This document shows, in pieces, positions 1 through 64,000 of a stretch of DNA of 64,000 nucleotides. The DNA comes from Candidatus Woesearchaeota archaeon (GTDB taxonomy: Archaea; Nanobdellota; Nanobdellia; Woesearchaeales; GW2011-AR9): positions 132,583 through 196,582 of the forward strand of contig JACOZP010000008.1 of NCBI GenBank assembly GCA_016181265.1, written 5' to 3'. How positions within the stretch are numbered: the stretch's first letter is position 1; every line of letters starts with the position of its first letter. The notes under the pieces were generated by a model. It saw only the letters and a program-made list of their open reading frames with translations, was not told where the DNA came from and made no database searches. A program made the position numbers and the translations under genes.

Positions 1-789
1 GTTTTTGAGATGAGCGAGAACAACATTTTTCCGCGCAGCGAGAACATTAGGAAGAGATTCATCGAAGGCATCGATCTTAATAGAATGGTTAGCGTTGTTC
101 TCTTGTCGATGAGTGGATGAGAAAGAGAGTATGTTGTAAAGGGAGAAATGTTTGATGTCCCGAAAAGCTTGTCTTAAAGCGTATAACCCTGCTTCTATAG
201 CGACTGCTCCATCTTTTACGAAGCCGACGATGATTTTTTCGTCAGGAACATAACCACTCTTCCGCACGATCCAATATGCCAAGTCTCCTTTCAATGATCC
301 TGAATGAGGAAAGAGACGATACTCGCGAGAATTTATCTCTTGACCACAAAGATCAACTCCCAGCAAGAACTCATTTCCCGAAAAATATACGATCACAACA
401 AGATCTGGTCTTTTATAATCTACAGTGAGAACGATGTTCTCAGAGTTTAATGTTGCTTGGAGAAGATCGTAAATCTTCTTGGCGATGGTTTGACGGTTAT
501 CTTGACCTTTAATATTTTCTACTTCGATTTTATATTTTTGGCCGGTGTGGAAGTAAGAAGAAACTTTTTCGGTAATCACAAATTGGTCCTGATCTTTACC
601 ATGACCGAGGAGGAGGACGAGACGACGAGGAGTTTGAGCGTGAAATAACAATTTTTCGACAGGTTCATGCTTTTCTGTAGAAAAGACAACCGCATCTCCC
701 ACGACTTCCCCTTTGATTTGTGTTAATTCAAAGAGTTCTTGTTGGGCAAGCTTGCCTAATCCGGGATTTACGAGAAGACCAAATTTCAT
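1..789 (-). CDS. THUMP-domain RNA (guanine-N2) methyltransferase-like protein, N-terminal part; ORF runs off the window start
   Basis: Manual minus-strand translation from ATG (revcomp cat 787-789): [37 protein letters not shown]...[41 protein letters not shown], open to position 1 with no stop. THUMP-like N-terminus followed by the LKPSLAAAMVRLSG-like motif of UPF0020/Trm14-type methyltransferases. Overlaps the gyrA stop by 2 nt. Confidence 0.5.
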
Positions 790-3254
790 TGTGGAGGACT
801 CTCCCCACCCTCTTCTACTTCATCAATGATAATCTTCGCTGCAGCGGCGAGCTGGTCACCTTCGCTGAGACGCATGACACGGACACCTTGTGTGGCACGC
901 CCGATCGTAGAGACCTCAGCACATTTCATCCGAATACCGATCCCTTGTTTAGAGATCAACATCAGATCTTCCGAGCCGTCAACAAGCATAACGGTTTGTA
1001 CGGGACCGTTCTTGTCGGTGATCTTGATATTGGTCACGCCTTTTCCTCCGCGATTGCAGAGGCGATATTCAGAGACGGGTGTTCTTTTCCCGTAACCATC
1101 TTCAGTGAGAGTAAGGATCTCCATATTCTCTTCAGCAGCAAGCATACCAATAACTTGATCATCTTCGTCTAAGCGGATACCGCGGACACCATGTGCGGCT
1201 CGCCCCATGGGACGAACGTCTTCTTCATTGAAACGATTTGCCTGGCCTCTTTTTGTGGCGAGGATGATCTCTTGGTCACCTTTAGTGTAACGAACATTGA
1301 CGAGAGTGTCTCCTTCATCAAGATTGATCGCGCGGATTCCTCCTTTGCGAGGATTGGCAAACTCTTCTAAGCTGGTCTTCTTGACAGTTCCTCGCTGAGT
1401 AGCCATAAATAAGTAGCCTTTATTGAAGTCGCGTACGGAAATGACTGCGGTGACCCTCTCGTTAGACTGCATTTCTAAGACATTAGCAATATGTTTCCCT
1501 TTCGATTCGCGGCTGGCCTCGGGGATGTGATACACTTTTAACCAATAGACTTGACCGTTATTCGTAAAGAAAAGAAGGTAATCGTGAGTGGAGCAAGTGA
1601 AGATCTTCTCGACAAAATCTTCTTCTTTCATACCAGCGGCACGGATGCCTTTCCCTCCGCGTTTCTGGGTGCGATAGACATCGAGAGGCATGCGTTTGAC
1701 GTAGCCAGAATTAGTGATCGTAACGACGACCTGTTCATCTTCGATCAGTTCTTCCATATCAAATTCGCCATCTTCCCCAGCAACAATACTGGAACGGCGA
1801 GCATTACCATAATTATTTTTTATCTCACGTAGTTCATCTTTGATAAGATCGAGTATTTTCTGTTCTGAATTAAGTATCTCTTGGTAGTAGATGATCTTCT
1901 GTAATAACTCGAGATGTTCATCTTTGATTTTCTCTTGCTCTAACGAAGCGATTTTCTGCAGGCGCAGGTCAAGAATGGCTTTGGCCTGCTCTTCGGTGAG
2001 AGCATAGGTGCTGGTCAAAAAAAGACGTGCGTCGTCTATTGTCCGGCTGCGCTTAATCCCTGCGATGACAGGATCTATGTTATTGAGTGCGATAAGAAGA
2101 CCTTCGAGAATATGAACCCGAGCACGTGCTTGTTGAAGATCATACTCTGTACGGCGGGTGATGACTATCTTGCGATGTTTAATATGCTCCTCCAGAAGAT
2201 CTTTTAGACCTAGAAGACGAGGTTCGTTGTTGACTAATGCCAGTAAAGTGATACCAAAAGAGATTTTGAGGCGGCTGAACTGATATAATTGGTTGATGAT
2301 AACCTGAGGGTCAACATCTCTCCGGAGTTCGATAACAACACGAATACCATCGCGGTCGGATTCATCATTGATATTACGGATGCCGATGATCCTTTTTTCA
2401 TTGACGAGATCAGCAATCTGTTGGATGAGCTCTTCTTTGTTAACTTGATAAGGGATCTCTGTAACAATAATCTTATCGTTATCTTCAACGTGGGAAACAG
2501 CTTTGATCGTGACTTTGCCTTTTCCTTTGGCGTAGGCATGAATCAACCCATTGCCGCACATCACTTCGCCGCCGGTGGGAAAATCTGGGCCAGGAACTAT
2601 TTTTGTCAACTCCTCTACGCTTGCTCCGGGATTATCGATAAGGTAGATGATGGCGTCAGCAATCTCATTGAGGTTATGGGGAGGTATATTCGTAGCCATA
2701 CCGACAGCGATCCCAGACGAACCGTTTACAAGGAGATTAGGAAGAACCGTAGGGAGAATGATCGGTTCTTTTAGAGAGCCATCAAAATTGTCCCTAAATT
2801 CAACAGTATTTTTCTCGATATCGTGCAGCATCTCTTCGGCAAGTTTGTTGAGCTTGGCCTCGGTGTACCTCATGGCAGCGGCGTTGTCACCATCGATACT
2901 ACCAAAATTGCCTTGTCCTTTGATCAAAGGGTAACGTAGAGAGAAATCCTGCGCCATCCTAACGAGAGAATCATACACGGCAGTGTCACCATGAGGGTGG
3001 TATTTACCGAGAACTTCCCCGACGATACGCGCACATTTCTTGAACGGCTTGTTATGGAACATGCCAAGATCATACATGGCATAGAGAATACGTCTGTGAA
3101 CTGGTTTAAGACCATCACGGACATCGGGCAGGGCACGGCCAACAATAACAGACATGGCATACGTAACATATGCCTCTTTCATCTCTAGTTCAATAACACG
3201 CGGGATGATCTTAGTGCTTTCTTCGGGCTTATTTTCAGGGTCGGGAGGGGTCAT
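786..3254 (-). CDS. gyrA: DNA gyrase subunit A
   Basis: 822 aa. Contains the [29 protein letters not shown] active-site region with catalytic Tyr context. The C-terminal beta-pinwheel carries the GyrA-box QKRGGKG, which argues for gyrase rather than ParC. Confidence 0.93.
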
Positions 3255-3430
3255 TTTTTAGAGTTAGCGGAAGCGATTTTATCGACGATAAATGCTCAAG
3301 AAAAATGAGAGGTTGATGGTTTATAAAGATTGCGGTGGAGAATTATCACTTGCCTTTTCTTTGGTAGAATTCAGAAATCATCACAGCGAAGGGAATATTA
3401 AAAAATAACGGGAGAGAATGGATCCAAAAT

Positions 3431-4087
3431 TCATTCTTCTTTCTTCTCCTGCAGTTCACCCATCGCTTTCTTAATCTCGTCTTTAGCCTCTTCCGTATTC
3501 TCATTAAGCTCGATGAGGCGTTCTACTTCATCTGCCTCTTTGTTCACTTCCTCTGCCTCTTTGAGAATCTCTTGGGGAACAAGTTTAATGAATGCCTGTT
3601 TGGCTTCTTCACTAGGAAGGTCAAAATATTCGAAGAACTTTTTGTTTAGTTTTATTTTGAATGTACGGCCAAATTTCTCTTTTGTGATGAATCCCTGTTC
3701 TTCTAATAACCGCATATGATCATACGCCGCAGCACTGCGTAGTTTGATGACATCTGATTGGACGATGGGGTATCTCCAAGCGATAACGGCAAGAGTTTCC
3801 ATCAAAGGGCGTTCTAATTCTGTGCTGGAGACAATGCTGCTGACTAAAGGGATGAATTCGTCACGGACAGTCAATTTCCAACCGTTCTCTTTTTTAGTTA
3901 AGCGCAACGAATGGTCGCGTCCTTCGTATTCTTGCTGGAGCCTCAAAACAATTTCCTCGGTCTGCTCAACAGTTAGCGAGCAGAGGCTAGCGATACGTTC
4001 AGTGGTGATCTCTTTGCCGACAGCAAAGAGGACGGCTTCTACTTTCTTTTCGTTAACATCCATCTTAATGCTCCGCCATCTCTTCAC
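3431..4087 (-). CDS. scpB: Segregation and condensation protein B (ScpB)
   Basis: 218 aa. EAVLFAVGKEIT...ETLAVIAWRYPIVQSDVIKLRS matches the tandem winged-helix ScpB signature. Acidic coiled C-terminus. Confidence 0.8.
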   Translation of the reverse strand: MKRWRSIKMDVNEKKVEAVLFAVGKEITTERIASLCSLTVEQTEEIVLRLQQEYEGRDHSLRLTKKENGWKLTVRDEFIPLVSSIVSSTELERPLMETLAVIAWRYPIVQSDVIKLRSAAAYDHMRLLEEQGFITKEKFGRTFKIKLNKKFFEYFDLPSEEAKQAFIKLVPQEILKEAEEVNKEADEVERLIELNENTEEAKDEIKKAMGELQEKKEE

Positions 4088-4649
4088 GTAAGTAATAGAT
4101 TCCTTCTTTGAGATCTACTCTCTTCTCGTCGATCAATTGATCCAAGAAGTCTTCCAATTGATCGATGTTGACACCAGTTAGACGACTAAGTTGCGCTGCA
4201 GTGAAGTTCTGCGAGCCCAGAAGGACAAGAAGATAATTCTTAAGCAGGTCCTGAGTATTTTTCTGGAGATGTTCGTTCTGTAAACGCAGCTGTTTGGCAA
4301 CCATGTCCACTTGATGAAGACGAGCTTGGAGATCATTAAGCAGTGAGGAGATGTTCTGGCTGGATAATTGCATTTCACCGGGTTCTAAGATCTCGATTAA
4401 TGAGGGCATATAATCAAAGCAGAAACTGATAATGTCCGTTATGGAAGCTGTTTTTATTTCCATCTCAGCAAAGATCATCCATATTTCTTGCTTTTCCTGT
4501 TTCTGAATCTCGGCAATCTCCTCTGCAAGGACAGTATATTTAGTATCTTTTCTGAGTGTTTGGATATATTCTCTTAATGATTTCTCGACATGCTCTCGAG
4601 GTCGTCCAGCTACTTCAAGGACAGTGCGAAACGTAATGCCTTTTTCCAT
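4065..4649 (-). CDS. Hypothetical protein, possible kleisin ScpA-like partner of ScpB (C-terminal winged helix)
   Basis: 194 aa. Overlaps scpB by 23 nt (operon). C-terminal wHTH-like NFTAAQLSRLTGVNIDQLEDFLDQLIDEKRVDLKEGIYYL. The N-terminus is not clearly ScpA-like. Confidence 0.35.
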   Translation of the reverse strand: MEKGITFRTVLEVAGRPREHVEKSLREYIQTLRKDTKYTVLAEEIAEIQKQEKQEIWMIFAEMEIKTASITDIISFCFDYMPSLIEILEPGEMQLSSQNISSLLNDLQARLHQVDMVAKQLRLQNEHLQKNTQDLLKNYLLVLLGSQNFTAAQLSRLTGVNIDQLEDFLDQLIDEKRVDLKEGIYYLREEMAEH

Positions 4650-4675
4650 GTTTTTGTAATAATAGGAGATTGTTT

Positions 4676-6556
4676 TTAAGCCTTTCTGAAGGAGATGCCC
4701 AGGACAAGAAGTACAAGTGTGGAGATCAAAAAATAGGGAATGGCTTTTTGGGATTTGGCAGCGGTCGATTCGTATACGATAACACCGGAGGGAGGGAGAT
4801 GAACTGGTGGCGCGGGATTACTGGAGGAGGCTAAGGTCTCAGATGGGGGAGGATTAATGGTGGAAAGTAAGGGAGGACTAGAAGAATTTAATGTTGAGAC
4901 AGTGTTCTCAGAAGGAGGAGATAAAACATAGATCTCAGCAGTCTTCTCTTTAGGATTTTTCAGCCCTTCTTGAAGAAAACGGGCTTTCACCATATACTTT
5001 CCTTCTTTGATACCGGGATCTATCTTGAGGAGAATATCCTGCTTCTTCTCTTCGTTGCTGTCCAACAAAATAGTCTTCGCATCAGCATCTGTTTCCCAAG
5101 TATTGTTAAAACAAGAATAACATTTCCGGCCGTTATAAACATAACCAGAGAGACGATAAGAAAGTGGAGGCGAGGAGGTTGATGCTCCCTTAAGATGAGC
5201 CGTTACCCGCAAGACATCGCCAACGTGGACGGAAGAGGGAACTTCTAATGTTATGCTCGCAGCACGGCTGGTGGGGGAAGAAGTATTTGATACAGCAGTG
5301 TTGATCGTCTTACAAAGACTGCTGGAGAGGTCACTCACTGGTATTATCTTTTCAGCACGTTGAGCAAAACCTTCTACAACAACCACAATTTCGCCGGAGG
5401 AATATTTCTTATTACAATTGGAATCTAATTGGAGAGGAATGGTTAGTGTTGAAAGATGATATTTTTCAGTCAAGAGAAAAGAAGTAATCCTGCTTACTTT
5501 CTCGTTGTCTTGCTCAGCCCAGACACGGATCTCATTTTTGGACTCGTTTCCTTTGTAGATAGTAAGACGAAGAGGAAGCTGATCGCCCCACCGCGCTTTC
5601 TTATCTGAACCAAGACTGATACTTTCGATAGAAAGAGTCGAGTTAAGGGAAGAGGAAGCATAAGATCGAGCAAATATTTTCTGAACAGTATTATCGGAAA
5701 GGTCTCCATCAGTACAGGCAATATTCTCCACGGAGAAAGTTACAAGATATACTCCGGGTTCGATGGCAGGAGAATATTTTTGTTGAAGTGAGGTAGACAG
5801 AGAGCGATTAGTCCAGGGAGAATATTCTTTGATAAGCTTCCCATCGATAGTTTCGATCCTGCCTTTAACCGTGATATCACTGGAGGTATTTTCCGTGTTC
5901 TCTGCAATGACGCTGAAATTGAGATTGGTGCTATTAAAGAGGGGTTCGCCGGCGAGTGACAACTTGACGCCGCATGATTTAGATGGAGATACAACAATAG
6001 TGGTATTCAATGAAGTATTAGTGGAAATATTAAAAGAGATATTAGTGGGAATAACGCCTATTTCCCAAATGCTATTTTGCTTGCCCGGGGAACCACCTTG
6101 GGAAAGGGATTCACCCCACGTACCGTCGCTGCGGCGTTCTAAAGTTCGGTTATTTTTAGATGCCCCGAGAGAAGAGGTGTAGTTAAACTGGGAAGAACAG
6201 GTGCCATTAAGAATAATCACATCTCCATCGTTGTTAAGGGATAAAGAAAGGGGAATGATCGTCCCGTTAAACGAAGAAGTATTCTGGAAAATATCCGGTT
6301 TGCGAGCGACGATGATAAATTCCTGAGGAGGTAAAGATAGGGAAGGGAGCGGTTTCTCATCGAGGAAACAGTTAGAAAAGTTAGTTGTCTCGTTTCCATC
6401 GTTCCAAAGCTCTACCCATTCATTATACTGTCCGCCGGAAGCAGCAGAAGGATCGTAAGAGATCTCATTGATCTCGATCGCCGCGGAAACGAAAGGTAGA
6501 GAGATAATAGTAAAGAGAAAAAGAAGAAAAAAGATATAGTTTTCCCACCACCCCAT
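4676..6556 (-). CDS. Secreted/anchored surface glycoprotein with N-terminal Lamin-Tail-Domain (LTD)
   Basis: 626 aa. N-terminal signal/TM. LTD signature INEISYDPS...YNEWVELWNDGNETTNFSNCFLDE...LPPQEFIIVA. Dozens of N-x-S/T sequons. Ser/Pro-rich stalk (SSSPPLLSTINPPPSETLASSSNPAPPVHLPP) followed by a C-terminal TM helix. Confidence 0.6.
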   Translation of the reverse strand: MGWWENYIFFLLFLFTIISLPFVSAAIEINEISYDPSAASGGQYNEWVELWNDGNETTNFSNCFLDEKPLPSLSLPPQEFIIVARKPDIFQNTSSFNGTIIPLSLSLNNDGDVIILNGTCSSQFNYTSSLGASKNNRTLERRSDGTWGESLSQGGSPGKQNSIWEIGVIPTNISFNISTNTSLNTTIVVSPSKSCGVKLSLAGEPLFNSTNLNFSVIAENTENTSSDITVKGRIETIDGKLIKEYSPWTNRSLSTSLQQKYSPAIEPGVYLVTFSVENIACTDGDLSDNTVQKIFARSYASSSLNSTLSIESISLGSDKKARWGDQLPLRLTIYKGNESKNEIRVWAEQDNEKVSRITSFLLTEKYHLSTLTIPLQLDSNCNKKYSSGEIVVVVEGFAQRAEKIIPVSDLSSSLCKTINTAVSNTSSPTSRAASITLEVPSSVHVGDVLRVTAHLKGASTSSPPLSYRLSGYVYNGRKCYSCFNNTWETDADAKTILLDSNEEKKQDILLKIDPGIKEGKYMVKARFLQEGLKNPKEKTAEIYVLSPPSENTVSTLNSSSPPLLSTINPPPSETLASSSNPAPPVHLPPSGVIVYESTAAKSQKAIPYFLISTLVLLVLGISFRKA

Positions 6557-6685
6557 ACGACGTTAGGCAAAGGATCCCGTTAAATAGATTGTGGGAATAC
6601 AAACTAACGTCCCGGACATAGCTTTTTTACTATTATCAAATACTAAACAAAGTTTTTAAACGTCCTTCTATTCAGTAGTGATACG

Positions 6686-7216
6686 ATGTCGTGGTTCAAT
6701 AAAAAAAAGGTACCGAGAGTTCCGTTTCCGGAAGCTCATCCTGCAGGTGCGTTACGCTTCCCTTCGATGAAGCCGGAAGAACGTATTATTGAACCATCAC
6801 GGGTGAAAGAAGCAGTAGGTTTAGAAACTCCTTCTATCACTGAAGAGACACCTTCATTACCATCGTTGCCTTCCTTCGAAGAACCAGCTACTGAAAGATT
6901 TGAAGAGCGAAGAACGATGTCCTCTTCTCAAGCGATACCACCACAAAGGCCGATGATGAGGACAACAATGCCTCCCGCTTATTCTAAGCAAGAAAGTGAG
7001 CCTTTATTTGTGAAGATTGATGTCTATCAGAGAATCTTAGGAGAGATAGATTCTATCAGAAAAGATGTTTCAGATGCATTTGAGGCATCCAAGCATTTGG
7101 AAACGTCAGAATATAATGAAGAAGAGAATTATGCCAAGCTAAAAAGAGGAATACGAGTAATTCACGACCGTCTGCTGCAAGTTGATAAGACTTTATTTAA
7201 AGCGCAAGGTGATTAG
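6686..7216 (+). CDS. Hypothetical protein (Pro/Ser-rich N-terminus; C-terminal FVKIDxY...SIRK module)
   Basis: 176 aa ORF. The C-terminal 60 aa are paralogous to the adjacent 75 aa ORF. Confidence 0.45.
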   Translation: MSWFNKKKVPRVPFPEAHPAGALRFPSMKPEERIIEPSRVKEAVGLETPSITEETPSLPSLPSFEEPATERFEERRTMSSSQAIPPQRPMMRTTMPPAYSKQESEPLFVKIDVYQRILGEIDSIRKDVSDAFEASKHLETSEYNEEENYAKLKRGIRVIHDRLLQVDKTLFKAQGD

Positions 7217-7227
7217 GAGGGATATCC

Positions 7228-7455
7228 ATGGAACGCATGCCTGTTTTTGTTAAGATTGATGAATATAATGATGTTTTAGCTGTTGTTAAGTCGATCCGTA
7301 AGAAATTAGATGAAGCGAAAGAGACACTACTCAAAGTTTCAGATTTAAAGAATGAGGAAGACCACCAATTAGAGATGTGGCAAAATAGCCTTGCTGAATT
7401 AGAGAAGAAGATGGAGTTTATCGATCACTCGTTGAATGAACCGGAACAGTTCTAG
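7228..7455 (+). CDS. Hypothetical small protein (FVKIDEY...SIRK module), paralog of the C-terminus of the preceding gene
   Basis: 75 aa. PVFVKIDEYNDVLAVVKSIRKKL aligns with PLFVKIDVYQRILGEIDSIRKDV in the upstream ORF. Confidence 0.45.
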   Translation: MERMPVFVKIDEYNDVLAVVKSIRKKLDEAKETLLKVSDLKNEEDHQLEMWQNSLAELEKKMEFIDHSLNEPEQF

Positions 7456-7461
7456 GAGAAT

Positions 7462-7968
7462 ATGAAACATAAAAAAGCCGCTAAGAGCAAGACAGCAAAA
7501 GTTCATCGAGCGAGAGCTCTAGAACATAAAGAACATGAACGAGCACATGTTGAGAAAGAACCAGAATATATGATCCAGGTCGGGGATCCAAAGATGTTAC
7601 GGAAAGACCTGTTAGAATCTTTGCGGGAAGTAATCATCTTTATGCAGGGATATGAAACGTTCCGGAAAATACAGGAAGAGAAGGTCGCATTGTTCACTAT
7701 TCTTAAATCACAGATCAAAGAGATCAATACACTAGTAGATAGTAAGTTAAAGAAGTATCTGCCGAAAGGAAAATTACGCTCATTCTCGGAAAAGCAACTT
7801 CATCACCAAGAACAGGTAGAGGAATTGCCGGCTGAAGAAGCACAGCCTTTAGAGGTAGTCCCAGTAGCGACGCGACGGACGGAAACGCAAAGAGCACCGC
7901 CAAGCGAGTTGGATGAACTGGAGAAGCAGTTGAGAGATATTGAGAACCAGCTGCAGAACATTAGATAA
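7462..7968 (+). CDS. Hypothetical protein (basic N-terminus, coiled-coil C-terminus)
   Basis: 168 aa ORF, third gene of a tightly spaced +strand trio. Confidence 0.4.
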   Translation: MKHKKAAKSKTAKVHRARALEHKEHERAHVEKEPEYMIQVGDPKMLRKDLLESLREVIIFMQGYETFRKIQEEKVALFTILKSQIKEINTLVDSKLKKYLPKGKLRSFSEKQLHHQEQVEELPAEEAQPLEVVPVATRRTETQRAPPSELDELEKQLRDIENQLQNIR

Positions 7969-7980
7969 TTTTTTCGTTAC

Positions 7981-7991
7981 TTTTATAAAAG
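7981..7991 (+). promoter_or_regulatory. TATA-box-like element (TTTTATAAAAG) upstream of a tRNA-like gene
   Basis: About 45 nt upstream of the 8031 tRNA 5' end, in an otherwise intergenic stretch. Confidence 0.4.
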
Positions 7992-8030
7992 ATAGAGGGA
8001 TTTTCGACTTGCTTCGGTAGTTTGCATGAT

Positions 8031-8195
8031 GTGGGCGTGCCGGAGTGGTCAAACGGGATAGTTCGTTTGGCGAGGGTGCTAAATGAGTCCATACTCAAGT
8101 CGTTTGAGTTATGAGGTTTCCACAAGAAATCGATGAAAAACTGTGAGCCATCTATTGGCTTAGTGCCTACGCAGGTTCAAACCCTGCCGCCCACA
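8031..8195 (+). tRNA. Probable intron-containing tRNA (class II Ser/Leu-like or intron-bearing; 165 nt precursor)
   Basis: Perfect 7 bp acceptor stem gtgggcg/cgcccac plus discriminator A. Canonical T-arm gcagg-TTCAAAC-cctgc. Ser-like D-arm ccg-GAGTGGTCAAA-cgg. About 95 nt between the D- and T-arms imply one or more introns. Confidence 0.5.
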
Positions 8196-8249
8196 CTTTT
8201 TACCAACTGTTCTCCAAACTTTTTTAAATGGATGAAGTATCTTCTTGTT

Positions 8250-9584
8250 ATGCCTATTGAAATATGTACGATTGGGGGTTATACACAGACCGGTGGAAAT
8301 AGTGTTGCGATCAAAGTTGGGGAAGAGGTAGTTATTCTCGATATGGGCTTGAGTATGGAGAATTACATCCGCTATACGGAAGATCGAGAAGATATCAGCG
8401 CCAAGTCCTATAAAGAACTATTAAAAGCAGGCGCCGTGCCAGATTATGGTTTTATCAGCGACTGGAAGGATAAAGTCTTAGCAATCGTACCAAGCCATGC
8501 TCACCTAGATCACTGTGGGGCTATACCTTTTGCGGCAAGTCTTTTTCCGAAAGTTCCGATCATCTGTACACCGTATACGATAGGAGTGCTCAAAGGAACA
8601 TTAGAAGACGATAATATTGACATTCCCAACACATTTATCGCTCTGAGTGCAAATTCTACATATAAATTATCAGAAAATATCACTCTAGAATTTGTACACG
8701 TGACACATTCAATTCCCCAGACGGTGATCGTAATTTTACACACCCCAGAAGGAAATGTGATGTATGCTAACGATTATAAGTTTGATCGAGAACCGACGTT
8801 AGGAAAAGCGCCTAATTTCGAACGTTTGGAAGAGTTAGGAAAAGAAGGGATCAAAGTGTTGATTATGGAATGTCTCTATGCAGAAGAACATCGTAAGATG
8901 CCTTCTGAGTCCGTGGCAAAACAAATGTTAAAAGAAGTGATGTTAGGAACAAACAGTCAGGGAAAGGCGATGATCGTGACGACATTCTCCTCCCATATCG
9001 CCCGCCTGAAGAGTATTATTGAGCTGGGGAAGAAACTGAATCGTAAAATTGTCTTCTTAGGAAGATCTTTAGCAAAATATATTGAAGCAGCTGAAGAGAT
9101 ACATATCGTCGAATTCAAAAAAGAAGTGCAGATCATCAGTTATCGAGATCGTATCGAGAGGACGTTACGGAAGATCATGAAAGAAGGAAAAGATAAGTAT
9201 CTGATCGTCTGTACTGGCCATCAAGGCGAACCGAAGGCAATTCTCTCGCGCATGGCCAGAGAGGAACATGGTTTCCAATTCACAGAAGGAGATATTATTA
9301 TCTTCAGCTGTTCGGTGATCCCGGTGCAATTAAATCAAGACAATAGGGAGAAGTTGGAGAGCAATCTGCATAGTAAGAATGTTCGAATCTTTAAAGATGT
9401 GCATGTTTCGGGCCACGCTGCACGAGAAGATCATCGTGAACTGCTTGAACTGATTAAGCCACAGGCAGTGATTCCGGCCCATGCCGGTGGAGAAAAAGCA
9501 AAAGAACTTGCAGACCTAGCGGTGAAGATGGGATATAAAAAAGTATTTCTGATGCAAGATGGAAAACGAGTTGTAGTGAAATAG
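8250..9584 (+). CDS. rnj: Archaeal RNase J (beta-CASP metallo-beta-lactamase-fold ribonuclease)
   Basis: MPIEICTIGGYTQTGGNSVAIKV...ILDMG resembles the aRNase J N-terminus. HAHLDH metal-binding motif present. The longer ORF (8133 start) overlaps the tRNA, so a start at 8250 (or 8232) is preferred. Confidence 0.8.
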   Translation: MPIEICTIGGYTQTGGNSVAIKVGEEVVILDMGLSMENYIRYTEDREDISAKSYKELLKAGAVPDYGFISDWKDKVLAIVPSHAHLDHCGAIPFAASLFPKVPIICTPYTIGVLKGTLEDDNIDIPNTFIALSANSTYKLSENITLEFVHVTHSIPQTVIVILHTPEGNVMYANDYKFDREPTLGKAPNFERLEELGKEGIKVLIMECLYAEEHRKMPSESVAKQMLKEVMLGTNSQGKAMIVTTFSSHIARLKSIIELGKKLNRKIVFLGRSLAKYIEAAEEIHIVEFKKEVQIISYRDRIERTLRKIMKEGKDKYLIVCTGHQGEPKAILSRMAREEHGFQFTEGDIIIFSCSVIPVQLNQDNREKLESNLHSKNVRIFKDVHVSGHAAREDHRELLELIKPQAVIPAHAGGEKAKELADLAVKMGYKKVFLMQDGKRVVVK

Positions 9585-9620
9585 AACACCTGATTTTTTA
9601 CACGAAGTCTCCACCACAAC

Positions 9621-9634
9621 AAACTTTATAAAAC
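9621..9634 (+). promoter_or_regulatory. BRE/TATA-like promoter element AAACTTTATAAAAC upstream of the PCNA gene
   Basis: About 36 nt upstream of the ATG at 9670. The same 14-mer pattern (AAACATTTATAAAAC) recurs upstream of aIF2-beta. Confidence 0.45.
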
Positions 9635-9669
9635 AATTTCGTTCTTCATGCCCGTAGGGGGTAGGAACA

Positions 9670-10416
9670 ATGAAATTAGTCTTAGCAGAACCAAAATTTT
9701 TCAAAGATAGTATTAGTATCATCTCTGATTTAGTCACAGAAGCCAAATTTAAAGCTACTTCGGCAGGTCTGGAATTAGTGGCGATGGATCCAGCAAATGT
9801 AGCAATGGTCATCTTCAAGCTGTTAAGCAGCTCGTTTACGGAGTGTAAAGTTAAGGGGACAGAAGAGTTGGCAGTTAATCTCAATAATCTCAAACAGATC
9901 CTACGTCGGGCAAAGAGCGACGATATTGTAACTTTAGAGACGACAGATGACGCAAAATTGACCATCCAGTTCAAAAGTAACACGACACGTTCTTTTTCTA
10001 TCCCAACATTAGAATTAGATGAGAAAGAACAGAAAGTGCCGGAACTAACGTTTCCTCTCAGCGTGACGACTGATTCTTCAATCTTGACGGATTCGATCGA
10101 TGATGTTAGTGTTGTAGCGGAATCGGTAACTTTTCTAGGAGAGGCAAAAATGCTTTCAGTGAAAGCAGAAGGTGATCTTTCTAAAGCTTTTATTGAGATC
10201 GCTGCCGACGAGAGCACGACCATTAAAGCAGCAGGAGATACCAAATATAAAGCAAAATATTCTTTAGAGTATCTCAAGAAAATGGCAGCTGCAGGAAAAA
10301 TGGCGGATCAGGTGAGCTTGCAGTTCAATAATGATTATCCTTTGAAGTTAGAGTATAAAGTAACGGATAGATTGTTGATGAGTTTCATCCTTGCGCCGCG
10401 CGTTGATAATGATTAA
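9670..10416 (+). CDS. pcn: DNA polymerase sliding clamp PCNA
   Basis: 248 aa. MKLVLAEPKFFKDSISIISDLVTEAKFKATSAGLELVAMDPANVAMV matches the archaeal PCNA N-terminus. Confidence 0.9.
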   Translation: MKLVLAEPKFFKDSISIISDLVTEAKFKATSAGLELVAMDPANVAMVIFKLLSSSFTECKVKGTEELAVNLNNLKQILRRAKSDDIVTLETTDDAKLTIQFKSNTTRSFSIPTLELDEKEQKVPELTFPLSVTTDSSILTDSIDDVSVVAESVTFLGEAKMLSVKAEGDLSKAFIEIAADESTTIKAAGDTKYKAKYSLEYLKKMAAAGKMADQVSLQFNNDYPLKLEYKVTDRLLMSFILAPRVDND

Positions 10417-10433
10417 CTAGGAAGAAGGAAAGT

Positions 10434-10985
10434 TTATCTTTTCCGAAACTCATTGTCATTGAAGATCGGTTTGATCTGCTCATATTTATAGCGTCCTTCT
10501 TCGTCATAACCAAAAGAAGCTTTCTGGTTAAGTTTAAAGAAAACAGCGCGGAGAAGACGTAATTGAGGATAGAGAACAATATCGTGAGGCCCGTTGTTTT
10601 TTATTTCTAATGTCAACCTTCTTGGCTCAGTGCCAGAATCAGCAATCATTGCCGTTTGAACAACAGTTACACCTAGACGAGCAATCGTACTACGCCCTTC
10701 TAACATCATGCCAATGCTCCGAGAGAGACCGATTGTTTCAAAGGTATGGCCTAACACAAAATCGCCAGAACGTAACAAGTAGGGTTTATCTTCAGTCATA
10801 ATATGTTCTTCATACTCAGGAAGCTCTTTCTTTTTTAAGTCGATGACTTTATTGCCAATCGGCTTGAGAATCTTTTCACCAAGATGAAATGTTACACCCG
10901 CCGGACGGATCTGTTCTGGAAGAAAAGGATTGATGATAAGGTCACCATTGGCAAGAGCTGAGCGGATATCAATATCGGAGAGCAT
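10434..10985 (-). CDS. dcd: dCTP deaminase (dUTPase-fold)
   Basis: 183 aa. MLSDIDIRSALANGDLIINPF...IRPAGVTFHLG matches the Dcd N-terminus; VLGHTFETIG follows. Confidence 0.85.
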   Translation of the reverse strand: MLSDIDIRSALANGDLIINPFLPEQIRPAGVTFHLGEKILKPIGNKVIDLKKKELPEYEEHIMTEDKPYLLRSGDFVLGHTFETIGLSRSIGMMLEGRSTIARLGVTVVQTAMIADSGTEPRRLTLEIKNNGPHDIVLYPQLRLLRAVFFKLNQKASFGYDEEGRYKYEQIKPIFNDNEFRKR

Positions 10986-11349
10986 TGTTCTTCTTTAAAA
11001 TAGGAAATTATTTATAATTTCTCTCATTGAAATGAATTATGCCACTTTATGGAGAAGGGATCTTATGGTATATCCTGATTGTCGACTCTATTGGGTATAA
11101 TATTCTTTGTTGGACGAGGGGAAAATGGCATAAGAAGACGACTCATTGGCTCTCATCGTATATCCCGATGAATAAAGTGATGGGCTTATTGTATTTGTTT
11201 CTGCTGTTATGGATCGGAAGTGCCCTCGGACGGCTGGATATCTTGTCGTTCAAATAAAGAAGCAGGGCAGGATATAGGCGAATACCATAAAGAATATAAA
11301 ATAACCACCCTCTTTCTCCTAAAAACAATACTTTGAGGAGGTTTATGAG

Positions 11350-12060
11350 ATGGAACAAGAACAACAAGAACAAAAGCAAGCGAAAAGACCTGATTCTGAC
11401 CGCTTTTGGAAATTTGCAACAGTCGCACTGATCGTCGTACTGGCAGTATTTGCATTTCGGAGCAATGGAGGAAGTCCAGCAGCACCAACTGGAGGAGCTG
11501 TCGTAGATGGGCAAGTACCAACCGCAGCACCAGTTGATATGAAGAAGCTAGTTGATGATGATGATGTGCTGGGAAAAGCAAGCGCGCCGGTGACAATTGT
11601 AGAGTTTAGTGACTATGAGTGTCCTTTCTGTGTACGATTTCATACTGATACGTGGCCGCAACTAAAACAAAATTATATCGATACGGGAAAAGTAAAAGTT
11701 GTTTACCGTGACTTCCCATTGAGCTTCCACCAGAATGCACAAAAAGCAGCAGAAGCAGCTGAGTGTGCTGGATCGCAAGGAAAGTATTGGGAGATGCATA
11801 ACCTTCTCTTCACGAAAGGAGTGGAAGGAGGTATAGCAACGTTTAAACAGTACGCGCAAAGCTTAAGCTTGGATACAGCAAAATTTAACCAATGTCTTGA
11901 TTCCGGCGAGAAAGCAAGTGAAGTACAGAAAGATATGGCAGATGGCGCTGCGGCGGGAGTCCAGGGAACTCCAAGTTTCTTCGTCAATGGAGTACCAATC
12001 TCGGGCGCGCAACCATATTCGGTCTTCCAACAAGTGATTGATGCGGCTTTGGCAGAATAG
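11350..12060 (+). CDS. DsbA-like thioredoxin-fold thiol:disulfide oxidoreductase (exported or anchored)
   Basis: 236 aa. N-terminal TM/signal anchor, then IVEFSDYECPFCVRFH with a CPFC active site. DsbA-family C-terminus (GTPSFFVNG). GGAGG SD-like sequence 9 nt upstream. Local GC about 50-55%, higher than flanking genes. Confidence 0.8.
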   Translation: MEQEQQEQKQAKRPDSDRFWKFATVALIVVLAVFAFRSNGGSPAAPTGGAVVDGQVPTAAPVDMKKLVDDDDVLGKASAPVTIVEFSDYECPFCVRFHTDTWPQLKQNYIDTGKVKVVYRDFPLSFHQNAQKAAEAAECAGSQGKYWEMHNLLFTKGVEGGIATFKQYAQSLSLDTAKFNQCLDSGEKASEVQKDMADGAAAGVQGTPSFFVNGVPISGAQPYSVFQQVIDAALAE

Positions 12061-12169
12061 AGATAGATATTTATTTTTTTATTTTTATTAGCTTTCTAGA
12101 ATACGTTTTATACAAAGTCAAGATAATAGAAAAACTAAAGAAGAGAAAAATAAGAATGTTTAAAACAAA

Positions 12170-12721
12170 TTATTTTAATCTAATCTTTATTCCAACAGCA
12201 TCCCCGAGTTGTTCTTTCTTCTCACGGATATGCCGTTTGACATGATGTTTTAGTGGGTGTAGGTACTGCGCATCAAAGGACCAGCGATCTGGCCCATTAC
12301 AGAAAATGGAGATGCAAATGATGAGCAGACCAAGATCACGGATAGCAATGTCATTATAACCCAAACCGATGATGACAAAAAGAAGATGAAGTGTCGCAAC
12401 AAATGAGGTAAGACGGGTGAGAAAGCCAGCAAGGAGAAAGAGCCCAACAGTAGTATCAAACAGACCGTTGAGAAAGATAATTGTTAATGGCTGAAGAGGG
12501 ATGAGTTTCGTAAATCCAGGAAGGTAGCCGAGGAAAGTTTGTCCATTAAAGATCTGGATCATCCCGAACCAGAAGAAAACCACGCCAATACCAATTCGAG
12601 TGATAAAAGGAGCATACTGTTGATAACGATCTAGATGGACCATGGTTTTGAAAAATAGAGTTTCAAGTTTATATTCTTTACGGTTAAAGTCAAAAGAATT
12701 ATAAGAAAATACTGTTTCCAA
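12170..12721 (-). CDS. DoxX-family membrane protein
   Basis: 183 aa, 4 TM. RIGIGVVFFWFGMIQIF and overall DoxX-like topology. Confidence 0.5.
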   Translation of the reverse strand: METVFSYNSFDFNRKEYKLETLFFKTMVHLDRYQQYAPFITRIGIGVVFFWFGMIQIFNGQTFLGYLPGFTKLIPLQPLTIIFLNGLFDTTVGLFLLAGFLTRLTSFVATLHLLFVIIGLGYNDIAIRDLGLLIICISIFCNGPDRWSFDAQYLHPLKHHVKRHIREKKEQLGDAVGIKIRLK

Positions 12722-12724
12722 AAA

Positions 12725-13258
12725 GTGATGAATAATTGGATATTTTCTTTGTTAAGAGCATTAAAAGAGGTATATTCCAGGAAGCAGTATTATATTTATT
12801 CTTTACTCTTTGCGCTCTTTATCTTTTCTCTTAATCCGCTGCTACGAAATTATAAGCTACTCAAAGCACAATTCTCTTGGTTGTTGGTATTGCAGTTAAT
12901 ACTAGCATCACCAGTTACCTCAGGAACAGTACCATTCGTATTGCTGACTATTCTTTCAATCTTATCAGGAATAGTCATGGCGTTTAGTGTTTATGTGATC
13001 CGACGACAGATTTCACAAGGAGTAAATCTCGGTCTGACGGGTGTAATTATAGGGATCGTAGCACCCGCTTGTCCTTCTTGTGCATTAGGCATCTTTGGGG
13101 TGCTTGGTCTGGGAGGGTTACTAACCATTCTTCCGTTTAAGGGATTAGAACTGGGATTTTTAGGTATATTCCTTCTGATCATTTCATTATTATATCTAAG
13201 CAAGAAGATTGAAGCAAAAGTTTGTGTTTTACCACTGAAGAAAGGAAGGAAGAGATGA
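12725..13258 (+). CDS. Membrane protein with intramembrane CPSC (CxxC) motif
   Basis: 177 aa, about 4-5 TM. GIVAPACPSCALGIFGVLGLGG lies in a predicted helix. No identifiable family. Confidence 0.4.
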   Translation: MMNNWIFSLLRALKEVYSRKQYYIYSLLFALFIFSLNPLLRNYKLLKAQFSWLLVLQLILASPVTSGTVPFVLLTILSILSGIVMAFSVYVIRRQISQGVNLGLTGVIIGIVAPACPSCALGIFGVLGLGGLLTILPFKGLELGFLGIFLLIISLLYLSKKIEAKVCVLPLKKGRKR

Positions 13259-13272
13259 AGAAAAGAGGAGAC

Positions 13273-13626
13273 TTACTGCATTAGGCAGCCTGTCTTTTGA
13301 GAAAGATCTTCTAAGCTTACTGTTCCTTCTAGACGCGTACCATTTTCTAATTCCCACGTAGGGTATCCTTTAATTTCTTTCTTTACACAGTACTCAGTCT
13401 GGGTACTGCCGTCGGGTAGAGAACATTCAACATAGTTAATGTATTGGAAACTACTGCCAAACATTTCTTTTTGATCTTTGCAATGAGAACACCAAAAAGC
13501 ACCATACATGGCTACACCTTTTTCAGTAAGGCAAGATGCGAAATAGTCATACTTTGTGCTGTTTGACGAACAACCGATAAGGAAAATGAGAGAAATGAGG
13601 ATGAAAAAGATTATGAGCGGTCTCAT
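13273..13626 (-). CDS. Thioredoxin-like lipoprotein (VKOR-associated-Trx-like domain; WCSHC active site)
   Basis: 117 aa. Signal peptide with lipobox-like LIGC. YGAFWCSHCKDQKEMFG...INYVEC...GYPTWELENG resembles the periplasmic Trx-like domain fused to bacterial VKOR homologs. Confidence 0.6.
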   Translation of the reverse strand: MRPLIIFFILISLIFLIGCSSNSTKYDYFASCLTEKGVAMYGAFWCSHCKDQKEMFGSSFQYINYVECSLPDGSTQTEYCVKKEIKGYPTWELENGTRLEGTVSLEDLSQKTGCLMQ

Positions 13627-13703
13627 TGAAGTTAGAAGAAATCACTGTTATTTAAATGTTATGAGCTACTAAGAGTAGCGGTACCATGGTTTTCTGGTTA
13701 TCC

Positions 13704-14207
13704 CTACATAAAGCCGAGTCGTCTTCCGCGGGTTGAGTTCGCTTTCTTGATTCCTTCTATAGTCTCTTCAAGAGAATAGCACCATGGCTCGAGTACTACA
13801 CATACACGAGGGAGATCAAAGAGAACAGGTTCATAAAGATGAAGATAAGGAGGAGTATTGGTCGCTTCGGTGTGATAGAAGAAAGCGACGCCTTGTCCAT
13901 GTTGGGGAAGATGATTCCTCTCCTGAAGAAGAATGGTGCGATTATACTTTGTTTGGAGAGCCCTCATCTCCCAGGGTGATGCTTTTTTTATAGTAGAGAA
14001 TGAATGTTTACCGGGTTGGAGAGAGCCGTTAAGATAGTAGTCAAAAACGTTCCCGTGAATACCATCGATGATTATCTTGAATAGTTTTTCACCTTGCACC
14101 CCCGGCTGGAGATGAAATTCGAGACGGACACCATCTTCGCAGTAGAAGGGGGATTTCACCCGGTACAATAGGTCTCGAGGAGCGAGGGGTTCTTTTTCTT
14201 TGGTCAT
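13704..14207 (-). CDS. Hypothetical protein
   Basis: ORF 13704-14279. The start at MTKEKEP (14207) abuts the ribL stop. No recognisable motifs. Confidence 0.35.
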   Translation of the reverse strand: MTKEKEPLAPRDLLYRVKSPFYCEDGVRLEFHLQPGVQGEKLFKIIIDGIHGNVFDYYLNGSLQPGKHSFSTIKKASPWEMRALQTKYNRTILLQERNHLPQHGQGVAFFYHTEATNTPPYLHLYEPVLFDLPRVCVVLEPWCYSLEETIEGIKKANSTRGRRLGFM

Positions 14208-14208
14208 A

Positions 14209-14625
14209 TTATTTTCTTTCTTCGATGAGCTTGCGAAGGAAACTACTTTTTTGAGACTCTGATTTAAATGGTTTTGCACGGACTATCGTAGGATAGAGGT
14301 TACGTGATTGAAGTTCATCGGTTAATTTTTCTTCTGCTATCTGATGGTCGTAGCCGAGACAAATGACATCTGGCCTTTTTTCACAGATAATTTTAAAGTG
14401 ATCATTCTGATCGCCAAGAATTGCCTCATCGACAAGGCGTAAGGATTGGACTAGTTTTAACCGTTGCTGTTCGTTAAAGATGATCGGTTTTTTTTGCTTT
14501 TCTTTTGTCTTATCGCGAGCAATGACAACAAGCAAGTAATCACCATATTCTTTAGCTTGTTCAAAGTAGTTGAGATGACCAAGATGCAAGAGATCAAATG
14601 TCCCGAAGCACATGACGGTTTTCAT
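14209..14625 (-). CDS. ribL: FAD synthetase (FMN adenylyltransferase), archaeal RibL type
   Basis: MKTVMCFGTFDLLHLGHLNYF (HxGH nucleotidyltransferase motif). VIARDKTKEKQKKPIIFNEQQRLKLVQSLRLVDEAILG resembles archaeal RibL. The longer ORF start (14694) would overlap the upstream gene. Confidence 0.7.
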   Translation of the reverse strand: MKTVMCFGTFDLLHLGHLNYFEQAKEYGDYLLVVIARDKTKEKQKKPIIFNEQQRLKLVQSLRLVDEAILGDQNDHFKIICEKRPDVICLGYDHQIAEEKLTDELQSRNLYPTIVRAKPFKSESQKSSFLRKLIEERK

Positions 14626-14626
14626 T

Positions 14627-16747
14627 TTAGATTTTTTTGGGAATAAGTGTGGCTTGGTGGATGAGGAGGGTGGCAGTATTCTTTTTTTCTTCAATGATCT
14701 CGGCGCTTTGGATCTTTATCTTTTTCTGAAAGAGAGGGCAATCTAATACCACCGATTCAAATTCACCACCCTCACCAGCGATGTTGAGGTATGTTTTCTC
14801 ACGAATCTTTTTTAAGCGTTCAATATCAATCTTAGTGATTGGTCGGTTTAGCCAAGACTTATCTAAGCCCTCCGCAGCAACGGCGGTAAAGATGATTTCA
14901 AATCCAGCATGAAACAGTTCTTCCATATGAGCATCTGGCTGCTTATGCCATAGAGGAGAAAATATCTTAAGACCGAGATTATCACAAATCTTTTCGATGC
15001 GATCACGTTGGTACGTCGAGAATAAAGCTCCACTGACAATCCCATCAATGTGATATTGTTCTTTAGCTTGCCGGAGAGCTTTCTCTAGATCGAGAAGCTC
15101 GATTTCTTTTTCTCCTGTTGTTTCTTGAATGATAAGCGGCAGTTCCATTGCCTGTGCTTGTAATTCCACTATCTCTACACCTGCACTTTGGAACATATAG
15201 GAATGAGAGTTCTGGGATTTTAATGTGATAAGACAAGTTAAAGCATAGTTTTGTTGTTTCATGATGTAGGCTGCAGCAGTGGAATCTTTGCCTGAAGAAA
15301 ACAGGACGCCAAGTTTAAGGTTTGGTCTAGGGTAGAATTGTTGGAGGTATGTTGACTTACTGGTGTAGCCTTGTTTTTTGGAAAGACGTTCGATAGCGTT
15401 ATCGATGCGTGAGCCGTACTGGGCGGCAACTTTTCTACGAAAAGCAAATTCTTCTGGAATGCCTTCTTTTTGTGCGATCGTACGGAGAATAATTTTAGTG
15501 TGTAAATCATCGATCTTATATTTAGGTGGTATCTTAAGTGAATATGTAATCAATTCTTTATCAAGATAAGGTAAACGAAGTTCAAGATTATTGTCCATAG
15601 TGAGGACATCGTCTCGATAGAGATCTCGTTCGTAGAGCTTGATCAACCCAGAAACACATTCTTGATTGATATTAGCGGATTGCTTATGCCGTTCATAGCC
15701 AGCAAAGATCTCTTCGCTGCCGAGACCGGAGAAGATTACTTTACAGCCGTCTTCTTTAGCCATCTCACAAGCAAGATAAAAAGTAAGAGCAACGCCAACT
15801 TTAGTGACATTGGAATCTTCGATAAGAGGGACTATTTTTTGAAGGAGGGGGGGGATTTCATCTATCTTCACTTTTTTGATCTTTAAGTTTAAGTGTAGTT
15901 GTTGCGCGATCTCCTGTGCGGCGAGCAGATCAGAGGGGGGAACGGTGTCGTTATCGAGGACAGCAGTATAGCACGTAAACTCATAGTCGCGATCTTTAAG
16001 GAATTTAGCCAGATACGTGGAGTCGATTCCTCCAGAGAAGAGAACGCCAAATTTCTGTTGAGGGATGCGTTTCTCTATAGCTTGATGGAGTAATTCTGTG
16101 GTTCTCTCCCTAATCCGTTGGATATCTTCTTGATGTTCAGGAAGGTAGTGGAAGAAATTGCGTCGTTGGATAGAATAAGTATTTGTTGAAATAGTGTACC
16201 GAAGTATAGACCGCGGGTTGAGTTCTTGGATATCAGTGAAACCTATTTTTTCTAATACTTTTTTTTCAGAGGCAAAGGCAAAAGAACCGTTGGTATGGGT
16301 AAACCACAATGGTTTCTCTCCAAGTATGTCACGAATAAGGGTGACGGTATCTTTTTTCCAGTAAGCGGCGGCGTAGACGCCGTCGAGTTCGTCTACTTTT
16401 TCAGTGCCGAACTTTTCAAAGAGTTGAAGAAGGAGATCGGCATCGTTTCGGGCTTTGAGACTAAATTTTTTTGCTAACTCTTTCCAATTATAGATCTCAC
16501 AATTAGTTGAAAGAACACCTTCTCGTCGTAGCGGTTGGGACACGTGATCGACAACGGCATGGAGGGTATGGCCAAGAAGGTGATTACCTTTGATCAAAGG
16601 AAGGTCCCGGAGGGTTGGATTGGTGACGATTTCTGTTTCGGAAGCGACACCACAGCCATCTTTTCCACGGTTATGTAACGAGGCTAACGCTGACCTAATC
16701 TTGTCCTTTGCGTCCGGATGGTTAAAGATGCCAATGATGCCACACAT
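14627..16747 (-). CDS. Three-domain fusion: class-II glutamine amidotransferase + asparagine synthetase (PP-loop SGGIDS) + C-terminal MJ0570/Dph6-like diphthine-ammonia ligase domain (PP-loop SGKDS, EGGEFES)
   Basis: 706 aa continuous ORF. MCGIIGIF N-terminal nucleophile. FSGGIDSTYLAKFL AsnB PP-loop. C-terminal about 230 aa: LFSSGKDSTAAAYIMK...DGIVSGALFSTYQRDRIE...IAGEGGEFESVVLDCPLF aligns closely to MJ0570-type diphthine-ammonia ligase. Confidence 0.75.
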   Translation of the reverse strand: MCGIIGIFNHPDAKDKIRSALASLHNRGKDGCGVASETEIVTNPTLRDLPLIKGNHLLGHTLHAVVDHVSQPLRREGVLSTNCEIYNWKELAKKFSLKARNDADLLLQLFEKFGTEKVDELDGVYAAAYWKKDTVTLIRDILGEKPLWFTHTNGSFAFASEKKVLEKIGFTDIQELNPRSILRYTISTNTYSIQRRNFFHYLPEHQEDIQRIRERTTELLHQAIEKRIPQQKFGVLFSGGIDSTYLAKFLKDRDYEFTCYTAVLDNDTVPPSDLLAAQEIAQQLHLNLKIKKVKIDEIPPLLQKIVPLIEDSNVTKVGVALTFYLACEMAKEDGCKVIFSGLGSEEIFAGYERHKQSANINQECVSGLIKLYERDLYRDDVLTMDNNLELRLPYLDKELITYSLKIPPKYKIDDLHTKIILRTIAQKEGIPEEFAFRRKVAAQYGSRIDNAIERLSKKQGYTSKSTYLQQFYPRPNLKLGVLFSSGKDSTAAAYIMKQQNYALTCLITLKSQNSHSYMFQSAGVEIVELQAQAMELPLIIQETTGEKEIELLDLEKALRQAKEQYHIDGIVSGALFSTYQRDRIEKICDNLGLKIFSPLWHKQPDAHMEELFHAGFEIIFTAVAAEGLDKSWLNRPITKIDIERLKKIREKTYLNIAGEGGEFESVVLDCPLFQKKIKIQSAEIIEEKKNTATLLIHQATLIPKKI

Positions 16748-16802
16748 ATATCCTCTGTTCTACGGAATGTTTATAAATATTTCACTTCTTTTTAGTGGTG
16801 CT

Positions 16803-17321
16803 ATGGATGATGAAGGGAAATTGATCGAGTTAGATGCGTTTAGACAGCGTCAACAAAGAGCTCTCAAAAGAAACGGGCTAAAAGAGAAAGTGTTGAAAAG
16901 AGGAGCAGTGCTTGTGCTTAGCGGGATAAGTGCTGGCTTTCTTTTTTTAGCGGGATATGGGACCTATAAACTCTTCTCCTCGGAACCAGTTCCTCGCGCT
17001 GTTCATCATGATGCTAGTACGGATTATCAACCGGCGCAAATTGAGAAAGTTTTTCTTCCGCCTAACGTAGAATTAATCCACTATACTCCAGAGCAAACTC
17101 AACGAGAAGGAGTGGTCATTAATTATTCAGGATATCGTATCTCTTACATAGACACGGACGGGGATCATACGGTAGATCAAATTATAATTGATGATACTAC
17201 AAGTTCAGGATTTTCTCCGTTAGAAAAGAAAGTAGAGATCATGCCGATTGGTTCTGTTCATTTTAAGTATGGGACGGAATTGTTGAGAGGAGAACGAGAG
17301 AGATATTTTAGAGAACATTAA
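16803..17321 (+). CDS. Hypothetical single-pass membrane protein
   Basis: ORF 16590-17321. The upstream part overlaps the asnB-like gene on the other strand, so the start is placed at MDDEGK (16803). One TM (AVLVLSGISAGFLFLAGYG). Confidence 0.35.
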   Translation: MDDEGKLIELDAFRQRQQRALKRNGLKEKVLKRGAVLVLSGISAGFLFLAGYGTYKLFSSEPVPRAVHHDASTDYQPAQIEKVFLPPNVELIHYTPEQTQREGVVINYSGYRISYIDTDGDHTVDQIIIDDTTSSGFSPLEKKVEIMPIGSVHFKYGTELLRGERERYFREH

Positions 17322-17343
17322 AGGTCACAATCAAAAATAAGAT

Positions 17344-18441
17344 CTATCTCACATGCAATTCTAAGATATCTCCATCCTGCATGATATGATGAAGCATGTG
17401 TCTTTGCCCGGGAAATTTTGCTGACTTCCCCCAGACGCGACAGAATTTAAATTTCTTAAGAAAGTCTTTGTGCAGCTTGTTACAGATGTCCCCGACGGAT
17501 GAGCCGCTGGTGACAATCATCGGCTCGTTCATGTCAGCATCTTTCTTTGGTTCTTTCATGTAGACGCGAATGAAATTTAGTTTCTGAAAGATCAATTCTC
17601 GAAGAGTATTAATATTGATGTCGGCTTCAGCAGAGACAACAATATCGGCATTGATCTCTTGTTTAACACGCTCTACTTGATCCGCAGTGGCAAGATCAGC
17701 TTTACTGATACACGTGATTGCAGGGAGATATTTTTTGCTCCCTTCAATGCAATCGATGAGATCATCTACATTGATGGGACTGCGGATAAGAATGTTAGCA
17801 CTATTGATCTTGAATTCACGGAGAATTTGGGCAATAGTCGAATCGTCGATGTCGAGCGCAACGGTCTTGCCTATTTGGATGCCGCCGCGTGCTGTTTTTT
17901 TGATGAAGACTTCCGGCCTAGTCTTATTGAGACGGATACCGGATTCCCAGACTTCACGAAGAATGGCGGGATGATGTTCGGGATGATTAACGTCGATAAC
18001 CATGAGGACAAGATCAGCGTTGCGGATGACGGCAAGTACTTCTCGACCTCGTCCACGACCGGAGGCAGCGCCACTGACAATACCGGGAACATCTAAGATC
18101 TGAATTTTAGCTTGTTTGTATTCCATAACTCCGGGAATGACACTTAATGTAGTGAACGCATAGGCAGCGACTTCGGAGTGGGCACCGGTGAGCTTGTTGA
18201 GTAGAGTAGATTTTCCTGCCGAGGGAAAGCCGAGCAGGAGAACGGTGGCATCACCGGATTTACGGACAGCATAACCATGTTCCGACTGCCCCGTCTTTTG
18301 CTGAACACGTGAGTCTTGCTTCTCTTTGAGCATAGCCAACTTGGCTTTGACGAGACCAATATGGCCTTGTGTCGCTTTGTTGTATTTTGTCTTCTTCAGC
18401 TCGTCTTCCAATTCTTTGATCTTATCTTTATAATCGGGCAT
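17344..18441 (-). CDS. Developmentally regulated GTP-binding protein (DRG/Obg-family GTPase with C-terminal TGS domain)
   Basis: 365 aa. GFPSAGKSTLLN G1 motif. DVPG G3 motif. N-terminal KATQGHIGLVKAKLAMLK DRG-specific helix. TGS-like C-terminus. Confidence 0.85.
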   Translation of the reverse strand: MPDYKDKIKELEDELKKTKYNKATQGHIGLVKAKLAMLKEKQDSRVQQKTGQSEHGYAVRKSGDATVLLLGFPSAGKSTLLNKLTGAHSEVAAYAFTTLSVIPGVMEYKQAKIQILDVPGIVSGAASGRGRGREVLAVIRNADLVLMVIDVNHPEHHPAILREVWESGIRLNKTRPEVFIKKTARGGIQIGKTVALDIDDSTIAQILREFKINSANILIRSPINVDDLIDCIEGSKKYLPAITCISKADLATADQVERVKQEINADIVVSAEADININTLRELIFQKLNFIRVYMKEPKKDADMNEPMIVTSGSSVGDICNKLHKDFLKKFKFCRVWGKSAKFPGQRHMLHHIMQDGDILELHVR

Positions 18442-18527
18442 TGCTATCTCAAATAGAGGGGGTGTTTTTTAATGTTTGTGCTGAGAAGTGTTAGAGAGAG
18501 AACCATTCTCCACCATAAAATGGATAA

Positions 18528-19418
18528 TCATTGGACAGATAAGAACACGCCGAGAACCATAACAATAAAGAGGAGTCCTTTCTTAATGATATCACGAGCG
18601 GTAATCTTTTCTTTAAATGCGTGGGGAAAGAGAGTAGTGAAGAGGAGAGCGTAGAGAAGGACAAAGAATGGTTGAAATGATGCTACTCCTTCCATCAGGG
18701 TTACGGGGATGAATGTTAAGACGTAAGTATAAAGGGCAAATCCACCAAAGGTTGCTAGTTCCTCAAGAAAGAAGAAATGAGAATTTGTCTTGAAGCGATG
18801 AACTTGATCAATAATATTTCTACGCAGACGGGAAGAGGATAAGAGGGGGAGAGAGAATAGAAATGAAAAGACAAGACTCCACGTCAATCCTGTGCTCCAA
18901 CTGGCGGATGCGAAGATATATTTGAAAATGACAACTTCTAGTGAGAGGATGAGTGAAGCGAGACTCATGTAGAGGAATGAACGGTTAAAGCGGAGCGTTT
19001 TTCCGCCATTCCAGGTGAGCAAAGCGCTGCAAAGGACAATGATCAAAAAACCAAAATATTGGGTGAGTTGCAACCGTTCATCGACAATAAGAAAAGCAAG
19101 CAAGGGAACAAATATCTTCCCTAATGAGAACAAGGAGACAACAATAGAAGTGTCGTCATTTTGTAATGCTTTGTAGTAGGGGTAGCGATACCCAATGTCA
19201 GTGAGACCGAGAAGGAGAAAGAAAGGCAGTTCAGACCACGTCGGTAGAGAAGGCGTTTGAAAGAAAAAGATGAGCGGTACAAAAATCAGGTTAAATACGG
19301 AAGAATAAAAGATGAGAGTGGGGGTGTCTTTGAATAAGCGGTTGGTGAAATAGGTATCAAAGATATTTGAAAGAGCAAACAACGACGATCCAAAAAGAAC
19401 GATAAAGATCCAGAACAT
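18528..19418 (-). CDS. EamA/DMT-like 10-TM transporter
   Basis: 296 aa polytopic membrane protein with duplicated 5-TM halves. Confidence 0.45.
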   Translation of the reverse strand: MFWIFIVLFGSSLFALSNIFDTYFTNRLFKDTPTLIFYSSVFNLIFVPLIFFFQTPSLPTWSELPFFLLLGLTDIGYRYPYYKALQNDDTSIVVSLFSLGKIFVPLLAFLIVDERLQLTQYFGFLIIVLCSALLTWNGGKTLRFNRSFLYMSLASLILSLEVVIFKYIFASASWSTGLTWSLVFSFLFSLPLLSSSRLRRNIIDQVHRFKTNSHFFFLEELATFGGFALYTYVLTFIPVTLMEGVASFQPFFVLLYALLFTTLFPHAFKEKITARDIIKKGLLFIVMVLGVFLSVQ

Positions 19419-19467
19419 AAAAAGGTTAATTCCTAGGGATTTAACAATCTTTCGTCAAACAAAAAAT

Positions 19468-19920
19468 TTAGTCTCTAAATTTATCTTTACGGAGAGCTTC
19501 TATAGTCGCAAGAAGTTCACGTGCGAGTTCGTTTACTTTTGCAAGGTTTTTTGAGGAGATACCCATGTCTAGGGCTTGGTGTGAAGCATACTCATGAAGC
19601 GCTTGAGCTAAATTTTTTATATTTTCATTAACAAAAGGATTTGCTGGTTTTTCAAGTTGGTCAAGCAGTTGACCTCTTCCGCCCGTAAACTCAGAGCACT
19701 CCCCTAACTTTTGATTTATCTTTTTTAACGTTGTAGGAATTGATGAAGACAAAGCAATAATGTTGTTCAAAATAGATGTTAAAAGGTTTAATTTTGTCCC
19801 TGCTACTGGATCTAAATACGGTTTATACTTACCAAACCAACCAGCCATAATCACACCTCTTCCAAATCTCTTTTTATTTAAAGAGAATATAAGCTTAATA
19901 AATCTTTGGGTAAAGGCCAA
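19468..19920 (-). CDS. Hypothetical protein
   Basis: 150 aa ORF, no motifs recognised. Confidence 0.3.
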   Translation of the reverse strand: MAFTQRFIKLIFSLNKKRFGRGVIMAGWFGKYKPYLDPVAGTKLNLLTSILNNIIALSSSIPTTLKKINQKLGECSEFTGGRGQLLDQLEKPANPFVNENIKNLAQALHEYASHQALDMGISSKNLAKVNELARELLATIEALRKDKFRD

Positions 19921-19967
19921 CTTTAGAAAATGTGTAGATTAATTTTTTCTTCAGAATTGAAGAAAAG

Positions 19968-19983
19968 TAAATTATTTATAGAG
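19968..19983 (+). promoter_or_regulatory. TATA-like element (TAAATTATTTATAGAG) upstream of the ABC transporter gene
   Basis: About 20-30 nt upstream of the GTG/ATG start at 20000-20003, which suggests a leaderless or short-leader transcript. Confidence 0.35.
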
Positions 19984-19999
19984 ATAGCTGTTTTAAAAT

Positions 20000-21751
20000 G
20001 TGATGAACAAAGAAGGGAGCTGGGCAACAAAGATTCTGACAATCGTTCCTGAAATTAAGCAAGGCGTGGCGAGCGGCTTTTTAATATCATTATTTTATGA
20101 AAGTATTAAATTTATCCCAATAATTCTTCTTAAATTTATTATTGATTATTTTGTTACAGGAAAAACAGTCGCCACTCAACTGATATATGCAATAAGTGGT
20201 GTCTTTATCTCCTATGTTGTATTAGAATTGATAGAATACTTTTCTAAAAGAGCAGCATTCCGTTGGAATCTTCAATATGAAAAAACAATATTGCAAAAAG
20301 CAGAGAAGAAGTTATTAGAATTAGATATCGGATATCATGAGACTTTCAACACGGGAGCACAAGTCTCTAAAATTTCTAAAGGAGCACATCGCTTAGCGGA
20401 ACTGATTTGGTTCGCGTTTGAAGAATTTATACCAACACTAGTTCAATTGTTGATGACTGTTGGCTTATTGTTATATGAACAGTGGTTGCTTGCCGTGATC
20501 TTTGGTGTTTTTGTACCTCTAATCATCTGGATCACGATCTATGAAGGAAAAAAAGTGCAGCCGCTACGTCAACACTATCACCAAAAATATGATGAAGCAG
20601 TAGGTGAGTTGGGAGAAACTCTCTTTAATATATCCACTGTGAAGGATTATGTGCAGGAAAAACAACAAATCAAGAAATTTGAGCGACTCTTACAAGAGTA
20701 TTCTGCTTTAGCAGTCGCACGTCATGATTATTCTAGTCGTGTTTTAACTCTGCGTGATCTTCTCATAAATGGGGGGAGAGTAGCAACCCTTGGTTTTGCT
20801 TCTTATCTCGTAGTGCAAGGAGAATTAAGCGCGGGAAGTTTAGTCTTAGTATACACGCTGACAGAAAAAGCATTCTTGTCATTATATCGCATCGGAAGAC
20901 TTTATAGTTATCTTGGTGATGCAATGGAGTCAATCAACCGCCTAGCAAACTTGCTGCAAGAAAAAGCAACTGTGGCAAACATCCCTAATGCACAAACTGT
21001 CTCCCATCTGGAAGGAGCGATTGAGTTTAGAGGAACTGTTTTTTCTTACGGTGGAGAGAAAGAAGTTCTGAATAATTTCACATTAAAAATAGAACCCCAC
21101 CAGATTGTGGCATTGGTGGGAAGATCGGGATCGGGAAAAAGCACGGTCGCTAAACTCTTGCTGCGAAATTATGATGTTTCCACGGGTGAGATATTAGTTG
21201 ATGAGAAAGATATTAGGACCTATAAGATTGAAGATTATAAAAAGAGAATTGCGGTAGTATCACAGCAAGTGGAGATTTTTAATCGGAGTATTATGGATAA
21301 CATCCGTTTTGCAAAATTGGGTGCAACACGTGAGGAGGCTATCAGTGCAGCAAAAAAAGCGCATGCTCATGAATTTATTATGGATTTTCCACAAGGCTAT
21401 GATACGATCGTAGGGGAGAAAGGTGTGCGCCTCTCTGGTGGACAAAAACAGCGAGTTAGTATTGCTCGGGTATTGTTAAAGAGTCCGGATATGTACATTT
21501 TTGACGAGGCAACATCATCGCTGGATTCTGAATCAGAACAATATATCCAGAAATCAATTTTTTCAATTGCTGGGCAAAAGACAACTATTATTATCGCACA
21601 TCGTCTTTCGACGATCCGCAAAGCAAATCTGATTGTGGTTATGGATAAAGGAAGAGTAGTAGAACAAGGAACATATGAACAGTTACTGCAGAATAAAGGG
21701 GCGTTCTGGAAGATGATTCAATTGCAGGAAGGGGCAGAGTTGAGAGAGTAA
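20000..21751 (+). CDS. ABC exporter, fused permease/ATPase (MsbA-like)
   Basis: 583 aa. Six-TM N-terminus. GRSGSGKST Walker A. LSGGQKQRVSIARVLL signature. IFDEATSSLD Walker B. Nominal start is GTG at 20000 followed by ATG at 20003. Confidence 0.9.
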   Translation: MMNKEGSWATKILTIVPEIKQGVASGFLISLFYESIKFIPIILLKFIIDYFVTGKTVATQLIYAISGVFISYVVLELIEYFSKRAAFRWNLQYEKTILQKAEKKLLELDIGYHETFNTGAQVSKISKGAHRLAELIWFAFEEFIPTLVQLLMTVGLLLYEQWLLAVIFGVFVPLIIWITIYEGKKVQPLRQHYHQKYDEAVGELGETLFNISTVKDYVQEKQQIKKFERLLQEYSALAVARHDYSSRVLTLRDLLINGGRVATLGFASYLVVQGELSAGSLVLVYTLTEKAFLSLYRIGRLYSYLGDAMESINRLANLLQEKATVANIPNAQTVSHLEGAIEFRGTVFSYGGEKEVLNNFTLKIEPHQIVALVGRSGSGKSTVAKLLLRNYDVSTGEILVDEKDIRTYKIEDYKKRIAVVSQQVEIFNRSIMDNIRFAKLGATREEAISAAKKAHAHEFIMDFPQGYDTIVGEKGVRLSGGQKQRVSIARVLLKSPDMYIFDEATSSLDSESEQYIQKSIFSIAGQKTTIIIAHRLSTIRKANLIVVMDKGRVVEQGTYEQLLQNKGAFWKMIQLQEGAELRE

Positions 21752-21796
21752 ACTCTCTGATAATAACCATAATCTTTATATACAAACTTCCCGCTT

Positions 21797-22342
21797 TTGA
21801 GCAGAATGGTCAATGAAGTGATTGAAACAGCACAATCATATTTTTATGATATCACCCTAGGGGTAGCGATCCTCTTTATTGGTTTTGCATTGGGTATTAT
21901 TGTGAAGAAAGTAGTGTTTAAAGTTCTCAAAGGAGCCGAACTGAATAAAGTTGTTAATCGAGTGGGAATCCGCCACGATCTAGAGAAATGGATCAGTTCT
22001 TTGGCATCGTTTATCATTTACTTGATCACGATCGTCTTTTTTATGAATTATCTCAACATAACGTCAATTGTGTTGTATTTAATTGTAGGCGCGGTATTGA
22101 TGCTTCTGATTCTTACTTTTCTCGTCGGTCTGAAAGATGTTATTCCCAATTTTGTGGCATGGGTTATCATCCAAAAGAGAGAATTGATCCACGAAGGAAG
22201 AAAGATCGATGTACGAGAGATATCCGGTACAGTGGAGAAGATAGGATATTTAGAAACAGAAATCAAGACGGAGAATGGAGATACACTCTACGTTCCAAAC
22301 TCATTATTTCTTAAATCAAAGATGAGGGTGCGGAAAGAATGA
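21797..22342 (+). CDS. Small MscS-like mechanosensitive channel protein
   Basis: 181 aa. 3 TM followed by GRKIDVREISGTVEKIGYLETEIKTENGDTLYVPNS (MscS beta-domain signature). Confidence 0.5.
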   Translation: MSRMVNEVIETAQSYFYDITLGVAILFIGFALGIIVKKVVFKVLKGAELNKVVNRVGIRHDLEKWISSLASFIIYLITIVFFMNYLNITSIVLYLIVGAVLMLLILTFLVGLKDVIPNFVAWVIIQKRELIHEGRKIDVREISGTVEKIGYLETEIKTENGDTLYVPNSLFLKSKMRVRKE

Positions 22343-22668
22343 TCGATATTGTCAATGATGTCTGGAAAGGCCGGAGGGATTATCTTCTTACCCATGGTGC
22401 GTTATCGAAACGTCCTGATCGAGGGAAGAATGAAAAAGTAAATATTCCCTGCTTTCGAGAGGATTTAGGCAGAGGGTTACTGTCTGATTATCAAGGGGAA
22501 TGGGTAGTGTATCATAAAGGTGTCTTGTGTGGGGTGAGTACGGATGGAAAAGAACTTTATGAAACAGCAATAGAGTATTATGGATCAACCAATCTCGCGG
22601 TATTTAGAGTTCCACGAAGTGGAGAAAATCTAGAAAAAATGTTTGATGATGCTCAAGGTCAATTCTAA
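22339..22668 (+). CDS. Hypothetical small protein
   Basis: 109 aa. 4 nt ATGA-type overlap with the upstream gene suggests co-transcription. Confidence 0.4.
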   Translation: MIDIVNDVWKGRRDYLLTHGALSKRPDRGKNEKVNIPCFREDLGRGLLSDYQGEWVVYHKGVLCGVSTDGKELYETAIEYYGSTNLAVFRVPRSGENLEKMFDDAQGQF

Positions 22669-22673
22669 CGCTT

Positions 22674-22916
22674 CTATCTCTTTATACTTTCCAGAAGACT
22701 AACGACATCCCAGACCTGTGTCCGATGATAGGAGGAAAGGTCAAGAGTGTTAAGTTCTTCTAATTCTAAGAGGGCTTTTTCAACAGCAAGTTCAGCGTTG
22801 CTGTTAAGAAGCGAAACAATCGCTGCGGTCCGTTCGCGGAAGACTTTTCCAGAATCTTCATCATCGATGAGACTTTGAAGAAGTTCAACGACATCTTGGA
22901 TTATTTTTGTTTTCAT
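22674..22916 (-). CDS. UPF0147-family archaeal small helical protein
   Basis: 80 aa. VFRERTAAIVSLL...RTQVWDVVSLLE resembles the archaeal UPF0147 pattern (R..A..AI..L....RT.IW.VVS.LE). Confidence 0.55.
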   Translation of the reverse strand: MKTKIIQDVVELLQSLIDDEDSGKVFRERTAAIVSLLNSNAELAVEKALLELEELNTLDLSSYHRTQVWDVVSLLESIKR

Positions 22917-23236
22917 TTTTTCTGCTGTAGTTCTTTGACAGCTTCTTCTTGTACGGATTCTATGCTTCTTTTTATATTTTCTTCTTGCTTAAGCAAATTC
23001 TTAAGGCGAAGTTCAGCGATCTCTTTCTTCTGTTGAAGATCAAGAAGAAGATTTTGAGGTGGAGAAGCGATCATGATCTTTCCGACAATTTTGTATGCTT
23101 TATCGGTTTTACCAAGTTCTTCACAGGCAGAATTAAGTTCGATCAGCGCTGATTCTTGCTGTTGTTTTTGGAGAAGGATATTTTGCATATTCTGCTGCAA
23201 CAGCTGTAACTGATCTATTTTTGAATGAGTAGCCAT
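22913..23236 (-). CDS. pfdB: Prefoldin beta subunit
   Basis: 107 aa. Two coiled-coil arms flank a beta-hairpin (AYKIVGKIMIA). 4 nt overlap with the downstream gene. Confidence 0.7.
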   Translation of the reverse strand: MATHSKIDQLQLLQQNMQNILLQKQQQESALIELNSACEELGKTDKAYKIVGKIMIASPPQNLLLDLQQKKEIAELRLKNLLKQEENIKRSIESVQEEAVKELQQKK

Positions 23237-23281
23237 GAGAGTGGTACCTCTTGTATTTTAAACCGGGAAGGGAAAAAGAGT

Positions 23282-23416
23282 TTAACGAGCTTTGACGTGG
23301 TTAACAGTACGACGGTCTTTGTACAGAATCTTACCACCACAGTAAGGGCAACGGACTTTCGTCCGAGTATATTCATCTTCTACTTTTTTTCCGCAATCAA
23401 AACAGACGTAATACAT
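23282..23416 (-). CDS. rpoP: DNA-directed RNA polymerase subunit P (Rpo12/RpoP)
   Basis: Manual translation gives MYYVCFDCGKKVEDEYTRTKVRCPYCGGKILYKDRRTVNHVKAR (44 aa). It has a C-x2-C...C-x2-C zinc ribbon typical of RpoP. The ORF is below the 60 aa cut-off of the ORF track. Confidence 0.75.
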   Translation of the reverse strand: MYYVCFDCGKKVEDEYTRTKVRCPYCGGKILYKDRRTVNHVKAR

Positions 23417-23426
23417 TGTGCACCTT

Positions 23427-23624
23427 TTAGATTGTATATGCCTTACCGGCAAACTTGACGCTACATTTACGACACTGCCAGATGCCCATCGCGAGACGCT
23501 TTACAGCGGTTTTACTGCAAGAAGGACATTTATGAGCAGAACGTTGAATCGCTTCAATCTGACCAAACTTTTTCTTGGGTTTTGTCCCGTAACGGGTGCC
23601 GAAACGTTTTGTTGAAGTTGTCAT
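23427..23624 (-). CDS. rpl37ae: Ribosomal protein L37Ae (eL43)
   Basis: 65 aa. KRFGTRYGTKPKKK...CPSCSK...GIWQCRKCSVKFAGKAYT matches the zinc-ribbon L37Ae consensus. Confidence 0.85.
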   Translation of the reverse strand: MTTSTKRFGTRYGTKPKKKFGQIEAIQRSAHKCPSCSKTAVKRLAMGIWQCRKCSVKFAGKAYTI

Positions 23625-23647
23625 GATAATTCCCTCATAAGATAGAG

Positions 23648-23812
23648 TGGGGCTGCCCGGAATTTCGTGAAATTATTCATTTCCGTTCGAACCGGGGTTC
23701 AATGGTTTTTTTGTTGTTCCGGTCATCGCCGAAGGCTCACCCAAACCATTAGTGATAGTTGCTCGAAAATGACTATTTGAGAGTCATCTTCACCAGGCTA
23801 CACTACAGCCCC
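23648..23812 (-). tRNA. Probable intron-containing tRNA (possibly Leu-CAA; 165 nt precursor)
   Basis: The minus strand reads GGGGCTG-TA-GTGTAGCCTGGTGAAGA...CCCGG-TTCGAAC-[24 nt]-CCGGG-CAGCCCC-A. It has a perfect 7 bp acceptor stem and an archaeal AGCCTGGT D-loop. A TGACT-CTCAAAT-AGTCA hairpin could be the anticodon arm (anticodon CAA). The T-loop/T-stem is interrupted by about 24 nt, and about 70 extra nt lie between the anticodon and T arms. Confidence 0.45.
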
Positions 23813-23878
23813 ACAGTTTATTTATAAACTTTTGTGTTAAAAAGGGCACTATATTAAAAATCTTTCTTCTGTGGGGAG

Positions 23879-24919
23879 TCAGAACGGGGAAACAGTCAAT
23901 CTTTTCGTAGCTTTAGTTAATACTTCTAGTTTCTTTCCGTTCCAGACTATGGTGTCTTCTATTCTAATACCAAATTTGCTGGGAAAATAGATGCCTGGTT
24001 CGATTGTAAATGGGATATTTTTGGTGACGGTTGCTTTTGGATCAGAAAAAGATGGTCCTTCATGGACTTCTATACCTATTCCATGGCCTAACGCGTGATT
24101 GAATGTAGAAGCGTATTTGCCGAGCTTCTGGCGAGCGATTCTATCTAATTCAGAGAGAAATATCCCCTCTTCCACAGCTTCAAGGGAAGCCTGCTGGGAT
24201 CCGGCGAGCAGACGATACATTTCTTCTTCCTCGTGAGTCGGTTTACCAAGGAGAATAGTGCGGCTCATATCGGCGCAATAACTATTGATACGAGCACCAA
24301 AATCAAGTAATAAAACGCCTCGTCTGAGAGGGGTGATAGAAGTGATGTGATGAGGGATAGCCGCATTTCTACCGGCAGCAACGATCGTGGGGAAGGCGAT
24401 AGTTCCACCATTTTTACGGATGTGTGTCTCAAGGAAGAGGGCAACGTCTTGTTCTGTTTTTAATTTTCGATGAGGGAGTTCTCTAATGAGCGCGTCAAAT
24501 GCTGCAGTTGTCAGATCACATGCTCTCTTTATCATAAGGATTTCTGGAGGGACTTTTTCCAGACGGAGTTGTTCTAAAGAGGAAGAGATGTCTTTTATTT
24601 TCGCTTTAGGGAAGATCTTTCTGACCCTGTCTAAGTTCTCCACGGTGAGATTACTTTTGTTGATGCCCACAGACTTAAACTGTTTACTGCCGTATTTTTT
24701 TGACCATCCTTTGGCAAGGTAGTGGACAGTAATTCCTTTTTTCTGAGGCTTATGGTCAAGAGGGGAGATGAGAAGAATAGCTTTCCGGGGAGTGATCAAA
24801 AAATAACCTCCTGTAAACTCTCTCCCGATAAAATATGGGACAGCAGGGTCCGTATAGTTAAAGAAGGCAAGATCAATCTTCTGTTGAGTAAGAAGCCGTT
24901 GAAATTGGAGTAGTTTCAT
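23879..24919 (-). CDS. M24-family Xaa-Pro aminopeptidase/prolidase
   Basis: Creatinase-N-like N-terminal domain. Pita-bread domain with HALGHGIGIEVHEGP and LLLDFGA metal ligands. Start set at MKLLQFQ (24919) to avoid divergent overlap with the M16 gene. Confidence 0.8.
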   Translation of the reverse strand: MKLLQFQRLLTQQKIDLAFFNYTDPAVPYFIGREFTGGYFLITPRKAILLISPLDHKPQKKGITVHYLAKGWSKKYGSKQFKSVGINKSNLTVENLDRVRKIFPKAKIKDISSSLEQLRLEKVPPEILMIKRACDLTTAAFDALIRELPHRKLKTEQDVALFLETHIRKNGGTIAFPTIVAAGRNAAIPHHITSITPLRRGVLLLDFGARINSYCADMSRTILLGKPTHEEEEMYRLLAGSQQASLEAVEEGIFLSELDRIARQKLGKYASTFNHALGHGIGIEVHEGPSFSDPKATVTKNIPFTIEPGIYFPSKFGIRIEDTIVWNGKKLEVLTKATKRLTVSPF

Positions 24920-24997
24920 GAAGGGAAGAAGGGAAGATATCTTCTTAAATCCTTCTTTTTCAAAACACATATAAACCTTAAAAAAATAAGTAGATCT

Positions 24998-26203
24998 ATG
25001 CAAAAAGTGGTCTTAGGAAATGGGTTAACGATCATTCATCAGCGCAAGCCAGGAAATTCGGTAGTGGTTGAGGTGATGGTGAAAGTAGGTAGTAACCATG
25101 AACTACCAGAGGAAAGAGGGATCTCACATTTCTTGGAACACATTTTATTTGAGGGGACGACAAAAAGGCCCACTAATCGAGAGATTTCTAATGAGATTGA
25201 GAAGATTGGAGGAGACTTTAATGCGTATACCACAAATGAGAGGACATGTTTCTATGTGAAAGTCCTAAGAAAACACTTTCACAAAGCGGTAGAGATTCTA
25301 GCAGAGATATTACAACAGCCGCTTTTCGCAAAAGAACATATCGAGAAAGAGAAGAATATTGTGTTAAAAGAGATTGATATGGTTCATGACGAACCGAGCT
25401 ATTACCAATGGATTTTATTACAACAAAACTTGTTTAAGAAAGCACCCTGCCAATTTCCGACTTATGGTGACAGAAAAGTTATCAAGAATCTGACGCGGGA
25501 GATGGTGCTGGCGTATTTTCAGAAACATTATGCGCCAAACAATATGGTTATTTCTATTGTAGGAGATGTAGGAAACTGGAAGAAGGAAGTGACAACTCAT
25601 TTTACGATGGAAAAGAGAACAGTGCCTCGACAGGGATACCCAGAAGAACCGATAGCGAACAAGAATCAAGAGATCGTTGAGAAAAGAAAGAATATTGCCA
25701 ATACCTACACGGTTTTAGGTTTCAAAACAGTCCCGCGAGGACATCACGATACATATGCGCTGGAAGTGTTGAATGGGATTCTCGGTCGGGGACAAAGTGG
25801 CAGGATGTTTATTGAAATCAGGAGTAATCGGGGATTAGCTTATGAAGTAGGAACACAGCATTTCGCAGATGTGAATTTTGGTTTTTTCGCAGTCTATGCT
25901 TCGATCGATCGAAAAAATAAGAAATTGGTGAAACAGATCATTCTAGAAGAAATCGAAAAGATAAAACACTGTACGGACGATGATCTAGAAGAAGCGAGGA
26001 CATATGTGGAGGGAAGTTATCTCTTAGACATGGAAGATGGCCAGAAGATCGCCGACCAGTTATTGTTCTGGGAACAGGTAAGAGATGTGAAGTTAATGGA
26101 TGATTTCTTGAAGAAAATTAAAAAGGTCAGTAAGCAGGATCTGGTGAGAGTGATTAATACTTATTTTAAGTATCATACGTTTGTGGTGTTGAGAGGGAAG
26201 TGA
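24998..26203 (+). CDS. M16-family zinc metallopeptidase (pitrilysin-like)
   Basis: 401 aa. HFLEHILFEGT inverted HxxEH zinc motif. NAYTTNERTCFY. Confidence 0.85.
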   Translation: MQKVVLGNGLTIIHQRKPGNSVVVEVMVKVGSNHELPEERGISHFLEHILFEGTTKRPTNREISNEIEKIGGDFNAYTTNERTCFYVKVLRKHFHKAVEILAEILQQPLFAKEHIEKEKNIVLKEIDMVHDEPSYYQWILLQQNLFKKAPCQFPTYGDRKVIKNLTREMVLAYFQKHYAPNNMVISIVGDVGNWKKEVTTHFTMEKRTVPRQGYPEEPIANKNQEIVEKRKNIANTYTVLGFKTVPRGHHDTYALEVLNGILGRGQSGRMFIEIRSNRGLAYEVGTQHFADVNFGFFAVYASIDRKNKKLVKQIILEEIEKIKHCTDDDLEEARTYVEGSYLLDMEDGQKIADQLLFWEQVRDVKLMDDFLKKIKKVSKQDLVRVINTYFKYHTFVVLRGK

Positions 26204-26261
26204 GAGAAGTACTGTTAAAAAGTATTGGCTTCCTAAAGTGAGTGTCGGTTAGGCAGATAAT

Positions 26262-27281
26262 TTAGGTATACGCCGTCTTCGCGATCTTCTCTAATTTTTC
26301 TTTATTTTTCTGGAAGACAGAAAGGAGATTATTGACTTCTTTAGCAAGAGCCATCTTCAAATCTAAAGGGTGAAGTTTTTTCTGTACAAATGCTTCTTCG
26401 ATCTCTTCATAGGTAGAAAAAGAGACGTTGCCTCCAAACTTCACTGGACGCTCAATAGTAAAGTTCTCTTTACGATCAGTTTTGATGACCATAATCACAT
26501 TTTTGAGAAAGGCTAATACGCCATTGTCCTCGACGATACCTTCTTCACAATGGGCACCTTTTATCTTGTCCATTACAGCTTTCTCATCATCGAGCAAATC
26601 TATTTTTGACTTGGGGTCAGACGATGACATTTTCTTGCCGACCAAACCAGGAATCAGTGGAGTCATAACCTCTACCCGATGTTTGTAATTCAGTTTAGGT
26701 AGGTTTTCGCGCGCAAACATGAGGATCTTACGTTGATCTACTCCTCCATATTGAATATCTACATCAAGATATTGCTCATCTAAAGATTGCATCAGTGGGT
26801 AAATCAAGCCGCTTAATTTTGGATTGTCGCCAAATTTAACTACCTCAGAAGCGGATTTCATCGCATCATGGACAGAGGTAAATGTAGCCATCTTTAACAT
26901 ATCTATCATGTAATCTTTATTGAGTTGATAAGAAGAGCCTTTAACTAGTTCGATATTTTCAATGTCAGCACCGACGGCAGCGAACATCAGAGGGATAACT
27001 GCACTGTAATAAGCGTACCGTTTTTCCAAGACATCCCAGGGGCAGTTGTCTAATGCTCCGTGAAGATCAGCAAGAAGAACTTTAACTTTGAAACCCGCTT
27101 TAAGAAAGTCGGACATTTTCAATACCCAGACAAAATAACCGATGTGTGGACGTCCAGTGATGGCTGTGCCAAGATATACGGACGGCTGTTTTTTTGCTTT
27201 GAGAAGATTAAGAAGCTCTTCTTCCGTGACGATCTCTTGCGTATTGCGTTTGATGAGGTTAAAACGGTCTTTGATGTCCAT
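26262..27281 (-). CDS. tyrS: Tyrosyl-tRNA synthetase (archaeal type)
   Basis: 339 aa. IKRNTQEIVTEEEL N-terminus like M. jannaschii TyrRS. HIGY (HIGH) and KMSSS (KMSKS) motifs. C-terminal KFGGN...LHPLDLK. Confidence 0.9.
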   Translation of the reverse strand: MDIKDRFNLIKRNTQEIVTEEELLNLLKAKKQPSVYLGTAITGRPHIGYFVWVLKMSDFLKAGFKVKVLLADLHGALDNCPWDVLEKRYAYYSAVIPLMFAAVGADIENIELVKGSSYQLNKDYMIDMLKMATFTSVHDAMKSASEVVKFGDNPKLSGLIYPLMQSLDEQYLDVDIQYGGVDQRKILMFARENLPKLNYKHRVEVMTPLIPGLVGKKMSSSDPKSKIDLLDDEKAVMDKIKGAHCEEGIVEDNGVLAFLKNVIMVIKTDRKENFTIERPVKFGGNVSFSTYEEIEEAFVQKKLHPLDLKMALAKEVNNLLSVFQKNKEKLEKIAKTAYT

Positions 27282-27313
27282 GACCGCTAGAAATGATGAG
27301 GAGTATAAAATAG

Positions 27314-27844
27314 TTACTGTTCTAGCACACGGAGACCTTTTCCCTCAAATTTATTTGCGCTAACCCAATACTGAAGAAAATGAGATATGTTTTCTTGTGC
27401 TGAGTAAGGAACTTGGCAAGCAGGGATCGTAGTAAGAGGGAAGTCTTCTTTACCGGAAGTCATTCTTACATCAAAATGGCGCTTCCCCTCCAGAGCTGTC
27501 GGTTTGAGAACAACGATGCCAAAGAATGGTTCGACAACATGTTGTTCACAGAATTGATAGAAATCTGACGAATATTCTCTTGAGGAATACTGAAGCCAAG
27601 GGATGACGCAAACATCTTTTTGGTGGGAAACTAAGTATTTGTATACCAGAGATTGGTGTTGATCAGGAGAGAGAAGATCAAACGCTTTTCCACTTCTAAT
27701 CGATGTAGTTGAGTACCAACGGGAATCTGCATATCCGGCGACGAGAATTCCTGAAGGAAGAGGAGTGGCATGGGGATCATAGTTAGACCATAACATTCGT
27801 TGGACGGATGGTGTGACAACTAGATTTGCCAGCGTTTCTGTCAT
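27314..27844 (-). CDS. Hypothetical protein
   Basis: 176 aa ORF, no motif recognised. Confidence 0.35.
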   Translation of the reverse strand: MTETLANLVVTPSVQRMLWSNYDPHATPLPSGILVAGYADSRWYSTTSIRSGKAFDLLSPDQHQSLVYKYLVSHQKDVCVIPWLQYSSREYSSDFYQFCEQHVVEPFFGIVVLKPTALEGKRHFDVRMTSGKEDFPLTTIPACQVPYSAQENISHFLQYWVSANKFEGKGLRVLEQ

Positions 27845-27978
27845 ATTAGCCTTTTGAGAGAAGAGGTATTTATGTTTTTGGTTTTGGTATCAGGGAGAAG
27901 AGATGGGATTATCACTGCATTTCTGTCGCAAAATATAAATAGAAACGCGTTATTAGCAGATAACGGGGGTAGAACAGC

Positions 27979-28623
27979 ATGATAAAAGTACTTTTCTTTG
28001 ATTTTTGGGGAACATTAGTAGAGAATGGGGTCTGGAGCCCAATTAAACAGGTAAAAACGATTTTGGGAATTAAAGATCCTTTCTCTGAATACGTAGTAAA
28101 GATGGAAAAGGCGATGATGACGAGATCTTTCTCTTCGTTAAGGGAGGCATTTCAAGCATTATGTGTTGAATTTAATGTTTCTTGCACGGAAGAGAATTTA
28201 GACCTATTGGTAGGGATGTGGAACAAATCATGGATGTTAGCAAAACCATACGAAGAGGTAGTGGAAGTATTGCAACAGCTCACGCAAGATTATACGTTGG
28301 TGTTAGTCTCCAATACGGATTGCTTCTCGATCAATTCTGTCTTGGAGAAATATGCATTGAAACAATACTTTGAGAAAATTGTTTTCTCATGTGAGATAGG
28401 AAAGATTAAAACAGATGAAGATTTCTTTCCGACTGTGCTTAGAGAACTGCAGGTATCGCCGGAGGAATGTTTGATGGTTGGAGATAGTCTGCAGAGTGAT
28501 ATCGAGCCTGCAGAAAGAGTAGGGATGCATGCGGTGTTGGTTGACCGTAAAAATTCGCGAGAACATGGACATAAAATCAGTTCTCTGAGAGAATTGGAGA
28601 AGAAGATAGGAGAATTGCAGTAG
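27979..28623 (+). CDS. HAD-superfamily hydrolase
   Basis: 214 aa. FDFWGTLV motif I (DxxGT). LVSNTD motif II. MVGDSLQSD motif IV. Confidence 0.8.
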   Translation: MIKVLFFDFWGTLVENGVWSPIKQVKTILGIKDPFSEYVVKMEKAMMTRSFSSLREAFQALCVEFNVSCTEENLDLLVGMWNKSWMLAKPYEEVVEVLQQLTQDYTLVLVSNTDCFSINSVLEKYALKQYFEKIVFSCEIGKIKTDEDFFPTVLRELQVSPEECLMVGDSLQSDIEPAERVGMHAVLVDRKNSREHGHKISSLRELEKKIGELQ

Positions 28624-29514
28624 ATGACAGAAATCATATTTTTAGGGACGGGATGTATGCAGCCGACAAAGCTCCGTAATCATGCGGGGGTTCTACTGCA
28701 ACATGGAACGGAGCATATCTTATTTGATTGTGGTGAAGGAATCCAACGGCAGATGAGAGTAGCGGGTGTAAAGCCAGCGAAGATCACTAGGTTATGCATC
28801 AGTCACTTCCACGGAGATCACGTTTTTGGAATACCTGGTCTGTTAAGTAGTATGGGGGCTGATCAATTTGCAAGCAAGCTGCATATCTATGGTCCGAAAG
28901 GGACAAAGCTTTATCTTCAAAATTTTCTGGAAGCATTTGCGGCAAAGGATATCATTGAACATGAAGTCCATGAAGTGACCTCGGGTGTTATTTTAGACGA
29001 GGAAACATTTACTATCGAAGCGAAGCCGTTAAAACATTCCGTACCCTGTATCGGCTATCGTTTTCAAGAAAAAGATAAGCGAAGAATCCACGTGGCGAAG
29101 ACGGAAAAATTAGGATTAGAGGGACCACTCTTAGGAAAACTACAGGAAGGAAAGAGCGTGGAATGGAAAGGAAAGACGATCAGAGCAGATGAAGTAACTT
29201 ATATTGTTCCAGGGAAGAGTGTGAGTTATGTGACTGATACTGCGCCTTGCAATGGGGCTGTGGCGCTAGCAAAAGATGTTGATGTCTTAATCATCGAGGG
29301 GACGCTGCTAGATAATCTTCGAGTAAATGCAGAAAAATCGCTCCATCTGACGGTGAAACAAGCAGCATTGATCGCATCAGAGAACAATGTGAAAAAGTTA
29401 GTGATTACACATATCAGCCAACGGTATAAGACGAATAATGAGATCATGGAAGAAGCACAGACTTATTTTGAAGGAGCAGTCGTGGCCGAAGATTTTATGA
29501 AGATTAAAGTGTAG
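28624..29514 (+). CDS. rnz: Ribonuclease Z (tRNA 3' endonuclease, short form)
   Basis: 296 aa. IIFLGTGCMQPT...ILFDCGEGIQRQ...ISHFHGDHVFGIPGLL matches the metallo-beta-lactamase RNase Z signature. Confidence 0.85.
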   Translation: MTEIIFLGTGCMQPTKLRNHAGVLLQHGTEHILFDCGEGIQRQMRVAGVKPAKITRLCISHFHGDHVFGIPGLLSSMGADQFASKLHIYGPKGTKLYLQNFLEAFAAKDIIEHEVHEVTSGVILDEETFTIEAKPLKHSVPCIGYRFQEKDKRRIHVAKTEKLGLEGPLLGKLQEGKSVEWKGKTIRADEVTYIVPGKSVSYVTDTAPCNGAVALAKDVDVLIIEGTLLDNLRVNAEKSLHLTVKQAALIASENNVKKLVITHISQRYKTNNEIMEEAQTYFEGAVVAEDFMKIKV

Positions 29515-29539
29515 ATTTGAATAATAAGTCCGGTGAAAG

Positions 29540-30007
29540 ATGTTTCAAATTAGAAAATTCAGATCTGATGATGCGGTTTCTTTAGCCCGATTACATCGAG
29601 GAACAATCCGTTCAATTAATAAGAAAGATTATACACCAAGGGAAATCACTGTTTGGTCAGGAAGAAGTTCAGCAAAGCGTTTTCGAAATCTGGGAGAGAT
29701 AAATCAACGATATGTTGCTTTAGAAAGTAGAAAGATTGTGGGTTTTGCAGACTATAAAGATCATGAGTTGATGGGATTATACATCCACAAGAATTTTTTA
29801 GGAAAAGGGATTGGTAAGAAATTATTGATGAAGATTGAAAGAGAAGTTTATGCGAATGGGGGGAGAACGCTGAAATGTATATCGACAATCACGGCACGTC
29901 CTTTTTATGAGAAGAACGGATTTAAAGTAGTCAAGAAGGCTATTCATCAAATAAAAGATCAGAAATTACCTGTTTTTGAAATGAGAAAAAAGCTGATAAG
30001 AAAATGA
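29540..30007 (+). CDS. GNAT-family N-acetyltransferase
   Basis: 155 aa. NFLGKGIGKKLLMKIE acetyl-CoA binding motif A. Confidence 0.8.
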   Translation: MFQIRKFRSDDAVSLARLHRGTIRSINKKDYTPREITVWSGRSSAKRFRNLGEINQRYVALESRKIVGFADYKDHELMGLYIHKNFLGKGIGKKLLMKIEREVYANGGRTLKCISTITARPFYEKNGFKVVKKAIHQIKDQKLPVFEMRKKLIRK

Positions 30008-30008
30008 A

Positions 30009-30431
30009 ATGGTATTAAACCGTAAAGCGAAGGGTACAAGAGGAGAGAGGGAACTGATTAAGATATTTAATGAAAGTGGCTGGTCGGCAATCAGGGCAGC
30101 AGGGAGCGGTTCTTCACGCTATCCTTCGCCAGATATCTTGGCGGGAAATGCAGTAAGAAGAGTCGCGATTGAATGTAAAGTAACGAAAGATCAGAAGAAA
30201 TATCTCTACGCGGAGGATGTTGAGCAATTACAGACGTTCGCACAGCGGTTTGGGGCAGAATCGTGGGTTGGTATCCGTTTTCCTGGTGAAGAATGGTACT
30301 TCTTGATGCTAGAGGACTTAGAAAAAACAGGTAATTGTTGGGCGGCTTCTTTAGAATTAGCAAAAAGAAGGGGCTTGACAGCTACAGAGTTGATGGGAAA
30401 AGAAAATAATGATCTTAACCGAAACATTTAA
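30009..30431 (+). CDS. hjc: Holliday junction resolvase Hjc
   Basis: 140 aa. KGTRGERELIKIFNESGWSAIRAAGSG...DILAGN...AIECKVT matches the archaeal Hjc catalytic core (E, D, ExK). Confidence 0.85.
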   Translation: MVLNRKAKGTRGERELIKIFNESGWSAIRAAGSGSSRYPSPDILAGNAVRRVAIECKVTKDQKKYLYAEDVEQLQTFAQRFGAESWVGIRFPGEEWYFLMLEDLEKTGNCWAASLELAKRRGLTATELMGKENNDLNRNI

Positions 30432-30489
30432 AAGGGTTATTAGCACACAGTAATTACTTTTGATACTGGGTGGTAGATTTACGGCAAAA

Positions 30490-31146
30490 ATGCGCTTCAC
30501 TCCCAAAAAAATAGAGGAAATACTTATAGCTATTCTTGGTCCAGAAGGGACACCACTGATCAGAGAATTGATCGGAAAATCGAATGTTTCAGAGTTTGAT
30601 TTAGCAACACGGACAAAGAAAGATATTAAGATCATCCGCAAAATGCTTTACATCCTTCACAATTACAATCTCGTCGGTTTTACACGGAAAAAAGATAAGC
30701 AAAAAGGGTGGTATATTTACTACTGGACGCTGCTGCCGGAAAGTATCCGTTTTAATTATTACAAGATGAAGCAAAATCTTCTTGACAAATTGAATGCACA
30801 GTTGGAAGAGGAGAGAAAGGAGTTATTTTTTGTCTGTCCAAATACGTGCGTGAGATTAAATTTTGACCAAGCGATGGACTTTGAATTTCGTTGTCCAGAA
30901 TGTGGTGAATTGATCAATCAAGACAACCCGGAAGAGAGGATTAAGCAGCTACAATCACGAATTGCTAGTCTAGAAGCCGAATTTACTGAGCTGAAAGAAG
31001 AGAAGAAAGAGAAGCGGAAGCAGGGAAAAGAAAGGAAAAAAGTAGTGAAAGCAAAAATAAAAAAAGTAAGAAAAACTGATAAGAAGAAATCCGTTAAGAA
31101 AGAAACAGTTCTTAAAAAGATTAAAAAAATAGTGAAAAAGAAATAA
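30490..31146 (+). CDS. tfe: Transcription factor E (TFE, TFIIE-alpha homolog) with lysine-rich C-terminal tail
   Basis: N-terminal winged helix (GWYIYYWTL). Zinc ribbon FVCPNTC...FRCPECG. The C-terminal about 60 aa are extremely K/E-rich. Start chosen at MRFTPKK. Confidence 0.75.
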   Translation: MRFTPKKIEEILIAILGPEGTPLIRELIGKSNVSEFDLATRTKKDIKIIRKMLYILHNYNLVGFTRKKDKQKGWYIYYWTLLPESIRFNYYKMKQNLLDKLNAQLEEERKELFFVCPNTCVRLNFDQAMDFEFRCPECGELINQDNPEERIKQLQSRIASLEAEFTELKEEKKEKRKQGKERKKVVKAKIKKVRKTDKKKSVKKETVLKKIKKIVKKK

Positions 31147-31356
31147 TTATCTCTTCTTCTTACCTTTGATGATGCGTTCAATCATCACTTCTTCGTGGAG
31201 CACTTTTGATGTCAAACGTTGGATATTCATCTCCATAGAAGCGACACGACGCTCAACGAGGATCAATACTCGTAAAGAGTAGACAATCGCAGCAAGTGTA
31301 CCTACGATTACAGCAAGAATAACTTCAGCAAGATCAAGTCCTGGCATAATATACAC
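31147..31356 (-). CDS. Hypothetical small membrane protein
   Basis: 69 aa, one TM (LAEVILAVIVGTLAAIVYSL). Tail-to-tail with tfe. Confidence 0.3.
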   Translation of the reverse strand: MYIMPGLDLAEVILAVIVGTLAAIVYSLRVLILVERRVASMEMNIQRLTSKVLHEEVMIERIIKGKKKR

Positions 31357-31444
31357 ACCTCTTTTATTTATATAGTACGATGTACTATTTGAGGTATATA
31401 AATATTGCGGTGAGGCTGCAGGTTAGAAGACCACAATCTGCCTA

Positions 31445-31459
31445 AACATTTATAAAACA
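31445..31459 (+). promoter_or_regulatory. BRE/TATA-like promoter element AAACATTTATAAAAC upstream of aIF2-beta
   Basis: About 20 nt upstream of the ATG at 31479. Near-identical to the PCNA upstream element. Confidence 0.45.
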
Positions 31460-31478
31460 GACAACTTCTAATGAAAGT

Positions 31479-31886
31479 ATGGATAGTTATGAAAAATTGT
31501 TGCAAAAGGCGAGACAAGAGCTTCCTGAGATCACACAGGGAAGCGAACGATTTACGATAGATAAAGCGATGGGGCATCTTGAAGGAAATAAGACGGTCTT
31601 AAGCAATCTCAAAAAAATTGCCAAGGATATGGATCGTGATCCAGAACATCTCTTAAAGTATCTTCTGAGAGAATTGGCGACACCAGGAAAATTCTTTGGC
31701 GAAAGGGTTATTTTCGGGACAAAAATTCCAGCATCAGCGATCAATAAGAAGATCAAGAAGTATGCAAGTGAATTTGTGTTCTGTCCGGAATGTCACAAGC
31801 CGGAAACAAAATTGATCGAAGAGAAAGGAGCACAGTTCATCCGCTGTAACGCCTGTGGGGCAAAGAAGCCAGTTAAAGCAATCTAA
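31479..31886 (+). CDS. eif2b: Translation initiation factor 2 beta subunit (aIF2-beta)
   Basis: 135 aa. SYEKLLQKARQELPE...RF...NLKKIAKDMDRDPEHLLKYLLRELAT. C-terminal zinc ribbon VFCPECHKPETKL...FIRCNACGAKKPV. Confidence 0.9.
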   Translation: MDSYEKLLQKARQELPEITQGSERFTIDKAMGHLEGNKTVLSNLKKIAKDMDRDPEHLLKYLLRELATPGKFFGERVIFGTKIPASAINKKIKKYASEFVFCPECHKPETKLIEEKGAQFIRCNACGAKKPVKAI

Positions 31887-31887
31887 A

Positions 31888-32205
31888 ATGAATTTTATTG
31901 TAGCAGAAAAACAAGGGGCACACGGAATTCTGATTGTCGTGACAGATAAAGATCTCTTGGGAAAACATTTTGAAGAGGGAAAAGTCCAATTAGATATACG
32001 TTCTGTTTTTTATCAAGGAGAAGAAAAATCTCCAGAGGAAGTAAAGAAGTTAATTGAGGGTGCACGTGATGCGATGTTTACCGGGAAAGCAGCTGTGGCA
32101 CTGGGAATAGAATTGGATTTGATCGATCCAAAAAAAGTCTTGTATGTGCAGAATGTTCCACATGCGCAAGTAGCGTTGGAATGTAGTAGGTGTAATTGTT
32201 TGTAA
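31888..32205 (+). CDS. DUF424-like archaeal protein (commonly linked to aIF2-beta)
   Basis: Start at MNFIVAEK, 1 nt after the aIF2-beta stop. KVQLDIRSVFYQGEE...VLYVQNVPHAQVA. Confidence 0.55.
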   Translation: MNFIVAEKQGAHGILIVVTDKDLLGKHFEEGKVQLDIRSVFYQGEEKSPEEVKKLIEGARDAMFTGKAAVALGIELDLIDPKKVLYVQNVPHAQVALECSRCNCL

Positions 32206-32839
32206 AAACGTTGATAATTCTAAGAATAATGATGAGATAAAGATTAAAATAAAGGAACAAGAAGAGCTTATTAGACGAAAATATAGTTTAGAATCTCTTT
32301 CGGATCTGCCTAAAATAAATATTTGGAGAGAGGCATATCTCAAGTTTAATGCCAAACCGAAGGATAATAAATCCTCTGTCGAAAATTTATATCAATTAGT
32401 CCTCAGAGGAATCAAGTTAAAACCAATTAGTGCTTTAGTTGATACTTATAATTTTGTTTCTTTAAAATATATGATACCTCTGGGTGGAGAAGATGTCGAC
32501 ATGATAAAAGGAGATCTCAGACTAACTTTTGCTGGGGAAAATGAAGAAGCAGTTCTTCTCTTAGGTGACAAAGAGGCACGAGCACCACATGTTGGAGAAA
32601 TTATTTACAGAGATGCAATATCAACAATCTGTAGAAGATGGAATTGGCGCGAAGCAGAAAGAACAAAACTAACAGAAAATACAAAAAATTGCATCTTAAT
32701 ATTAGAAGGACTTCCTCCATTTACAAAGCAAGGGGTGAAAATGATCACAGAAGAGCTGAAAGAACTAATCAAGAAATATTGTGGTGGAGAAATTAAATGT
32801 TTGATTTTAGATAAAGAAAACAGAGAAGTATTAATTTAG
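32174..32839 (+). CDS. B3/B4 (PheT-like) tRNA-binding domain protein; the conserved N-terminal about 100 codons are in frame but lack a canonical start codon
   Basis: The ORF track starts at ATG 32471 (MIPLGGEDVDMIKGDLRLTFAGENEEAVLLLGD...CRRWNWREAERTKLTENTKNC). The same frame is open back to a stop at 32171 and encodes LPKINIWREAYLKFNAKPKDNKSSVENLYQLVLRGIKLKPISALVDTYNFVSLKY, which looks like the conserved N-terminal half of stand-alone B3/4 proteins. There is no in-frame ATG/GTG/TTG in 32174-32470. Confidence 0.5.
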   Translation, partial: RWNVVGVIVCKNVDNSKNNDEIKIKIKEQEELIRRKYSLESLSDLPKINIWREAYLKFNAKPKDNKSSVENLYQLVLRGIKLKPISALVDTYNFVSLKYMIPLGGEDVDMIKGDLRLTFAGENEEAVLLLGDKEARAPHVGEIIYRDAISTICRRWNWREAERTKLTENTKNCILILEGLPPFTKQGVKMITEELKELIKKYCGGEIKCLILDKENREVLI

Positions 32840-32848
32840 AAAAATGAG

Positions 32849-35800
32849 CTAACCCATAAACGCTCCTAATCCGACTTGCTTCTCTTTATCTTTGCCAAAG
32901 ATATGTTCTACATCACTCTTAATGATGTTAAGAGTCTGTTTTAAGTACGGGGAGAAGTCATATTTCTCTGCTAACATCAGTGATGGTCCAAGGTATTTAA
33001 TGACGGAACCTTCAGAAATTGTAAAGATTAGTCTCCCACCGCAAGCAGTGCACTTTCCAGCGAGTGGCGGGCGACGATATTTCTCGTTGCATTTCACGCA
33101 GCGAAATTGTTGCATGGAAAATTTCTTGAGATTCCCTTTCAAATCTTTGATGAAATGTTTCTGAATAACCAATTTAGCAACATCGTCCATATTAACAGCA
33201 CGAACTTTTTGAGCAATTTCCATCTGTCCCATCAGTTTTTCTTCCATGGAGGGAATGGTCTTGTAGGCAGAACATTGCACACCTTTATTGAAATTAGTTG
33301 TTGGATGAGTAAATCCGTATTGTTCGTACTGCAGTGGTGTTCCGAGACGATCACTGATCTGTTCTACTTTCTTTTGGTCTGGACCGGATTTCACTTCCCA
33401 AGGGGCTTTCATCTCTAACGCAGCTTCATAGAGTTCCAAAGGATAACGCCAGACAATATCAACACCATGAACTTGGTCATCAACTTCAGAAGGATTAAGG
33501 AACGCAGTCAAGACTAAGGGTGAGTCCATCGTTTTAGCACCACGTCTTTCAGGAAGATATTGTCGAGAGAAATTAAGAAGAGCATCCATCAGAAGCATAA
33601 CAGCAGCTTCATCACCATCACAATCACGCCTCATCCCGGCATGATACATCGGATGGGTAATCAATCCCTGCGTTTCGGAGAAGCCGATAATCCTACCGAC
33701 TAGTCCGGCAGAGATATGGGGAGCGATGCCAACTACAAGATGACCGACAAGGTCTTGTTCTGTATTAATGTTATAAAATGGTTCTAAATGATAAAATTGA
33801 ATCAAGAGATCATCGATGAATTTTGCGACTCGTGATAATACTTTTGGTGCAGATTCATCAAGGGAGTCAAAGCCGGGGAGGATAACATCTTGGGGTTTTA
33901 TTTCTACGACTTGTTGATCAGACTGAAGATCAGCACCATATACATCGTGAGTGTATCCCAATTCCCGTAATCTTTGGACAGAGGTCTTTATCTCTTTAGG
34001 CTTGAAATGGGTGATAGGTAATTCTGTGCAGTCATAGCGAGTGGTTCCGTCTTTATTAACATAGACATCATGTTTGGCGCGGAGTAATCCTTTGGTCAAG
34101 TGTTCTACAATATGGTGTTTGTTGGAGGTGCCACGAATGCCTTTAATGAGATCGGGAAAGATTTTTTCATTAAGACGTCCTTTGGCCTTGGTGAAGTAAT
34201 AATTAATATCAAGATCTTGGTGTTTATAACGAGAAGCAGGGCCGTGACGGCATTGATCTTCTGACAGATCACCACATTGTCGACAGAAATAATGTTGGAT
34301 GCAAGCCGTACCACAGTCCTCACAAGAAGGATAAATCATTTTTTTCTGGCAGGGTTCGCAGAAGAAACAGGGGAAAGCGCTATTAACTTTGCCGTTGACT
34401 AAAGCAGCTTGGAAACTGCGCAAACGATCGCCTTCTTCTCCCACAGGAAACATGACCTGTGGGGATCCGGTAAGGTGGCGCATCTTGGCTTTTTCTGGAC
34501 GGCCCATTCTTGCACCAATAAATGTTCCAGCTTTATCCCGCTGAGTTATCTTATTGAAAGAGTTGAGGAACTCTAACGCATTTCTAAATGAAGAGTGAGA
34601 AGGGAGAGATCTCTGCTCTAATTCCTGCGGGGAAGAAAAGTTAAAGATCAAACCAAGATATTGGGCTTCTTTTTGTTCGATGACAAGATTATCTTTATTG
34701 ATAATCTTGTGAGGAAGACCAATATTATCAAGAATCTTTTTAGGATAGGAAAGTTCTTTGTTGAAAGGGAGAATAATTTTAGTGATGCCGAGTTGGTCAC
34801 ATTTTACTTTTCCCTCTTTTAGCCATTGAAAGAGAAAGGAGACATCTTCTGCAGATGCAAGCTTCCAATAGGCGGTGAACTCAGGATGTAGAGGAACGGC
34901 ATAATGAGTAGAAATAGAAATTGCTTCTTCAAAAGTAGGGTATAAAGTAAGAGGGGATTGAAGAAGTTCATTGATCCTTTCGGGAGAGAGATTCAATTTT
35001 TGCGCCGTGTCGTTGAGCCATGAACCAGTCTGGTCTTTGCCCATTGCTTTTTCAAATTCTAGCATCCACCACTCGGGACAATAACCTGCGGGAACTAATT
35101 TTTGTCCGTTCTCAGAAAAATCACCATAATTAAAGAGGATGTCACCAAGGAAGAGAATTTCTTCAACAGATGGAATGAAAGGTTTAGCTTCCTCCTCATT
35201 TTGCAACTTCATAACAGAACCATCGGTGAGACGAACGACGGGCCCTTCTAATGAGTCACAAATAGCAACGGTTGCTGCTTTTCCTGGACGTTCAACCTTG
35301 AGCTGGGTGCCAATAGCAATGAATTTGTCAAGGACAAGGAGGGTTACGGGGTGAAGTGCCGCCGTAGAAAAACCAGTTGTTCTTGCTCTCCCGTAGCGAA
35401 GACGGAAACCGCCTGCTCCTAAAGGGTGCGTTAGAATCGGACGGCCGGCAACAAGATCCATAATAAAAGTGTTATTTGCTTTCACTACTTTTTCTGTTGA
35501 TGTTTTTTCTTCATTGTTTTTAGCAGGGCCATGAGAAGCATGAATTTCTTCTTTCAGTTTGATGAAGTCAGCAAGCCAGCTCCAATCTAGACCCATCTCT
35601 TTTCCCCATTTAGAGAGACGTTTCCATAGTTTTGGCGCTTTTTGGCAGAGGCCTTCAGCAAGAACCAACGCAACACCACCACGAATGAGATTAGACTCTA
35701 TCCGAGGAAGATCTTTATAGTTGGAAACTTCGAACTGTTCAGTGGGGTCGCCGTCCACTTCAACAGGAAGATGGGAGATCATAAATTTCAATTCTTGATC

Positions 35801-36445
35801 AGAGGGACGGTATTGAAGGTTAGTAACACGTTCGTGGTAGTCTCCAACTTCGATGGCATAACGATTGACTTCTTTTTCGTCAGGATCATAGGGTGCATAA
35901 CCCATTCTCACTCTCACATAATCAGAAAGGATGACGGAAGTAGATGCAGCAGTTCCACCGGCCCCGCGGATGGGGCCGGCATATTGGAGAGCAAAATATT
36001 CTTTACCATCTCTACGCTTTTTTATTTTAAGTCCGACGAAGCCTTCTAATGGAGCTGAAACGATCCCTAACGTGAGATACGCAAAGCCGACACGAATGCC
36101 TACTTCCATCGCCGTTTGCTTATCCTCAAATTTACAAAATTGTTCTTTGGCGACCTCTTCGGCAATGGTAAAACCAACACGCCAATCAAGAAGACCGTAT
36201 TGTTTTTCAAGTTCAGTTATACGTTGGGTAACAGTAGTATTAGTTATTTGCGGTGCGACCACAGAGATGAGACCGACAACTCGTTCAGCCATGTTTTTGG
36301 CTAATGGAATAGCAACTGTCCTTTCAGGGTCTAGGCCTTTCGCTCGCGCTTCTTCAGCAACAGCATAGGCTTTTGTTACACTTTCTGTAATCTGCTGGAA
36401 GTATTGTTGTATCTCCGGTGATGCGACGATGGCCACGTTAACCAA
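32849..36445 (-). CDS. polC: DNA polymerase II (PolD) large subunit DP2
   Basis: 1198 aa with characteristic DP2 regions and zinc-binding C-terminal cysteine clusters. No intein detected. Confidence 0.93.
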   Translation of the reverse strand: MVNVAIVASPEIQQYFQQITESVTKAYAVAEEARAKGLDPERTVAIPLAKNMAERVVGLISVVAPQITNTTVTQRITELEKQYGLLDWRVGFTIAEEVAKEQFCKFEDKQTAMEVGIRVGFAYLTLGIVSAPLEGFVGLKIKKRRDGKEYFALQYAGPIRGAGGTAASTSVILSDYVRVRMGYAPYDPDEKEVNRYAIEVGDYHERVTNLQYRPSDQELKFMISHLPVEVDGDPTEQFEVSNYKDLPRIESNLIRGGVALVLAEGLCQKAPKLWKRLSKWGKEMGLDWSWLADFIKLKEEIHASHGPAKNNEEKTSTEKVVKANNTFIMDLVAGRPILTHPLGAGGFRLRYGRARTTGFSTAALHPVTLLVLDKFIAIGTQLKVERPGKAATVAICDSLEGPVVRLTDGSVMKLQNEEEAKPFIPSVEEILFLGDILFNYGDFSENGQKLVPAGYCPEWWMLEFEKAMGKDQTGSWLNDTAQKLNLSPERINELLQSPLTLYPTFEEAISISTHYAVPLHPEFTAYWKLASAEDVSFLFQWLKEGKVKCDQLGITKIILPFNKELSYPKKILDNIGLPHKIINKDNLVIEQKEAQYLGLIFNFSSPQELEQRSLPSHSSFRNALEFLNSFNKITQRDKAGTFIGARMGRPEKAKMRHLTGSPQVMFPVGEEGDRLRSFQAALVNGKVNSAFPCFFCEPCQKKMIYPSCEDCGTACIQHYFCRQCGDLSEDQCRHGPASRYKHQDLDINYYFTKAKGRLNEKIFPDLIKGIRGTSNKHHIVEHLTKGLLRAKHDVYVNKDGTTRYDCTELPITHFKPKEIKTSVQRLRELGYTHDVYGADLQSDQQVVEIKPQDVILPGFDSLDESAPKVLSRVAKFIDDLLIQFYHLEPFYNINTEQDLVGHLVVGIAPHISAGLVGRIIGFSETQGLITHPMYHAGMRRDCDGDEAAVMLLMDALLNFSRQYLPERRGAKTMDSPLVLTAFLNPSEVDDQVHGVDIVWRYPLELYEAALEMKAPWEVKSGPDQKKVEQISDRLGTPLQYEQYGFTHPTTNFNKGVQCSAYKTIPSMEEKLMGQMEIAQKVRAVNMDDVAKLVIQKHFIKDLKGNLKKFSMQQFRCVKCNEKYRRPPLAGKCTACGGRLIFTISEGSVIKYLGPSLMLAEKYDFSPYLKQTLNIIKSDVEHIFGKDKEKQVGLGAFMG

Positions 36446-38147
36446 ACCTCAAAACTTTTATCTGTCTCGTCTTAAGATTTACAATAGGGACGCGTGCTGG
36501 TTCGGGTTCATGTCCTAATTTTTCTTGAAATGAAGTCTTGCCTTGCCAGCAGCTGCCACTGATCATCGTGACGCCGCGATAATTTGCCTGTTTGGAGTAA
36601 TGAATATGTCCAGTGATCAGGAAATCAGGGATTTTTTTGATCAGGAGGGGGTCCTCGGCATGAGAAGGATAATAAGGAGTAGATTTGAATGAGGGGGCTA
36701 AGTGGCGGCGTTTCAGAAGAAACTTCATGATTAAATCAGAACGGTGATACCCGCCTTGTGAACGAATGGATTCAACGTTAGCAACGTAATAATCAAAACT
36801 ATAACCGTGATACATCATCACATCAAAACCAGGAAAATCGTCTCTTTTTCCGATGTTGACAAGAGCAGGATTGGTGACCAACGTGACGTTAGGAAGATTA
36901 AAAAGACCAGGAGCGAACTCTTGGTAAAACACAGGTTGCGGCTCGGCAAGATGGACCACATCATGATTACCGGGACAGATGATAACTTGTTTATCGGATG
37001 GTATCTGTTTTAATAATTCGGTAAATGCCGCGTATTGACCGGAGATGTCGTCAATCTCGAGCTCTTCTTGTTGAGAAGGATAAATGCCTACTCCATCGAC
37101 AAGATCACCGGCGATGAAGATATATTTGACATTATGAGCAATGTTGCGCTGTTCATCATTGCCCGTCTCCCCTTTTAACCAATAGAGAAACTTATTAAAT
37201 TCTTCTTTGAGAAAGAGTTTTGATCCTACGTGGATGTCAGAAAGAAAAATAACATATTCTTCTACAGGACCTTTTTTAAGTTCATGATCTTGAGGAATAT
37301 CAGGCCAGACAAAAGAATCGGCAAAGATTACTTTATCATAATAAACACCGGCGACACCTATTACTTCATCAACGACCAAGTCCTTGGCAGCAAGAAAGGT
37401 TTCGTTTTTGTTCTTGGAAACAATAATCTTAATTTCTCCTGTAGGGTCTTCTACAGTTATCACAAGATTGCCGGTTTTGGTTTCACCAACCTCTTTGATA
37501 ATGCCAATAAGAGCGATTTTTTCTTTTTCGTTTTTTTGAAGAATACGTTTAATGGTAAGGGTTCCTGTTAATTCTTTGCGATGACGAAGGATTCCTTCTA
37601 GAAAACGGTAACGAGTTAAGAAAAAGTTAGTGAAATCCTCCACCAGATATTTTCTGGGAATATTTTGATAGGAAATGATGATCGAAACAGCAGATAGAGA
37701 AGGAGAAAAAAGAAATTGGTCTTCTTTAGAAACATTTTGAAATAGAGAGGATTGATTTTCGGGAAGATATTGTCCGTCGTGAGACGTGAAAGAGAAGTCT
37801 TCTTCTGGAGATAAAGAAACTTCTGTCGAGATGATCTTTTGATTAGAGGGGGGAGTGCTTAATTGAGAAGAAGAAAATTCTTGAAGTTGAGATTGATAAA
37901 GTTCATCATCACGATCTTTTTCCGCGTCGACGCGGCTTTTATCAATTTCATACCAGTCAACGAGGGAGGATTTTCCTAAAATGTTGGTGTAATCATCATT
38001 GAGAACTAGAAGATCTTCTTCCAGTTCTAATTTGGTGATGATAGTATCATCTAAAGAAGCTTGATGTCTAGTAAGAAGTTCTTCATTGATGAGTATACCC
38101 TTTTCAAACATTTCTCCAATAAATTCCTGAGTTGTTTTTTTGACCAT
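36438..38147 (-). CDS. polB: DNA polymerase II (PolD) small subunit DP1 (calcineurin-like 3'-5' exonuclease)
   Basis: 569 aa. N-terminal OB/linker. Mre11-like phosphoesterase motifs (VIFLSDIHVG, IFIAGDLVD, GNHD, GHIH). Overlaps DP2 by 8 nt (operon). Confidence 0.9.
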   Translation of the reverse strand: MVKKTTQEFIGEMFEKGILINEELLTRHQASLDDTIITKLELEEDLLVLNDDYTNILGKSSLVDWYEIDKSRVDAEKDRDDELYQSQLQEFSSSQLSTPPSNQKIISTEVSLSPEEDFSFTSHDGQYLPENQSSLFQNVSKEDQFLFSPSLSAVSIIISYQNIPRKYLVEDFTNFFLTRYRFLEGILRHRKELTGTLTIKRILQKNEKEKIALIGIIKEVGETKTGNLVITVEDPTGEIKIIVSKNKNETFLAAKDLVVDEVIGVAGVYYDKVIFADSFVWPDIPQDHELKKGPVEEYVIFLSDIHVGSKLFLKEEFNKFLYWLKGETGNDEQRNIAHNVKYIFIAGDLVDGVGIYPSQQEELEIDDISGQYAAFTELLKQIPSDKQVIICPGNHDVVHLAEPQPVFYQEFAPGLFNLPNVTLVTNPALVNIGKRDDFPGFDVMMYHGYSFDYYVANVESIRSQGGYHRSDLIMKFLLKRRHLAPSFKSTPYYPSHAEDPLLIKKIPDFLITGHIHYSKQANYRGVTMISGSCWQGKTSFQEKLGHEPEPARVPIVNLKTRQIKVLRFG

Positions 38148-38190
38148 GGTGATTTTGTGAGTGGGTTAGACAAAATGGTTTAATGGATGG

Positions 38191-39393
38191 TTAAGAGAGG
38201 TGCAATGACTTCTCTAGGATTTCTTTGAGTTTGGTAACGACTGATTCTTCCAAAGAGATGGATATTTGACGAGTTCGCCCGTACCGCCCTTTTGAAATGA
38301 TATTGGCATTGATAATCCCTAACATATCCAATTCAGCCAGGATATCCGAGACCCGACGTTGGGTAAGAACATTATAATTACTCTTTTTACACAGAGTACT
38401 ATATAACTCATAGATCTCCCCTGTAAATATTTGTTTTTGTGGCGATGAGACGAGGAGGAGAGTGTATAACACCAGCTGAAATTGTTTGGGTTGATTTGTA
38501 GCTGCATTAATAATCTTATCCGATTCTACACGATGTTCAGCTTCATCAAGATGGGTGATAGAAATGGTCAGAGACCCACTCCGTTCTGCAATTTCCCCAG
38601 CAACTCTCAAAAGATCTATCGCCCGACGGGCATCTCCATGCTCACGAGCGGCAAATGCAGCACACTTTTCGATAAGTCCAGCTTCAACAGTACCCTCACA
38701 AAAAGCTTTTGCTGCTCTTTTGCGAAGGATATCTTGAATTTGGATAGCATTATAAGGTGGAAAAATAATTTCTTCTTCAGAAAGACTACTCTTGACACGA
38801 GGGTCAAGATTTTCTGCAAAGATGAGATTATTGGAGATGCCAATAAGACAAATTTGAGAATGATGTAGTTCAGAATTGATTCTTGTTAAGTTATAAAGCA
38901 TCTCGTCACCGATTTTTTTGGTTAGTTGATCAACTTCATCGAGGACTAAGAGAATTAACTGTTTTTTACGTTCGACAAGTTTGTAAAAGATGTTATATAC
39001 TTCATCAGTAGGAAGACCGGTGGGAGGGATTTCTTGGCCAAGGAATTTGATCAATTGAGCGATAAGTCGATATTCAGTATCAGCCACGCGTTTTAATTTA
39101 CAGTTTAAATAGATAGTTTGAATGGGGATGTTATTTTTCTCAGCAATTTGACGCATGGAAAGAAGTATATAACGCACAGAAAGAGTCTTACCAGTGCCTG
39201 TCTTTCCATACACAAAAAGATTAGATGTACGTTCTAAACGTAATGCAGGAGCTAAAATGTTAGCTATTTCTTGGATTTGTTCTTCTCGGTAAGGTATATC
39301 CTCTGGATAATGAGAAGATAATAGTACCGACTTATCAACAAATAAAGAGTCTTTTTTTAGGAAGTTTTCAAAATAATTACCTATTTTAAGCAT
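38191..39393 (-). CDS. cdc6: Orc1/Cdc6 replication initiator
   Basis: 400 aa. Walker A GKTGTGKT. Walker B LVLDEVD. C-terminal winged helix. Immediately adjacent to a long AT-rich non-coding region. Confidence 0.9.
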   Translation of the reverse strand: MLKIGNYFENFLKKDSLFVDKSVLLSSHYPEDIPYREEQIQEIANILAPALRLERTSNLFVYGKTGTGKTLSVRYILLSMRQIAEKNNIPIQTIYLNCKLKRVADTEYRLIAQLIKFLGQEIPPTGLPTDEVYNIFYKLVERKKQLILLVLDEVDQLTKKIGDEMLYNLTRINSELHHSQICLIGISNNLIFAENLDPRVKSSLSEEEIIFPPYNAIQIQDILRKRAAKAFCEGTVEAGLIEKCAAFAAREHGDARRAIDLLRVAGEIAERSGSLTISITHLDEAEHRVESDKIINAATNQPKQFQLVLYTLLLVSSPQKQIFTGEIYELYSTLCKKSNYNVLTQRRVSDILAELDMLGIINANIISKGRYGRTRQISISLEESVVTKLKEILEKSLHLS

Positions 39394-39609
39394 AGAGACC
39401 CCCTTATTTCCTGTGGAAAATGATGATTCTTGGATAGGATATGATCAAAAAAGATGTGGTTTAAGATGGATAGGTTGATCAGTTGGAAGCTTTCTTATAA
39501 AGACTTTTAATTTTGAACAGGTCTATCTTAGAATATATACCAAATAGATAAAGATATTCTTTTACGGCACTTAAAAATGGTTAAATGTAATTAAAGAAAA
39601 TATTGAATA

Positions 39610-39624
39610 TTCCACTACAGTGGA
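39610..39624. repeat. ORB-like dyad TTCCACTACAGTGGA
   Basis: Inverted repeat TCCAC/GTGGA inside the candidate origin. Confidence 0.4.
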
Positions 39625-40025
39625 TAGTAGAGATATTACCACTTTTGATTTTAGGAAATTAATGTGGTTTTTATTATTTAACATTTATGATTTGTTATTT
39701 GTTATATTATTATTTACTATATAGAAAATAATAATAATAATAATAAAAATAAAAAGTTATGATAAAGAATAAATAATGATAAGTAAAAATATGATACTTA
39801 TTTGATAGTAAGATTGGTGAAGATAAATTCATGAATTAGATAAAAAATGTTATTATGCTCTTTGGTTTCTGAATGCATCAAACCATTGTTCAATGAGTGT
39901 TATTCCCTTTTTTAGGATATTTTCCTAATGTTGATTGCATTTAACAGTTTAGCCTATCATTCTTCTTGAACATTCCTCTCAAAATTTTTTATTAAATAAA
40001 TGTATGAAAAACCAATAGAAGACCA

Positions 40026-40040
40026 TTTTTCCATTTCCAT
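40026..40040. repeat. TTTCCAT tandem (TTTTTCCATTTCCAT)
   Basis: Shares the TTTCCAT core with the ORB-like elements. Confidence 0.4.
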
Positions 40041-40200
40041 AAGAAATATCATTAACTAGTTAAATGGTACTAATTTGTTGATTGAATTTTAGTCCCATTC
40101 TGCGCAGAGAACTGATCGTTGTCAGTTTTCTTGCGCTTTCAGACGTTTCCTGTATCCATAATTAAAGAAGATTTTACCTAGTTCATTAAATTTTTTCTTG

Positions 40201-40225
40201 TTTTCCATTAGAAACGATGGGGTGG
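40201..40225. repeat. ORB-like element TTTTCCATTAGAAACGATGGGGTGG
   Basis: Matches the archaeal origin recognition box pattern including the 3' G-string. Confidence 0.55.
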
Positions 40226-40312
40226 CGGTGGTTGATCAGGGATTTCCAATTATTTTAGGTTGACTTATTGTTAAATGCAATTATTTTGGCTGGTGCTTTC
40301 ATTTAATTAGTC

Positions 40313-40335
40313 TTTTCCATTAATTTCTAAGAAAT
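40313..40335. repeat. Direct repeat of TTTTCCATTA (TTTTCCATTAATTTCTAAGAAAT)
   Basis: 10/10 identity with 40201-40210. Partial dyad TTTCCATTAATTTCTAAGAAA. Confidence 0.45.
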
Positions 40336-40367
40336 GTTTATATAGTTTATATTGTGTTTTTCTACTT

Positions 40368-41234
40368 ATGGTCTTAGAATTGTTATTCAATCCATTTTCC
40401 CTGAAGAAAAAACCCTGGCAGATGTTTATCGTGGGCTTTTTTAATTCTATTATTGCTCTTATTCTTTCTTATATAGTATTTAAAGATGCAGCGGGGTTAT
40501 TGTCTGTTTTTTTAGTAGTGATGTCTACTCTTCCTTTATTTTATGTGACGATCAAACGTGAAGAAGAGCTTGACTTTAAGTATCCAGAATCCCGTATTCT
40601 AAAAGAACATGGCAAAGTACTTTTTTTCTTTATGTTCCTGTTTTTTGGGATTTTGTCGGCAATGGTATTAGCCTATGTTTTTCTTCCACAAGCAATGGTT
40701 GATTCTGTCTTTAACTTACAACAATCAGCAATCATGAATGTAAATAATGCAATCCAAACTGGACCAAGCAGTGCAGTTGTGACGGGAAATATCACTTCAA
40801 TTAGTCTCTTTATGAGAATATTATTCAATAATTTTAAAGTTCTTTTCTTCTGTTTGGTCTTCTCTTTTTTATATGGTGCCGGTGCGATCTTTATCTTAAC
40901 TTGGAATGCTTCTGTTATTGCTTCTGCAATGGGAAATTTAATCAAGACAGAAGTCGCACATGCGATCAATTCTATAGGTTTGCCCTCGGTTGCTACTTAC
41001 TTCAGCGCGGCTGCTTTTAGTGTCTTTCGATATATGACTCATGGTATTTTTGAAATTGCTGCGTATTTTATTGCTGGCTTAGCAGGGGGAATTATTTCTA
41101 TAGCGTTTATCAAACAAAACTTAAAAGAATCAAGAATTTATATGGATGTATTAGATTTAGTCTTAATCAGTATTGGCTTACTTGTTGTTGGGGGGATTAT
41201 TGAAGTATATATTACCCCCGTTTTCTTTGGCTAA
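40368..41234 (+). CDS. SpoIIM/DUF95-like polytopic membrane protein
   Basis: 288 aa, about 6 TM. HGIFEIAAYFIAGLAGG motif typical of the stage-II-sporulation-M-like family. Confidence 0.45.
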   Translation: MVLELLFNPFSLKKKPWQMFIVGFFNSIIALILSYIVFKDAAGLLSVFLVVMSTLPLFYVTIKREEELDFKYPESRILKEHGKVLFFFMFLFFGILSAMVLAYVFLPQAMVDSVFNLQQSAIMNVNNAIQTGPSSAVVTGNITSISLFMRILFNNFKVLFFCLVFSFLYGAGAIFILTWNASVIASAMGNLIKTEVAHAINSIGLPSVATYFSAAAFSVFRYMTHGIFEIAAYFIAGLAGGIISIAFIKQNLKESRIYMDVLDLVLISIGLLVVGGIIEVYITPVFFG

Positions 41235-41249
41235 TTTTTATAATTTTTA

Positions 41250-42056
41250 TTATAATACTTTTACTCTTCCCGGTTGATTTTGAAAGATATCGCCGCTTTC
41301 TAACATTCGTTGAATAATCTGTTCTGTATTATTTAAAGGGGATTTCTCAATCACTTCTTCGATGAAAACTCCTTGGCCCCGATCTAACTCTTTAATTATC
41401 TTAACTAATTTCTCGTATGATAATTCTTCTTTTACTGCTGTAATTAGTCCCAAATCAGATGTTTCTGGTGGTTTTGGTTCTGTTTTAGTTTTTTGTGGTG
41501 ATTGTTCTTTTTCTCTCTCATCTTCTTTACTTTCTTCTCTTATTTTTTTATTCTTTTTCTCTTTTGGTTTCTCTTGTTCAACAGGATGACTTACTTCTTT
41601 TTGGGTATATTTCTCCCATCCTATCTTTTTCAATTCTTCCTTTCTTATCTTTAGCCAAAGGGAATCAATTTTTTTGATAATTTCTGGCGAGATATATTTC
41701 TCTTCATTATATAATCTTATTCTCCCTATCATTTGGATAACATCTCCTACTTCTCCAGTTCGGATAGCTTTACTTTCTTCAAATAGGCGGGCGACTATTT
41801 TATCCGTTCCATCATCTAAAAGAAGATTGGTGATCATTCCAATTTTCTCTTTATTGATGATCACTGCAATTACATTTACCCTATATATCCTCTCTTCTTC
41901 TCCTATTTTTAGGTAATTTGGTTCTTGTTCTTTTTCTATGATATATTCTCCTTGATGGATAAGTCGGAGAGGGATTTTACATGCAACCTGTCTTTTATTC
42001 TTGTTTTCTAGTTTTGATGTTTCTTGTAGTGCCATGGTCCTGTGTTTTAACTTCAT
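41250..42056 (-). CDS. RPA32-like single-stranded DNA-binding protein (OB fold + K/E-rich linker + C-terminal winged helix)
   Basis: 268 aa. OB-fold-like YRVNVIAVIINKEKIGMITNLLLDDGTDKIVARLF...GDVIQMIGRIRLY. C-terminal LITAVKEELSYEKLVKIIKELDRGQGVFIEEVI...MLESGDIFQNQPGRVKVL resembles the RPA32 wH domain. Located next to mcm. Confidence 0.5.
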   Translation of the reverse strand: MKLKHRTMALQETSKLENKNKRQVACKIPLRLIHQGEYIIEKEQEPNYLKIGEEERIYRVNVIAVIINKEKIGMITNLLLDDGTDKIVARLFEESKAIRTGEVGDVIQMIGRIRLYNEEKYISPEIIKKIDSLWLKIRKEELKKIGWEKYTQKEVSHPVEQEKPKEKKNKKIREESKEDEREKEQSPQKTKTEPKPPETSDLGLITAVKEELSYEKLVKIIKELDRGQGVFIEEVIEKSPLNNTEQIIQRMLESGDIFQNQPGRVKVL

Positions 42057-42067
42057 TTAGTGGTGAT

Positions 42068-44089
42068 TTACAATCTCTGTACAAATCCTTTCCGCGGCTC
42101 AAAAATATCTCCTGAACGGCGGAGCTTATCAATAGTATCATTGATTGTTTCTGGGCTGATGCTTTTCTCTTTGGCGGCTTCAATGACCATCTCTAAAGGA
42201 ATCATCTTTGAATTTGTCTGTTCTTCTAGAGCGTGGATTATCTCTTTAACTATACTAATTGTGCCTCGCTGTGATGCAGTGATACTACTGCTGATACGAT
42301 CAATGTCGATCTTACCAGTTTTCTCATCTTTCGCTATTTGATTAAGACAGTAATCTACTAGTTCTATCGCTTTCTGCGCATCTGATTTTTCAACAGTTTT
42401 AGAAAGGCGTACTTTGGCCATCGCTTCTGATAGGCGTACGAGTGCTTCTAATTGACGGGCAGTGATGGGGATGCTCTTTATCCCTCCTTCATCTCCCACG
42501 CCAGAATTACGCATACTTATATAATATGATTTTATTTCTTCTATCGCTTCATCAGACATTTTCGGATTCATCTTTGCTCTAATATGGGCAAAAAATTTTT
42601 TTAGTAAATCAGTTGATATTTCCGAAATAGCTTTTTCCGGATCTTTGTGCAATCCAAGAATAAATTCTGCCGTTTTCTCGTCTTTTTCACGGCTAGGCAG
42701 ATCTTTGACAGGGAAGATGAGGTCAAAGCGGTTAATTAATGTTGGAGGGAGGTCAATTTGTGAAGCGATAAGATCGTAAGGATCGAAACGGCCAAATTTG
42801 GGGTTAGCAGCAGCGAGAACAGTCGTTTCACATCGTAACGTAGCTTGGATATTTGCTTTAGCAATGCTGATCGTCTGCTGTTCTAATGCTTCGTGGAGAG
42901 CGGAGGTATCTTCTTTACCCATCTTATCCATTTCATCAATAATAGCAAACCCTTGGTTAGCAAGGACGAGTGTCCCTGCTTCTAAGCTCCAGCCTCCTAA
43001 GAATTCATCTTTAACGACACTTGCCGTTAGGCCTGCTCCTGTTGCTCCTTTTCCGCTCGTAAACCGCGCTTTTGGTGCAATTTTAGAAAGACGTTTAAGA
43101 AGTTGTGATTTCCCTGATCCCGGATCACCAATGAGAAGCATATGCATATCTCCTCTTGTTACAACACCATCTGGTCGGACTTTGCGACAACCACCGGCAA
43201 GCTGGAGGATGAGCGCTTCTTTGATCTTATCGTGGCCATAGATTGAAGGAGCAAGACTTTTAGTCAATCTCTGAAGAACATTGGGATCTCTTCCGATCTC
43301 TTTGATTTCTTCTAATTCTTGTTCAGTAATGTTTAGTTCGTGTTGATCTTTTTCTGCTGGCTGAACAAAATTTGCTTCCACAATCAATTCAAATTTTGTA
43401 GATTGCCCTCCACTGCGAAGAGTGACTGGCACTTCAGTTACCCATCCACTGATAAGGACACGGGAGCCAGGACTAGTTCGTCTTTCGGACATGGGCGAAA
43501 CTAAATCGTCTTTAAGGAAAACGTTGATCCTCTTAGGTTGGGCGCCGTCTAATTCTTCTGCTGCTTCTTCTAAGACCAATCCTTGACCATCTACTAGTTC
43601 TTTAGACACTTCTTTGAATTTTCCTTTTCGACCACAGCCGCAACGGCTGGGCTCTTTGTATTTGTTGTCTAGTTGGAGAACGGTGAGGATATTACCACAG
43701 GAAGGACATTCAAATTTTGATGCAGCAACGTGAGGACGGACATCTGATTTCTGACGAACAATTCCTTCTACCCAAATAAATTTCTTGAGGTGACGGCTTC
43801 TAATCTCGTTGATCTGGATCTTTTGAGAATCGGGAAGGTTCTTGAAACGCAAGGAAAATTTTGTTATCTTTTTGGGCAAGTCAAATTCTTTGATGGCAAG
43901 TTCTCCTGCTTTGAGAATGTTTTCTGGATCTTCGAGCATCTCTTCTGATAATTCAGTATTAAATCTAACTAATTCAGCAAAATCAAGGACTAAAAAAATG
44001 TGGCCTTTACGAACTGCTTCTAAGAGCTGTGGATAATAATTTTGTTCAATGAACTCCCGAAAAGTCTTAATTTGTTCGTCTACATCCAT
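42068..44089 (-). CDS. mcm: MCM replicative helicase
   Basis: 673 aa. N-terminal zinc finger CPSCGN...CGCGRKGKF. Walker A GDPGSGKSQLL. Walker B IDEMDKM. Arginine finger region SALHEALEQQTISIAKA. C-terminal wH. No intein. Confidence 0.93.
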   Translation of the reverse strand: MDVDEQIKTFREFIEQNYYPQLLEAVRKGHIFLVLDFAELVRFNTELSEEMLEDPENILKAGELAIKEFDLPKKITKFSLRFKNLPDSQKIQINEIRSRHLKKFIWVEGIVRQKSDVRPHVAASKFECPSCGNILTVLQLDNKYKEPSRCGCGRKGKFKEVSKELVDGQGLVLEEAAEELDGAQPKRINVFLKDDLVSPMSERRTSPGSRVLISGWVTEVPVTLRSGGQSTKFELIVEANFVQPAEKDQHELNITEQELEEIKEIGRDPNVLQRLTKSLAPSIYGHDKIKEALILQLAGGCRKVRPDGVVTRGDMHMLLIGDPGSGKSQLLKRLSKIAPKARFTSGKGATGAGLTASVVKDEFLGGWSLEAGTLVLANQGFAIIDEMDKMGKEDTSALHEALEQQTISIAKANIQATLRCETTVLAAANPKFGRFDPYDLIASQIDLPPTLINRFDLIFPVKDLPSREKDEKTAEFILGLHKDPEKAISEISTDLLKKFFAHIRAKMNPKMSDEAIEEIKSYYISMRNSGVGDEGGIKSIPITARQLEALVRLSEAMAKVRLSKTVEKSDAQKAIELVDYCLNQIAKDEKTGKIDIDRISSSITASQRGTISIVKEIIHALEEQTNSKMIPLEMVIEAAKEKSISPETINDTIDKLRRSGDIFEPRKGFVQRL

Positions 44090-44255
44090 GCTTCTTTTTA
44101 GGCTTCTTTATCATATTTAAAGATTTGTTGGGTGAAAGAGATGAAACAAATATAATTCTGATTGGACAGTTTTCTATACTTTTCCTAGCAAAAGACCAAT
44201 GACTGTTTAACAAGGAGCATACAAAGACAAAAATACAAAAACAAAAAGTATATTC

Positions 44256-44816
44256 CTACTTAGCCAGAACTTTCTTTAGGTTCTCAATAAGCTTGTCGGT
44301 AGCATCATTTACTTGTTCTTCTGTCTTTGTTCCGGTACAGACAATCTTTCCATTACTAAACAAGAGAAATGTTGCATTTGTACCCTTCAGTTTATGGACT
44401 AGCCCTGGAAATTGTTCGGGCTCATATTCTGTGTTTGGTAATTTAATTCCTAAGACATTTAAATTAAGGTCCATACCAATACTTCCGGAAGCAACAATAT
44501 TCTGAACTGTAATAACCGGCTTGATTGTTACATTAATATTCAATTTTTTTAAGCTCTTGATGATACTTTGGATACTTTGATCAACCTCTTCCATTGTCCG
44601 TGCACCAGTACATACTACTTTTCCACTAGAGAAGATTAATGCTGAAGTCTTCGGCTCTTTGATGCGTAATACCAATCCAGGAAATTGTTCTGGATTATAT
44701 TCTGTGTTTGGGAGCGTGGCTGCCATCTTTTCCAAAGGAATATCTTTCTCTAGACCGGTAGATACCACAATGTTTACAATTCGTATTTTTTTCTTGGCTG
44801 AGCCAGTTGCTGTCAT
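44256..44816 (-). CDS. tbp: TATA-box binding protein
   Basis: 186 aa with two direct repeats: IVNIVVSTGLEKDIPLEKMA...PEQFPGLVLRI and VQNIVASGSIGMDLNLNVLG...PEQFPGLVHKL. Confidence 0.9.
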   Translation of the reverse strand: MTATGSAKKKIRIVNIVVSTGLEKDIPLEKMAATLPNTEYNPEQFPGLVLRIKEPKTSALIFSSGKVVCTGARTMEEVDQSIQSIIKSLKKLNINVTIKPVITVQNIVASGSIGMDLNLNVLGIKLPNTEYEPEQFPGLVHKLKGTNATFLLFSNGKIVCTGTKTEEQVNDATDKLIENLKKVLAK

Positions 44817-44985
44817 CGTTTAAACCCCCTATTTATACTTCTAAATGGCTTAATGTTAAGCTAAGTATTTAAATATTCCCTTTATAAACTGATTGCTCTC
44901 TTGTTTATATATATGCTCCATATATTAGGCAGTATTCTTCTATTTTTAGAGAATATTTAAAAATTAACTCTCTCTTGATTAAAAT

Positions 44986-45813
44986 ATGTATACTCACCTC
45001 CTTGTTCGTGGTGGGGAATTGTTCCTCAAAGGAAAAAATTATGTTCTCTTTGAACAGCGTCTAAAGCGGAATATTTCCACCCTCACAAAAATAGAACTCA
45101 AAAAGATCACTTCTCTTCGTGGACGATTTATCCTTCCTTTTTCTGAGAATCATCATTTGTTAAAAAGAGTATTTGGTCTAGTCTCTTATTCCCCTACAAT
45201 AAGGGTGGAAGCCAAGATGAAAACAATACTCTCTTGTGCTGTTACTCTCCTTAACGAAAAGAAGGGGACATTTAAAGTGGATGCTAAGCGTTCAGATAAG
45301 CGCTTTCCTATTCAGTCTCCTGAAGTAAGTAGACAACTAGGGCAGTTTATAGAGAATAATACTGCTTTATCTTTCCAAAGAGAGAATCCCGATTTCATCC
45401 TTCATGTCGAGATCAATAATGATGGAGCTTATCTTTTTTTAGAGACTATTCCTTGTTTTGGAGGGTTACCAACAGGATCGGAAGGGCCTGTTTTCTTATT
45501 GGTCGAAGATGAAACAAGCATTTTAGCGGGTCTACTGATGATGAAACGGGGCATAAGTATTATTCCCATCGGTTTTAGAGAAGAGGATATTTCTCTTCTA
45601 CAACGTTTTAGCCCTTCCACACTGATTTTACGAGTAATAGATGATTTTTCTGATTTAGAACGGCTTTCTCGGAAGGGGACCAATATCCTTGTCACGGGCG
45701 AAACGTTTGAAACATTAAATTCTATGACGACAAGTCTCCTAATTTTAAGGCCGTTGGTCGCGTTTGATTCAGAGACTATTAAAGAAAAAATTCTTCAATA
45801 TCAGCATGCTTGA
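44986..45813 (+). CDS. ThiI-like THUMP-domain protein with degenerate PP-loop (SGGIDS replaced by VEDETS), C-terminally short
   Basis: 275 aa. N-terminal ferredoxin-like + THUMP (LLVRGGELFLKGKNYVLFEQRLKRNI; TFKVDAKRSDKRFPIQSPEVSRQLG). The region homologous to the ThiI PP-loop is GPVFLLVEDETSILAGLLMMKRGISIIPIGF; compare ThiI LFSGGIDSPVAAYLMMKRG. Confidence 0.55.
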   Translation: MYTHLLVRGGELFLKGKNYVLFEQRLKRNISTLTKIELKKITSLRGRFILPFSENHHLLKRVFGLVSYSPTIRVEAKMKTILSCAVTLLNEKKGTFKVDAKRSDKRFPIQSPEVSRQLGQFIENNTALSFQRENPDFILHVEINNDGAYLFLETIPCFGGLPTGSEGPVFLLVEDETSILAGLLMMKRGISIIPIGFREEDISLLQRFSPSTLILRVIDDFSDLERLSRKGTNILVTGETFETLNSMTTSLLILRPLVAFDSETIKEKILQYQHA

Positions 45814-45817
45814 CACT

Positions 45818-46807
45818 TTAATTTCCGACCCATTTGTCATAGATTGTACTTGCTTCTGCTTCTGATTGCGCTTTGATTAGCGCTCTGCCATCTTTAAATA
45901 GAAGAATGTTTTGGAATGACAGTGTCTCATTGTCACGGAATACTTTACCTACCTTTTGCCATCGTTGTTCTATCTCTATAAAATCTTTCACTTTTCCATT
46001 GATCTGGTAGCGTCCTGTCGAGCAGAATAACATCGATTTTATTTTATTCTCATGTTGTGATAGTTCTTCTCCCTGAGTGCAGGCGATACAATTTTTCTTT
46101 TTTGGAATCCTTATTTTTTTGATGGTGTTTTCCCAAATGTTTAGATGAATCAGTTCATTCTCTCTGACAGTCTCTGCTCGTTGAGTGATGATTTTTAATG
46201 CTAATGTTACCTGCTGGGCAGAAATTGATGTTATTATCGTGTTAAGTACACCAGCAGTCGTGCATGTTTCTGGTGGAGGCGCGGTAAGAAAGCAGCGCAG
46301 GCAAGGTCCGTTAGGAAATATGGCCATTACATATCCTTCTGTCCTAATCGCAGCAGCGTAAATCCATCGTTTGTTATTTTTCTTACAATAATAATTAATC
46401 AAGAAACGAGTCTGCAGATTGTCCGTACAATCTAATACGAGGTCTGCCTCTAGAAGAGTATCAATGTTCTTGGTATTAAGATCAACTGCTTTTGGTATGA
46501 TCTCTATCTTGGAATTAATCTCTTTTAGTTTTTCTGCTGCAACAGCAGCTTTACTTCTTCCCACATCTTTTTCTGCGAAAATGTTTTGACGTTGAAGATT
46601 GGAAAGCTCGATTATGTCTCGATCAATAAGGATAATTTTCCCAATGCCAGCACGAGTTAGGAGTTCGGCAGTACTGGAACCTAATGCTCCTATACCAACG
46701 ATTACCATACTTGCTCTTCTAATCTTTTCTTGTCCTTCTCTTCCTACGATGGACAAGATTTCCTGTCGAGAATAACGTCCTTGGTCTGCTTGTTGAAAAT
46801 CATCCAT
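45818..46807 (-). CDS. E1-like ThiF/MoeB/UbaA-family adenylyltransferase with about 85 aa C-terminal extension
   Basis: 329 aa. RQEILSIVGREGQEKIRRASMVIVGIGALGSSTAELLTRAGIGKIILIDRDIIELSNLQRQ (Rossmann GxGxxG). Zinc tetrad CLRC...CIAC. The extra C-terminal domain is of unknown type. 8 nt overlap with the upstream gene. Confidence 0.85.
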   Translation of the reverse strand: MDDFQQADQGRYSRQEILSIVGREGQEKIRRASMVIVGIGALGSSTAELLTRAGIGKIILIDRDIIELSNLQRQNIFAEKDVGRSKAAVAAEKLKEINSKIEIIPKAVDLNTKNIDTLLEADLVLDCTDNLQTRFLINYYCKKNNKRWIYAAAIRTEGYVMAIFPNGPCLRCFLTAPPPETCTTAGVLNTIITSISAQQVTLALKIITQRAETVRENELIHLNIWENTIKKIRIPKKKNCIACTQGEELSQHENKIKSMLFCSTGRYQINGKVKDFIEIEQRWQKVGKVFRDNETLSFQNILLFKDGRALIKAQSEAEASTIYDKWVGN

Positions 46808-47756
46808 TGATAATCATCTCTTTCATCACGCAAGCATTACACACTTCTTTATTTGCCGCTTCACCACAACGTGAACATTGTTTTATCTCATCGATCCGTC
46901 CTTTCTCTTGCTCTCTAATATTTGGGAGAAGCGCGAGAAATGAATTGATAATCCCCTGTTTTGTCCCTTTATATTTCTGTTCAAAATCGTTAAGCATTTC
47001 TTGCACGTGATGGCGGAAGCCTTCTTTTGAATAAGGACATTCAGTAAACTGGACTTGGAACCCTTTGAGTAAGGCATAAAGACGGACTTCTTTCTCTAAA
47101 CAAAAATATAACGGTTTTACCCTTTGGATAAAGTGTTCTGATTCTTCAATCCCCGAGATGGGGCCCATCCTTCCGGCAAGCTGGGTGTTAGCTTTAAAGA
47201 TGTTCATCATGATGACCTGTGCTTCATCATCAAGATTATGGCCCGTTATCACTTTTGTCGCACCGCTTTTAGCGGCGTATTTATTGAGCAAATACCGTCG
47301 CCAGACCCCGCAAACATTGCACGGTTTTTTCTGGGTACCTTTGTTGATGATGGGGTATGCTTGGTCTAATGTCTTACCCAATTCGGTCTCGAAGCTGACG
47401 ATCTCTAACGGGATCTGATGATCACTACAGAATTTCTGAAGATCTATAATGGTCTTCTCACGATATTCTGCAATCCCTTCATCGATAGCAAGTGCTCGAA
47501 TGTTTTTTGTAGGGATGTTATTTCGCTCACAGTATTTCTTGGTCAGATACAACACCGTTAACGAATCTTTTCCTCCAGAAGTGGCGACGCAGAGAATATC
47601 TTTGCGGCCAATCAGACGGTATTTGTTAATGGTTTTCAAGACTTTTTCTTCAAAATAGTTGATGAAGTGAGTTTTACATAGTGCTCCATGCTGTACTTCA
47701 ATTACGGCTGATTTAGAACAATGAAAACAGTCCATCTTAGCCACCCGAGACGACAC
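46800..47756 (-). CDS. TtuA/NcsA-family tRNA 2-thiolation PP-loop ATPase
   Basis: 318 aa. N-terminal CxxC...CxxH zinc finger. PP-loop SGGKDS. Central PCNVCG. C-terminal CSRCGE...CNAC zinc finger. Confidence 0.8.
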   Translation of the reverse strand: MSSRVAKMDCFHCSKSAVIEVQHGALCKTHFINYFEEKVLKTINKYRLIGRKDILCVATSGGKDSLTVLYLTKKYCERNNIPTKNIRALAIDEGIAEYREKTIIDLQKFCSDHQIPLEIVSFETELGKTLDQAYPIINKGTQKKPCNVCGVWRRYLLNKYAAKSGATKVITGHNLDDEAQVIMMNIFKANTQLAGRMGPISGIEESEHFIQRVKPLYFCLEKEVRLYALLKGFQVQFTECPYSKEGFRHHVQEMLNDFEQKYKGTKQGIINSFLALLPNIREQEKGRIDEIKQCSRCGEAANKEVCNACVMKEMIING

Positions 47757-47940
47757 TTAGAAGTTCAAATACATCATTATCATGTACTGTTTCGTCCCCA
47801 ATAATCACTTCGTTATTACGGACGACAAGAAATACTTCAGGATTTATCTTTAGCTCTTTAAGAAGGTCTGTGACTGTTTTTCCATTGAATTCGATTTGCA
47901 GAGTGGTCTTTTCTCTTTCGTTGTATACTGTAATGTTCAT
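47737..47940 (-). CDS. Ubiquitin-like small archaeal modifier/sulfur-carrier protein (SAMP/TtuB-like, MoaD/ThiS fold) ending in Gly-Gly
   Basis: 67 aa. C-terminus ...ELLSVVSGG-stop. Overlaps the TtuA/NcsA start by 20 nt. It is the first gene of a three-gene minus-strand operon. Confidence 0.7.
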   Translation of the reverse strand: MNITVYNEREKTTLQIEFNGKTVTDLLKELKINPEVFLVVRNNEVIIGDETVHDNDVFELLSVVSGG

Positions 47941-48051
47941 GCCCCCTCCTTTTGTCTCAAACTAAGGCAAAAATTGGTTGGATTGTTTTTTAGGACAAGC
48001 TTTATAAATTTTTGTGGTGAATTATTTAAAGAGTGATATTATTCTTTTGTT

Positions 48052-48588
48052 ATGGATAATTATATTTTATTTGGTGAGGATGAGAACAGCAGGGAACTAA
48101 GTCTCTCTTTAGGATTTGCTCATCTCTTCTGTAAGGGAAAAGATTTTGAAATCATCAATGCTTCTTCTAAGAAAGAATTACTTCTTAAAGTGCGGCAATT
48201 GCAACAGAAGAAAATAGTTGTCCTCTTCAAACCAACGACTGAAGAAATGTTACGCTTCGCGTTGGAGAAGACTACTGTTGATGGGGTTATTGGTGTTGAA
48301 GAGATTCATCCTTCTGATTCTGTCCATTACCTGCGAGGAGGTTTAGATCAGATTTTGTGCAAGATTGCGCGGGAAAATGGGAAGAAAATAGTATTCTCTT
48401 TCTCTTCGATCTTAAATTCTTCTCACCGTTCGCGCTTGTTGGCAAGAATCATATTCAATCTGGAATTATGTCGCAAGTACAAAAATCAGACTGTTTTTGG
48501 TAATTTTTCTTTGATTTCGGAGGAGATGCGTTCCGCAGCAGATTTACTTGCGTTTCGCCGTGTTTTAGAGAAAAAGTTTATAAAGTAG
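48052..48588 (+). CDS. RNase P protein component 3 (Rpp30)-like protein
   Basis: 178 aa. C-terminal ARIIFNLELCRKYKNQTVFGNFSLISEEMRSAADLLAFRRVL resembles Rpp30 (…LCRKYGVPVVISSDAHS..ELRSP.D..AL…), with SSDA replaced by GNFS. Confidence 0.45.
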   Translation: MDNYILFGEDENSRELSLSLGFAHLFCKGKDFEIINASSKKELLLKVRQLQQKKIVVLFKPTTEEMLRFALEKTTVDGVIGVEEIHPSDSVHYLRGGLDQILCKIARENGKKIVFSFSSILNSSHRSRLLARIIFNLELCRKYKNQTVFGNFSLISEEMRSAADLLAFRRVLEKKFIK

Positions 48589-48646
48589 CCTCTTTTAAGT
48601 AGTTAAATTTGGTTTTAGTGTGTTCAATAGAATAGGTGAATAAACT

Positions 48647-48994
48647 ATGAAAACACTAAAATTAATGGCTTTAGGAGTTCTTTTAGGTGCAGGCGTCAGC
48701 AATTGTGAACCCGATGTGGAAAATAATTATTATAGTGGATCGGGAATTACTCCATCTGGTGCATACAGGGAATACACCTGTAGGGATGCTGCTGAAAGTT
48801 GGGGTAATTGTATGAGTCAACCAGGTTGGGACGATAATAAACAAATTCCCTCTAGTTATATTACACAATTAGCGGATGATTGCGAACGCCTTCCAGACCC
48901 TCAAAACTGTATTGATTGTGTTGTATCAAGTCCTTGTGATCCTAAACATAAAAAAAGTCCATTTAATTTTTGTGAAGAAGAATGTCCTTTGTAA
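48647..48994 (+). CDS. Small secreted Cys-rich (lipo)protein, family A (ENNYY...CIDCxxSxC)
   Basis: 115 aa. Signal peptide MKTLKLMALGVLLGAGVSNC. 10 Cys. Paralog of 52047-52433. Directly upstream of a giant Cys-rich protein. Confidence 0.6.
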   Translation: MKTLKLMALGVLLGAGVSNCEPDVENNYYSGSGITPSGAYREYTCRDAAESWGNCMSQPGWDDNKQIPSSYITQLADDCERLPDPQNCIDCVVSSPCDPKHKKSPFNFCEEECPL

Positions 48995-49071
48995 TTTTAT
49001 AATTATTTTTCTTCTTTTATTTTTAGGTAGATTTATAAATTTCTATCTCTTATCAATGTGATGAGGGATAT

Positions 49072-51966
49072 ATGAGAAAAAGAGGATTACTTATAGTACT
49101 AGTTATTGTTCTATTAATCTCTCTTACTATTAATATTTCTGCTGCGGATCCTTTAATGTCTATTGAGAAGAAATTAAACGATCAGAAAGTGCTGGCGTTA
49201 GGTAAAATTGTCAACGCAGCTTATTCCGCGGGTTGTGATGCAGGATCAGATGATGACTGTTGGTATGATGGGGATGGGGGGATGAAAGGTGGGGAAAATA
49301 TCGTTGTTGATAACAATCGGGTCGCTATTACTTTAGATGTTGTTACTCCTTCCACCATAATTACAGGTCATGGTGAGTATGAATGTGACAATGTGGGTGA
49401 TGATTTAAATGCATTAGGAAATAAAGGAAATTCTCAAGGTTGTTTTGTAGGCTTAATTGATAAAGATTCAGGGGATTATGACGATGGTGCAGTAGGATAC
49501 GCGGCGAAAGGCACAATCTTGGATCATCAATACAAATCCGTCGCTTTTGCAGGACGTTATACTGCTTGTGATGACGATGATGCAAATGATGCCAAGAAAG
49601 GCCTGGTTGAAGCTCGTTTTAAGACAGGTGGAGTCAACGGCCCAATGTATCTTTGTTCGGGGGATAGTCAATGGCATATCTGTAAAGATGATCGAGGAGA
49701 AGAAAATCCCCCGTATTACGGAACGTATAGTTATGGTGAAGGAAATAGCATCTATAATTGTAGCGCTAATGAACAAGATGTAGTGACTTGGATTAAGCTT
49801 CCAGGTGTCGATAATGATCATGATCTTTACACCGATTTAGCTGGCGATTGTCGTGACGATCCCACCAACGATCCGCAGTTTTGTAAAGTGATCACTACCG
49901 CTGATTGCAGCGGTGAAGTAGGAGCATTGAAATATGCTTCTTGTGCGGTCTGTATCAATCCTAGCCAACCAGAACGAGGAGGGGATGGCATCGATAACAG
50001 CTGTACTACTGGGAAGACTGGTGATAGTGTTCTTACTGTTGATGACAATATGGACTTGCCGTTGTATAAAGAAGTGTGTAATCAAGAATTTGAATTTAGT
50101 CCGGAGAGCAGCGAGCAGAACCGTTGTTGTGGTGATGACGGGATTAGAGATGTTGGCGCAGTGATCAATACACTCTCTGGTGAATACTTGTGTCTCAACG
50201 GTCAAGAGGGGGAAAAAGAATGGAAATGGATTTCTGCTGGTGTGAATAAGTTTACAATTTTTACAGTAAATAAAATTGCAGAAAGGTCCTATGATCTTGT
50301 CTCAAACGGAGAACGTTGGAAAGCGTGTTCTGCGAGTACGGAGGGGAAACTCGAAGCGTCTGCTTTTTTCCCGAATGATGCAGCGCGATTTTATTGCAGT
50401 TCTACTGATGATGAAGCAGTCTGGGCGGATTGTGCGAAAGTATCGGAGAATGGTATAAAGCAAAGAACTGTTGGTCAAGGTGTTTTCGATCTGATGAATT
50501 TTGTTAAAGATAGTTCGATCCATTTCAGCAGCCAAGGCGGATTTACTGCCTACGAGATGATCTATGGAAAGCGTTATCCTTCTTTTGCTGGTTATGATTA
50601 TCTCGATGTCTATTTTCAATTTACGGATGAAACGTTGGAAGAAGGAGTAGGACTCCGTCTGGATGCATGGTCTACTAAGGGGAAGATTGCAACAGAAAAT
50701 GTGATGGGATATGTCATCAATGGAGCTTCGCTAGTTGGTAAGAAAACATATCATGCACAGATTCCCATGCAAGGATGGAGGGATGTTACAATTATTTCTT
50801 TTGTCCCAGTTAAAACTACTTTAGAATTGAAGAATGTCCATCTTTCTAAAAAGGGAAATGATCCCGTCTGTGCGGGAAATCTCTGGCTGGATTCTCTTGA
50901 TGCAGAAGATCTTTCGGTTGAAGAAGGTCAGATGTGCACTGCTTTAGGGTTAGCGTGGCTAGGTGATAAAGTAGAAGATCCTTCACTGCGCTGTTGCGGT
51001 AATACGGCTGGTGAATATGGTGTCGGTGACGAGAAGGGGTGTTGGAATTCACAGAGTGTTGATATTGGTCAGAGGATGACAAATGTTCAATTTGAATTAA
51101 CGTACGGAAAGGGAGAGTGGACGTATGGGACGACTGCCCAAAGTATCTCTGCTGATGTTGTTATCTCTTCTCCAACGGAATCTAAAACTGTTCATTGTTC
51201 ACAAACTGTCGATAGTTCTCAACCAACAAAATTATGTGAAATTGAATTTAGCCTCTCACAATTTAGAGATGCTACTCTCATCAATGTAAATGGTAGCCGA
51301 GCTTATTTTGCTGATCCTCTTCAACCAGAAGCGTATGATGAATCGTCTACTTCTCTAAAATATGATGACCTTCTTTCTATTGGTAAAGAGAAGAGTATTT
51401 TTTATGTGATGGGTGTGGCGGATACTCTTACTCAGGCTTATTCTTTTAATCCTTCGGTTACTGAAACATTGGCTTATTCATGTGATTCTTCGCCTTGCCG
51501 GATCCATCTGAAAGGGGTTCCTCCTTATACGATCCACAATAATTTTCCACAAAAATATGATCTCTACTTCGTGACAGGTGTTGACGGGAAAGAGATTCGT
51601 ACTCTCATTGATAAAGAGAAAACCGTGTATGCTCCCGATGGTTGGTTAGAGGTTGATGCTGTTCCGTTACAGGTGCTTTTTGCGGGAACGGCATTTCTTG
51701 GTTGCGGCGACACTACTTCTTTTGGGGCTGTTTCGCTAGTGTCTGAGAAAGTATGTTTTGCACAGAAAGTGGATACCGATGGGTTCTATTGTGATCCTTT
51801 CGGCAATTGGAAGAACGATGAGCTTCCGATGACGAGCTATGATGCAGAGAATAACATCCAACTAGTCCCTGGAATAGTGCACCAACCAGGAGATCGTAAT
51901 CACACTTCCTCTATCGTCTTTGGTAGGAATCTTTTAGAGAATCCTATGTTAAGTTTAACAAAGTAA
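49072..51966 (+). CDS. Giant secreted cysteine-rich protein A (964 aa)
   Basis: Signal peptide MRKRGLLIVLVIVLLISLTINISAADP. MopE-like Asp/Cys motif (DNDHDLYTDLAGDCRDDPTNDPQFC). RCCGDDG and RCCGNTAGEYG motifs shared with protein C. Many Cys. Confidence 0.7.
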   Translation: MRKRGLLIVLVIVLLISLTINISAADPLMSIEKKLNDQKVLALGKIVNAAYSAGCDAGSDDDCWYDGDGGMKGGENIVVDNNRVAITLDVVTPSTIITGHGEYECDNVGDDLNALGNKGNSQGCFVGLIDKDSGDYDDGAVGYAAKGTILDHQYKSVAFAGRYTACDDDDANDAKKGLVEARFKTGGVNGPMYLCSGDSQWHICKDDRGEENPPYYGTYSYGEGNSIYNCSANEQDVVTWIKLPGVDNDHDLYTDLAGDCRDDPTNDPQFCKVITTADCSGEVGALKYASCAVCINPSQPERGGDGIDNSCTTGKTGDSVLTVDDNMDLPLYKEVCNQEFEFSPESSEQNRCCGDDGIRDVGAVINTLSGEYLCLNGQEGEKEWKWISAGVNKFTIFTVNKIAERSYDLVSNGERWKACSASTEGKLEASAFFPNDAARFYCSSTDDEAVWADCAKVSENGIKQRTVGQGVFDLMNFVKDSSIHFSSQGGFTAYEMIYGKRYPSFAGYDYLDVYFQFTDETLEEGVGLRLDAWSTKGKIATENVMGYVINGASLVGKKTYHAQIPMQGWRDVTIISFVPVKTTLELKNVHLSKKGNDPVCAGNLWLDSLDAEDLSVEEGQMCTALGLAWLGDKVEDPSLRCCGNTAGEYGVGDEKGCWNSQSVDIGQRMTNVQFELTYGKGEWTYGTTAQSISADVVISSPTESKTVHCSQTVDSSQPTKLCEIEFSLSQFRDATLINVNGSRAYFADPLQPEAYDESSTSLKYDDLLSIGKEKSIFYVMGVADTLTQAYSFNPSVTETLAYSCDSSPCRIHLKGVPPYTIHNNFPQKYDLYFVTGVDGKEIRTLIDKEKTVYAPDGWLEVDAVPLQVLFAGTAFLGCGDTTSFGAVSLVSEKVCFAQKVDTDGFYCDPFGNWKNDELPMTSYDAENNIQLVPGIVHQPGDRNHTSSIVFGRNLLENPMLSLTK

Positions 51967-52046
51967 ATTTGAGTAGAAAATATTTATAAATAATCCTCAA
52001 ATTGGGATACTATTCGGTTTTAGGCGTGTTCTTGGAGGACTATACA

Positions 52047-52433
52047 ATGATACGGAAAGTAATGGTAGGTGCGCTCTTGGGATATAATATTTTAGCCTGC
52101 GGACCAACAACTGAGAATAACTATTATGGTATTACACCCAGTGGCCGGGATGGTTCTTTTTCCTGCGCTGATGCGGGAGAGGTTGAACGTCTTTGTAAGT
52201 TAGACTTAACTGGAAGAGATGATAAATTTGCAGATAATTCCTGGACTGATTGTGTTGCGAAGGGATGTGAATATTACCACTTTAGTCAAGCATGTATTGA
52301 TTGTATGGTTGCCAGCGAATGTGTTGATCAACCTAAAGAATCAGGAATGCCTGAAACTCCTTGGGAATTATGCGCCGCGCAAGGCCAATGTCCTAAACAA
52401 CCTAAAGAATGGGCATTTGATGTTTGTTATTGA
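52047..52433 (+). CDS. Small secreted Cys-rich (lipo)protein, family A paralog
   Basis: Start at MIRKVMVGALLGYNILAC (lipobox-like LAC), GGAGGA 7 nt upstream. ENNYYGITPSGRDGSFSC...CIDCMVASEC aligns with 48647-48994. Confidence 0.55.
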   Translation: MIRKVMVGALLGYNILACGPTTENNYYGITPSGRDGSFSCADAGEVERLCKLDLTGRDDKFADNSWTDCVAKGCEYYHFSQACIDCMVASECVDQPKESGMPETPWELCAAQGQCPKQPKEWAFDVCY

Positions 52434-52590
52434 TAAATTCTTTTTATTTTACTTTTCTCTTTCTCTATCGCTACATTTATATAGTTTTTACTCTTAATTT
52501 CTGTTAGTACCATGAATTGGAAAAAAGAGGTTTTGATTAATGTACTTTCTCGTATTTCTACTTCAACGTTCTCAAAAAAGGTGATAAACA

Positions 52591-52950
52591 ATGAAAATAG
52601 AAGTTAGTATTACAAAAGGAAAGTTTTGGACTCTAACAGCGATGTTAGTCTTTGTTGTTAGTATTTTTGTATTTGCGGCTAAACCAACTCCTGTTGGCCA
52701 TAGTGTTGATGAGGTAGAAGGGCTGAGTGAGCTTCAGAAGAAAGTTAATGATCTTGCTGCAAAGAGTGAATGGCCCGAAGGTTCTTACTGTGTGTGGAAG
52801 AAAGGAGATTGTCCAACTGGGTTTAGTGAGGCAAGTTTACATATTGATGCTGAAGATGATGGGGATTGGAATACGGGTGGTCCTATCGGTGATAGTAAAG
52901 AAGGTGGGAAAGATAATGTTGACATTTATGCGTGTTGCAAAACTTCATGA
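52591..52950 (+). CDS. Small membrane-anchored/secreted Cys-containing protein
   Basis: 119 aa. N-terminal TM (FWTLTAMLVFVVSIFVFAA). CVWKKGDCP...YACC. 4 nt ATGA overlap with the next gene. Confidence 0.45.
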   Translation: MKIEVSITKGKFWTLTAMLVFVVSIFVFAAKPTPVGHSVDEVEGLSELQKKVNDLAAKSEWPEGSYCVWKKGDCPTGFSEASLHIDAEDDGDWNTGGPIGDSKEGGKDNVDIYACCKTS

Positions 52951-55304
52951 ACCAAAAACCAATACTCCTCTTTGTACTTTTTCTTTCTAGCATTTCGTTT
53001 GCTGCAGCATTAGAGTGTTCTGTCTCGCAGACTGCTTGTAATCAACCGGGAGAAGCAATTATTTTGTGCCTCTCTGATCAGGCAAACGCACATGCCGAAC
53101 TCCCCCAGAGCATTGGCGGTGTGCAAAGCTGCTCCAATTATCAGTGGAAATTATGTTGTAAAGATATGTTTGTAAGTAATGATTGTAGAGCCGATAATCA
53201 GATTGCTTGGCTCGCAGCTCCGACGAATTCTCACGCAGCGCAGAGCAGTGGTTCAACATATTCTATTCCTGTCTGTGTTAATGGTTTACGTGAAACAACA
53301 TGTTCGACCTCTTCTTTTTCTGGCTCAACGTGTGTTCTTTCATTTTCAAGCAAAACTAATGCACATATCGCAAGTTGTGATGAGTCAAGTTATAAGAATC
53401 GAGTTTATTGCGCGGTAAATTCAGATAATGACAAAGATGGTTATGCGGCGAATATCGATTGTGATGATGATAATAAAAATGTAAATCCTGCAGCGGAAGA
53501 GATCGGCGATGGTTTGGATAATGATTGTGATGGTCTGATCGATGGTGATGATTCTGACTTGCTTCTCCTCCCAAAAGGGTGGTATCAGGTTTCTACGGAA
53601 TTAGATAAAGATCAATTTGGTTCCTATACTGCTGAAGGGGTTGAAGTGAAGACTTTAGAAACAGGCCAGAATGTCTTTACACTCACCGATTCAGGAAGAA
53701 AAGGTCTTCTTTCTAAGAAGATAAAGATTGAGAAAGGGAAAGAGTATGTTGCGAGAGGAGTGTTGTCATGTGAAGGGACAATACAGCTCGTCTTTGATGA
53801 TACTGTTGCGGAGGAGGAAGAAAGCGGCTTTTTGGGGTTTCTGTTGGGAGTTGACCTGGTAAATTCAGCAACAGGAAAAGATTCTCTTTCTGTCGTTGCA
53901 AATTCTGGCGAAGCAGAATACGCAGCGTTGTTTGTCGATGTTAAAGGAGAGAATTGTGAAGTGCGTGATCTACAGATTGATCTGAAAGGAAAAATACAAC
54001 CTGTCGAGTACAATGATGCGGTCCAACCAAGATCTTTACCTATCGAGCCGACGACAACGTTTGCTGCTGCTGCCTGCTGTCCTCAAAATACCTGTTGGAA
54101 TGGTTTTTCTTGTGTTGAGAATATGCGCGACCAGACTTTCTTGTCAGAGATAATCACAGAAAAAACAGTATACCAATGCATTGACGGCAACTGGGTCTTC
54201 CGCGCGAAATTATATGATTGGAACAATGAGGAATTTGGTTCCTGTCCCAATGAAGGGCAGTGTTTCGTCTTGAGTTCGCAGAAAGATGCTTCGCCGGAGG
54301 CGAAGGCTAGTGATTTTTACTCGGGAAAATATCCTTTGTGTGTCAATAATGGGGAGTATATTTTTGATCACTATTGCCATGAGGGAAATTGGGTGACACG
54401 GACGCAGCTTGCTGCGGAGTACTTGCTCAAAGCCGCTCCAAGTACTGATTTCACACTTTACTGTACTAATCCTCGCGATGCGCTAGTGAGTTTGGAGAAC
54501 CAAGATCAATTTGTCTTAGGGGACCCGGTGGGTGTTGTGTCTGGACAAGCGGGTGGTCTGTTGGCGGTGGATAAGCCTCAACCAACACGTATCTGTTTCC
54601 CCGACCTGACGGAATCAGGAAAAATGCTTGTTGATGACGCTGATAATACTTGCATCAATAATGTTTGTCTTTTACAAGATACTGATGGAACTATTGCTTT
54701 TGCCACAACGTTGAACGAGGATGTTAATGATGTTACCGGTTCATTCGTGCAAGCGTTAGGGATTTCACCTGAGAACTTCGCTCAGTCTTGTAGCGGTGAA
54801 GGGGAGTATAAGACTTGCGTCATCAATGGTATAGACGGTGAGATTTATTATTCTCCAACATTAAACGCATTGATCTATAGTAAAGATGGTGTGTCGTTCG
54901 ATCCAGGCATGTTTGAGACGATCATCTCTTTCTTCACAAAATTATTTGGTGGAGCAGTTGATGAGACTACTCTCATCATTCCAGCAAACAAAGCGGTTCC
55001 TTTCATCTATCTCTCTAAAAGTGGAGATAAATCCGCTCAAGCATTTGTGGAAGATAATGGCAGAGATGCAGCGGGGAATCATAATCTTACTCTAGTCGCT
55101 AATTATTCTGGGTTCAAAACCCCAATCTGTCTCTTTGTGAATCATCTGGCGGCTCCCTCGTCTGCTGGTCAGGGGGTGTTAGGTGAATTAGCAGGGCAAA
55201 GTGGTTTTGTCTGTGTTGATAAGGATGAAATACAAGAAATTGTTGCGACAAAAGATGTTGGTTATCTTTGGCCGCAATTAACGGGCAGGTTGAGGGTCGA
55301 ATAG
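52947..55304 (+). CDS. Giant secreted cysteine-rich protein B (about 785 aa) with MopE-type putative metal-binding motif
   Basis: Signal peptide (ILLFVLFLSSISFAAALE). DKDGYAANIDCDDDNKNVNPAAEEIGDGLDNDCDGLIDGDD matches the DxDxDG...DCDD.N..VNP.A.E.CDG.DNDCDG consensus. Numerous Cys. Confidence 0.7.
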   Translation: MNQKPILLFVLFLSSISFAAALECSVSQTACNQPGEAIILCLSDQANAHAELPQSIGGVQSCSNYQWKLCCKDMFVSNDCRADNQIAWLAAPTNSHAAQSSGSTYSIPVCVNGLRETTCSTSSFSGSTCVLSFSSKTNAHIASCDESSYKNRVYCAVNSDNDKDGYAANIDCDDDNKNVNPAAEEIGDGLDNDCDGLIDGDDSDLLLLPKGWYQVSTELDKDQFGSYTAEGVEVKTLETGQNVFTLTDSGRKGLLSKKIKIEKGKEYVARGVLSCEGTIQLVFDDTVAEEEESGFLGFLLGVDLVNSATGKDSLSVVANSGEAEYAALFVDVKGENCEVRDLQIDLKGKIQPVEYNDAVQPRSLPIEPTTTFAAAACCPQNTCWNGFSCVENMRDQTFLSEIITEKTVYQCIDGNWVFRAKLYDWNNEEFGSCPNEGQCFVLSSQKDASPEAKASDFYSGKYPLCVNNGEYIFDHYCHEGNWVTRTQLAAEYLLKAAPSTDFTLYCTNPRDALVSLENQDQFVLGDPVGVVSGQAGGLLAVDKPQPTRICFPDLTESGKMLVDDADNTCINNVCLLQDTDGTIAFATTLNEDVNDVTGSFVQALGISPENFAQSCSGEGEYKTCVINGIDGEIYYSPTLNALIYSKDGVSFDPGMFETIISFFTKLFGGAVDETTLIIPANKAVPFIYLSKSGDKSAQAFVEDNGRDAAGNHNLTLVANYSGFKTPICLFVNHLAAPSSAGQGVLGELAGQSGFVCVDKDEIQEIVATKDVGYLWPQLTGRLRVE

Positions 55305-55305
55305 G

Positions 55306-55605
55306 ATGAAGATATTAAAACTGATCATTATCGTCCTGCTTGTTTTGTTTTTCTTCGGGGCTTTTTCTCAATGGAAATATTTTATCAAACCGATCTCCGA
55401 AGAGTGTGGCCAGTTTAATCTTAATCCTGATGTTTCTCATCAGAAGAGTTGTGATTGCAGCGGCTTCTCTTTTTCTGAGATTGCAAAAGGTTCAACTAAC
55501 AACTATTGTTTTGGCACCTGCAAGATGTGTGAATGTTCTAACTACTATCTGGAAAATCAAACCAGAAAGATTGTGGATTGTTCTCAGTTTGGTCAAGACG
55601 ATTAA
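55306..55605 (+). CDS. Small secreted Cys-rich protein
   Basis: 99 aa. Signal peptide MKILKLIIIVLLVLFFFGAFS. CDCSGFSF...CFGTCKMCECSNYY. Preferred over the overlapping 5' extension of the 55340 ORF. Confidence 0.5.
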   Translation: MKILKLIIIVLLVLFFFGAFSQWKYFIKPISEECGQFNLNPDVSHQKSCDCSGFSFSEIAKGSTNNYCFGTCKMCECSNYYLENQTRKIVDCSQFGQDD

Positions 55606-55651
55606 TCTCCTAACAAACTTTTATAAGGATAAACTCTTTATTCTAAAAGAT

Positions 55652-58144
55652 ATGAACAAAAAGAGGGATGCTTTTCCTATTTTGCATGCTAAAAAAGGTC
55701 AGATTACTATCTTCATCATCCTCGGCTTAGTGATTCTTACTGTTTTTCTCTTTTTGATCTTCATCGTAAACACCAGCCAGCGCGCGAACCTAGAAGCAGA
55801 AAAAGCAGAAGCATTCGACAGTATTTATTCTAAAGAAGGATTATATTTGTATCTGGATACGTGTTTGAAAGACTCGTTGACTGAAGCGGTTGCCTTGATT
55901 CAAAAACAGGGAAGACTTTGGCGAGATATCAATCCTGGTGGCTTTGTTCCGTTTGAAGAGGGTAAAACAGGAGTAACAGTCAATGGGGTTCCCATTGCGT
56001 ACGGGTTAATCTATAATCCTTTTGAACTTTCACCAGAGGCGTACCCTTGTGCTTCCGAAGAAGGAAAACCAACATTTTGTTCATATCACTATCCTGATTC
56101 TACGGTCCGTTTTGGTGAATTAGTGTTGTCGTTGTCAACTGTTGAAGATGATCTTCGTCGCTACCTCAACCAGAAAGTTGTTGATTGTGCAGAGAAACTA
56201 GCTGTTGAAGAGATAGCACCCGATGCAGTTGTAGAGATCTCCAATCCTCAGTTTACTGTTTCGCTGCAGAGCAATGGTATCGCTGTTGATGCCACTATCC
56301 CTTTTTCAATGGTGATTCGGGGAATCCATTATTTTACAACTTCCTCTCTCAAGTTCTTTTATGACACTCCGCTGCGCGAGGTTGTGGAGACTGCAGCTTA
56401 CTTTCCTCTTCAAGCCGATCGGGATCACATCGATTTTTCCTATGATGAAAATACTTTGATTGCGCAAGATTATGTTGTTGGTTCTAAAGAGGAACTGAAG
56501 GGTTCTCTCGGCCAAAGTATGTGTACTTTCAGTGAGGGTAGTGATTCTTCTTATTTCATGTGTACAAAGAAGTTAGTAGTCGGATATTCTTCTTTAGGAT
56601 TAAAAATGAACTTTCAAAATTTAGATAATGGAGATACGCATTATACCTTCATTTCTCCAACAGTACACTATACATTTGCTCGGCAAAATCGTCCACCGGC
56701 TTTAGATTATGTTGCGCGTTATGCTTGTCCGAGAGGAGAATATGATTATCTTGCAATTGCCGGAGATCCTGCGTTAGGCACGATTGATATCACAGTAACT
56801 GCACGAGACCCGGACGAACAATTACCTACGGTGAGTGTTATTGATATTTCCGAAACTCCTCTATCGGCGGACAGCGATCCTCTTACTGAGCGTTTTGTAG
56901 CTTCTAGCCTCAATCCAGGACAATATTTGTTGAAAGCGGCGGCGAAAGACCCTGCGGGATTGGAAGATACGCAGGAGGTACGCGTAGTAGTAGATAATCC
57001 CATCTCTACTTCCATTTCTGTCCATCATATGTATCCTGACCTGATGACTGCAACTTCAGAAGAAATTGTTCTTGTTTCCCCAGAAGATCCCATCACAGTT
57101 GAGATGAACCTTCCTCAGAAATCATTAACCGAGGATCTTGGAGAATTTCGTTTTTCATTCTTGACGGATCAACTAGAAACATTATTTGACTTGATCCCTG
57201 ACCAAGGTTCTCCATTTGCTTTCAACAGCTATTCTTTTGTTTTTCCTTATGGTTTTGAGGGGAAAGATTTGATTAGAGAGATAACAGACACTTCACAATT
57301 TAAATACGCTCCTTTCACCAGCAATGTTAAGCAAGGCACATTTACTTTAAATTATAATATCAATTATTGTGGTTATCATAAACAATCCAGTGAAAGTTCG
57401 GTCCCTGTTATTGTAACTCCCTGTTTACCACATCAAAATTCTGATCACCCCTTTCCTTATCCTTATCAGGATTATGTGGATAAAGATCATGATGGTATTG
57501 CAGATAGGGACACTGATGGGGAACTGGTCCTAGAAAAATTAGAAGATCCGTTCGATGCTAGTCACGCTTGTTGTCTTGGCGACCCCACTGTGCCGGCAGC
57601 TTGGAAAATCGCTTCTTTAGAAGACAATGTTGGCTGTTTTAGAGATATGGTTGATGAGGAGGAGTCACTAGGTTGCTTTGGCGATGTTGATGCTAAAGGG
57701 AGGGGATATCTTTTAGAAAAAAGAATCACTAGAACTACTTTTTGTTCAGGATCAAGGGGAAATGTTTGTGATGGTGAGGAAAAGTTCGAAGCCGAACCTC
57801 AACAAAAATGTGGCATTAAAAGCCAAACAGAATGTTCCCTCGTCGCCCAAGAATGTCAAGGGCTTGCTCCTTATACAAAAGGTGACGGCTTCTGGTGTTC
57901 TGGAGATGTAGGATGTGGAGATACAAAGAGTAATGCTTGTACTTCTGAAATTGTCACAAACGTGAAAGGATTAAGTTTTGATTACGTCCAATCACAACAC
58001 GAGCAGTATAGTTGCGGCTGTACTTCTAAAGAAAAAGATCGAACTTGTCTCAGATTAAGTGATGAGGTTATCGGTACCTGTCGAAGAGGGACTATTCCTG
58101 GCACTTCCATAATTAATCCTCTTTCTTCTTATGCGTGTAGGTAA
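55652..58144 (+). CDS. Giant Cys-rich surface protein C (about 830 aa) with type-IV-pilin-like (class III) signal peptide
   Basis: N-terminus MNKKRDAFPILHAKKG|QITIFIILGLVILTVFLFLIFIV: basic region, Gly at -1, Gln at +1, about 24-residue hydrophobic stretch, no AxA site. Ig/cadherin-like middle. C-terminal Cys-rich region with HACCLGDP (compare CCGDDG in protein A). Start placed at the in-frame ATG 55652 after the overlapping small gene. Confidence 0.65.
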   Translation: MNKKRDAFPILHAKKGQITIFIILGLVILTVFLFLIFIVNTSQRANLEAEKAEAFDSIYSKEGLYLYLDTCLKDSLTEAVALIQKQGRLWRDINPGGFVPFEEGKTGVTVNGVPIAYGLIYNPFELSPEAYPCASEEGKPTFCSYHYPDSTVRFGELVLSLSTVEDDLRRYLNQKVVDCAEKLAVEEIAPDAVVEISNPQFTVSLQSNGIAVDATIPFSMVIRGIHYFTTSSLKFFYDTPLREVVETAAYFPLQADRDHIDFSYDENTLIAQDYVVGSKEELKGSLGQSMCTFSEGSDSSYFMCTKKLVVGYSSLGLKMNFQNLDNGDTHYTFISPTVHYTFARQNRPPALDYVARYACPRGEYDYLAIAGDPALGTIDITVTARDPDEQLPTVSVIDISETPLSADSDPLTERFVASSLNPGQYLLKAAAKDPAGLEDTQEVRVVVDNPISTSISVHHMYPDLMTATSEEIVLVSPEDPITVEMNLPQKSLTEDLGEFRFSFLTDQLETLFDLIPDQGSPFAFNSYSFVFPYGFEGKDLIREITDTSQFKYAPFTSNVKQGTFTLNYNINYCGYHKQSSESSVPVIVTPCLPHQNSDHPFPYPYQDYVDKDHDGIADRDTDGELVLEKLEDPFDASHACCLGDPTVPAAWKIASLEDNVGCFRDMVDEEESLGCFGDVDAKGRGYLLEKRITRTTFCSGSRGNVCDGEEKFEAEPQQKCGIKSQTECSLVAQECQGLAPYTKGDGFWCSGDVGCGDTKSNACTSEIVTNVKGLSFDYVQSQHEQYSCGCTSKEKDRTCLRLSDEVIGTCRRGTIPGTSIINPLSSYACR

Positions 58145-58239
58145 GATATATCAAAATTTGATCGCTTATTTTAAACATTTTCTAGACGAGAACGTTCACC
58201 AAACATTTATAAACGTTAAAGCATTTATGAAATTGAATC

Positions 58240-61200
58240 ATGAGAACCCCAAAAAGAGGTTTAGCGTTAGCTTCTGCTTTATCGTTCCTAGTGATATTTC
58301 TGAGTGTTTTCATACCTGCTGTTTCTGCGCAAGAAACCAATCCAACACAAGCAAAAGGGTGTTATTTTTATTCGCAAGGAAGTCTTGATGTTTCTTGTAA
58401 AACCGGCGGGGTCACTGAAGAAGTAGCGCAAGAGGACTGCGCGGCACATAGCGGTTGTGTTCTTCCTAATTGGTTTAAAGCAGGGTCGACCTGTGCGGAT
58501 ATTCCCGAATGTAAAGTTGTCGCTTGTGATGCGGCTAAATATGCTTGTCAGGAAGTTCCTTTAGGCACGTGTGTCCAAGCTGGTGGGAAAGAGATTACTG
58601 CTGAGAACAAAGCGGCAGAGTGTACAAAAGGCTGTTGTGTTGTCCCCCTGCCTGGTGGTCCCTTCTGCGCTCCTGAATTAGTCTTTAAATCGACATGCGC
58701 AGAGATTGCAGCATCGAAACAAGGAACAGCAAGTTATAAGTTTTATAATCCGGACTCGATGACATTGGCTCTTTGTCAACAGCAATATTGCAAAGCCGCA
58801 GTTGCGGAAGGGAGCCTGATAGGAATTGTAAAAGATCCTACCGGACAGGCCATCGCAGGCGCGACGATCTCAATCTTAGGCACTGTTTCTTCTACTCAAA
58901 CTAGTGCTACGGGAAGTTATTCTCTTCTTCAACTTGTGCCCGCTACCTACTCAGTAAAAGTCTCAAAAGCAGGTTATATGGAGGTAATCAAAAGCGTATC
59001 TGTGTCTGCGGGAGATGCAACTACTTTTGATTTCCAATTACAACCAGCAGCAGGCGCATCATCTTTACGTGTCACTGTCCGTGATACTGTACAGAAACTG
59101 TTGCCGGGGATTACAGTTACGTGGAAAGGTCCTGTTCAAGGAACGACCAAGACAGATAGCCAAGGAACTGCTCTCGTTTCTAATATTCCCGCTGGTGAGT
59201 ATACTTTACTGGTGAGCGCGGTGGGATATGTTTCCCAGGAACAGAAGAGAGTTATCGGCGCAGGAGAGACCGTCGTTGATGTTACTTTACTAAATGCCGT
59301 CTTTCAAGGAGTGCAAGGAACAACATTTGTAAACGGTGAAAAGACATATGGTGTTTCGATCTATGTTGATGGTTTTTTCAAAGCTAAGTCTCAATATCCC
59401 GATGGGAAATATAGTGTCTCTCTGCCTGCCGATGGGAAAGAACACACTGTTTCTGCGACGTACCAGAGCTTTGTCTCTTCGATCGAAACAGTAGCGGTTG
59501 CAAAAGAACAAACAATACAGAAAGATCTCTATCTGGTTTCGTTAAAAGGGGAGTGTGCTGTGGATGGTCCTTCTCCTCAGAAGAATGTTCAAGTGTTCAC
59601 TGCTTCTTCGGTATTAGGAGAAAAAAAGGTCCGTCTCGTCTGGGAAAAACCGTGTCCTGAAGTAGCAAGTTATACGTTACAAAAATCAAGAGGAGAAACA
59701 CTTCTAGCAACAAATACCATTTCTGGATTGGAGACCATCTACGTTGATGATAAAGAGTTGATGTGGAAAGAAACATATTCTTACACTCTTGTCGCTCACT
59801 TTGATTCGGGCTTATCATCAGAGAATGCCGTGACCGCAACAATCACTTTAGGTGATGAGGAATGTGAAGGCAGATTTGTTGATGCAACTAGTACTTGGTC
59901 TTCATTCTGTCTTGTAAATGAAAGACAGACGGTTTACACTTGTACAAATCAGAATATACTCACACCTGCACAGACATGTTCTTCTTTAGGAACGACGTGG
60001 TATTGTGCTCAGACAACGGGCACAACGGCAAGCTGTAAAGATGCGGGAATCTGTTCTGTCAATACCGCTCCTTTTGGTTTATATGCAGTTGAGGACGTAT
60101 GCTATGGACAGGACGACGAAAAATTCTGTTATTATGATTACACAAAAAATACTATTGCAAACCAATGTGCCAGCTGTGCAACTGTGACAAGCTGTTTCGA
60201 TTACCGGAGCAGGGGTGCATGCGAGAAGAATAATTGTGTCAGTTCTCAATGCGCGTGGGTGGATGTTGCATCCAACCCTCCACTTGTTGATTATAGTTAT
60301 CTGTTCTCATCTGACATCTATAGTCCTTTAGTGACCTCGACTGAAACGGGTGCTGGTTATTGTGTTGAGAAGGAATATGACAGTGACGAGAAGTGTTCTC
60401 TCTGTAGCTCTAGTTCGAGCTTATTTGAGAATTACTTTTGTACTCCTAATGTGTGTTCAAGTCTCGGTCGCTGTTTTGCTAATCCTGAACAGACAAGCTG
60501 CGAGCAGTGTAAAGAGAGCCCAGCACCGGATGCGACCTGTTACCGCTACACTTCAGAAACGGAATGTGTTGGAAAAGGAGGAATAACAAAAGATGAATTT
60601 GGGCGTCTTTCGTTTTCTGGCGATCGCTGTTCCTGGGGTCGTTGTTCTTGGGATGGGGCAAGCTGTATTAAAGATGGTAATGCTGATAAAAAGGATGATT
60701 GTGCTCTCGTGAAAGGCAGCTCAGTCGCTTGTGCTGTGGATAACACTCCACCCACAACAACTATGTCCGGCGCTTTGGTAACGACACAATCCCCGCTCGT
60801 CACTTTCACTGCTGACGATTCTTCTGCAAAAGCAGGTCAGACGAATCCTCTTAAAACTTTATCCTATTGTCTAAGTTCCATCGGCGGACCAAATGTGTGT
60901 ACTGCCGATCAATTTGTTTCAGTAGAGTTTAAGGGATTGACTCCTACGGAGAGCATTCCATTTAATATCTCTCAATTTCCTACGTTGGGTGGAGCAAAGC
61001 CAGAGGGAAATATCTTCACTATCTATTTCTATTCGGAAGATGTTTTTTCCAATCGTGAGCAAATCCAGGAAGGAGTATTATATATTGATACTGTTTCTCC
61101 TCAATTTACAGTTGTTGAAGAAGTTGCAACTACCGGGACGGTCTCTCAGCTGAATGTTCATCTTGAAGAGGTCAATGAACCAATTAGTTGTACTTTTTCG

Positions 61201-64000
61201 TTACAGCAGGTCTTACCTCTCGGTGCTGTGCAGACAACGACTGTTCCTCTGGAGGTTCTCGATAAGAAAGCATTGTTTTCCGACCTGAAAGGGATTAAGT
61301 ATGAGTTAACAACAACGTGTACGGATAAGCATAATAACATTAACACCGTGACTGAAGCATATTCGTTCGACCTAGAGCCGAATATTAATATTATCTCTCC
61401 TTCAAAAAATGAAGTTGTTGTGAAGACTTCTGTTCTCTTTAAAGTGGAAACAACGATAGGTTCTACCTGCGTGTTATATGATGCAGCAACTAACCAGAAA
61501 ATCGCCGATTTCGTGACTGATGAGGACGGGTTTAATCACGGGACGGAGCCTATCTCTCTGGCAGAGAGAAAATATGTGGCGGAACAGAAAGTTGTTTGTA
61601 CTGAACTGCTTACGGGAAAAACATACGAAGATTATTTTGATTTTACGGTAGATACTTCTCCTCCTTCTGTTATGATCGAACTTCAAGAAGACTCTAGGGT
61701 GGTACAACATAAGGACACAGGGTGGAAAGAATCGTTTATCACTTCAGCTAATGTCCATCTGGCTTGTTCTTTGAATGGTCTAGCCTGCCAACAAATCTAT
61801 TATTGTCTTGGTGAAGCATGTACTCCTGCCGATCTTTCGGTGTTTAAATCGTACACTTCCTCTTTTGTGGTCGAACAAAGCACAAAGATCTGTTATTATG
61901 CGACACGTGAAGGGGAACAATTGTATAACAATATCTCTTGTGGATTCATCGGGATAGATGGTTTTGGTATCACGTTAGATCTGCCACCTAGTTTTACTTA
62001 CAATGATGAAGTTTGGGGAGTGAGCGCATCTCCTACATTTGATTGGCAGTTCTTCACAAAAGTTCCTACTCAAGAATGCAAGTTTGATTTTATCTCTTCG
62101 TTTACGTATGATGCGCTGGCAAAATATAAATGGAAAGAAAAAAATAGCGGTGAAAAATATCTTTTCGGTAGCTTTCCAGAAGGTGTCTTTTCATCGTTTA
62201 ATCCTAATGGTGGAATCAAAACTGTGTATGTCGCCTGTAAAGATGGGACTGGTGAAGTTAGTCCTATCCAGAAAATGAATTTAGAATACGATCCAACTCC
62301 TCCGGAAATAAAGACTGTGAGCAGTTCCCCAGACCCCGTAATTGAAGGAATAAATACTTTACTCTCTGTTTCGACTGATGATAAGACGACGTGCGTATTT
62401 ATCAATGTAGAAAATGGGAAAACTTACTCTTTTCCTGGGAAGGAGGAACATGTCTTAGATACAACTCACGAGACACTTTTTTATGTCGATGATTTCATCG
62501 GTGATAAGAAAGAGTATGTTCTTAGTGTGATGTGTGAAAACGGTGCTGGACTGAAATCTGCAGTGCAAAATCTAACTATCTCTGTCGATTACACACAAAA
62601 AGGCAGTATCACTTCAATCTATCCTCAAAAAGCGTTTGTTCAGAATGGCCCTCTTTCTGCCGAAGTTATTACCTCAAAGAGCGGCTATTGTGAGCATAAG
62701 ATTGGTGAGGGATATCTTCTCTTTAGCGAAACTAATGGTAATGTACACAAGACCATACTTAATGGCACTGGAGAAGGAGCATATACGCTTCCATTTCGTT
62801 GCTTCTTTGGCGACACTGAACAGACGGGGGAATTTAGTTACACCATCGACAAGCAGCCACCTATTATCGAGTCTATCGATGATGGGATAGTGACGTGTGG
62901 TAAAGATGAGTGGGCAGTTCTCGTGAAGACAAATGAATCTGCACTCGCAAATTACTCCTACAGCGTTTATGCAGCTACCGGTTCGACGATACTTACTGGC
63001 AACAAAACCTCGTTCAGTAAAAGTGATTTACTCTTGGAAAGTTCGGCAGGTCCAGATTCTTCTTTGGTAGTTCCTCTGTCCAGCTTTATTCCGTCGAGCC
63101 AAAATACTACTACAGGTTTTATTATCTCAATCAAAGCAATTGATGCTGCAGGAAATATTGGGCCCGTTAAAGATAGCGATGGAGTGATCGTTTCCAATTC
63201 TTCCCATCCAACTTGCCTTAAAGATTCTAAACTACCTTCGGTTACTTTTTCAACAGTGGACAGCACTTCTTGTTCTTCACGGCTGGTCTCAATGAGTTGT
63301 GGTGATGATACGGGTTGCCAGAATTATCTTTATGGTGTTGGAACGACTGTTGATTCTTGCATTCCTTTGAAACAATACAATGGTAAGAACATTGAAATCA
63401 CTTCTACAAGTTATCTCTGCTATGCAACAAAAGATGCAGTAGGGCAGAACAAGTCGAGTGCCACGCAAGTTATATTTGAGGATAAAGATAGTGATGGAGT
63501 TGCTGATACTTGTGATAGTTGTCCTGAGACTTTGGCAGGTAAGATTGCAGATAGTCAAGGTTGTGCCGAAGGCCAAGTTACTTTACTTCAAGGAGAAATT
63601 GATAGTGATGGGGATGGGCTTCCTGATGCTTGGGAAGAGCAATTCAACTCCTTGACTTGTCAGCTTTCTTCAGTCAGCAAGGATAGTGATGGTAACAGCA
63701 TCTCCGATGGACTGGAAGATTATGATAGTGATGGCAAGAATAACTATGAGGAATATACTTCTGGAAAGAACCCTTGTGTTGCAGAGGTTTCTATCTCTCA
63801 GGACGAAAAACCAGCAGTGCCTGTTTCTTTCCCTACACCTTCGTTTAGCACAGCGTGGGTACTGTTGATCTTGGGGATCATCTTTTCATTTGGAGGATTT
63901 GGTTATCTTCTCTATTCTTACTTAGCATCTGGAAAGAGGACTACCTCAGGACCACAGCGTGAGTTGCCTGCAATTAAGTTGGCTGCTGCAGCTCGTACAC
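58240..64000 (+). CDS. Giant multidomain surface adhesin-like protein D (more than 1920 aa; 3' end beyond window)
   Basis: Frame open from ATG 58240 to the window end (no +strand ORFs listed in this frame). Signal peptide MRTPKRGLALASALSFLVIFLSVFIPAVSA. Cys-rich N-terminal module. Two CarboxypepD_reg-like domains (GIVKDPTGQAIAGATISILG...; VTVRDTVQKLLPGITVTWKG...). Repeated Ig-like modules. Thrombospondin-type-3-like DxDxDG repeats (DKDSDGVADTCDSCPE, DSDGDGLPDAWEE, DSDGNSISDGLEDYDSDGKNNYEEY). Hydrophobic C-terminal TM (AWVLLILGIIFSFGGFGYLLYSYL). Confidence 0.7.
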   Translation, partial: MRTPKRGLALASALSFLVIFLSVFIPAVSAQETNPTQAKGCYFYSQGSLDVSCKTGGVTEEVAQEDCAAHSGCVLPNWFKAGSTCADIPECKVVACDAAKYACQEVPLGTCVQAGGKEITAENKAAECTKGCCVVPLPGGPFCAPELVFKSTCAEIAASKQGTASYKFYNPDSMTLALCQQQYCKAAVAEGSLIGIVKDPTGQAIAGATISILGTVSSTQTSATGSYSLLQLVPATYSVKVSKAGYMEVIKSVSVSAGDATTFDFQLQPAAGASSLRVTVRDTVQKLLPGITVTWKGPVQGTTKTDSQGTALVSNIPAGEYTLLVSAVGYVSQEQKRVIGAGETVVDVTLLNAVFQGVQGTTFVNGEKTYGVSIYVDGFFKAKSQYPDGKYSVSLPADGKEHTVSATYQSFVSSIETVAVAKEQTIQKDLYLVSLKGECAVDGPSPQKNVQVFTASSVLGEKKVRLVWEKPCPEVASYTLQKSRGETLLATNTISGLETIYVDDKELMWKETYSYTLVAHFDSGLSSENAVTATITLGDEECEGRFVDATSTWSSFCLVNERQTVYTCTNQNILTPAQTCSSLGTTWYCAQTTGTTASCKDAGICSVNTAPFGLYAVEDVCYGQDDEKFCYYDYTKNTIANQCASCATVTSCFDYRSRGACEKNNCVSSQCAWVDVASNPPLVDYSYLFSSDIYSPLVTSTETGAGYCVEKEYDSDEKCSLCSSSSSLFENYFCTPNVCSSLGRCFANPEQTSCEQCKESPAPDATCYRYTSETECVGKGGITKDEFGRLSFSGDRCSWGRCSWDGASCIKDGNADKKDDCALVKGSSVACAVDNTPPTTTMSGALVTTQSPLVTFTADDSSAKAGQTNPLKTLSYCLSSIGGPNVCTADQFVSVEFKGLTPTESIPFNISQFPTLGGAKPEGNIFTIYFYSEDVFSNREQIQEGVLYIDTVSPQFTVVEEVATTGTVSQLNVHLEEVNEPISCTFSLQQVLPLGAVQTTTVPLEVLDKKALFSDLKGIKYELTTTCTDKHNNINTVTEAYSFDLEPNINIISPSKNEVVVKTSVLFKVETTIGSTCVLYDAATNQKIADFVTDEDGFNHGTEPISLAERKYVAEQKVVCTELLTGKTYEDYFDFTVDTSPPSVMIELQEDSRVVQHKDTGWKESFITSANVHLACSLNGLACQQIYYCLGEACTPADLSVFKSYTSSFVVEQSTKICYYATREGEQLYNNISCGFIGIDGFGITLDLPPSFTYNDEVWGVSASPTFDWQFFTKVPTQECKFDFISSFTYDALAKYKWKEKNSGEKYLFGSFPEGVFSSFNPNGGIKTVYVACKDGTGEVSPIQKMNLEYDPTPPEIKTVSSSPDPVIEGINTLLSVSTDDKTTCVFINVENGKTYSFPGKEEHVLDTTHETLFYVDDFIGDKKEYVLSVMCENGAGLKSAVQNLTISVDYTQKGSITSIYPQKAFVQNGPLSAEVITSKSGYCEHKIGEGYLLFSETNGNVHKTILNGTGEGAYTLPFRCFFGDTEQTGEFSYTIDKQPPIIESIDDGIVTCGKDEWAVLVKTNESALANYSYSVYAATGSTILTGNKTSFSKSDLLLESSAGPDSSLVVPLSSFIPSSQNTTTGFIISIKAIDAAGNIGPVKDSDGVIVSNSSHPTCLKDSKLPSVTFSTVDSTSCSSRLVSMSCGDDTGCQNYLYGVGTTVDSCIPLKQYNGKNIEITSTSYLCYATKDAVGQNKSSATQVIFEDKDSDGVADTCDSCPETLAGKIADSQGCAEGQVTLLQGEIDSDGDGLPDAWEEQFNSLTCQLSSVSKDSDGNSISDGLEDYDSDGKNNYEEYTSGKNPCVAEVSISQDEKPAVPVSFPTPSFSTAWVLLILGIIFSFGGFGYLLYSYLASGKRTTSGPQRELPAIKLAAAART

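Follow-up and report, generated by a model that had tools for sequence, protein, structure and literature searches.

Four adjacent genes in a 64 kb stretch of Candidatus Woesearchaeota DNA (hereafter, the window) form an extracytoplasmic thiol-redox (disulfide-handling) module, whose evolutionarily conserved core is the pair made up of gene 1, encoding a DsbA-class protein, and gene 3, encoding a membrane protein with a CPSC motif. An earlier note on this DNA had reported these genes and had read them as such a module. An ORF check of the window recovered all four at the same coordinates, and the reading is supported by the DsbA class of gene 1, the thioredoxin (Trx)-like nature of gene 4 and the export signals on both. 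Family membership of genes 1, 2 and 4 is shown by sequence comparison, the partnership of genes 1 and 3 by conserved adjacency and the topology of gene 3 by positive-inside counts and fusions; thiol exchange by gene 3, and its direction, are what we infer. Our best explanation, to which we give somewhat less than an even chance, is a conserved DsbA-CPSC pair in which the CPSC protein is a dedicated thiol-disulfide relay, more likely a supplier of reductant than of oxidant.

Gene 1 (11350..12060, plus strand, 236 aa) encodes a membrane-anchored thiol-disulfide oxidoreductase of the TsdA/BdbD-like type. Its product matches the Pfam families Thioredoxin_4 (2e-36, 126 bits) and DSBA (3e-19, 69.9 bits), both above cut-off. 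The closest solved relative in the PDB is C. diphtheriae TsdA (4PWO/7UNN, E = 2e-24), and BdbD (3EU3) is matched at 2e-19, the aligned span with both being residues 69-234. The CPFC active-site codons (11620..11631, plus strand; residues 91-94) align with the CPFC of TsdA, and GTPSF at residues 206-210 with its Thr-cisPro loop. The oxidising CPHC motif has a His, which is missing from this CPFC. Besides the CPFC pair the protein has two cysteines, C139 and C182, making four in all. A K/R-flanked transmembrane (TM) anchor, read from the sequence at about residues 20-37, predicts an extracytoplasmic location. The membrane partner of BdbD is the DsbB homologue BdbC, whereas the conserved neighbour of gene 1 is the CPSC protein; the alignment with TsdA and BdbD is also limited to the catalytic region of about 165 residues. 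Shared with these two enzymes are the membrane tether, the CPFC motif, the Thr-cisPro loop and the DsbA fold (for TsdA, PMC9974433). TsdA, with its CPFC motif, has strong reductase activity and a reported isomerase activity in vitro (PMC9974433), and the sources consulted name no membrane partner for it.

Gene 3 (12728..13258, plus strand) encodes a four-TM "CxxC...C" membrane protein of 176 aa (177 aa from a possible GTG at 12725), identical to the NCBI entry "hypothetical protein HYT55_03125". Its family comprises 1,836 cluster representatives and is widespread in ultra-small archaea and bacteria (DPANN, CPR), occurring also in haloarchaea. Members are about 170-190 aa long, with four TM helices, P-x-C-x-x-C in TM3, an L-P-F-x-G-x-E loop, a cysteine 4-8 residues after TM4, and a DsbA-like neighbour. 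The CxxC...LPFxGxE pattern is present in 213 of 221 members, and the tail cysteine in 209 of those 213. The CPSC motif (13070..13081, plus strand) is at the kink of TM3, with Cys115 invariant and Cys118 nearly invariant in alignments A1 and A3; the family has no conserved His or Met alongside the cysteines and no loop cysteines. The LPFKGLE loop between TM3 and TM4 (13130..13150, plus strand), with invariant P, G and E, lies on the outer face by positive-inside count and is a candidate docking site. The third signature cysteine, Cys166 (13223..13225, plus strand), is in the K/R-rich cytoplasmic tail.

This topology rests on positive-inside counts and on fusions. Lysines and arginines average 11.5 in the N-terminus, loop 2 and C-tail versus 2.8 in loops 1 and 3 (n = 195 family members). 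In three ORFs that are continuous in the DNA (loci L003, L028 and L030), the tail is followed by a K-rich linker, a TM helix and an exported cupredoxin or Cys-rich domain, and the tail cysteine is therefore cytoplasmic. The CxxC is central in residues 99-138, a 40-residue stretch with almost no charges and with conserved Pro and Gly. To the earlier note's question of which side the CxxC motifs face, the answer for gene 3 is thus a mid-membrane and not a cytoplasmic CxxC, with the LPFxGxE loop outside and the third cysteine just inside the cytoplasm. An AF2 model (pLDDT 85.4, pTM 0.78) has four TM helices with TM3 kinked at Cys115, its confidence being lowest around the CxxC (pLDDT about 68-75).

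The comparison with VKOR, DsbB and CcdA/DsbD profiles that had been proposed for gene 3 gave no Pfam, PDB or fold match. The protein matched nothing in Pfam or NCBIfam, 37 family members searched against Pfam at E <= 10 gave scattered chance matches only, sequence and profile searches of the PDB returned no match, and Foldseek of two AF2 models of the family against the PDB gave best E-values of 0.8 and 3. VKOR is a four-helix bundle with a loop Cys pair and a CxxC at the outer end of TM4; we reject it for gene 3, which has no PF07884 match (37 members, E <= 10), no PDB or fold match and no loop cysteines. DsbB, with its two outer-side Cys pairs, is rejected likewise (no PF02600, PDB or fold match; one CxxC and one tail cysteine). 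CcdA/DsbD has six TM helices and one Cys in each of two PCxxP motifs; gene 3 has four helices and no PF02683, PDB or fold match, the likeness being in design only (a mid-membrane P-x-C-P-x-C). The name "Sulphur transport domain", carried in UniRef by the haloarchaeal family member P0455, has no Pfam support.

The evidence for the pair itself comes from gene neighbourhoods. Of 38 loci, each representing a species, 26 have a DsbA-like gene no more than 1.5 kb from the CPSC homologue; in 21 it is directly upstream and in the same orientation. The adjacency is seen in both gene orders and across DPANN archaea, CPR bacteria (it is kept in Saccharibacteria) and a haloarchaeon, Halolamina, where the two genes overlap by 1 nt. 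Pacearchaeota and about 20 metagenome loci show the reverse order, CPSC before DsbA, the two genes being 3-45 nt apart or overlapping. A CPSC domain, a TM helix and a DsbA domain even seem to be joined in one chain in three divergent proteins of 35-43% identity. However, 54 metagenome loci, many with adjacent CPSC and DsbA genes, yielded no single-ORF fusion, so that a stop codon might have been lost or misread in these three. It is the recurrent adjacency (26 of 38 loci), together with the apparent fusions, that makes the CPSC protein the strongest candidate for the membrane partner of DsbA. Other neighbours recur as well: a VKOR-type Trx gene within 1.5 kb in 11 of 38 loci, and a cupredoxin gene within 7 kb in 21 of 38, with cupredoxins fused in several family proteins. 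Proteins encoded next to CPSC genes have a common N-terminal motif, KK-x-T-L-W-K, followed by a TM helix. Nothing on the gene-neighbour families was found in the supplement of Méheust et al., and the literature on DUF3105 held nothing useful.

The second exported thiol protein of the module is gene 4 (13273..13626, minus strand, 117 aa), a lipoprotein with a VKOR-type Trx-like domain. It has a signal peptide with the lipobox LIGC, beyond which its cysteines are those of CSHC and four more; the CxxC motifs of both the DsbA-like and the Trx-like protein thus sit behind export signals, a TM anchor in gene 1 and this signal peptide in gene 4. The CSHC active-site codons (13480..13491, minus strand; residues 46-49) align to the CPHC of 3KP8_A, and this CxHC is of the oxidising type. 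The likeness to the Trx-like domain of bacterial VKOR, pointed out in the earlier note, is real, because phmmer against the PDB matches residues 30-113 to that domain of Synechococcus VKOR (3KP8/3KP9) at E = 8e-20. Gene 4 has the WCxHC, the YPTW cis-Pro region and the Cys pair between them in common with the Synechococcus VKOR-Trx fusion. It differs in that the Trx domain is a separate lipoprotein here, VKOR being a separate gene in L004 and L047.

In these two closest syntenic genomes, VKOR (Pfam 4.4e-26) and a DoxX paralogue lie directly beside the gene 4 orthologue, and we therefore regard gene 4 as a split VKOR partner and the window as being without that four-gene block. The lineage is not VKOR-less. 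The window itself, as had been noted, has no VKOR: tblastn and phmmer --max with the Woesearchaeal VKOR of L004 against all six-frame ORFs gave a best E of 0.11. The DsbB and CcdA sequences of related loci were searched against the fetched loci only. Among plausible genes of the window, gene 3 is the only one with a CxxC in hydrophobic surroundings. Like the window, L009 has kept DsbA, the Trx-lipoprotein and CPSC while missing the VKOR block of its sister genomes; with DsbA and the Trx-lipoprotein retained and no VKOR nearby, an oxidant is still needed from somewhere.

One could argue that oxidative folding here is of the ordinary VKOR-dependent kind, with VKOR encoded elsewhere in the genome and the CPSC protein having no redox role, serving for example as a scaffold for the common single-pass anchors of DsbA, cupredoxin and Cys-rich proteins. 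Sister genomes do have VKOR beside the Trx-lipoprotein, the VKOR search extended over 64 kb of a roughly 202 kb contig, and the KK-x-T-L-W-K-plus-TM segment of CPSC neighbours would suit such a scaffold. We nevertheless consider this the least probable of the readings and very doubtful, since three near-invariant cysteines across more than 1,800 clusters point to cysteine chemistry. It also counts weakly against it that none of 120 listed homologues of the L004 VKOR carries an HYT55 name. The protein P0232, found in that search at 86% identity, was rejected as this genome's VKOR, as it belongs to another genome, L047.

For the membrane re-oxidant of the system, the earlier note had named two candidates, the CPSC protein or DoxX, and of these the DoxX part does not hold. 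Gene 2 (12170..12643, minus strand, 157 aa) encodes a DoxX-family four-helix membrane protein. Its mechanical ORF spans 12170-12721 on the minus strand, up to a TTG at 12721; the start backed by orthologues is the ATG at 12643. The Pfam DoxX match (PF07681, 2.5e-5) passes the cut-off marginally, at 25.2 bits versus 23.6, and those to DoxD (2e-4) and MauE (0.038) are both under their cut-offs. The gene is syntenic in L004, L009 and L047. In MauE-type disulfide generators, the loop between TM3 and TM4 holds the active site, a conserved CXC(FG) (bioRxiv 10.64898/2026.03.05.709764). Aligned with its three orthologues, gene 2 has no CXC and its two cysteines are not conserved; it therefore cannot by itself act as a thiol oxidase of the MauE type, and would be an accessory without catalytic cysteines.

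The other half of that proposal, in which the CPSC protein represents a novel type of enzyme that re-oxidises DsbA, functionally analogous to DsbB, VKOR or MauE, deserves more attention, although we judge it unlikely. Electrons from the DsbA-like and Trx-like proteins would then pass to a scavenged quinone, perhaps with DoxX, or to neighbouring cupredoxins. Such a scheme would fit organisms thought to be without quinone synthesis. Since DsbA-class enzymes are as a rule oxidases encoded beside the protein that re-oxidises them, the prior expectation is for an oxidant and against a reductant. The DsbA-class partner is here in tight adjacency, the window and L009 keep their three thiol genes without the VKOR block, and cupredoxin genes are near or fused. 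Demand is heavy: Cys-rich secreted proteins, of which the earlier note had counted at least eight, are indeed present at 49-64 kb, where a crude ORF call gives five large signal-peptide ORFs (49072..64000, plus strand) with 33, 11, 33, 27 and 78 cysteines, plausible substrates of the module. DsbB, VKOR and MauE are reported to be all missing from about 20% of bacterial species (bioRxiv 10.64898/2026.03.05.709764), and among the neighbours of MdbA-like genes in CPR bacteria VKOR ranks only third in frequency (PMC6744442).

The design of gene 3, however, speaks against such a role. Like DsbB, VKOR and MauE, the protein is a helical membrane protein of small size whose cysteines look essential, and its gene lies beside those for a DsbA-like protein and a VKOR-associated-type Trx domain. 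To our knowledge, all known disulfide generators have their cysteines on the outer side, whereas gene 3 has no outer-loop Cys pair or CXC loop, no detectable similarity to these enzymes, a mid-membrane CxxC and a near-invariant third cysteine in the cytoplasm. This layout is not DsbB- or VKOR-like, and an oxidant needs no cytoplasmic cysteine and could be short-circuited by one. Furthermore, the CPSC gene occurs in the same loci as VKOR (L004, L010, L011, L013, L015, L047) or DsbB (L035, L049, L056), which argues against redundancy with the known oxidants. In L050, 3 kb separate a CPSC-DsbA pair from a canonical TlpA-CcdA pair. Since VKOR, DsbB and CcdA genes all occur near the CPSC gene in different genomes, its product does not simply stand in for any of the three. 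Layout and neighbours together leave the re-oxidant role unproven, and an oxidant of the DsbB/VKOR kind is, in our estimate, the less likely direction for gene 3.

We favour a dedicated relay. According to this model, the product of gene 3 would relay thiol-disulfide exchange across the membrane for the DsbA-like protein, and perhaps for the Trx-lipoprotein too, along a path from the outer docking loop through the intramembrane CxxC to the cysteine of the cytoplasmic tail. Reducing equivalents would be carried outward from the cytoplasm, as in a minimal CcdA/DsbD or ScsB. The CPFC enzyme could thereby act on wrong disulfides by reduction or isomerisation, or maintain the reduced state of the Cys ligands in neighbouring cupredoxins, and oxidation would fall to the CxHC Trx-lipoprotein and VKOR. 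The reductase/isomerase TsdA, with its identical CPFC, being the closest solved relative of gene 1, and the oxidising-type motif being on the Trx-lipoprotein, are in favour of this division of labour. We take outward supply of reductant to be the more likely direction, at about an even chance. In L050, with its TlpA-CcdA pair, a reductant role would look partly redundant.

With CcdA, DsbD-beta and ScsB the gene 3 family shares redox cysteines buried mid-membrane by conserved prolines in discontinuous helices, a gene adjacent to or fused with an extracytoplasmic thioredoxin-fold partner, and involvement of the cytoplasmic side. It has no sequence or fold similarity to them, four helices and not six, and one CxxC in a single helix plus a tail cysteine in place of one cysteine each in TM1 and TM4. 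Its partner is DsbA-class and not TlpA/ResA- or DsbC-class. The Salmonella ScsABCD system (suppressor of copper sensitivity) combines a DsbA-like protein, an anchored Trx-like protein and a membrane redox protein, the DsbD homologue ScsB, with a link to copper. The module described here has a similar cast, but gene 3 has no detectable homology to the Scs membrane proteins, and the copper link comes from gene neighbourhood only.

That copper link raises the possibility of another role for the CPSC protein, namely relaying or transporting Cu(I) or a different thiophilic metal through its thiols, with a build like that of MerC or MerT. Together with the DsbA-like CxxC protein it would then deliver copper to cupredoxins, or contribute to copper tolerance as the Scs system does. 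The layout of a transmembrane Cys pair followed by a cytoplasmic cysteine is indeed that of MerC/MerT, and GCAAC is common to these and the Pacearchaeal subfamily (APGCAACG). Some of the adjacent or fused cupredoxins are of the CuA type, some loci contain DUF411/CopG, a MopE Cu-binding protein, a CopC-like domain or a P-type ATPase, and ScsC-type copper-resistance proteins are among the weak PDB matches of gene 1 (about 1e-7). We still consider a metal relay improbable. The family profile aligned by hhalign with genuine Tn21 MerC (PF03203) at a probability of 0.2% over 11 columns, which is insignificant and leads us to reject homology; the MerC query is 100% identical to annotated merC. There is no match to Pfam MerC, MerT or heavy-metal families, neither a mer context nor MerP- or MerA-like genes, and no conserved His or Met to join the cysteines. 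In addition, the most constant neighbour is DsbA and not cupredoxin, and ScsC is a far more distant relative of gene 1 than the oxidoreductases TsdA and BdbD are.

How DsbA is recycled without DsbB or VKOR is an open question in the field, and DsbA/MdbA-like proteins are enriched in CPR bacteria (PMC6744442). The gene 3 family is large, unannotated and tied to DsbA genes in three very different lineages, and its product is small, about 175 aa with three cysteines. One may speculate, though we think it improbable on balance, that the CxxC...C family is a new quinone-independent class of DsbA-recycling membrane enzyme in DPANN, CPR and haloarchaea, in which redox equivalents would cross the membrane via the intramembrane CxxC and the cytoplasmic cysteine, possibly coupled to extracellular cupredoxins. 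Such a class would fill part of the gap left by species that have structural disulfides without DsbB, VKOR or MauE. If the relay model is true, then in either direction it would be a structurally new way of passing thiol-redox equivalents through a membrane, and it would help to explain how the many Cys-rich surface proteins of DPANN and CPR cells are folded.

The four adjacent ORFs that the earlier note described as a putative extracytoplasmic disulfide-bond module lie exactly where it had placed them, among archaeal neighbours such as PCNA and an archaeal-type cytidylyltransferase. Three of them are ordinary members of known families. The first (11350-12060, + strand) encodes a DsbA-class protein (Pfam Thioredoxin_4, 2e-36; DSBA, 3e-19) with an N-terminal signal anchor, a Thr-cisPro loop and a CPFC motif at residues 91-94; the solved structures closest to it are C. 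diphtheriae TsdA (4PWO/7UNN, E = 2e-24), with which it has the CPFC motif in common, and B. subtilis BdbD. The lipoprotein (13273-13626, - strand) carries a signal peptide and a lipobox, and its supposed resemblance to the Trx-like domain of VKOR fusions was confirmed by a match to Synechococcus VKOR (3KP8/3KP9, E = 8e-20) that includes WCxHC and YPTW. The DoxX gene, whose true start according to its orthologues is the ATG at 12643, matches its family marginally (25.2 bits against a Pfam cut-off of 23.6). MauE, a relative of DoxX, is able to replace DsbB by means of a CXC motif in the loop that joins TM3 to TM4 (bioRxiv 10.64898/2026.03.05.709764). Since the DoxX protein has no CXC, and its two cysteines are unconserved among the orthologues in L004, L009 and L047 (L numbers denote loci of other genomes or metagenomes that bear homologues of the CPSC gene), it is not a MauE-type enzyme, which disposes of this form of the proposal that DoxX could be the membrane re-oxidant.

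The remaining gene (12728-13258, + strand) encodes the CPSC membrane protein. Searches of Pfam, NCBIfam and PDB gave no match for it, and NCBI lists its sequence, at 100% identity, as 'hypothetical protein HYT55_03125'. A word-indexed search recovered 79 homologues, every one unannotated, and an exhaustive profile search recovered 1,836 cluster representatives at E <= 1e-3; at the stricter limit of E <= 1e-10 the number was 931. Members with a named source belong to Woesearchaeota, Pacearchaeota, Nanoarchaeota, CPR bacteria and a single haloarchaeon. The signature C-x-x-C followed by [L]P[F]xGxE is present in 213 of 221 family sequences, and in 209 of these 213 an additional Cys stands right after the last helix. 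C115, P136, G139 and E141 are invariant across the family; C118, C166, P113, G121 and G127 are nearly so. No consistent Pfam match was found among 37 members, the family profile matched nothing in PDB, and neither did two AF2 models (pLDDT 78.5, and 85.4 with 147 sequences) in a Foldseek search of PDB. Every test of membership in the VKOR, DsbB, DsbD and CcdA families, against which the earlier note had proposed a search, failed. MauE and MerC were rejected as identities in the same way. The CPSC protein may act as a minimal CcdA or as a new DsbB analogue; in both cases it represents a new family within a known kind of system. A second family of small membrane proteins, of the pattern KKC...ACPVC with a Cys on the cytoplasmic side and an intramembrane CxxC, recurs near the module (L003 6865-7287; L006 8065-8475; also L014, L029, L030 and L035); it cross-matches CPSC queries in phmmer and is probably a distant paralogue.

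The topology of the family can be read from its charges and its natural extensions. Mean K+R per protein (n = 195) is 11.5 on the side of the N-terminus, loop 2 and C-tail, versus 2.8 on the side of loops 1 and 3. In L003, L028 and L030, ORFs continuous at the DNA level extend CPSC by a K-rich linker, an extra TM and an exported domain, either a cupredoxin or a Cys-rich one, which independently puts the C-tail on the cytoplasmic side; together, these observations place the LPFKGLE loop outside and Cys166 inside. The CxxC is central in a 40-residue Gly/Pro-rich stretch (residues 99-138) nearly free of charge, and TM3 is predicted to be kinked at the CxxC in the better AF2 model. The cysteines of DsbB, VKOR and MauE face outward, unlike the buried, mid-membrane CxxC and cytoplasmic Cys found here. 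The CxxC is more reminiscent of CcdA/DsbD, whose cysteines are buried and flanked by prolines, and the overall arrangement of Mer transporters, with their transmembrane Cys pair and cytoplasmic Cys.

Of 38 loci taken from GTDB genomes as species representatives, 26 have a DsbA-like gene within 7 kb of the CPSC gene, in all 26 cases within 1.5 kb, and in 21 of them it is directly upstream on the same strand. The corresponding counts within 7 kb (and within 1.5 kb) are 21 (10) for cupredoxin, 13 (11) for VKOR-type Trx, 9 (4) for DoxX, 8 (5) for DUF3105, 4 (2) for VKOR and 1 (0) for DsbB. The reverse order, CPSC followed by DsbA with few-base gaps, prevails in Pacearchaeota-type loci and in ∼20 metagenome loci; in Halolamina litorea the two genes share a one-base overlap, and in Saccharibacteria the DsbA gene immediately precedes the CPSC gene. 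A CPSC-TM-DsbA architecture is predicted in three mutually divergent proteins (35-43% identical), seen at the protein level; among 54 metagenome loci, no single-ORF CPSC-DsbA fusion was found. Because the adjacency survives changes of gene order across archaea and bacteria, there is strong evidence, from gene order, that CPSC and DsbA would form a functional pair. We consider it likely that the DsbA-like protein has its dedicated membrane partner in the CPSC protein.

Other features recur around the pair. Five loci (L075, L079, L088, L092 and L094, e.g. L094 1598-4380) repeat the string DsbA, DUF3105, CPSC, cupredoxin and a shorter second CPSC-like gene. CPSC-adjacent DsbA-like, cupredoxin and Cys-rich proteins have a similar N-terminal anchor, in which (K/R)-K-x-T/S-L-W-K precedes a TM (L006 6523-6849; L008 6599-7021; L040 1042-1806; window 11350-11460), which is strong enough to act as a search pattern and could be a common sorting or interaction motif. 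In L003 (4541-5041), L006 (4509-4907), L008 (4364-4864), L007 (4642-5148) and L048 (3006-4431), the DsbA gene is closely preceded by MarR-type or winged-helix-like genes; those of L007 and L048 match Pfam MarR, and the other three have no Pfam match and carry hydrophobic helices at the N-terminus. Several extracytoplasmic redox proteins (Trx-like, DUF3105, ACPVC) have a cytoplasmic C2H2 or zinc-ribbon motif at their start, ahead of the TM anchor, and CPR bacteria possess a 572-aa protein in which a Zn ribbon and a CPSC-like membrane domain are joined through a TM to a large ectodomain that contains Cys and has no Pfam match (L007 6512-6982; L006 6864-7403; L035 6388-6954; L039 7424-9139; L043 3620-5284). 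A cupredoxin lipoprotein beside the module in L001 (7256-7708) has a CuA-type motif (CxxxCGxxHxxM) and a Pfam COX2 match, with no oxidase subunit I visible nearby. Of the 38 loci, 9 have DoxX-type genes with the module, four of them in a cupredoxin-DoxX-VKOR triad. These ORFs overlap just upstream of the DsbA-CPSC pair (L011 4298-5561; also L010, L013 and L015), an arrangement suggestive of a small electron path through VKOR, DoxX and cupredoxin in these archaea.

The absence of a visible VKOR was borne out within the 64 kb window, where a Woesearchaeal VKOR used as query found nothing by tblastn or phmmer --max, and among the listed homologues of the L004 VKOR none was attributable to the window's genome. 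In L004 and L047, the closest syntenic genomes, the order is PCNA, a 72-aa gene, DsbA, DoxX (-), CPSC (+), Trx (-), VKOR (Pfam 4.4e-26), a second DoxX-like gene, a 211-aa gene, CobW, a 168-aa gene, cytidylyltransferase and an Asn synthase-like gene. The window and L009 have the same backbone without the four-gene block from VKOR to CobW. Since this block follows Trx in the former pair and is missing from the latter, the lipoprotein is the split-off Trx partner of VKOR; within the clade VKOR is variable, and DsbA, DoxX, CPSC and Trx are constant. The 72-aa gene (11039-11257, + strand), a small membrane protein between PCNA and DsbA, keeps its position and sequence in L004 and L009 (57-60% identity) and has no family match. 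A 167-aa protein (13704-14207, - strand), with no Pfam match, is 41% identical to the 168-aa protein of L004 and forms the border of the block that is missing.

Five large signal-peptide ORFs in the window (49072-64000, + strand) have 11 to 78 Cys each (3-8.6% Cys); the final one, with 78 Cys in at least 1,920 aa, continues past the window end. At 45818-47735 (- strand), a 311-aa protein with 14 Cys (start MDCFHCSK...) is followed directly, on the same strand, by a 329-aa ORF with 8 Cys, by the look of its start a putative ThiF/MoeB-type E1 enzyme; this pair is outside the disulfide module.

As to the direction of electron flow, the re-oxidant role envisaged for the CPSC protein in the earlier note has in its favour the DsbA class of the partner, the lack of a nearby VKOR in the window and L009, and an evident need for disulfides; we nevertheless hold it to be rather unlikely. 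With its CxxC buried and its third near-invariant Cys in the cytoplasm, the protein resembles no disulfide generator known to us. Furthermore, the gene shares loci with VKOR (L004, L010, L011, L013, L015 and L047) or DsbB (L035, L049 and L056), and is thus not redundant with either. The CPFC of the DsbA-like protein lacks the His typical of strongly oxidising CxxC sites, the Trx lipoprotein bears an oxidising CxHC motif, and cupredoxins, whose copper-ligand Cys must remain reduced, are common beside CPSC. In vitro, TsdA has reductase activity and a reported isomerase activity (PMC9974433). All these points would suit a reductant relay, to which we give roughly an even chance, or a metal relay, which we regard as improbable; other roles take the small remainder. 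Against the reductant relay, however, stands one locus in which a canonical TlpA-CcdA pair lies 3 kb from CPSC-DsbA.

The CPSC family matters because in many organisms the recycling partner of DsbA is unknown (bioRxiv 10.64898/2026.03.05.709764; PMC6744442). It is abundant precisely where DsbA-like genes are enriched, and it is simple to test.

Follow-up and report, generated by a model that had tools for sequence, protein, structure and literature searches.

A candidate glutamine-assisted diphthamide synthetase in Woesearchaeota: Dph6 fused to a class-II glutaminase and a non-canonical asparagine-synthetase-like domain

The window, a 64-kb stretch of DNA from a Candidatus Woesearchaeota archaeon, contains a gene that joins three domains in one frame. 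The ORF lies at nt 14627-16747 of the minus strand (stop codon included) and encodes a protein of 706 amino acids consisting of a class-II glutamine amidotransferase (GAT-II), an asparagine-synthetase-like (AsnS-like) PP-loop domain and a Dph6 domain. An initial annotation of this DNA had described a single 706-aa ORF, and we found the frame to be without an internal stop, as described. The stop-to-stop frame opens just four codons 5' of the ATG, indicating that MCGIIG is the true N-terminus, and the product is 100% identical to P0001, which NCBI lists as 'diphthine--ammonia ligase [Candidatus Woesearchaeota archaeon]'. A putative promoter element, the TATA-box-like sequence TTTATAA (nt 16771-16777, minus strand), precedes the ATG by about 25 nt. 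A cytidylyltransferase-like gene with an HxGH motif (nt 14209-14625, minus strand) starts 2 nt after the stop codon of the fusion gene and is probably co-transcribed with it; we know of no link between this gene and diphthamide. There was no dph2, dph5, EF-2 gene or second dph6 within the 64-kb window, and tRNA and Rfam scans of the window were both empty.

The fusion is not an assembly artefact. Adjacent asnB-like and dph6 genes could in principle have been joined by an assembly or sequencing error (a lost stop or a frameshift), and two-gene split versions do occur in Methanococcoides. However, the junction falls in an interdomain linker, TYLQQFYPRPNLKLG (nt 15308-15352, minus strand, residues 466-480), that is in frame and conserved, with Y467, L468, F471, Y472, N476, L479 and G480 nearly invariant in the alignment of relatives; the initial annotation had placed it at about nt 15200-15330. 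A Logan assembly of SRR12113430 agreed with window positions 12812-23406 at each of the 10,595 nt (0 mismatches), a match that represents a second assembler and not a second sample, as the reads are perhaps the same or related. A search for the same fusion in related genomes, which had been proposed as a check, found full-length fused homologues in 225 distinct clusters at 90% identity (NCBI, JGI, ENA, Logan and Tara sources), and complete genomes carry the fused form, for example that of Ca. Nanosalina VS9-1 (NZ_CP180230.1, locus L015). Because the second assembly is identical across the locus and fused homologues number in the hundreds, we reject this explanation and regard its probability as negligible.

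The C-terminal domain is Dph6 (diphthine--ammonia ligase, MJ0570/PF0828-type; nt 14648-15316, minus strand, residues 478-700). The class tested was the archaeal type (TIGR03679; Pfam PF01902). A Pfam scan matched Diphthami_syn_2 at residues 478-691 (E = 2e-60), and an NCBIfam scan gave 251.9 bits for Dph6_archaeal TIGR03679, above the cutoff of 197.3. The sister ATP-pyrophosphatase families were below their cutoffs (PAB0415_fam, 71.5 versus 250; TTX_0299, 33.9 versus 250). The domain matched PH1257 with E = 1e-51 and PF0828 with E = 5e-49, and its predicted model superimposed on the PF0828 and PH1257 structures with a TM of 0.95 and an rmsd of 1.2-1.5 A. The PP-loop, SSGKDS (nt 15281-15298, minus strand, residues 484-489), has S484, G486, K487 and D488 invariant among relatives, and the motif of the Dph6 subfamily, EGGEFE (nt 14756-14773, minus strand, residues 659-664), is also invariant. 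EGGEFE is the counterpart in the fusion protein of PF0828 E183, E186 and E188, which have been named as Dph6-specific (PMC3541065). The full Dph6 signature at the modelled EF-2 interface comprises PF0828 S44, Y45, E78, Y103, Q104, A149, E183, E186 and E188 (PMC3541065), and all nine residues are present and conserved here (S516, Y517, E550, Y579, Q580, A625, E659, E662 and E664), as placed by pairwise alignment to PF0828, with conservation taken from the alignment of relatives. The TIGR03679 score, the signature residues and the fold uphold the Dph6 identity given to this domain in the initial annotation. Scores and signature residues exclude a non-Dph6 branch (B12-salvage type, PAB0415 or TTX_0299), which had been named as the alternative family. 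The complete genomes of methanogens with AsnB linked to DUF71, by fusion or in an operon, have a single DUF71 homologue each, which serves as a proxy for the genome studied here. Stand-alone archaeal Dph6 was itself still awaiting experimental confirmation in the 2021 literature, and yeast Dph6, according to published reports, needs no AsnB-derived module to complete the amidation step.

By its active-site residues, the middle domain does not qualify as a canonical asparagine synthetase. This domain (nt 15332-16102, minus strand, residues 216-472) matched Pfam Asn_synthase at residues 217-359 plus a second stretch, and the GAT and AsnS-like domains together match the 1CT9 fold in the predicted model (TM 0.81). 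The score for asn_synth_AEB (TIGR01536) in the NCBIfam scan was 262.6 bits, just under the cutoff of 267.1, and PRK09431, the second curated AsnB family, scored 203.7 with a cutoff of 499. The PP-loop of this domain, SGGIDS (nt 16019-16036, minus strand, residues 238-243), is invariant in three-domain forms (55/55) and in glutaminase-less forms (23/23); the domain scan confirmed that two PP-loops stand in tandem, this one and SSGKDS at residues 484-489. The AsnB motif SGEGSDE has SGLGSEE as its counterpart (nt 15710-15730, minus strand, residues 340-346), in which Leu342 (nt 15722-15724) occupies the position of the catalytic Glu (E. coli E348, human Glu-364). That position is Leu in 39 of the 55 three-domain relatives and 19 of the 23 without GAT, and is never Glu in the archaeal clade; the human ASNS variants E364A and E364Q are inactive (PMC6748925). 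Residues on the aspartate side are also replaced (human Arg-339 by Gly318, Thr-337 by Lys316 and Asp-334 by Asn313), and the position of human Thr-336, at which T336I leaves ASNS nearly inactive, is T315 in our protein and Val in most relatives. Because positions that AsnB needs for catalysis carry other amino acids, residues 1-470 do not form a bona fide AsnB core; the initial annotation was correct that they contain GAT-II and Asn_synthase domains, but not that these form a genuine asparagine-synthetase core.

The residues of the AsnS-like domain that are retained suggest that it probably binds ATP, with a complete ATP/PPi site. These are S340, E345, E346, D375, R378, E389, R391 and K439, the last being the counterpart of human Lys-466 and E. 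coli K449. K439 and an invariant AAQYGS loop lie at nt 15410-15433 (minus strand, residues 439-446), and it is only at residues 442-445 that pLDDT in the AF2 model drops below 50; the loop may be a mobile active-site lid. The ATP-site residues (PP-loop, E346, R378, K439 and AAQYGS) were conserved in 21-23 of the 23 glutaminase-less forms. Retention of the ATP site without the glutaminase indicates a role for the AsnS-like site beyond that of a conduit, and the domain may itself catalyse an adenylation.

The N-terminal domain is a class-II (Ntn) glutamine amidotransferase domain (nt 16133-16747, minus strand, residues 1-205; Pfam GATase_6/7) that is probably active in the Woesearchaeota protein, going by its conserved residues. 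The Pfam scan matched GATase_7/GATase_6 at residues 52-166. None of 113 relatives differs at the nucleophile Cys2 (nt 16742-16744, minus strand) or at R27, N82, E84 or D102. When compared with the human glutamine-binding network (Arg-48, Asn-74, Gly-75, Glu-76, Asp-96), N82, E84 and D102 are present along with the Cys2 nucleophile, and two positions differ: Gly is Cys83, and the glutamine-contacting Arg (E. coli R49, human Arg-48) has given way to Leu62, with an invariant His63 right after it (nt 16559-16564). Because this Arg is Leu throughout the archaeal clade, the use of glutamine by the fusion protein is not assured. The interface with the AsnS-like domain appears to depend on the presence of the glutaminase: E389 (human Glu-414) was kept in 51/55 forms with the GAT domain and 6/23 without, and R391 (human Arg-416) in 54/55 and 5/23, indicating functional coupling of GAT to the AsnS-like domain.

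The association of the AsnS-like domain with Dph6 recurs across archaea. We found fusions in about six lineages (Nanoarchaeota/Woesearchaeota, Iainarchaeia, Altiarchaeota, Nanosalina, Methanosarcinales and Halobacteriota). In Methanococcoides, the two genes are adjacent and split exactly at the linker/domain boundary; at further loci, AsnS-like and dph6 genes occur as divergent or nearby pairs; two-domain AsnS-like-Dph6 proteins without a glutaminase exist; and some AsnS-like-only genes have no dph6 within 10 kb. Loci from Methanolobus (L010), Methanohalophilus (L024) and Nanosalina (L015 and L017) matched all three domain HMMs, which were built from relatives of our protein, and clustered with it in a neighbour-joining tree of the AsnS-like domain (Kimura distances, no support values). 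Because the tree has no support values, we suggest only tentatively that the fusion had a single origin and underwent secondary fission. One candidate stand-alone relative (P0149) was rejected as a contig-truncated fusion, labelled 'partial' by NCBI; the second homologue search accordingly returned mostly further fusions, and the stand-alone class was vetted by C-termini. The three domains, their order, their conserved residues, the orthology to Dph6, the compactness of the predicted structure and this recurrent genetic coupling are supported directly by the data.

The constant partner of Dph6 is the AsnS-like domain and not the glutaminase. In Methanococcoides, Methanohalophilus sp. RSK and Methanospirareceae, the glutaminase is dead, with Gly, Gln or Thr in place of its nucleophilic Cys, and at least 23 forms lack the entire domain, some of them on 112-136 kb contigs, so that the glutaminase decays or is lost while the AsnS-like ATP site is invariant. 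The AsnS-like-Dph6 pair persists in every lineage with a dead or missing glutaminase, and the supply of ammonia therefore cannot explain the association in general. The proposal in the initial annotation that the glutaminase feeds Dph6 is plausible for the protein studied here, but it is not the general logic of the pairing.

Based on these results, we lean towards the view that the fusion gene is the organism's diphthamide synthetase, a Dph6 fused to an AsnB-derived module that supplies ammonia, and that in the Woesearchaeota lineage this synthetase is probably glutamine-assisted. The N-terminal Cys, after removal of the Met, would hydrolyze an amide donor, probably glutamine, and the ammonia would enter an AsnB-type interdomain tunnel leading to the remodelled AsnS-like PP-loop site. 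From that site the closely packed Dph6 active site would have access to it, and it would there attack adenylated diphthine, such that the Dph6 domain would amidate diphthine on EF-2 in an ATP-dependent reaction. From the evidence above we infer that the glutaminase is active, that ammonia is channelled to the Dph6 site and that EF-2 is the substrate. The AF2 model of the whole chain (pLDDT 91.6, pTM 0.89) predicts a compact protein, and these high values together with the short conserved linker indicate a fixed architecture. Counting against this view are the Leu in place of the glutamine-contacting Arg, the loss or decay of the glutaminase in several lineages, the retention of the AsnS-like ATP site in forms that lack it, the sufficiency reported for yeast Dph6, and the lack of dph2, dph5 and EF-2 genes in the 64-kb window.

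It is possible, though we are inclined to doubt it, that the AsnS-like domain is an unrecognised ATP-using component of archaeal diphthamide/EF-2 modification and that it is Dph6's true conserved partner. It may carry out a second adenylation/amidation step or be an obligate catalytic partner, with the glutaminase as an optional addition, repeatedly lost or inactivated. The hallmarks of the clade are Leu at the catalytic Glu, His after the lost glutamine-binding Arg and the C-terminal AAQYGS loop. Rather unlikely, in our estimate, is an arrangement of two independent amidoligases in one polypeptide, in which the GAT and AsnS-like module acts on a carboxylate other than that of aspartate (a different group on EF-2, some other component of translation, or a small molecule) and consumes the ammonia in the AsnS-like site, Dph6 uses free ammonia, and the fusion reflects membership of a pathway or complex and not channelling. 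This would fit the retention of 21-23 of 23 ATP/adenylate residues even without a glutaminase, the conserved, clade-specific replacement of aspartate-pocket residues, and the AsnS-like-only genes that have no dph6 within 10 kb. There are AsnB paralogues with other substrates, such as those that amidate mDAP in peptidoglycan (PMC8554201), beta-lactam and carbapenam synthetases are among the closest folds, and a reviewer of the 2012 paper raised the same possibility (PMC3541065). However, no candidate second substrate is known and diphthine offers just one carboxylate, the high pTM and the tight, conserved linker suggest that the sites act as one unit, and the association is specific to Dph6 and recurs across phyla.

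We consider it quite improbable that the protein is a bifunctional enzyme in which a genuine glutamine-dependent asparagine synthetase (EC 6.3.5.4), served by the glutaminase, is fused to Dph6. The AsnB fold (TM 0.81), a TIGR01536 score just 4.5 bits under the cutoff, and the retained PP-loop and counterparts of Lys-466, Asp-400 and Arg-403 are what such an enzyme would have; some homologues are named asparagine synthase by JGI, and 'AsnB' has been counted among the few amino-acid biosynthesis genes of nanohaloarchaeal genomes (PMC10266531). Against this, both curated AsnB cutoffs were missed, Glu-364, which neither Ala nor Gln can replace in the human enzyme, is Leu, and Arg-339, Thr-337 and Asp-334 are Gly, Lys and Asn, with the Thr-336 position mostly Val in relatives. 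In addition, the module tracks Dph6 and not amino-acid biosynthesis genes.

Archaea and eukaryotes share diphthamide as a conserved modification of EF-2, and to our knowledge the last step of its synthesis in archaea has never been reconstituted. The fused enzyme is compact and widespread, and thus offers a system for testing glutamine-driven amidation of diphthine. Some databases and genome papers annotate the gene as asparagine synthase and thereby probably credit reduced DPANN genomes with more amino-acid biosynthesis than they have. If the AsnS-like domain is the true partner of Dph6, the 'AsnB' of these genomes is not an amino-acid biosynthesis gene, and the published ammonia-supply idea accounts at best for part of the picture, in particular lineages.

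The fusion architecture and the ammonia-supply idea were already known, and the value of this analysis lies in its refinements. The initial annotation took the architecture to be undescribed, incorrectly: de Crecy-Lagard et al. 2012 (Biol Direct 7:32; PMC3541065) reported AsnB (GAT-II + Asn_Synthase_B_C)-DUF71 fusions in Methanohalophilus, Methanosalsum and Ca. Nanosalinarum, the examples being Methanohalophilus mahii, Methanosalsum zhilinae and Ca. Nanosalinarum J07AB56, and already proposed that they supply ammonia from glutamine. We found no biochemical study of the fused enzyme in the literature after 2012. What is new here is the non-canonical nature of the AsnB-like domain, its recurrent link to Dph6, and the decay of the glutaminase versus the invariance of the AsnS-like ATP site, refinements that address a question standing since 2012, the job of the second PP-loop domain.

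The fusions described in 2012 share with ours the order of GAT-II, Asn_synthase PP-loop and DUF71 and the rationale of ammonia supply; ours differs in coming from Woesearchaeota/Nanoarchaeota and in having an intact glutaminase. Methanohalophilus sp. RSK, from the same genus as a published example, has lost the nucleophile, and half of its glutaminase domain is unrecognisable. The AsnB of E. coli (1CT9) and human ASNS (6GQ3) have the same two-domain fold (TM 0.79-0.81), and the N-terminal Cys, N74, E76, D98 and the PP-loop are kept, as are the counterparts of ASNS Lys-466, Asp-400, Arg-403 and the interdomain Glu-414 and Arg-416. In contrast to these enzymes, our protein has Leu at both the catalytic Glu (E348/E364) and the glutamine-binding Arg (R49/R48), has replaced Arg-339, Thr-337 and Asp-334, and falls below the curated family cutoffs. 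The LtsA/AsnB mDAP amidotransferases and the beta-lactam and carbapenam synthetases likewise combine an AsnB fold with an altered acyl pocket and are annotated as asparagine synthase, but they act on other substrates in other lineages and none is linked to Dph6. Glutamine-dependent NAD+ synthetase provides an analogy, drawn partly from PMC3376133 and partly from general background. It too is an ATP-PPase amidoligase with glutaminase-fused and glutaminase-less forms, but its glutaminase is of the nitrilase and not the Ntn type, it has one PP-loop domain, and its substrate is a small molecule. Stand-alone archaeal Dph6 (MJ0570, PF0828 and PH1257) and the N-terminal domain of yeast Dph6 have the PP-loop, EGGEFE and EF-2-interface residues in common with the fusion, whose Dph6 domain is 41% identical to stand-alone Dph6 with a TM of 0.95 to solved structures. 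Those proteins draw on free ammonia and consist of a single domain in archaea or, in eukaryotes, carry RidA-like domains at the C-terminus, whereas the Woesearchaeota protein adds an N-terminal AsnB-derived module.

The fusion of a class-II glutaminase (GAT), an AsnB-derived (AsnS-like) domain and Dph6 is encoded by one continuous gene. Positions 14627-16747 on the minus strand contain a single open reading frame of 706 amino acids with no internal stops. The stop-to-stop frame opens just 4 codons 5' of the ATG, so MCGIIG is the true N-terminus; an Ntn-type glutaminase requires such an N-terminus. A Pfam scan placed GATase_6/7 at residues 52-166, Asn_synthase at 217-359 plus a second stretch, and Diphthami_syn_2 at 478-691 (E = 2e-60). 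The two PP-loops are SGGIDS (residues 238-243) and SSGKDS (484-489). The NCBIfam scores of the 706-aa protein were 251.9 bits for Dph6_archaeal TIGR03679 (cutoff 197.3), 262.6 bits for asn_synth_AEB TIGR01536 (slightly under the cutoff of 267.1), and 203.7 bits for PRK09431 (cutoff 499). The Pfam and NCBIfam results bear out the initial annotation of one reading frame with three domains and two PP-loops. The junction it placed at 15200-15330 is present, a little off that position, at approximately nt 15308-15352, and the interdomain linker TYLQQFYPRPNLKLG is kept among relatives.

An origin of the fusion by assembly or sequencing error has a negligible probability, and was excluded based on an identical second assembly, the abundance of fused homologues and the conserved linker. 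The Logan assembly of SRR12113430 matched window positions 12812-23406 with 0 mismatches in 10,595 nt, and is evidence from another assembler, not from another sample, because its reads may be the same as, or related to, those of the window. Two homologue searches (NCBI, JGI, ENA, Logan, and Tara; full length defined as ≥640 aa) found at least 225 distinct 90%-identity clusters sharing all three domains at full length with 51-80% identity; the fusion thus does occur elsewhere, where the initial annotation had suggested looking for it. An identical protein is in NCBI as 'diphthine--ammonia ligase [Candidatus Woesearchaeota archaeon]', on a contig of 201,692 bp. A cytidylyltransferase-like gene (14209-14625, minus strand; FGTFDLLHLGH motif) begins 2 nt past the stop of the fusion gene and, given this spacing, is probably transcribed together with it. 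Nothing apparent ties this gene functionally to diphthamide.

The C-terminal domain is Dph6, as initially annotated. It scored above the curated TIGR03679 equivalog cutoff, far ahead of the sister-family scores (NCBIfam), and aligned to PH1257 (E = 1e-51) and PF0828 (E = 5e-49). Nine residues at the modelled EF-2 interface of PF0828 are specific to Dph6 orthologues: S44, Y45, E78, Y103, Q104, A149, E183, E186, and E188 (PMC3541065). Their equivalents here (S516, Y517, E550, Y579, Q580, A625, E659, E662, and E664) are all invariant or nearly so in 113 relatives. An AF2 model of the fusion protein from a 113-sequence alignment (pLDDT 91.6, pTM 0.89) matched PF0828 and PH1257 with a TM of 0.95 and an rmsd of 1.2-1.5 Å. 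There was no dph2, dph5, EF-2 or second dph6 gene within the 64-kb window. M. mahii, M. zhilinae, and Methanococcoides burtonii have one DUF71 homologue each (Supplementary Table S1, PMC3541065), and therefore the AsnB-linked copy is the sole Dph6 candidate in these three complete genomes.

The residues of the AsnB-like part indicate that it is not a canonical asparagine synthetase. Its modelled fold resembles E. coli AsnB (TM 0.81) and human ASNS (TM 0.79). Residues were equated by HMMER alignments to 1CT9 and 6GQ3, with roles from PMC6748925. The glutaminase keeps the N-terminal Cys, N82, E84, and D102; the AsnS-like domain keeps the PP-loop, S340, E345 (human Asp-367), E346, D375, R378, and K439 (human Lys-466, essential); and the interdomain residues E389 and R391 (human Glu-414 and Arg-416) are also kept. 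Human Glu-364 is replaced by Leu342, Arg-339 by Gly318, Thr-337 by Lys316, and Asp-334 by Asn313, contrary to the asparagine-synthetase core initially annotated. Most relatives have Val at the Thr-336 position. In human ASNS, E364A and E364Q are inactive and T336I is nearly so (PMC6748925). In the glutaminase, Leu62 stands in place of the glutamine-contacting human Arg-48 (E. coli R49), and the next residue, His63, is invariant. The replaced states are shared across the whole clade and are not peculiar to the window's gene.

Homologues fell into three tiers. Bacterial matches have the canonical Arg and Glu. In basal archaeal stand-alone proteins (Methanobacteriaceae, ANME-1, Methanoperedens, Methanocella, Bathyarchaeia, and Njordarchaeum), Gln occupies the Glu-364 position and both Arg residues are already gone; these proteins still exceed the TIGR01536 cutoff. 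In the Dph6-linked clade the Glu-364 position is Leu, and there are two further changes, L50 to His and G75 to Cys. The asparagine-synthase label given to this module in reduced DPANN genomes is likely a misannotation. Ten stand-alone archaeal 'asparagine synthase' loci, from Methanobacteriaceae (L028, L033, L036, L037, L040, L044), ANME-1/Methanophagales (L043, L047, L052), and Njordarchaeum (L026), have Gln in the catalytic-Glu position, and neither the glutamine-binding Arg nor the equivalent of Arg-339 is present in them. NCBIfam scans of four of these (L026, L028, L037, L043) gave 286-361 bits, above the AsnB equivalog cutoff. The annotation of these ten loci as Asn synthetases may be wrong.

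The association of AsnS-like and Dph6 domains is recurrent and takes several forms. We searched 50%-identity representatives exhaustively and scanned loci twice, scoring with domain HMMs. Fusions of all three domains are present in Nanoarchaeota/Woesearchaeota, Iainarchaeia, Altiarchaeota, Ca. Nanosalina (including one in a complete genome), Methanosarcinales (Methanolobus, Methanohalophilus), and Halobacteriota. Two Methanococcoides species have a two-gene operon broken exactly at the domain boundary, with gene 1 ending in YINSF and a stop, and gene 2 starting from GTG, with KLGVLFSSGKDS. The split is real, since the two species differ in their junction DNA. Adjacent or divergent gene pairs were found at four loci (L022, L042, L079, L133). 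At least 23 forms lack the glutaminase and consist of either the AsnS-like and Dph6 domains or a lone AsnS-like domain; some of them are on 112-136 kb contigs with no GAT ORF within 10 kb. More distant stand-alone GAT-AsnS proteins had no dph6 neighbour, and ordinary stand-alone Dph6 genes had no AsnS-like neighbour. In a rough neighbor-joining tree without support values, all Dph6-linked forms were in a single derived clade, the Methanococcoides split was nested within fused Methanosarcinales sequences, and the glutaminase-less forms were mostly in one subclade.

Residues of the AsnS-like domain that face the glutaminase are relaxed in forms that lack it. E389 was present in 6/23 glutaminase-less forms compared to 51/55 three-domain forms, R391 in 5/23 compared to 54/55, and D380 in 0/23 compared to 46/55. 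The PP-loop, E346, R378, K439, and the AAQYGS loop were conserved in 21-23 of the 23. The glutaminase N-terminus is MGRIAG (Cys to Gly) in Methanococcoides (L021, 9401-11814; L049, 9608-11873), MQKLIS (Cys to Gln) in Methanohalophilus sp. RSK (L024, 9521-11764; half of the domain recognisable), and MTRILG (Cys to Thr) in a Methanospirareceae MAG (L023, 55-2286). Further catalytic residues have decayed in all three, and the Cys is also missing in several of the HMM-scored 50%-identity representatives. For the genus that served as its example, the published explanation of GAT as the source of NH3 therefore probably does not hold. Cys2, R27, N82, E84, and D102 are invariant in the 113 relatives of the window's protein.

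The relaxation of E389, R391, and D380 without a glutaminase, and their retention with one, suggests a functional coupling between the AsnS-like domain and the glutaminase where the latter is intact, as in the fusion protein of the window and in its relatives among DPANN. Conservation of the ATP site without a glutaminase, together with the nucleophile losses, points to the AsnS-like PP-loop domain as the general partner kept by Dph6, its nucleotide site apparently under selection with or without glutaminase. The initial proposal that glutaminase feeds Dph6 fits the intact catalytic residues of the window's lineage, but the glutaminase is dead or absent in several lineages that keep AsnS-like-Dph6. 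The remaining interest is in the role of this second PP-loop domain, in the evidence that Dph6 constantly keeps it, rather than the glutaminase, as a partner, and in the likely misannotation of the module.

We lean toward the view that the fusion protein is the organism's diphthamide synthetase, aided in this lineage by the Ntn glutaminase, with NH3 channelled to Dph6. The glutaminase would release NH3 from a presumed amide donor (the Arg corresponding to R49 is lost), the NH3 would reach the remodelled AsnS-like site by an AsnB-type tunnel and continue from there to the Dph6 site, and Dph6 would act on EF-2. The high pTM of the model and the short conserved linker argue for one compact machine. 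The main alternative, an AsnS-like amidoligase for another carboxylate that uses up the NH3 itself, is possible though doubtful; it is favoured by an ATP site that stays strictly conserved even where the glutaminase is lacking, and by the precedent of AsnB paralogues that act on other substrates. A genuine asparagine synthetase fused to Dph6 is improbable given the loss of Glu-364 and the aspartate-side residues.

The window is archaeal, encoding PolD DP1 and DP2, MCM, Cdc6/Orc1, TBP, and TFE. A 974-bp non-coding gap (39394-40367; GC 0.21-0.27) adjoins cdc6/orc1 (38191-39393, minus strand), flanked by PolD DP1 and DP2 (32849-38147) and MCM (42068-44089). The motif GTTAAATG(C/T)AAT is present in at least four copies, in both orientations, around an AT-only stretch at approximately 39660-39790, and the sign of the GC skew flips in the gap, which is a probable replication origin. 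A run of very large plus-strand ORFs (49072-51966, 52932-55304, 55340-58144, and 58240-63999) resembles the big surface proteins typical of DPANN genomes; one, of >1919 aa with CarboxypepD_reg repeats, continues beyond the window end, and two (964 and 934 aa) had no Pfam matches. A full-length DNA gyrase subunit A (786-3254, minus strand; DNA_topoisoIV and six GyrA C-terminal repeats) is beside ScpB (3431-4087). A cluster at 44986-47756, with a THUMP/ThiI-ferredoxin-like gene (plus strand) and minus-strand ThiF and PP-loop ATP_bind_3 genes that overlap by 8 nt, is suggestive of tRNA thiolation or of sulfur-carrier activation.

An AsnB (GAT-II + Asn_Synthase_B_C)-DUF71 fusion was reported by De Crecy-Lagard et al. 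from Methanohalophilus mahii, Methanosalsum zhilinae, and Ca. Nanosalinarum, with the glutaminase proposed as the source of NH3; a reviewer of their paper raised the questions of which of the PP-loop domains consumes NH3 and what reaction the AsnS-like domain catalyses (PMC3541065). Therefore, the initial annotation was wrong to call the architecture undescribed, and its idea of ammonia from glutamine was not new. Our literature search found no biochemistry of the fused enzyme after 2012, and in 2021 the archaeal Dph6 assignment was still described as awaiting experimental confirmation. We conclude that the fusion gene is real and widespread, that its architecture and proposed logic have been known since 2012 and are mirrored in current annotation, and that the Woesearchaeota protein adds a member to the known class of AsnB-DUF71 fusions.

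Follow-up and report, generated by a model that had tools for sequence, protein, structure and literature searches.

In the established plan of archaeal replication origins, inverted origin recognition boxes (ORBs) flank an AT-rich unwinding element beside the initiator gene (PMC4010727, PMC12141716), and published ORBs carry a 'TCCA-GAAAC' core together with a GGGGT G-string (PMC4164010). In P. furiosus, ORB1-3 and a mini-ORB (TTCCAGTGGAAAT) are bound by Cdc6 (PMC1904270), and some archaea, such as T. kodakarensis, keep an oriC that is dispensable (PMC5663688). Our literature search found no description of an ORB or an oriC for DPANN archaea. To our knowledge replication has never been studied experimentally in the phylum concerned here, and one large genome study of these archaea merely rotates genomes to ORC1.

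We analysed a window of 64 kb, part of a 201-kb contig, from an uncultured Woesearchaeota (DPANN) archaeon, in which an initial annotation had proposed a replication origin at positions 39394-40367; all of the sequences that it quoted are present at the coordinates it gave. Judged from its sequence, this gap is very probably the chromosomal origin of replication (oriC) of this archaeon, a classical one of the Orc1-1/ORB type, upholding the proposal, as every feature of an archaeal Orc1/ORB origin that is testable at this level was found (a neighbouring orc1, ORBs that are inverted and carry G-strings, an AT-rich duplex unwinding element (DUE) between them and the same position and orientation of the elements upstream of orc1 in relatives), along with a switch in strand composition.

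The gap is, at 974 bp, the longest ORF-free stretch in the window, and to call it the only long non-coding one was a slight overstatement (the runners-up are 642 and 596 bp). As had been reported, it lies directly upstream of orc1/cdc6, abutting this gene (38191-39393, minus strand), which encodes an initiator of 400 aa with matches to Pfam Cdc6_C (4e-26), Cdc6_lid (9e-23) and AAA_22 and to NCBIfam TIGR02928 (395 bits), 100% identical to an NCBI Woesearchaeota protein. Among solved structures the best matches are to S. solfataricus Orc1-1 (2qby_A, 5e-101) and A. pernix ORC1 (2v1u_A, 2e-92), and the match to Orc1-3 is far weaker than that to Orc1-1. The protein is closest to ORB-binding Orc1-1 proteins solved on DNA and so, by similarity rather than phylogeny, it appears to belong to that ORB-binding group. 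It is encoded by a single orc1/cdc6 gene, and a preprint (10.64898/2026.05.13.725050) reports ORC1/Cdc6 to be part of the phylum's single-copy core. The gene heads an orc1-dp1-dp2 cluster, with PolD DP1 (36438-38147) and DP2 (32849-36445) following on the same minus strand, and the other flank of the gap is formed by a gene for a SpoIIM-like membrane protein (40368-41234, plus strand), with MCM (42068-44089, minus strand) two genes past this one and 1.7 kb from the far side of the gap. No non-coding RNA was found by a permissive Rfam scan of 38000-42000 or a gathering-threshold scan of the whole window, and no tRNA by default ARAGORN; the small ORFs in the gap were rejected as genes, all being of at most 40 aa, of low complexity and unaligned in relatives.

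Both ends of the gap carry promoter-like sequences. On the minus strand AGTCTTTATAAG (39494-39505), about 100 nt upstream of the orc1 ATG, is the probable TATA/BRE of that gene, and the block AGTCTTTATAA at this site is kept in all four sequences of alignment A1. At the opposite end GAAATGTTTATATAGT (40331-40346, plus strand) is the probable TATA box of the SpoIIM-like gene and is conserved, at the start of the same alignment, in the window and in two of its close relatives (L081 and L084); its spacing of about 24 nt from the ATG suggests that this mRNA is leaderless.

Searching both strands of the 64 kb for the full ORB pattern TCCA-N3-GAAA-N3-5-GGGG gave two sites against an expectation of 0.01, both within the gap and agreeing in their core with the published ORBs (PMC4164010). 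The distal one, ORB2 (TTTTCCATTAGAAACGATGGGGTGGCGG, 40201-40228, plus strand, 31.8 bits), includes the 40201-40225 element of the initial annotation, which thus stands as an ORB, and its G-string points away from the unwinding element. A motif search for further copies, as the annotation had advised, added a mini-ORB and a proximal full ORB, ORB1 (TTTTCCACAGGAAATAAGGGGGT, 39398-39420, minus strand, 31.6 bits), the inverted partner of ORB2, which had been missed. ORB1 ends 5 nt short of the ATG of orc1, with its G-string at Shine-Dalgarno distance from the start, and the block TTTCCAnnnGAAATrAgGGGGTCTCTATG is invariant in all four aligned close relatives. Together ORB1 and ORB2 form inverted repeat I9, about 780-800 nt apart with G-strings outward, and no other site in the window scores as much as 8 bits on the ORB matrix. 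ORB2 aligns with inverted ORBs in L081 and L084, and with an ORB-like site bearing a variant GGG string in the third close relative, L086.

The mini-ORB (TTTCCATAAGAAAT, 40034-40047, plus strand) is without a G-string and comes close to the maximum of the mini-ORB matrix (21.6 of 21.9 bits), with another TTTCCA just ahead of it at 40028; in the alignment with L081, L084 and L086 its position shows no conservation. Sites of at least 9 bits on this matrix number three in the gap compared to 0.13 in shuffles (0 of 500 reached three), and TTTCCA occurs six times compared to 1.3 expected (1 of 1000 dinucleotide shuffles reached six), bearing out the repeated TTTCCAT-core elements described earlier. 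The direct repeat of TTTTCCATTA at 40201 and 40313 is likewise an exact 10-mer repeat beyond chance (two copies in the gap, 0 of 1000 shuffles), but its second copy (40313-40322, plus strand) is a left half-site only and was rejected as an ORB, scoring below 9 bits on the mini-ORB matrix and being unconserved in the three close relatives. The TCCAC...GTGGA dyad (39610-39624, 5-nt arms, 4-nt spacer) also fell below 9 bits on that matrix and is unconserved in the same three genomes, and so it is not supported as an ORB.

ORB1 and ORB2 enclose both the GC minimum and the stability minimum of the window. The candidate DUE (39656-39855) has 13.5% GC over 200 nt and contains the (AAT)n tract (39727-39755) that had been pointed out in this strongly AT-rich DNA; a tract of the TAATAATA type is found in 22 of 22 clade members. 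GC falls to 9% at 39674-39773, the next lowest 100-nt stretch of the window having 17%, and the least stable 100 nt (39702-39801) have a dG of -93.4 kcal/mol, the window averaging -130.2 +/- 7.0. The element is T-rich 5' of its centre and A-rich 3' of it, and at that centre is a 16-bp palindrome, PAL (TTTACTATATAGAAAA, 39713-39728, inverted repeat I2), which is also the centre of a longer AT palindrome (39692-39749). PAL has a single match in the 64 kb. In relatives, matches to the family consensus TTTTCwATATwGAAAA number 37 within 1.3 kb upstream of orc1 compared to two elsewhere in 781 kb, one of which sits in a second ORB pair; PAL lies between inverted ORBs in 30 of 42 loci, and the switch from T-rich to A-rich accompanies 33 of 38 PAL sites. 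Folded as a DNA hairpin, the unwinding element has no more than a modest advantage over shuffled sequences (z -2.25; 5 of 200). Reading the sequence upstream of PAL on either strand for a BRE/TATA promoter found no purine-rich BRE.

PAL is bracketed by an inverted pair of a further motif, M2 (consensus rATTrCATTTAAC), with M2a (ATTACATTTAAC, 39580-39591, minus strand) and M2b (ATTGCATTTAAC, 39934-39945, plus strand) both reading outward from the unwinding element. The M2 search also gave a weaker copy, M2c (GTACCATTTAAC, 40059-40066, minus strand); M2d (ATTGCATTTAAC, 40270-40281, minus strand) lies within a 16-nt block, AAATTGCATTTAACAA, kept in L081 and L084, and M2b forms a perfect 13-nt inverted repeat (I24) with 40269-40281. 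All four CATTTAAC sites of the 64-kb window are inside the gap. In relatives, too, two inverted M2 sites enclose the AT tract, and conservation extends to flanking positions which the search did not impose (A 34/37, T 31/37, T 36/37, R 36/37).

Conservation was examined in 59 loci from GTDB species representatives whose Orc1 is 49-77% identical to that of the window. ORB regex matches are nearly confined to the 1.3 kb upstream of orc1, and matches to the ORB matrix are about 100-fold denser upstream (119 in 83 kb) than elsewhere (11 in 781 kb); the matrix was trained on the same relatives that it later scored, and the enrichment was already seen with the position-blind regex. ORB positions carry information beyond the regex (T at -1/-2, T/C at 11, A at 13-14, T at 19 and G at 22/24). 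At least one ORB was found in 52 of the 59 loci and an inverted pair (distal-minus, proximal-plus) in 42, compared to none with the opposite arrangement, and in 41 of the 42 paired loci the lowest GC of the whole locus falls between the ORBs. The initial annotation had made its reading depend on the repeats being conserved upstream of orc1 in relatives; the ORBs are so conserved, and the reading survives. The three close relatives (Orc1 86-88% identical) have spacers diverged to 53% column identity, and they retain ORB1, PAL with its trinucleotide tract, an inverted distal ORB or ORB-like site, and M2 in at least one position. In one, the neighbouring gene upstream is a different one, so the spacer travels with orc1. 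Another relative, L022, has a compact 140-bp ORB-PAL-ORB module beyond the orc1-polD operon, at the end opposite the orc1 promoter. Six relatives, a subclade, have a lone ORB just upstream of the TBP promoter, which is absent in the window.

The cumulative GC skew, which the initial annotation had expected to reach a minimum here, does not do so within the 64 kb of the 201-kb contig; the raw curve levels off or peaks locally near 41 kb. A fit with two terms (gene strand and replication side) returned an 'inverted' GC term in the window and none in the pooled relatives, in which the replication-side term within +/-6 kb is weak (AT3 -0.028 +/- 0.013, GC3 +0.021 +/- 0.015). Classical GC skew and this fit being uninformative, four-fold degenerate sites were used instead. 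At these sites top-strand AT skew is +0.30 to the left of the gap, where 35 of 37 genes are positive, and -0.25 to the right, where 13 of 15 are negative, and the sign change holds on both gene strands. Its best change point is the gap itself (39393/40368; 0 of 5000 permutations reached the statistic), and 17 of 19 close-clade relatives change in the same direction. The RY disparity of the raw window has its maximum at 39847. GC skew at the four-fold sites steps from +0.39 to +0.10 across the gap without changing sign. Within these 64 kb the two skews thus disagree, and we give the more weight to AT skew; the informative asymmetry in this lineage would be AT skew or RY disparity at neutral sites rather than GC skew.

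That the gap is a divergent promoter/operator region only, with its ORB-like boxes serving as Orc1 operators and replication starting elsewhere, would suit the TATA boxes at both of its ends, the placing of ORB1 between one of these and the orc1 ATG and the lone ORB near the TBP promoter in a subclade, and Orc1 paralogues can regulate transcription (Orc1-2, PMC9738581). We consider this very unlikely, as such a region has no need for a second, inverted ORB 0.13-0.8 kb away, for a 9%-GC palindromic tract between the ORBs or for a change of sign in AT skew at neutral sites at exactly the gap. The L022 module stands apart from the orc1 promoter, and with ORC1/Cdc6 single-copy in the phylum (preprint 10.64898/2026.05.13.725050) no regulator paralogue is expected.

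It is also very unlikely that the gap is an oriC by descent which is now little used or dispensable, with replication mainly recombination-dependent or begun at another origin. Growth of T. kodakarensis without Cdc6 and oriC (PMC5663688) provides a precedent, GC skew does not flip at the gap and a view of 64 kb leaves room for other origins; the clean flip of AT skew at four-fold sites, shared in direction by 17 of 19 clade relatives, would however require long-term strand-specific replication from here, and the ORBs, PAL and M2 are under strong purifying conservation in otherwise diverged spacers. Some other type of compositional boundary, such as a terminus of replication, the breakpoint of an inversion or island, or the origin of an integrated element, would accommodate the raw GC plateau near 41 kb and the change in value of both skews at the gap, but is extremely improbable. 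Core chromosomal genes (PolD, Orc1, MCM, TBP), syntenic with those of relatives, lie on both sides, a terminus of the usual polarity fits one of four skew signs compared to three of four for an origin, and at an inversion breakpoint GC skew and AT skew would both change sign. ORBs with an adjacent orc1 are features of origins and not of termini.

At the oriC proposed here, by extension from Sulfolobus, Aeropyrum and Pyrococcus, Orc1-ATP monomers would bind each ORB in a set orientation, with the dyad TTTCCA-N3-GAAA contacted by the winged helix and the G-string by the AAA+ initiator-specific motif, distorting the DNA and recruiting MCM onto the tract between the ORBs. Melting would begin in the 9%-GC core around PAL, with forks leaving both ways. 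Origin-bound Orc1 probably also represses its own gene, since ORB1 stands downstream of the probable TATA box and ahead of the start codon, where it would fall inside the 5' UTR, with its G-string at Shine-Dalgarno distance. Conservation of this G-string could in part be a ribosome-binding-site constraint.

A specialist would look for such an origin beside orc1, and it is of a known kind; PAL and M2, two further conserved DNA motifs, go beyond the known plan and are candidates for additional cis-elements, recalling in their placing the ucm element of Sulfolobus oriC1. We suggest tentatively that Woesearchaeal origins quite possibly combine ORB-DUE-ORB with PAL, and in the clade of the window with an inverted M2 pair, as sites for an accessory factor or for a second mode of Orc1 binding. 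PAL and M2 could be bound by an origin accessory factor functionally analogous to the UBP of Sulfolobus at its ucm element, or PAL could be a second binding mode of Orc1 itself, as suggested by its half-sites, TTTC-N6-GAAA, which echo the ORB dyad TTTC-N5-GAAA. If true, either would add to origin specification a layer not described before. The Woesearchaeota that carry these motifs are organisms not culturable alone, and PAL and M2 offer concrete candidates in the search for such a factor. The ORB matrix (TTTCCAyanGAAATnAAGGGGT), the inverted pair and the AT core provide a usable origin signature, and an origin so defined would anchor and orient Woesearchaeota assemblies and permit peak-to-trough growth estimates from metagenomes.

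Compared with the generic archaeal oriC of Ori-Finder 2/DoriC (PMC4164010), the gap is likewise intergenic, beside orc1/cdc6 and, within the 64 kb, at an extreme of a disparity curve (the RY maximum at 39847 and the AT turn), but its GC disparity curve has no extreme at the locus; the taxonomic clusters listed there include no DPANN ORB profile. The oriC of Pyrococcus and other Thermococcales (PMC1904270) has the same oriC-cdc6-dp1-dp2 order, which is also found in L081, L084 and L086, and is similarly an intergenic region of several hundred bp with two inverted ORBs, 13-bp mini-ORBs and AT-rich stretches. The mini-ORB cores are identical (TTCCA-N3-GAAAT here, TTCCAGTGGAAAT there), whereas GAAAT is separated from the G-string by 3 nt in the window compared to 8 nt in the P. 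furiosus ORB1 oligonucleotide, and Pyrococcus has many mini-ORBs compared to one strong one here. A second ORB cluster in dp1, as in Pyrococcus, is absent, with one weak mini-ORB-like match (37637-37650, 9.3 bits) and no full ORB.

The oriC1 of Sulfolobus/Saccharolobus (Orc1-1, ORB1-3 and a DUE with ucm; PMC12141716, PMC3607249) shares the adjoining initiator gene, to whose product (Sso Orc1-1; 2qby_A, 5e-101) the window's Orc1 is most similar, and full inverted ORBs flanking an AT-rich unwinding element. It differs in that Sulfolobus has three origins compared to one initiator and presumably one origin here, and the window has an extra M2 pair. In each case a conserved non-ORB motif, ucm there and PAL here, lies in the middle of the DUE, a likeness of position only; ucm is of 11 bp and PAL is a palindrome. 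The full ORBs of the window are about 800 bp apart, which counts against the oriC reading when set beside the 130-bp ORB3-DUE-ORB2 unit of oriC1; that unit is comparable to the 140-bp ORB-PAL-ORB module of L022.

The 974-bp gap at 39394-40367 is very probably a replication origin of ordinary plan, as the initial annotation proposed, with inverted origin recognition boxes (ORBs), an AT-rich core, conservation in relatives and a switch in AT skew all pointing to this. To its left lie, on the minus strand, genes for PolD DP2 (32849-36445), PolD DP1 (36438-38147) and orc1/cdc6 (38191-39393), and to its right a SpoIIM-like membrane protein gene (40368-41234, plus strand) followed, on the minus strand, by genes for an OB-fold protein (41250-42056), MCM (42068-44089) and TBP (44256-44816). 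The Orc1/Cdc6 product is 100% identical to a Candidatus Woesearchaeota protein at NCBI, its relatives come from Woesearchaeota/Nanoarchaeota MAGs, and its nearest structures, S. solfataricus Orc1-1 (2qby_A, 5e-101) and A. pernix ORC1 (2v1u_A, 2e-92), are the two ORB-binding initiators that have been solved on DNA. ORC1/Cdc6 is a single-copy core gene in this phylum according to a 2026 preprint (10.64898/2026.05.13.725050), which used it only as a rotation point, without ORB or skew analysis. The window's DP2 (1198 aa) has no intein, unlike the PolD large subunit of the close relative L086 (11344-16308, 1654 aa; Intein_splicing and LAGLIDADG_3 matches).

No other ORF-free stretch in the window is as long as the gap, but it is not, as had been stated, the only long one, the next being 642 bp (23237-23878) and 596 bp (16748-17343), where no Rfam or tRNA match and no ORB was found. 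The sequence strings quoted in the initial annotation were all located where reported, including the repeated TTTCCA core (6 copies in the gap against 1.3 expected) and the exact TTTTCCATTA repeat, which exceeds chance. The AT-richness is indeed strong, with 9% GC at 39674-39773 (next lowest 100-nt stretch in the window, 17%), and the least stable 100 nt of the window (39702-39801) lie ~5 SD from its mean.

The previously recognised ORB at 40201-40223 is a full box (ORB2, 40201-40228, plus strand), but its inverted partner on the other strand (ORB1, 39398-39420, TTTTCCACAGGAAATAAGGGGGT; repeat-finder pair I9), whose end is 5 nt from the orc1 ATG, had been overlooked. Across both strands of the 64 kb, only these two sites match TCCA-N3-GAAA-N3-5-GGGG (0.01 expected), and the boxes are inverted with G-strings outward, enclosing the AT-rich core. 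Scored with a matrix derived from relatives' ORBs, ORB1 and ORB2 reach 31.6 and 31.8 bits and the rest of the window less than 8 bits. On the mini-ORB matrix, whose maximum is 21.9 bits, the mini-ORB at 40034-40047 (TTTCCATAAGAAAT) reaches 21.6. Neither the second TTTTCCATTA copy (40313) nor the TCCAC/GTGGA dyad (39610-39624), both put forward earlier, held up as an ORB, each scoring below 9 bits and not being kept in close relatives. The only strong mini-ORB-like site beyond the origin (8117-8130, TTTCCACAAGAAAT, 20.8 bits) lies inside a tRNA-like sequence (8031-8196, plus strand) with a GCCGGAGTGGTCAAACGG D-arm, which ARAGORN, with introns allowed, reads as tRNA-Phe(GAA) with a 70-nt intron and which overlaps the start of an ORF (8133-9584); across the 64 kb, neither default ARAGORN nor Rfam detects any tRNA.

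Conservation was assessed in 80 loci from GTDB species representatives with Orc1 49-77% identical to that of the window. Matches to a position-blind ORB regex were nearly confined to the 1.3 kb upstream of orc1, proximal sites always on the orc1 strand and distal sites always on the opposite strand, and since positions not set by the regex carry information (consensus TTTCCAyanGAAATnAAGGGGTgnGnG), the ORB is a real motif. At a cut-off of 18 bits, the matrix gave 119 hits in 83 kb upstream compared to 11 in 781 kb elsewhere. Among the 59 loci with sufficient upstream sequence, 52 have at least one ORB and 42 an inverted pair (opposite arrangement, 0), the conservation upstream of orc1 anticipated for an origin; pair spacing is 128-803 nt (median 419), and in 41 of these 42 the lowest GC of the entire ~13-kb locus is found between the ORBs. 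Three closer relatives (Orc1 86-88% identical), whose spacers otherwise show just 53% column identity, have retained ORB1 next to the ATG and the trinucleotide AT tract, together with a TATA-like block ~100 nt before the start codon and, on the distal side, either an ORB or an ORB-like site in inverted orientation. In one of them a thermosome gene replaces the SpoIIM-like gene at the far side; the spacer thus travels together with orc1.

Extra full ORBs were seen 2.2-2.6 kb upstream of orc1, beyond the main origin spacer, in loci L060 (-2325, -2232) and L064 (-2603). Six loci (L008:722, L010:575, L012:338, L014:713, L015:823 and L066:647) carry a lone full ORB (27-33 bits) 5.2-5.7 kb upstream of orc1, ~20 nt before a strong TATA box (ATTTATAAAGGsAATATTTAAATA) that precedes the gene standing where the window and the syntenic L081 and L084 have TBP; Orc1 might regulate this gene, or the ORB might belong to the origin as an outlying element. 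The window retains the TBP promoter (44862-44886, minus strand) without the lone ORB.

A cumulative GC-skew minimum, suggested initially as a check, is absent from the locus, across which raw cumulative GC skew climbs. Skews were also calculated at four-fold degenerate sites, separating gene strand from position. Top-strand AT skew is +0.30 left of the gap (positive in 35/37 genes) and -0.25 right of it (negative in 13/15), similarly for genes of both strands; the best two-segment split is the gap itself (39393/40368), with a statistic reached in 0 of 5000 gene-order permutations. Of 19 clade relatives, 17 show the same direction (binomial p = 7e-4). In the raw sequence, RY disparity reaches its maximum at 39847. 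The presumed leading strand has T over A, the usual sign at origins. Four-fold GC skew falls from +0.39 to +0.10 across the gap and keeps its sign in the 64 kb examined; in this lineage it is AT skew and not GC skew that appears to mark the origin. The plus strand has a G excess on both sides of the gap (window 1-64000), whichever strand the genes are on, and this does not follow the AT-skew flip.

ORB1 lies downstream of a probable orc1 TATA box (39494-39505), with its GGGGT at Shine-Dalgarno distance, a position from which orc1 might be autorepressed through ORB1. Proximal ORBs in other relatives stand 31-90 nt or more from the ATG, reaching ~280 nt upstream, which argues that ORB1 is not conserved merely as a ribosome-binding site. 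Alongside the anatomy observed at the locus, its conservation and the asymmetry switch, characterised systems (PMC4010727, PMC12141716, PMC1904270) suggest that Orc1-ATP monomers would bind the inverted ORBs with polarity, that MCM would be recruited onto the unwinding element between them, and that melting would occur in the 9%-GC core, with bidirectional forks.

Enriched-word counting and alignment yielded two further conserved motifs, both new: a palindrome, PAL (TTTTCwATATwGAAAA), and M2 (rATTrCATTTAAC). PAL forms the centre of the AT tract (39713-39728 in the window), has 37 matches upstream of orc1 in relatives compared to 2 elsewhere, and is flanked by the two ORBs in 30 of 42 loci, some with Orc1 identity down to 57-63%; on either strand its 5' side is T-rich and its 3' side A-rich at 33 of 38 sites. 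In locus L022 (63% Orc1 identity), the orc1-upstream gap is just 128 nt with a single ORB at -1184, and a compact 140-bp module, ORB(-)/T-rich/PAL/A-rich/ORB(+), lies downstream of the orc1-dp1-dp2 operon (12998-13140), away from the orc1 promoter, which supports PAL being an origin rather than a promoter element; the origin may have shifted across the orc1-polD operon in this lineage. All four window sites of the M2 core (CATTTAAC) are inside the gap, and the window's clade has one outward-reading M2 copy per side of the AT tract (39580-39591 and 39934-39945 in the window). Outside origins the 12-mer occurs 9 times in relatives against ~0.6 expected, suggesting that its putative binder may have further targets. 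Minus-strand copies of the core are also present in L010, L013, L014, L015 and L017, where they lie at the 3' end of orc1 or shortly past it (+1013 to +1333 relative to its start).

No description of a DPANN ORB or oriC was found in the literature searched, and as far as that shows no Woesearchaeota origin had been defined from sequence before this one. At the sequence level, the locus has the features that define an oriC1-type archaeal origin (initiator gene alongside, inverted ORBs carrying G-strings, an AT-rich tract between them, the same layout upstream of orc1 in relatives), and of its parts just PAL and M2 might turn out to be a new variant. PAL can be likened, by its position, to the ucm of Sulfolobus oriC1, which is essential and bound by UBP (PMC12141716), both being non-ORB motifs inside the unwinding element. 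The order oriC-cdc6-dp1-dp2 is shared with Thermococcales, but these have a second ORB cluster in dp1, which the window's dp1 lacks, and the spacer before the G-string is 3 nt here compared to 8 nt in the P. furiosus ORB1 oligonucleotide (PMC1904270).
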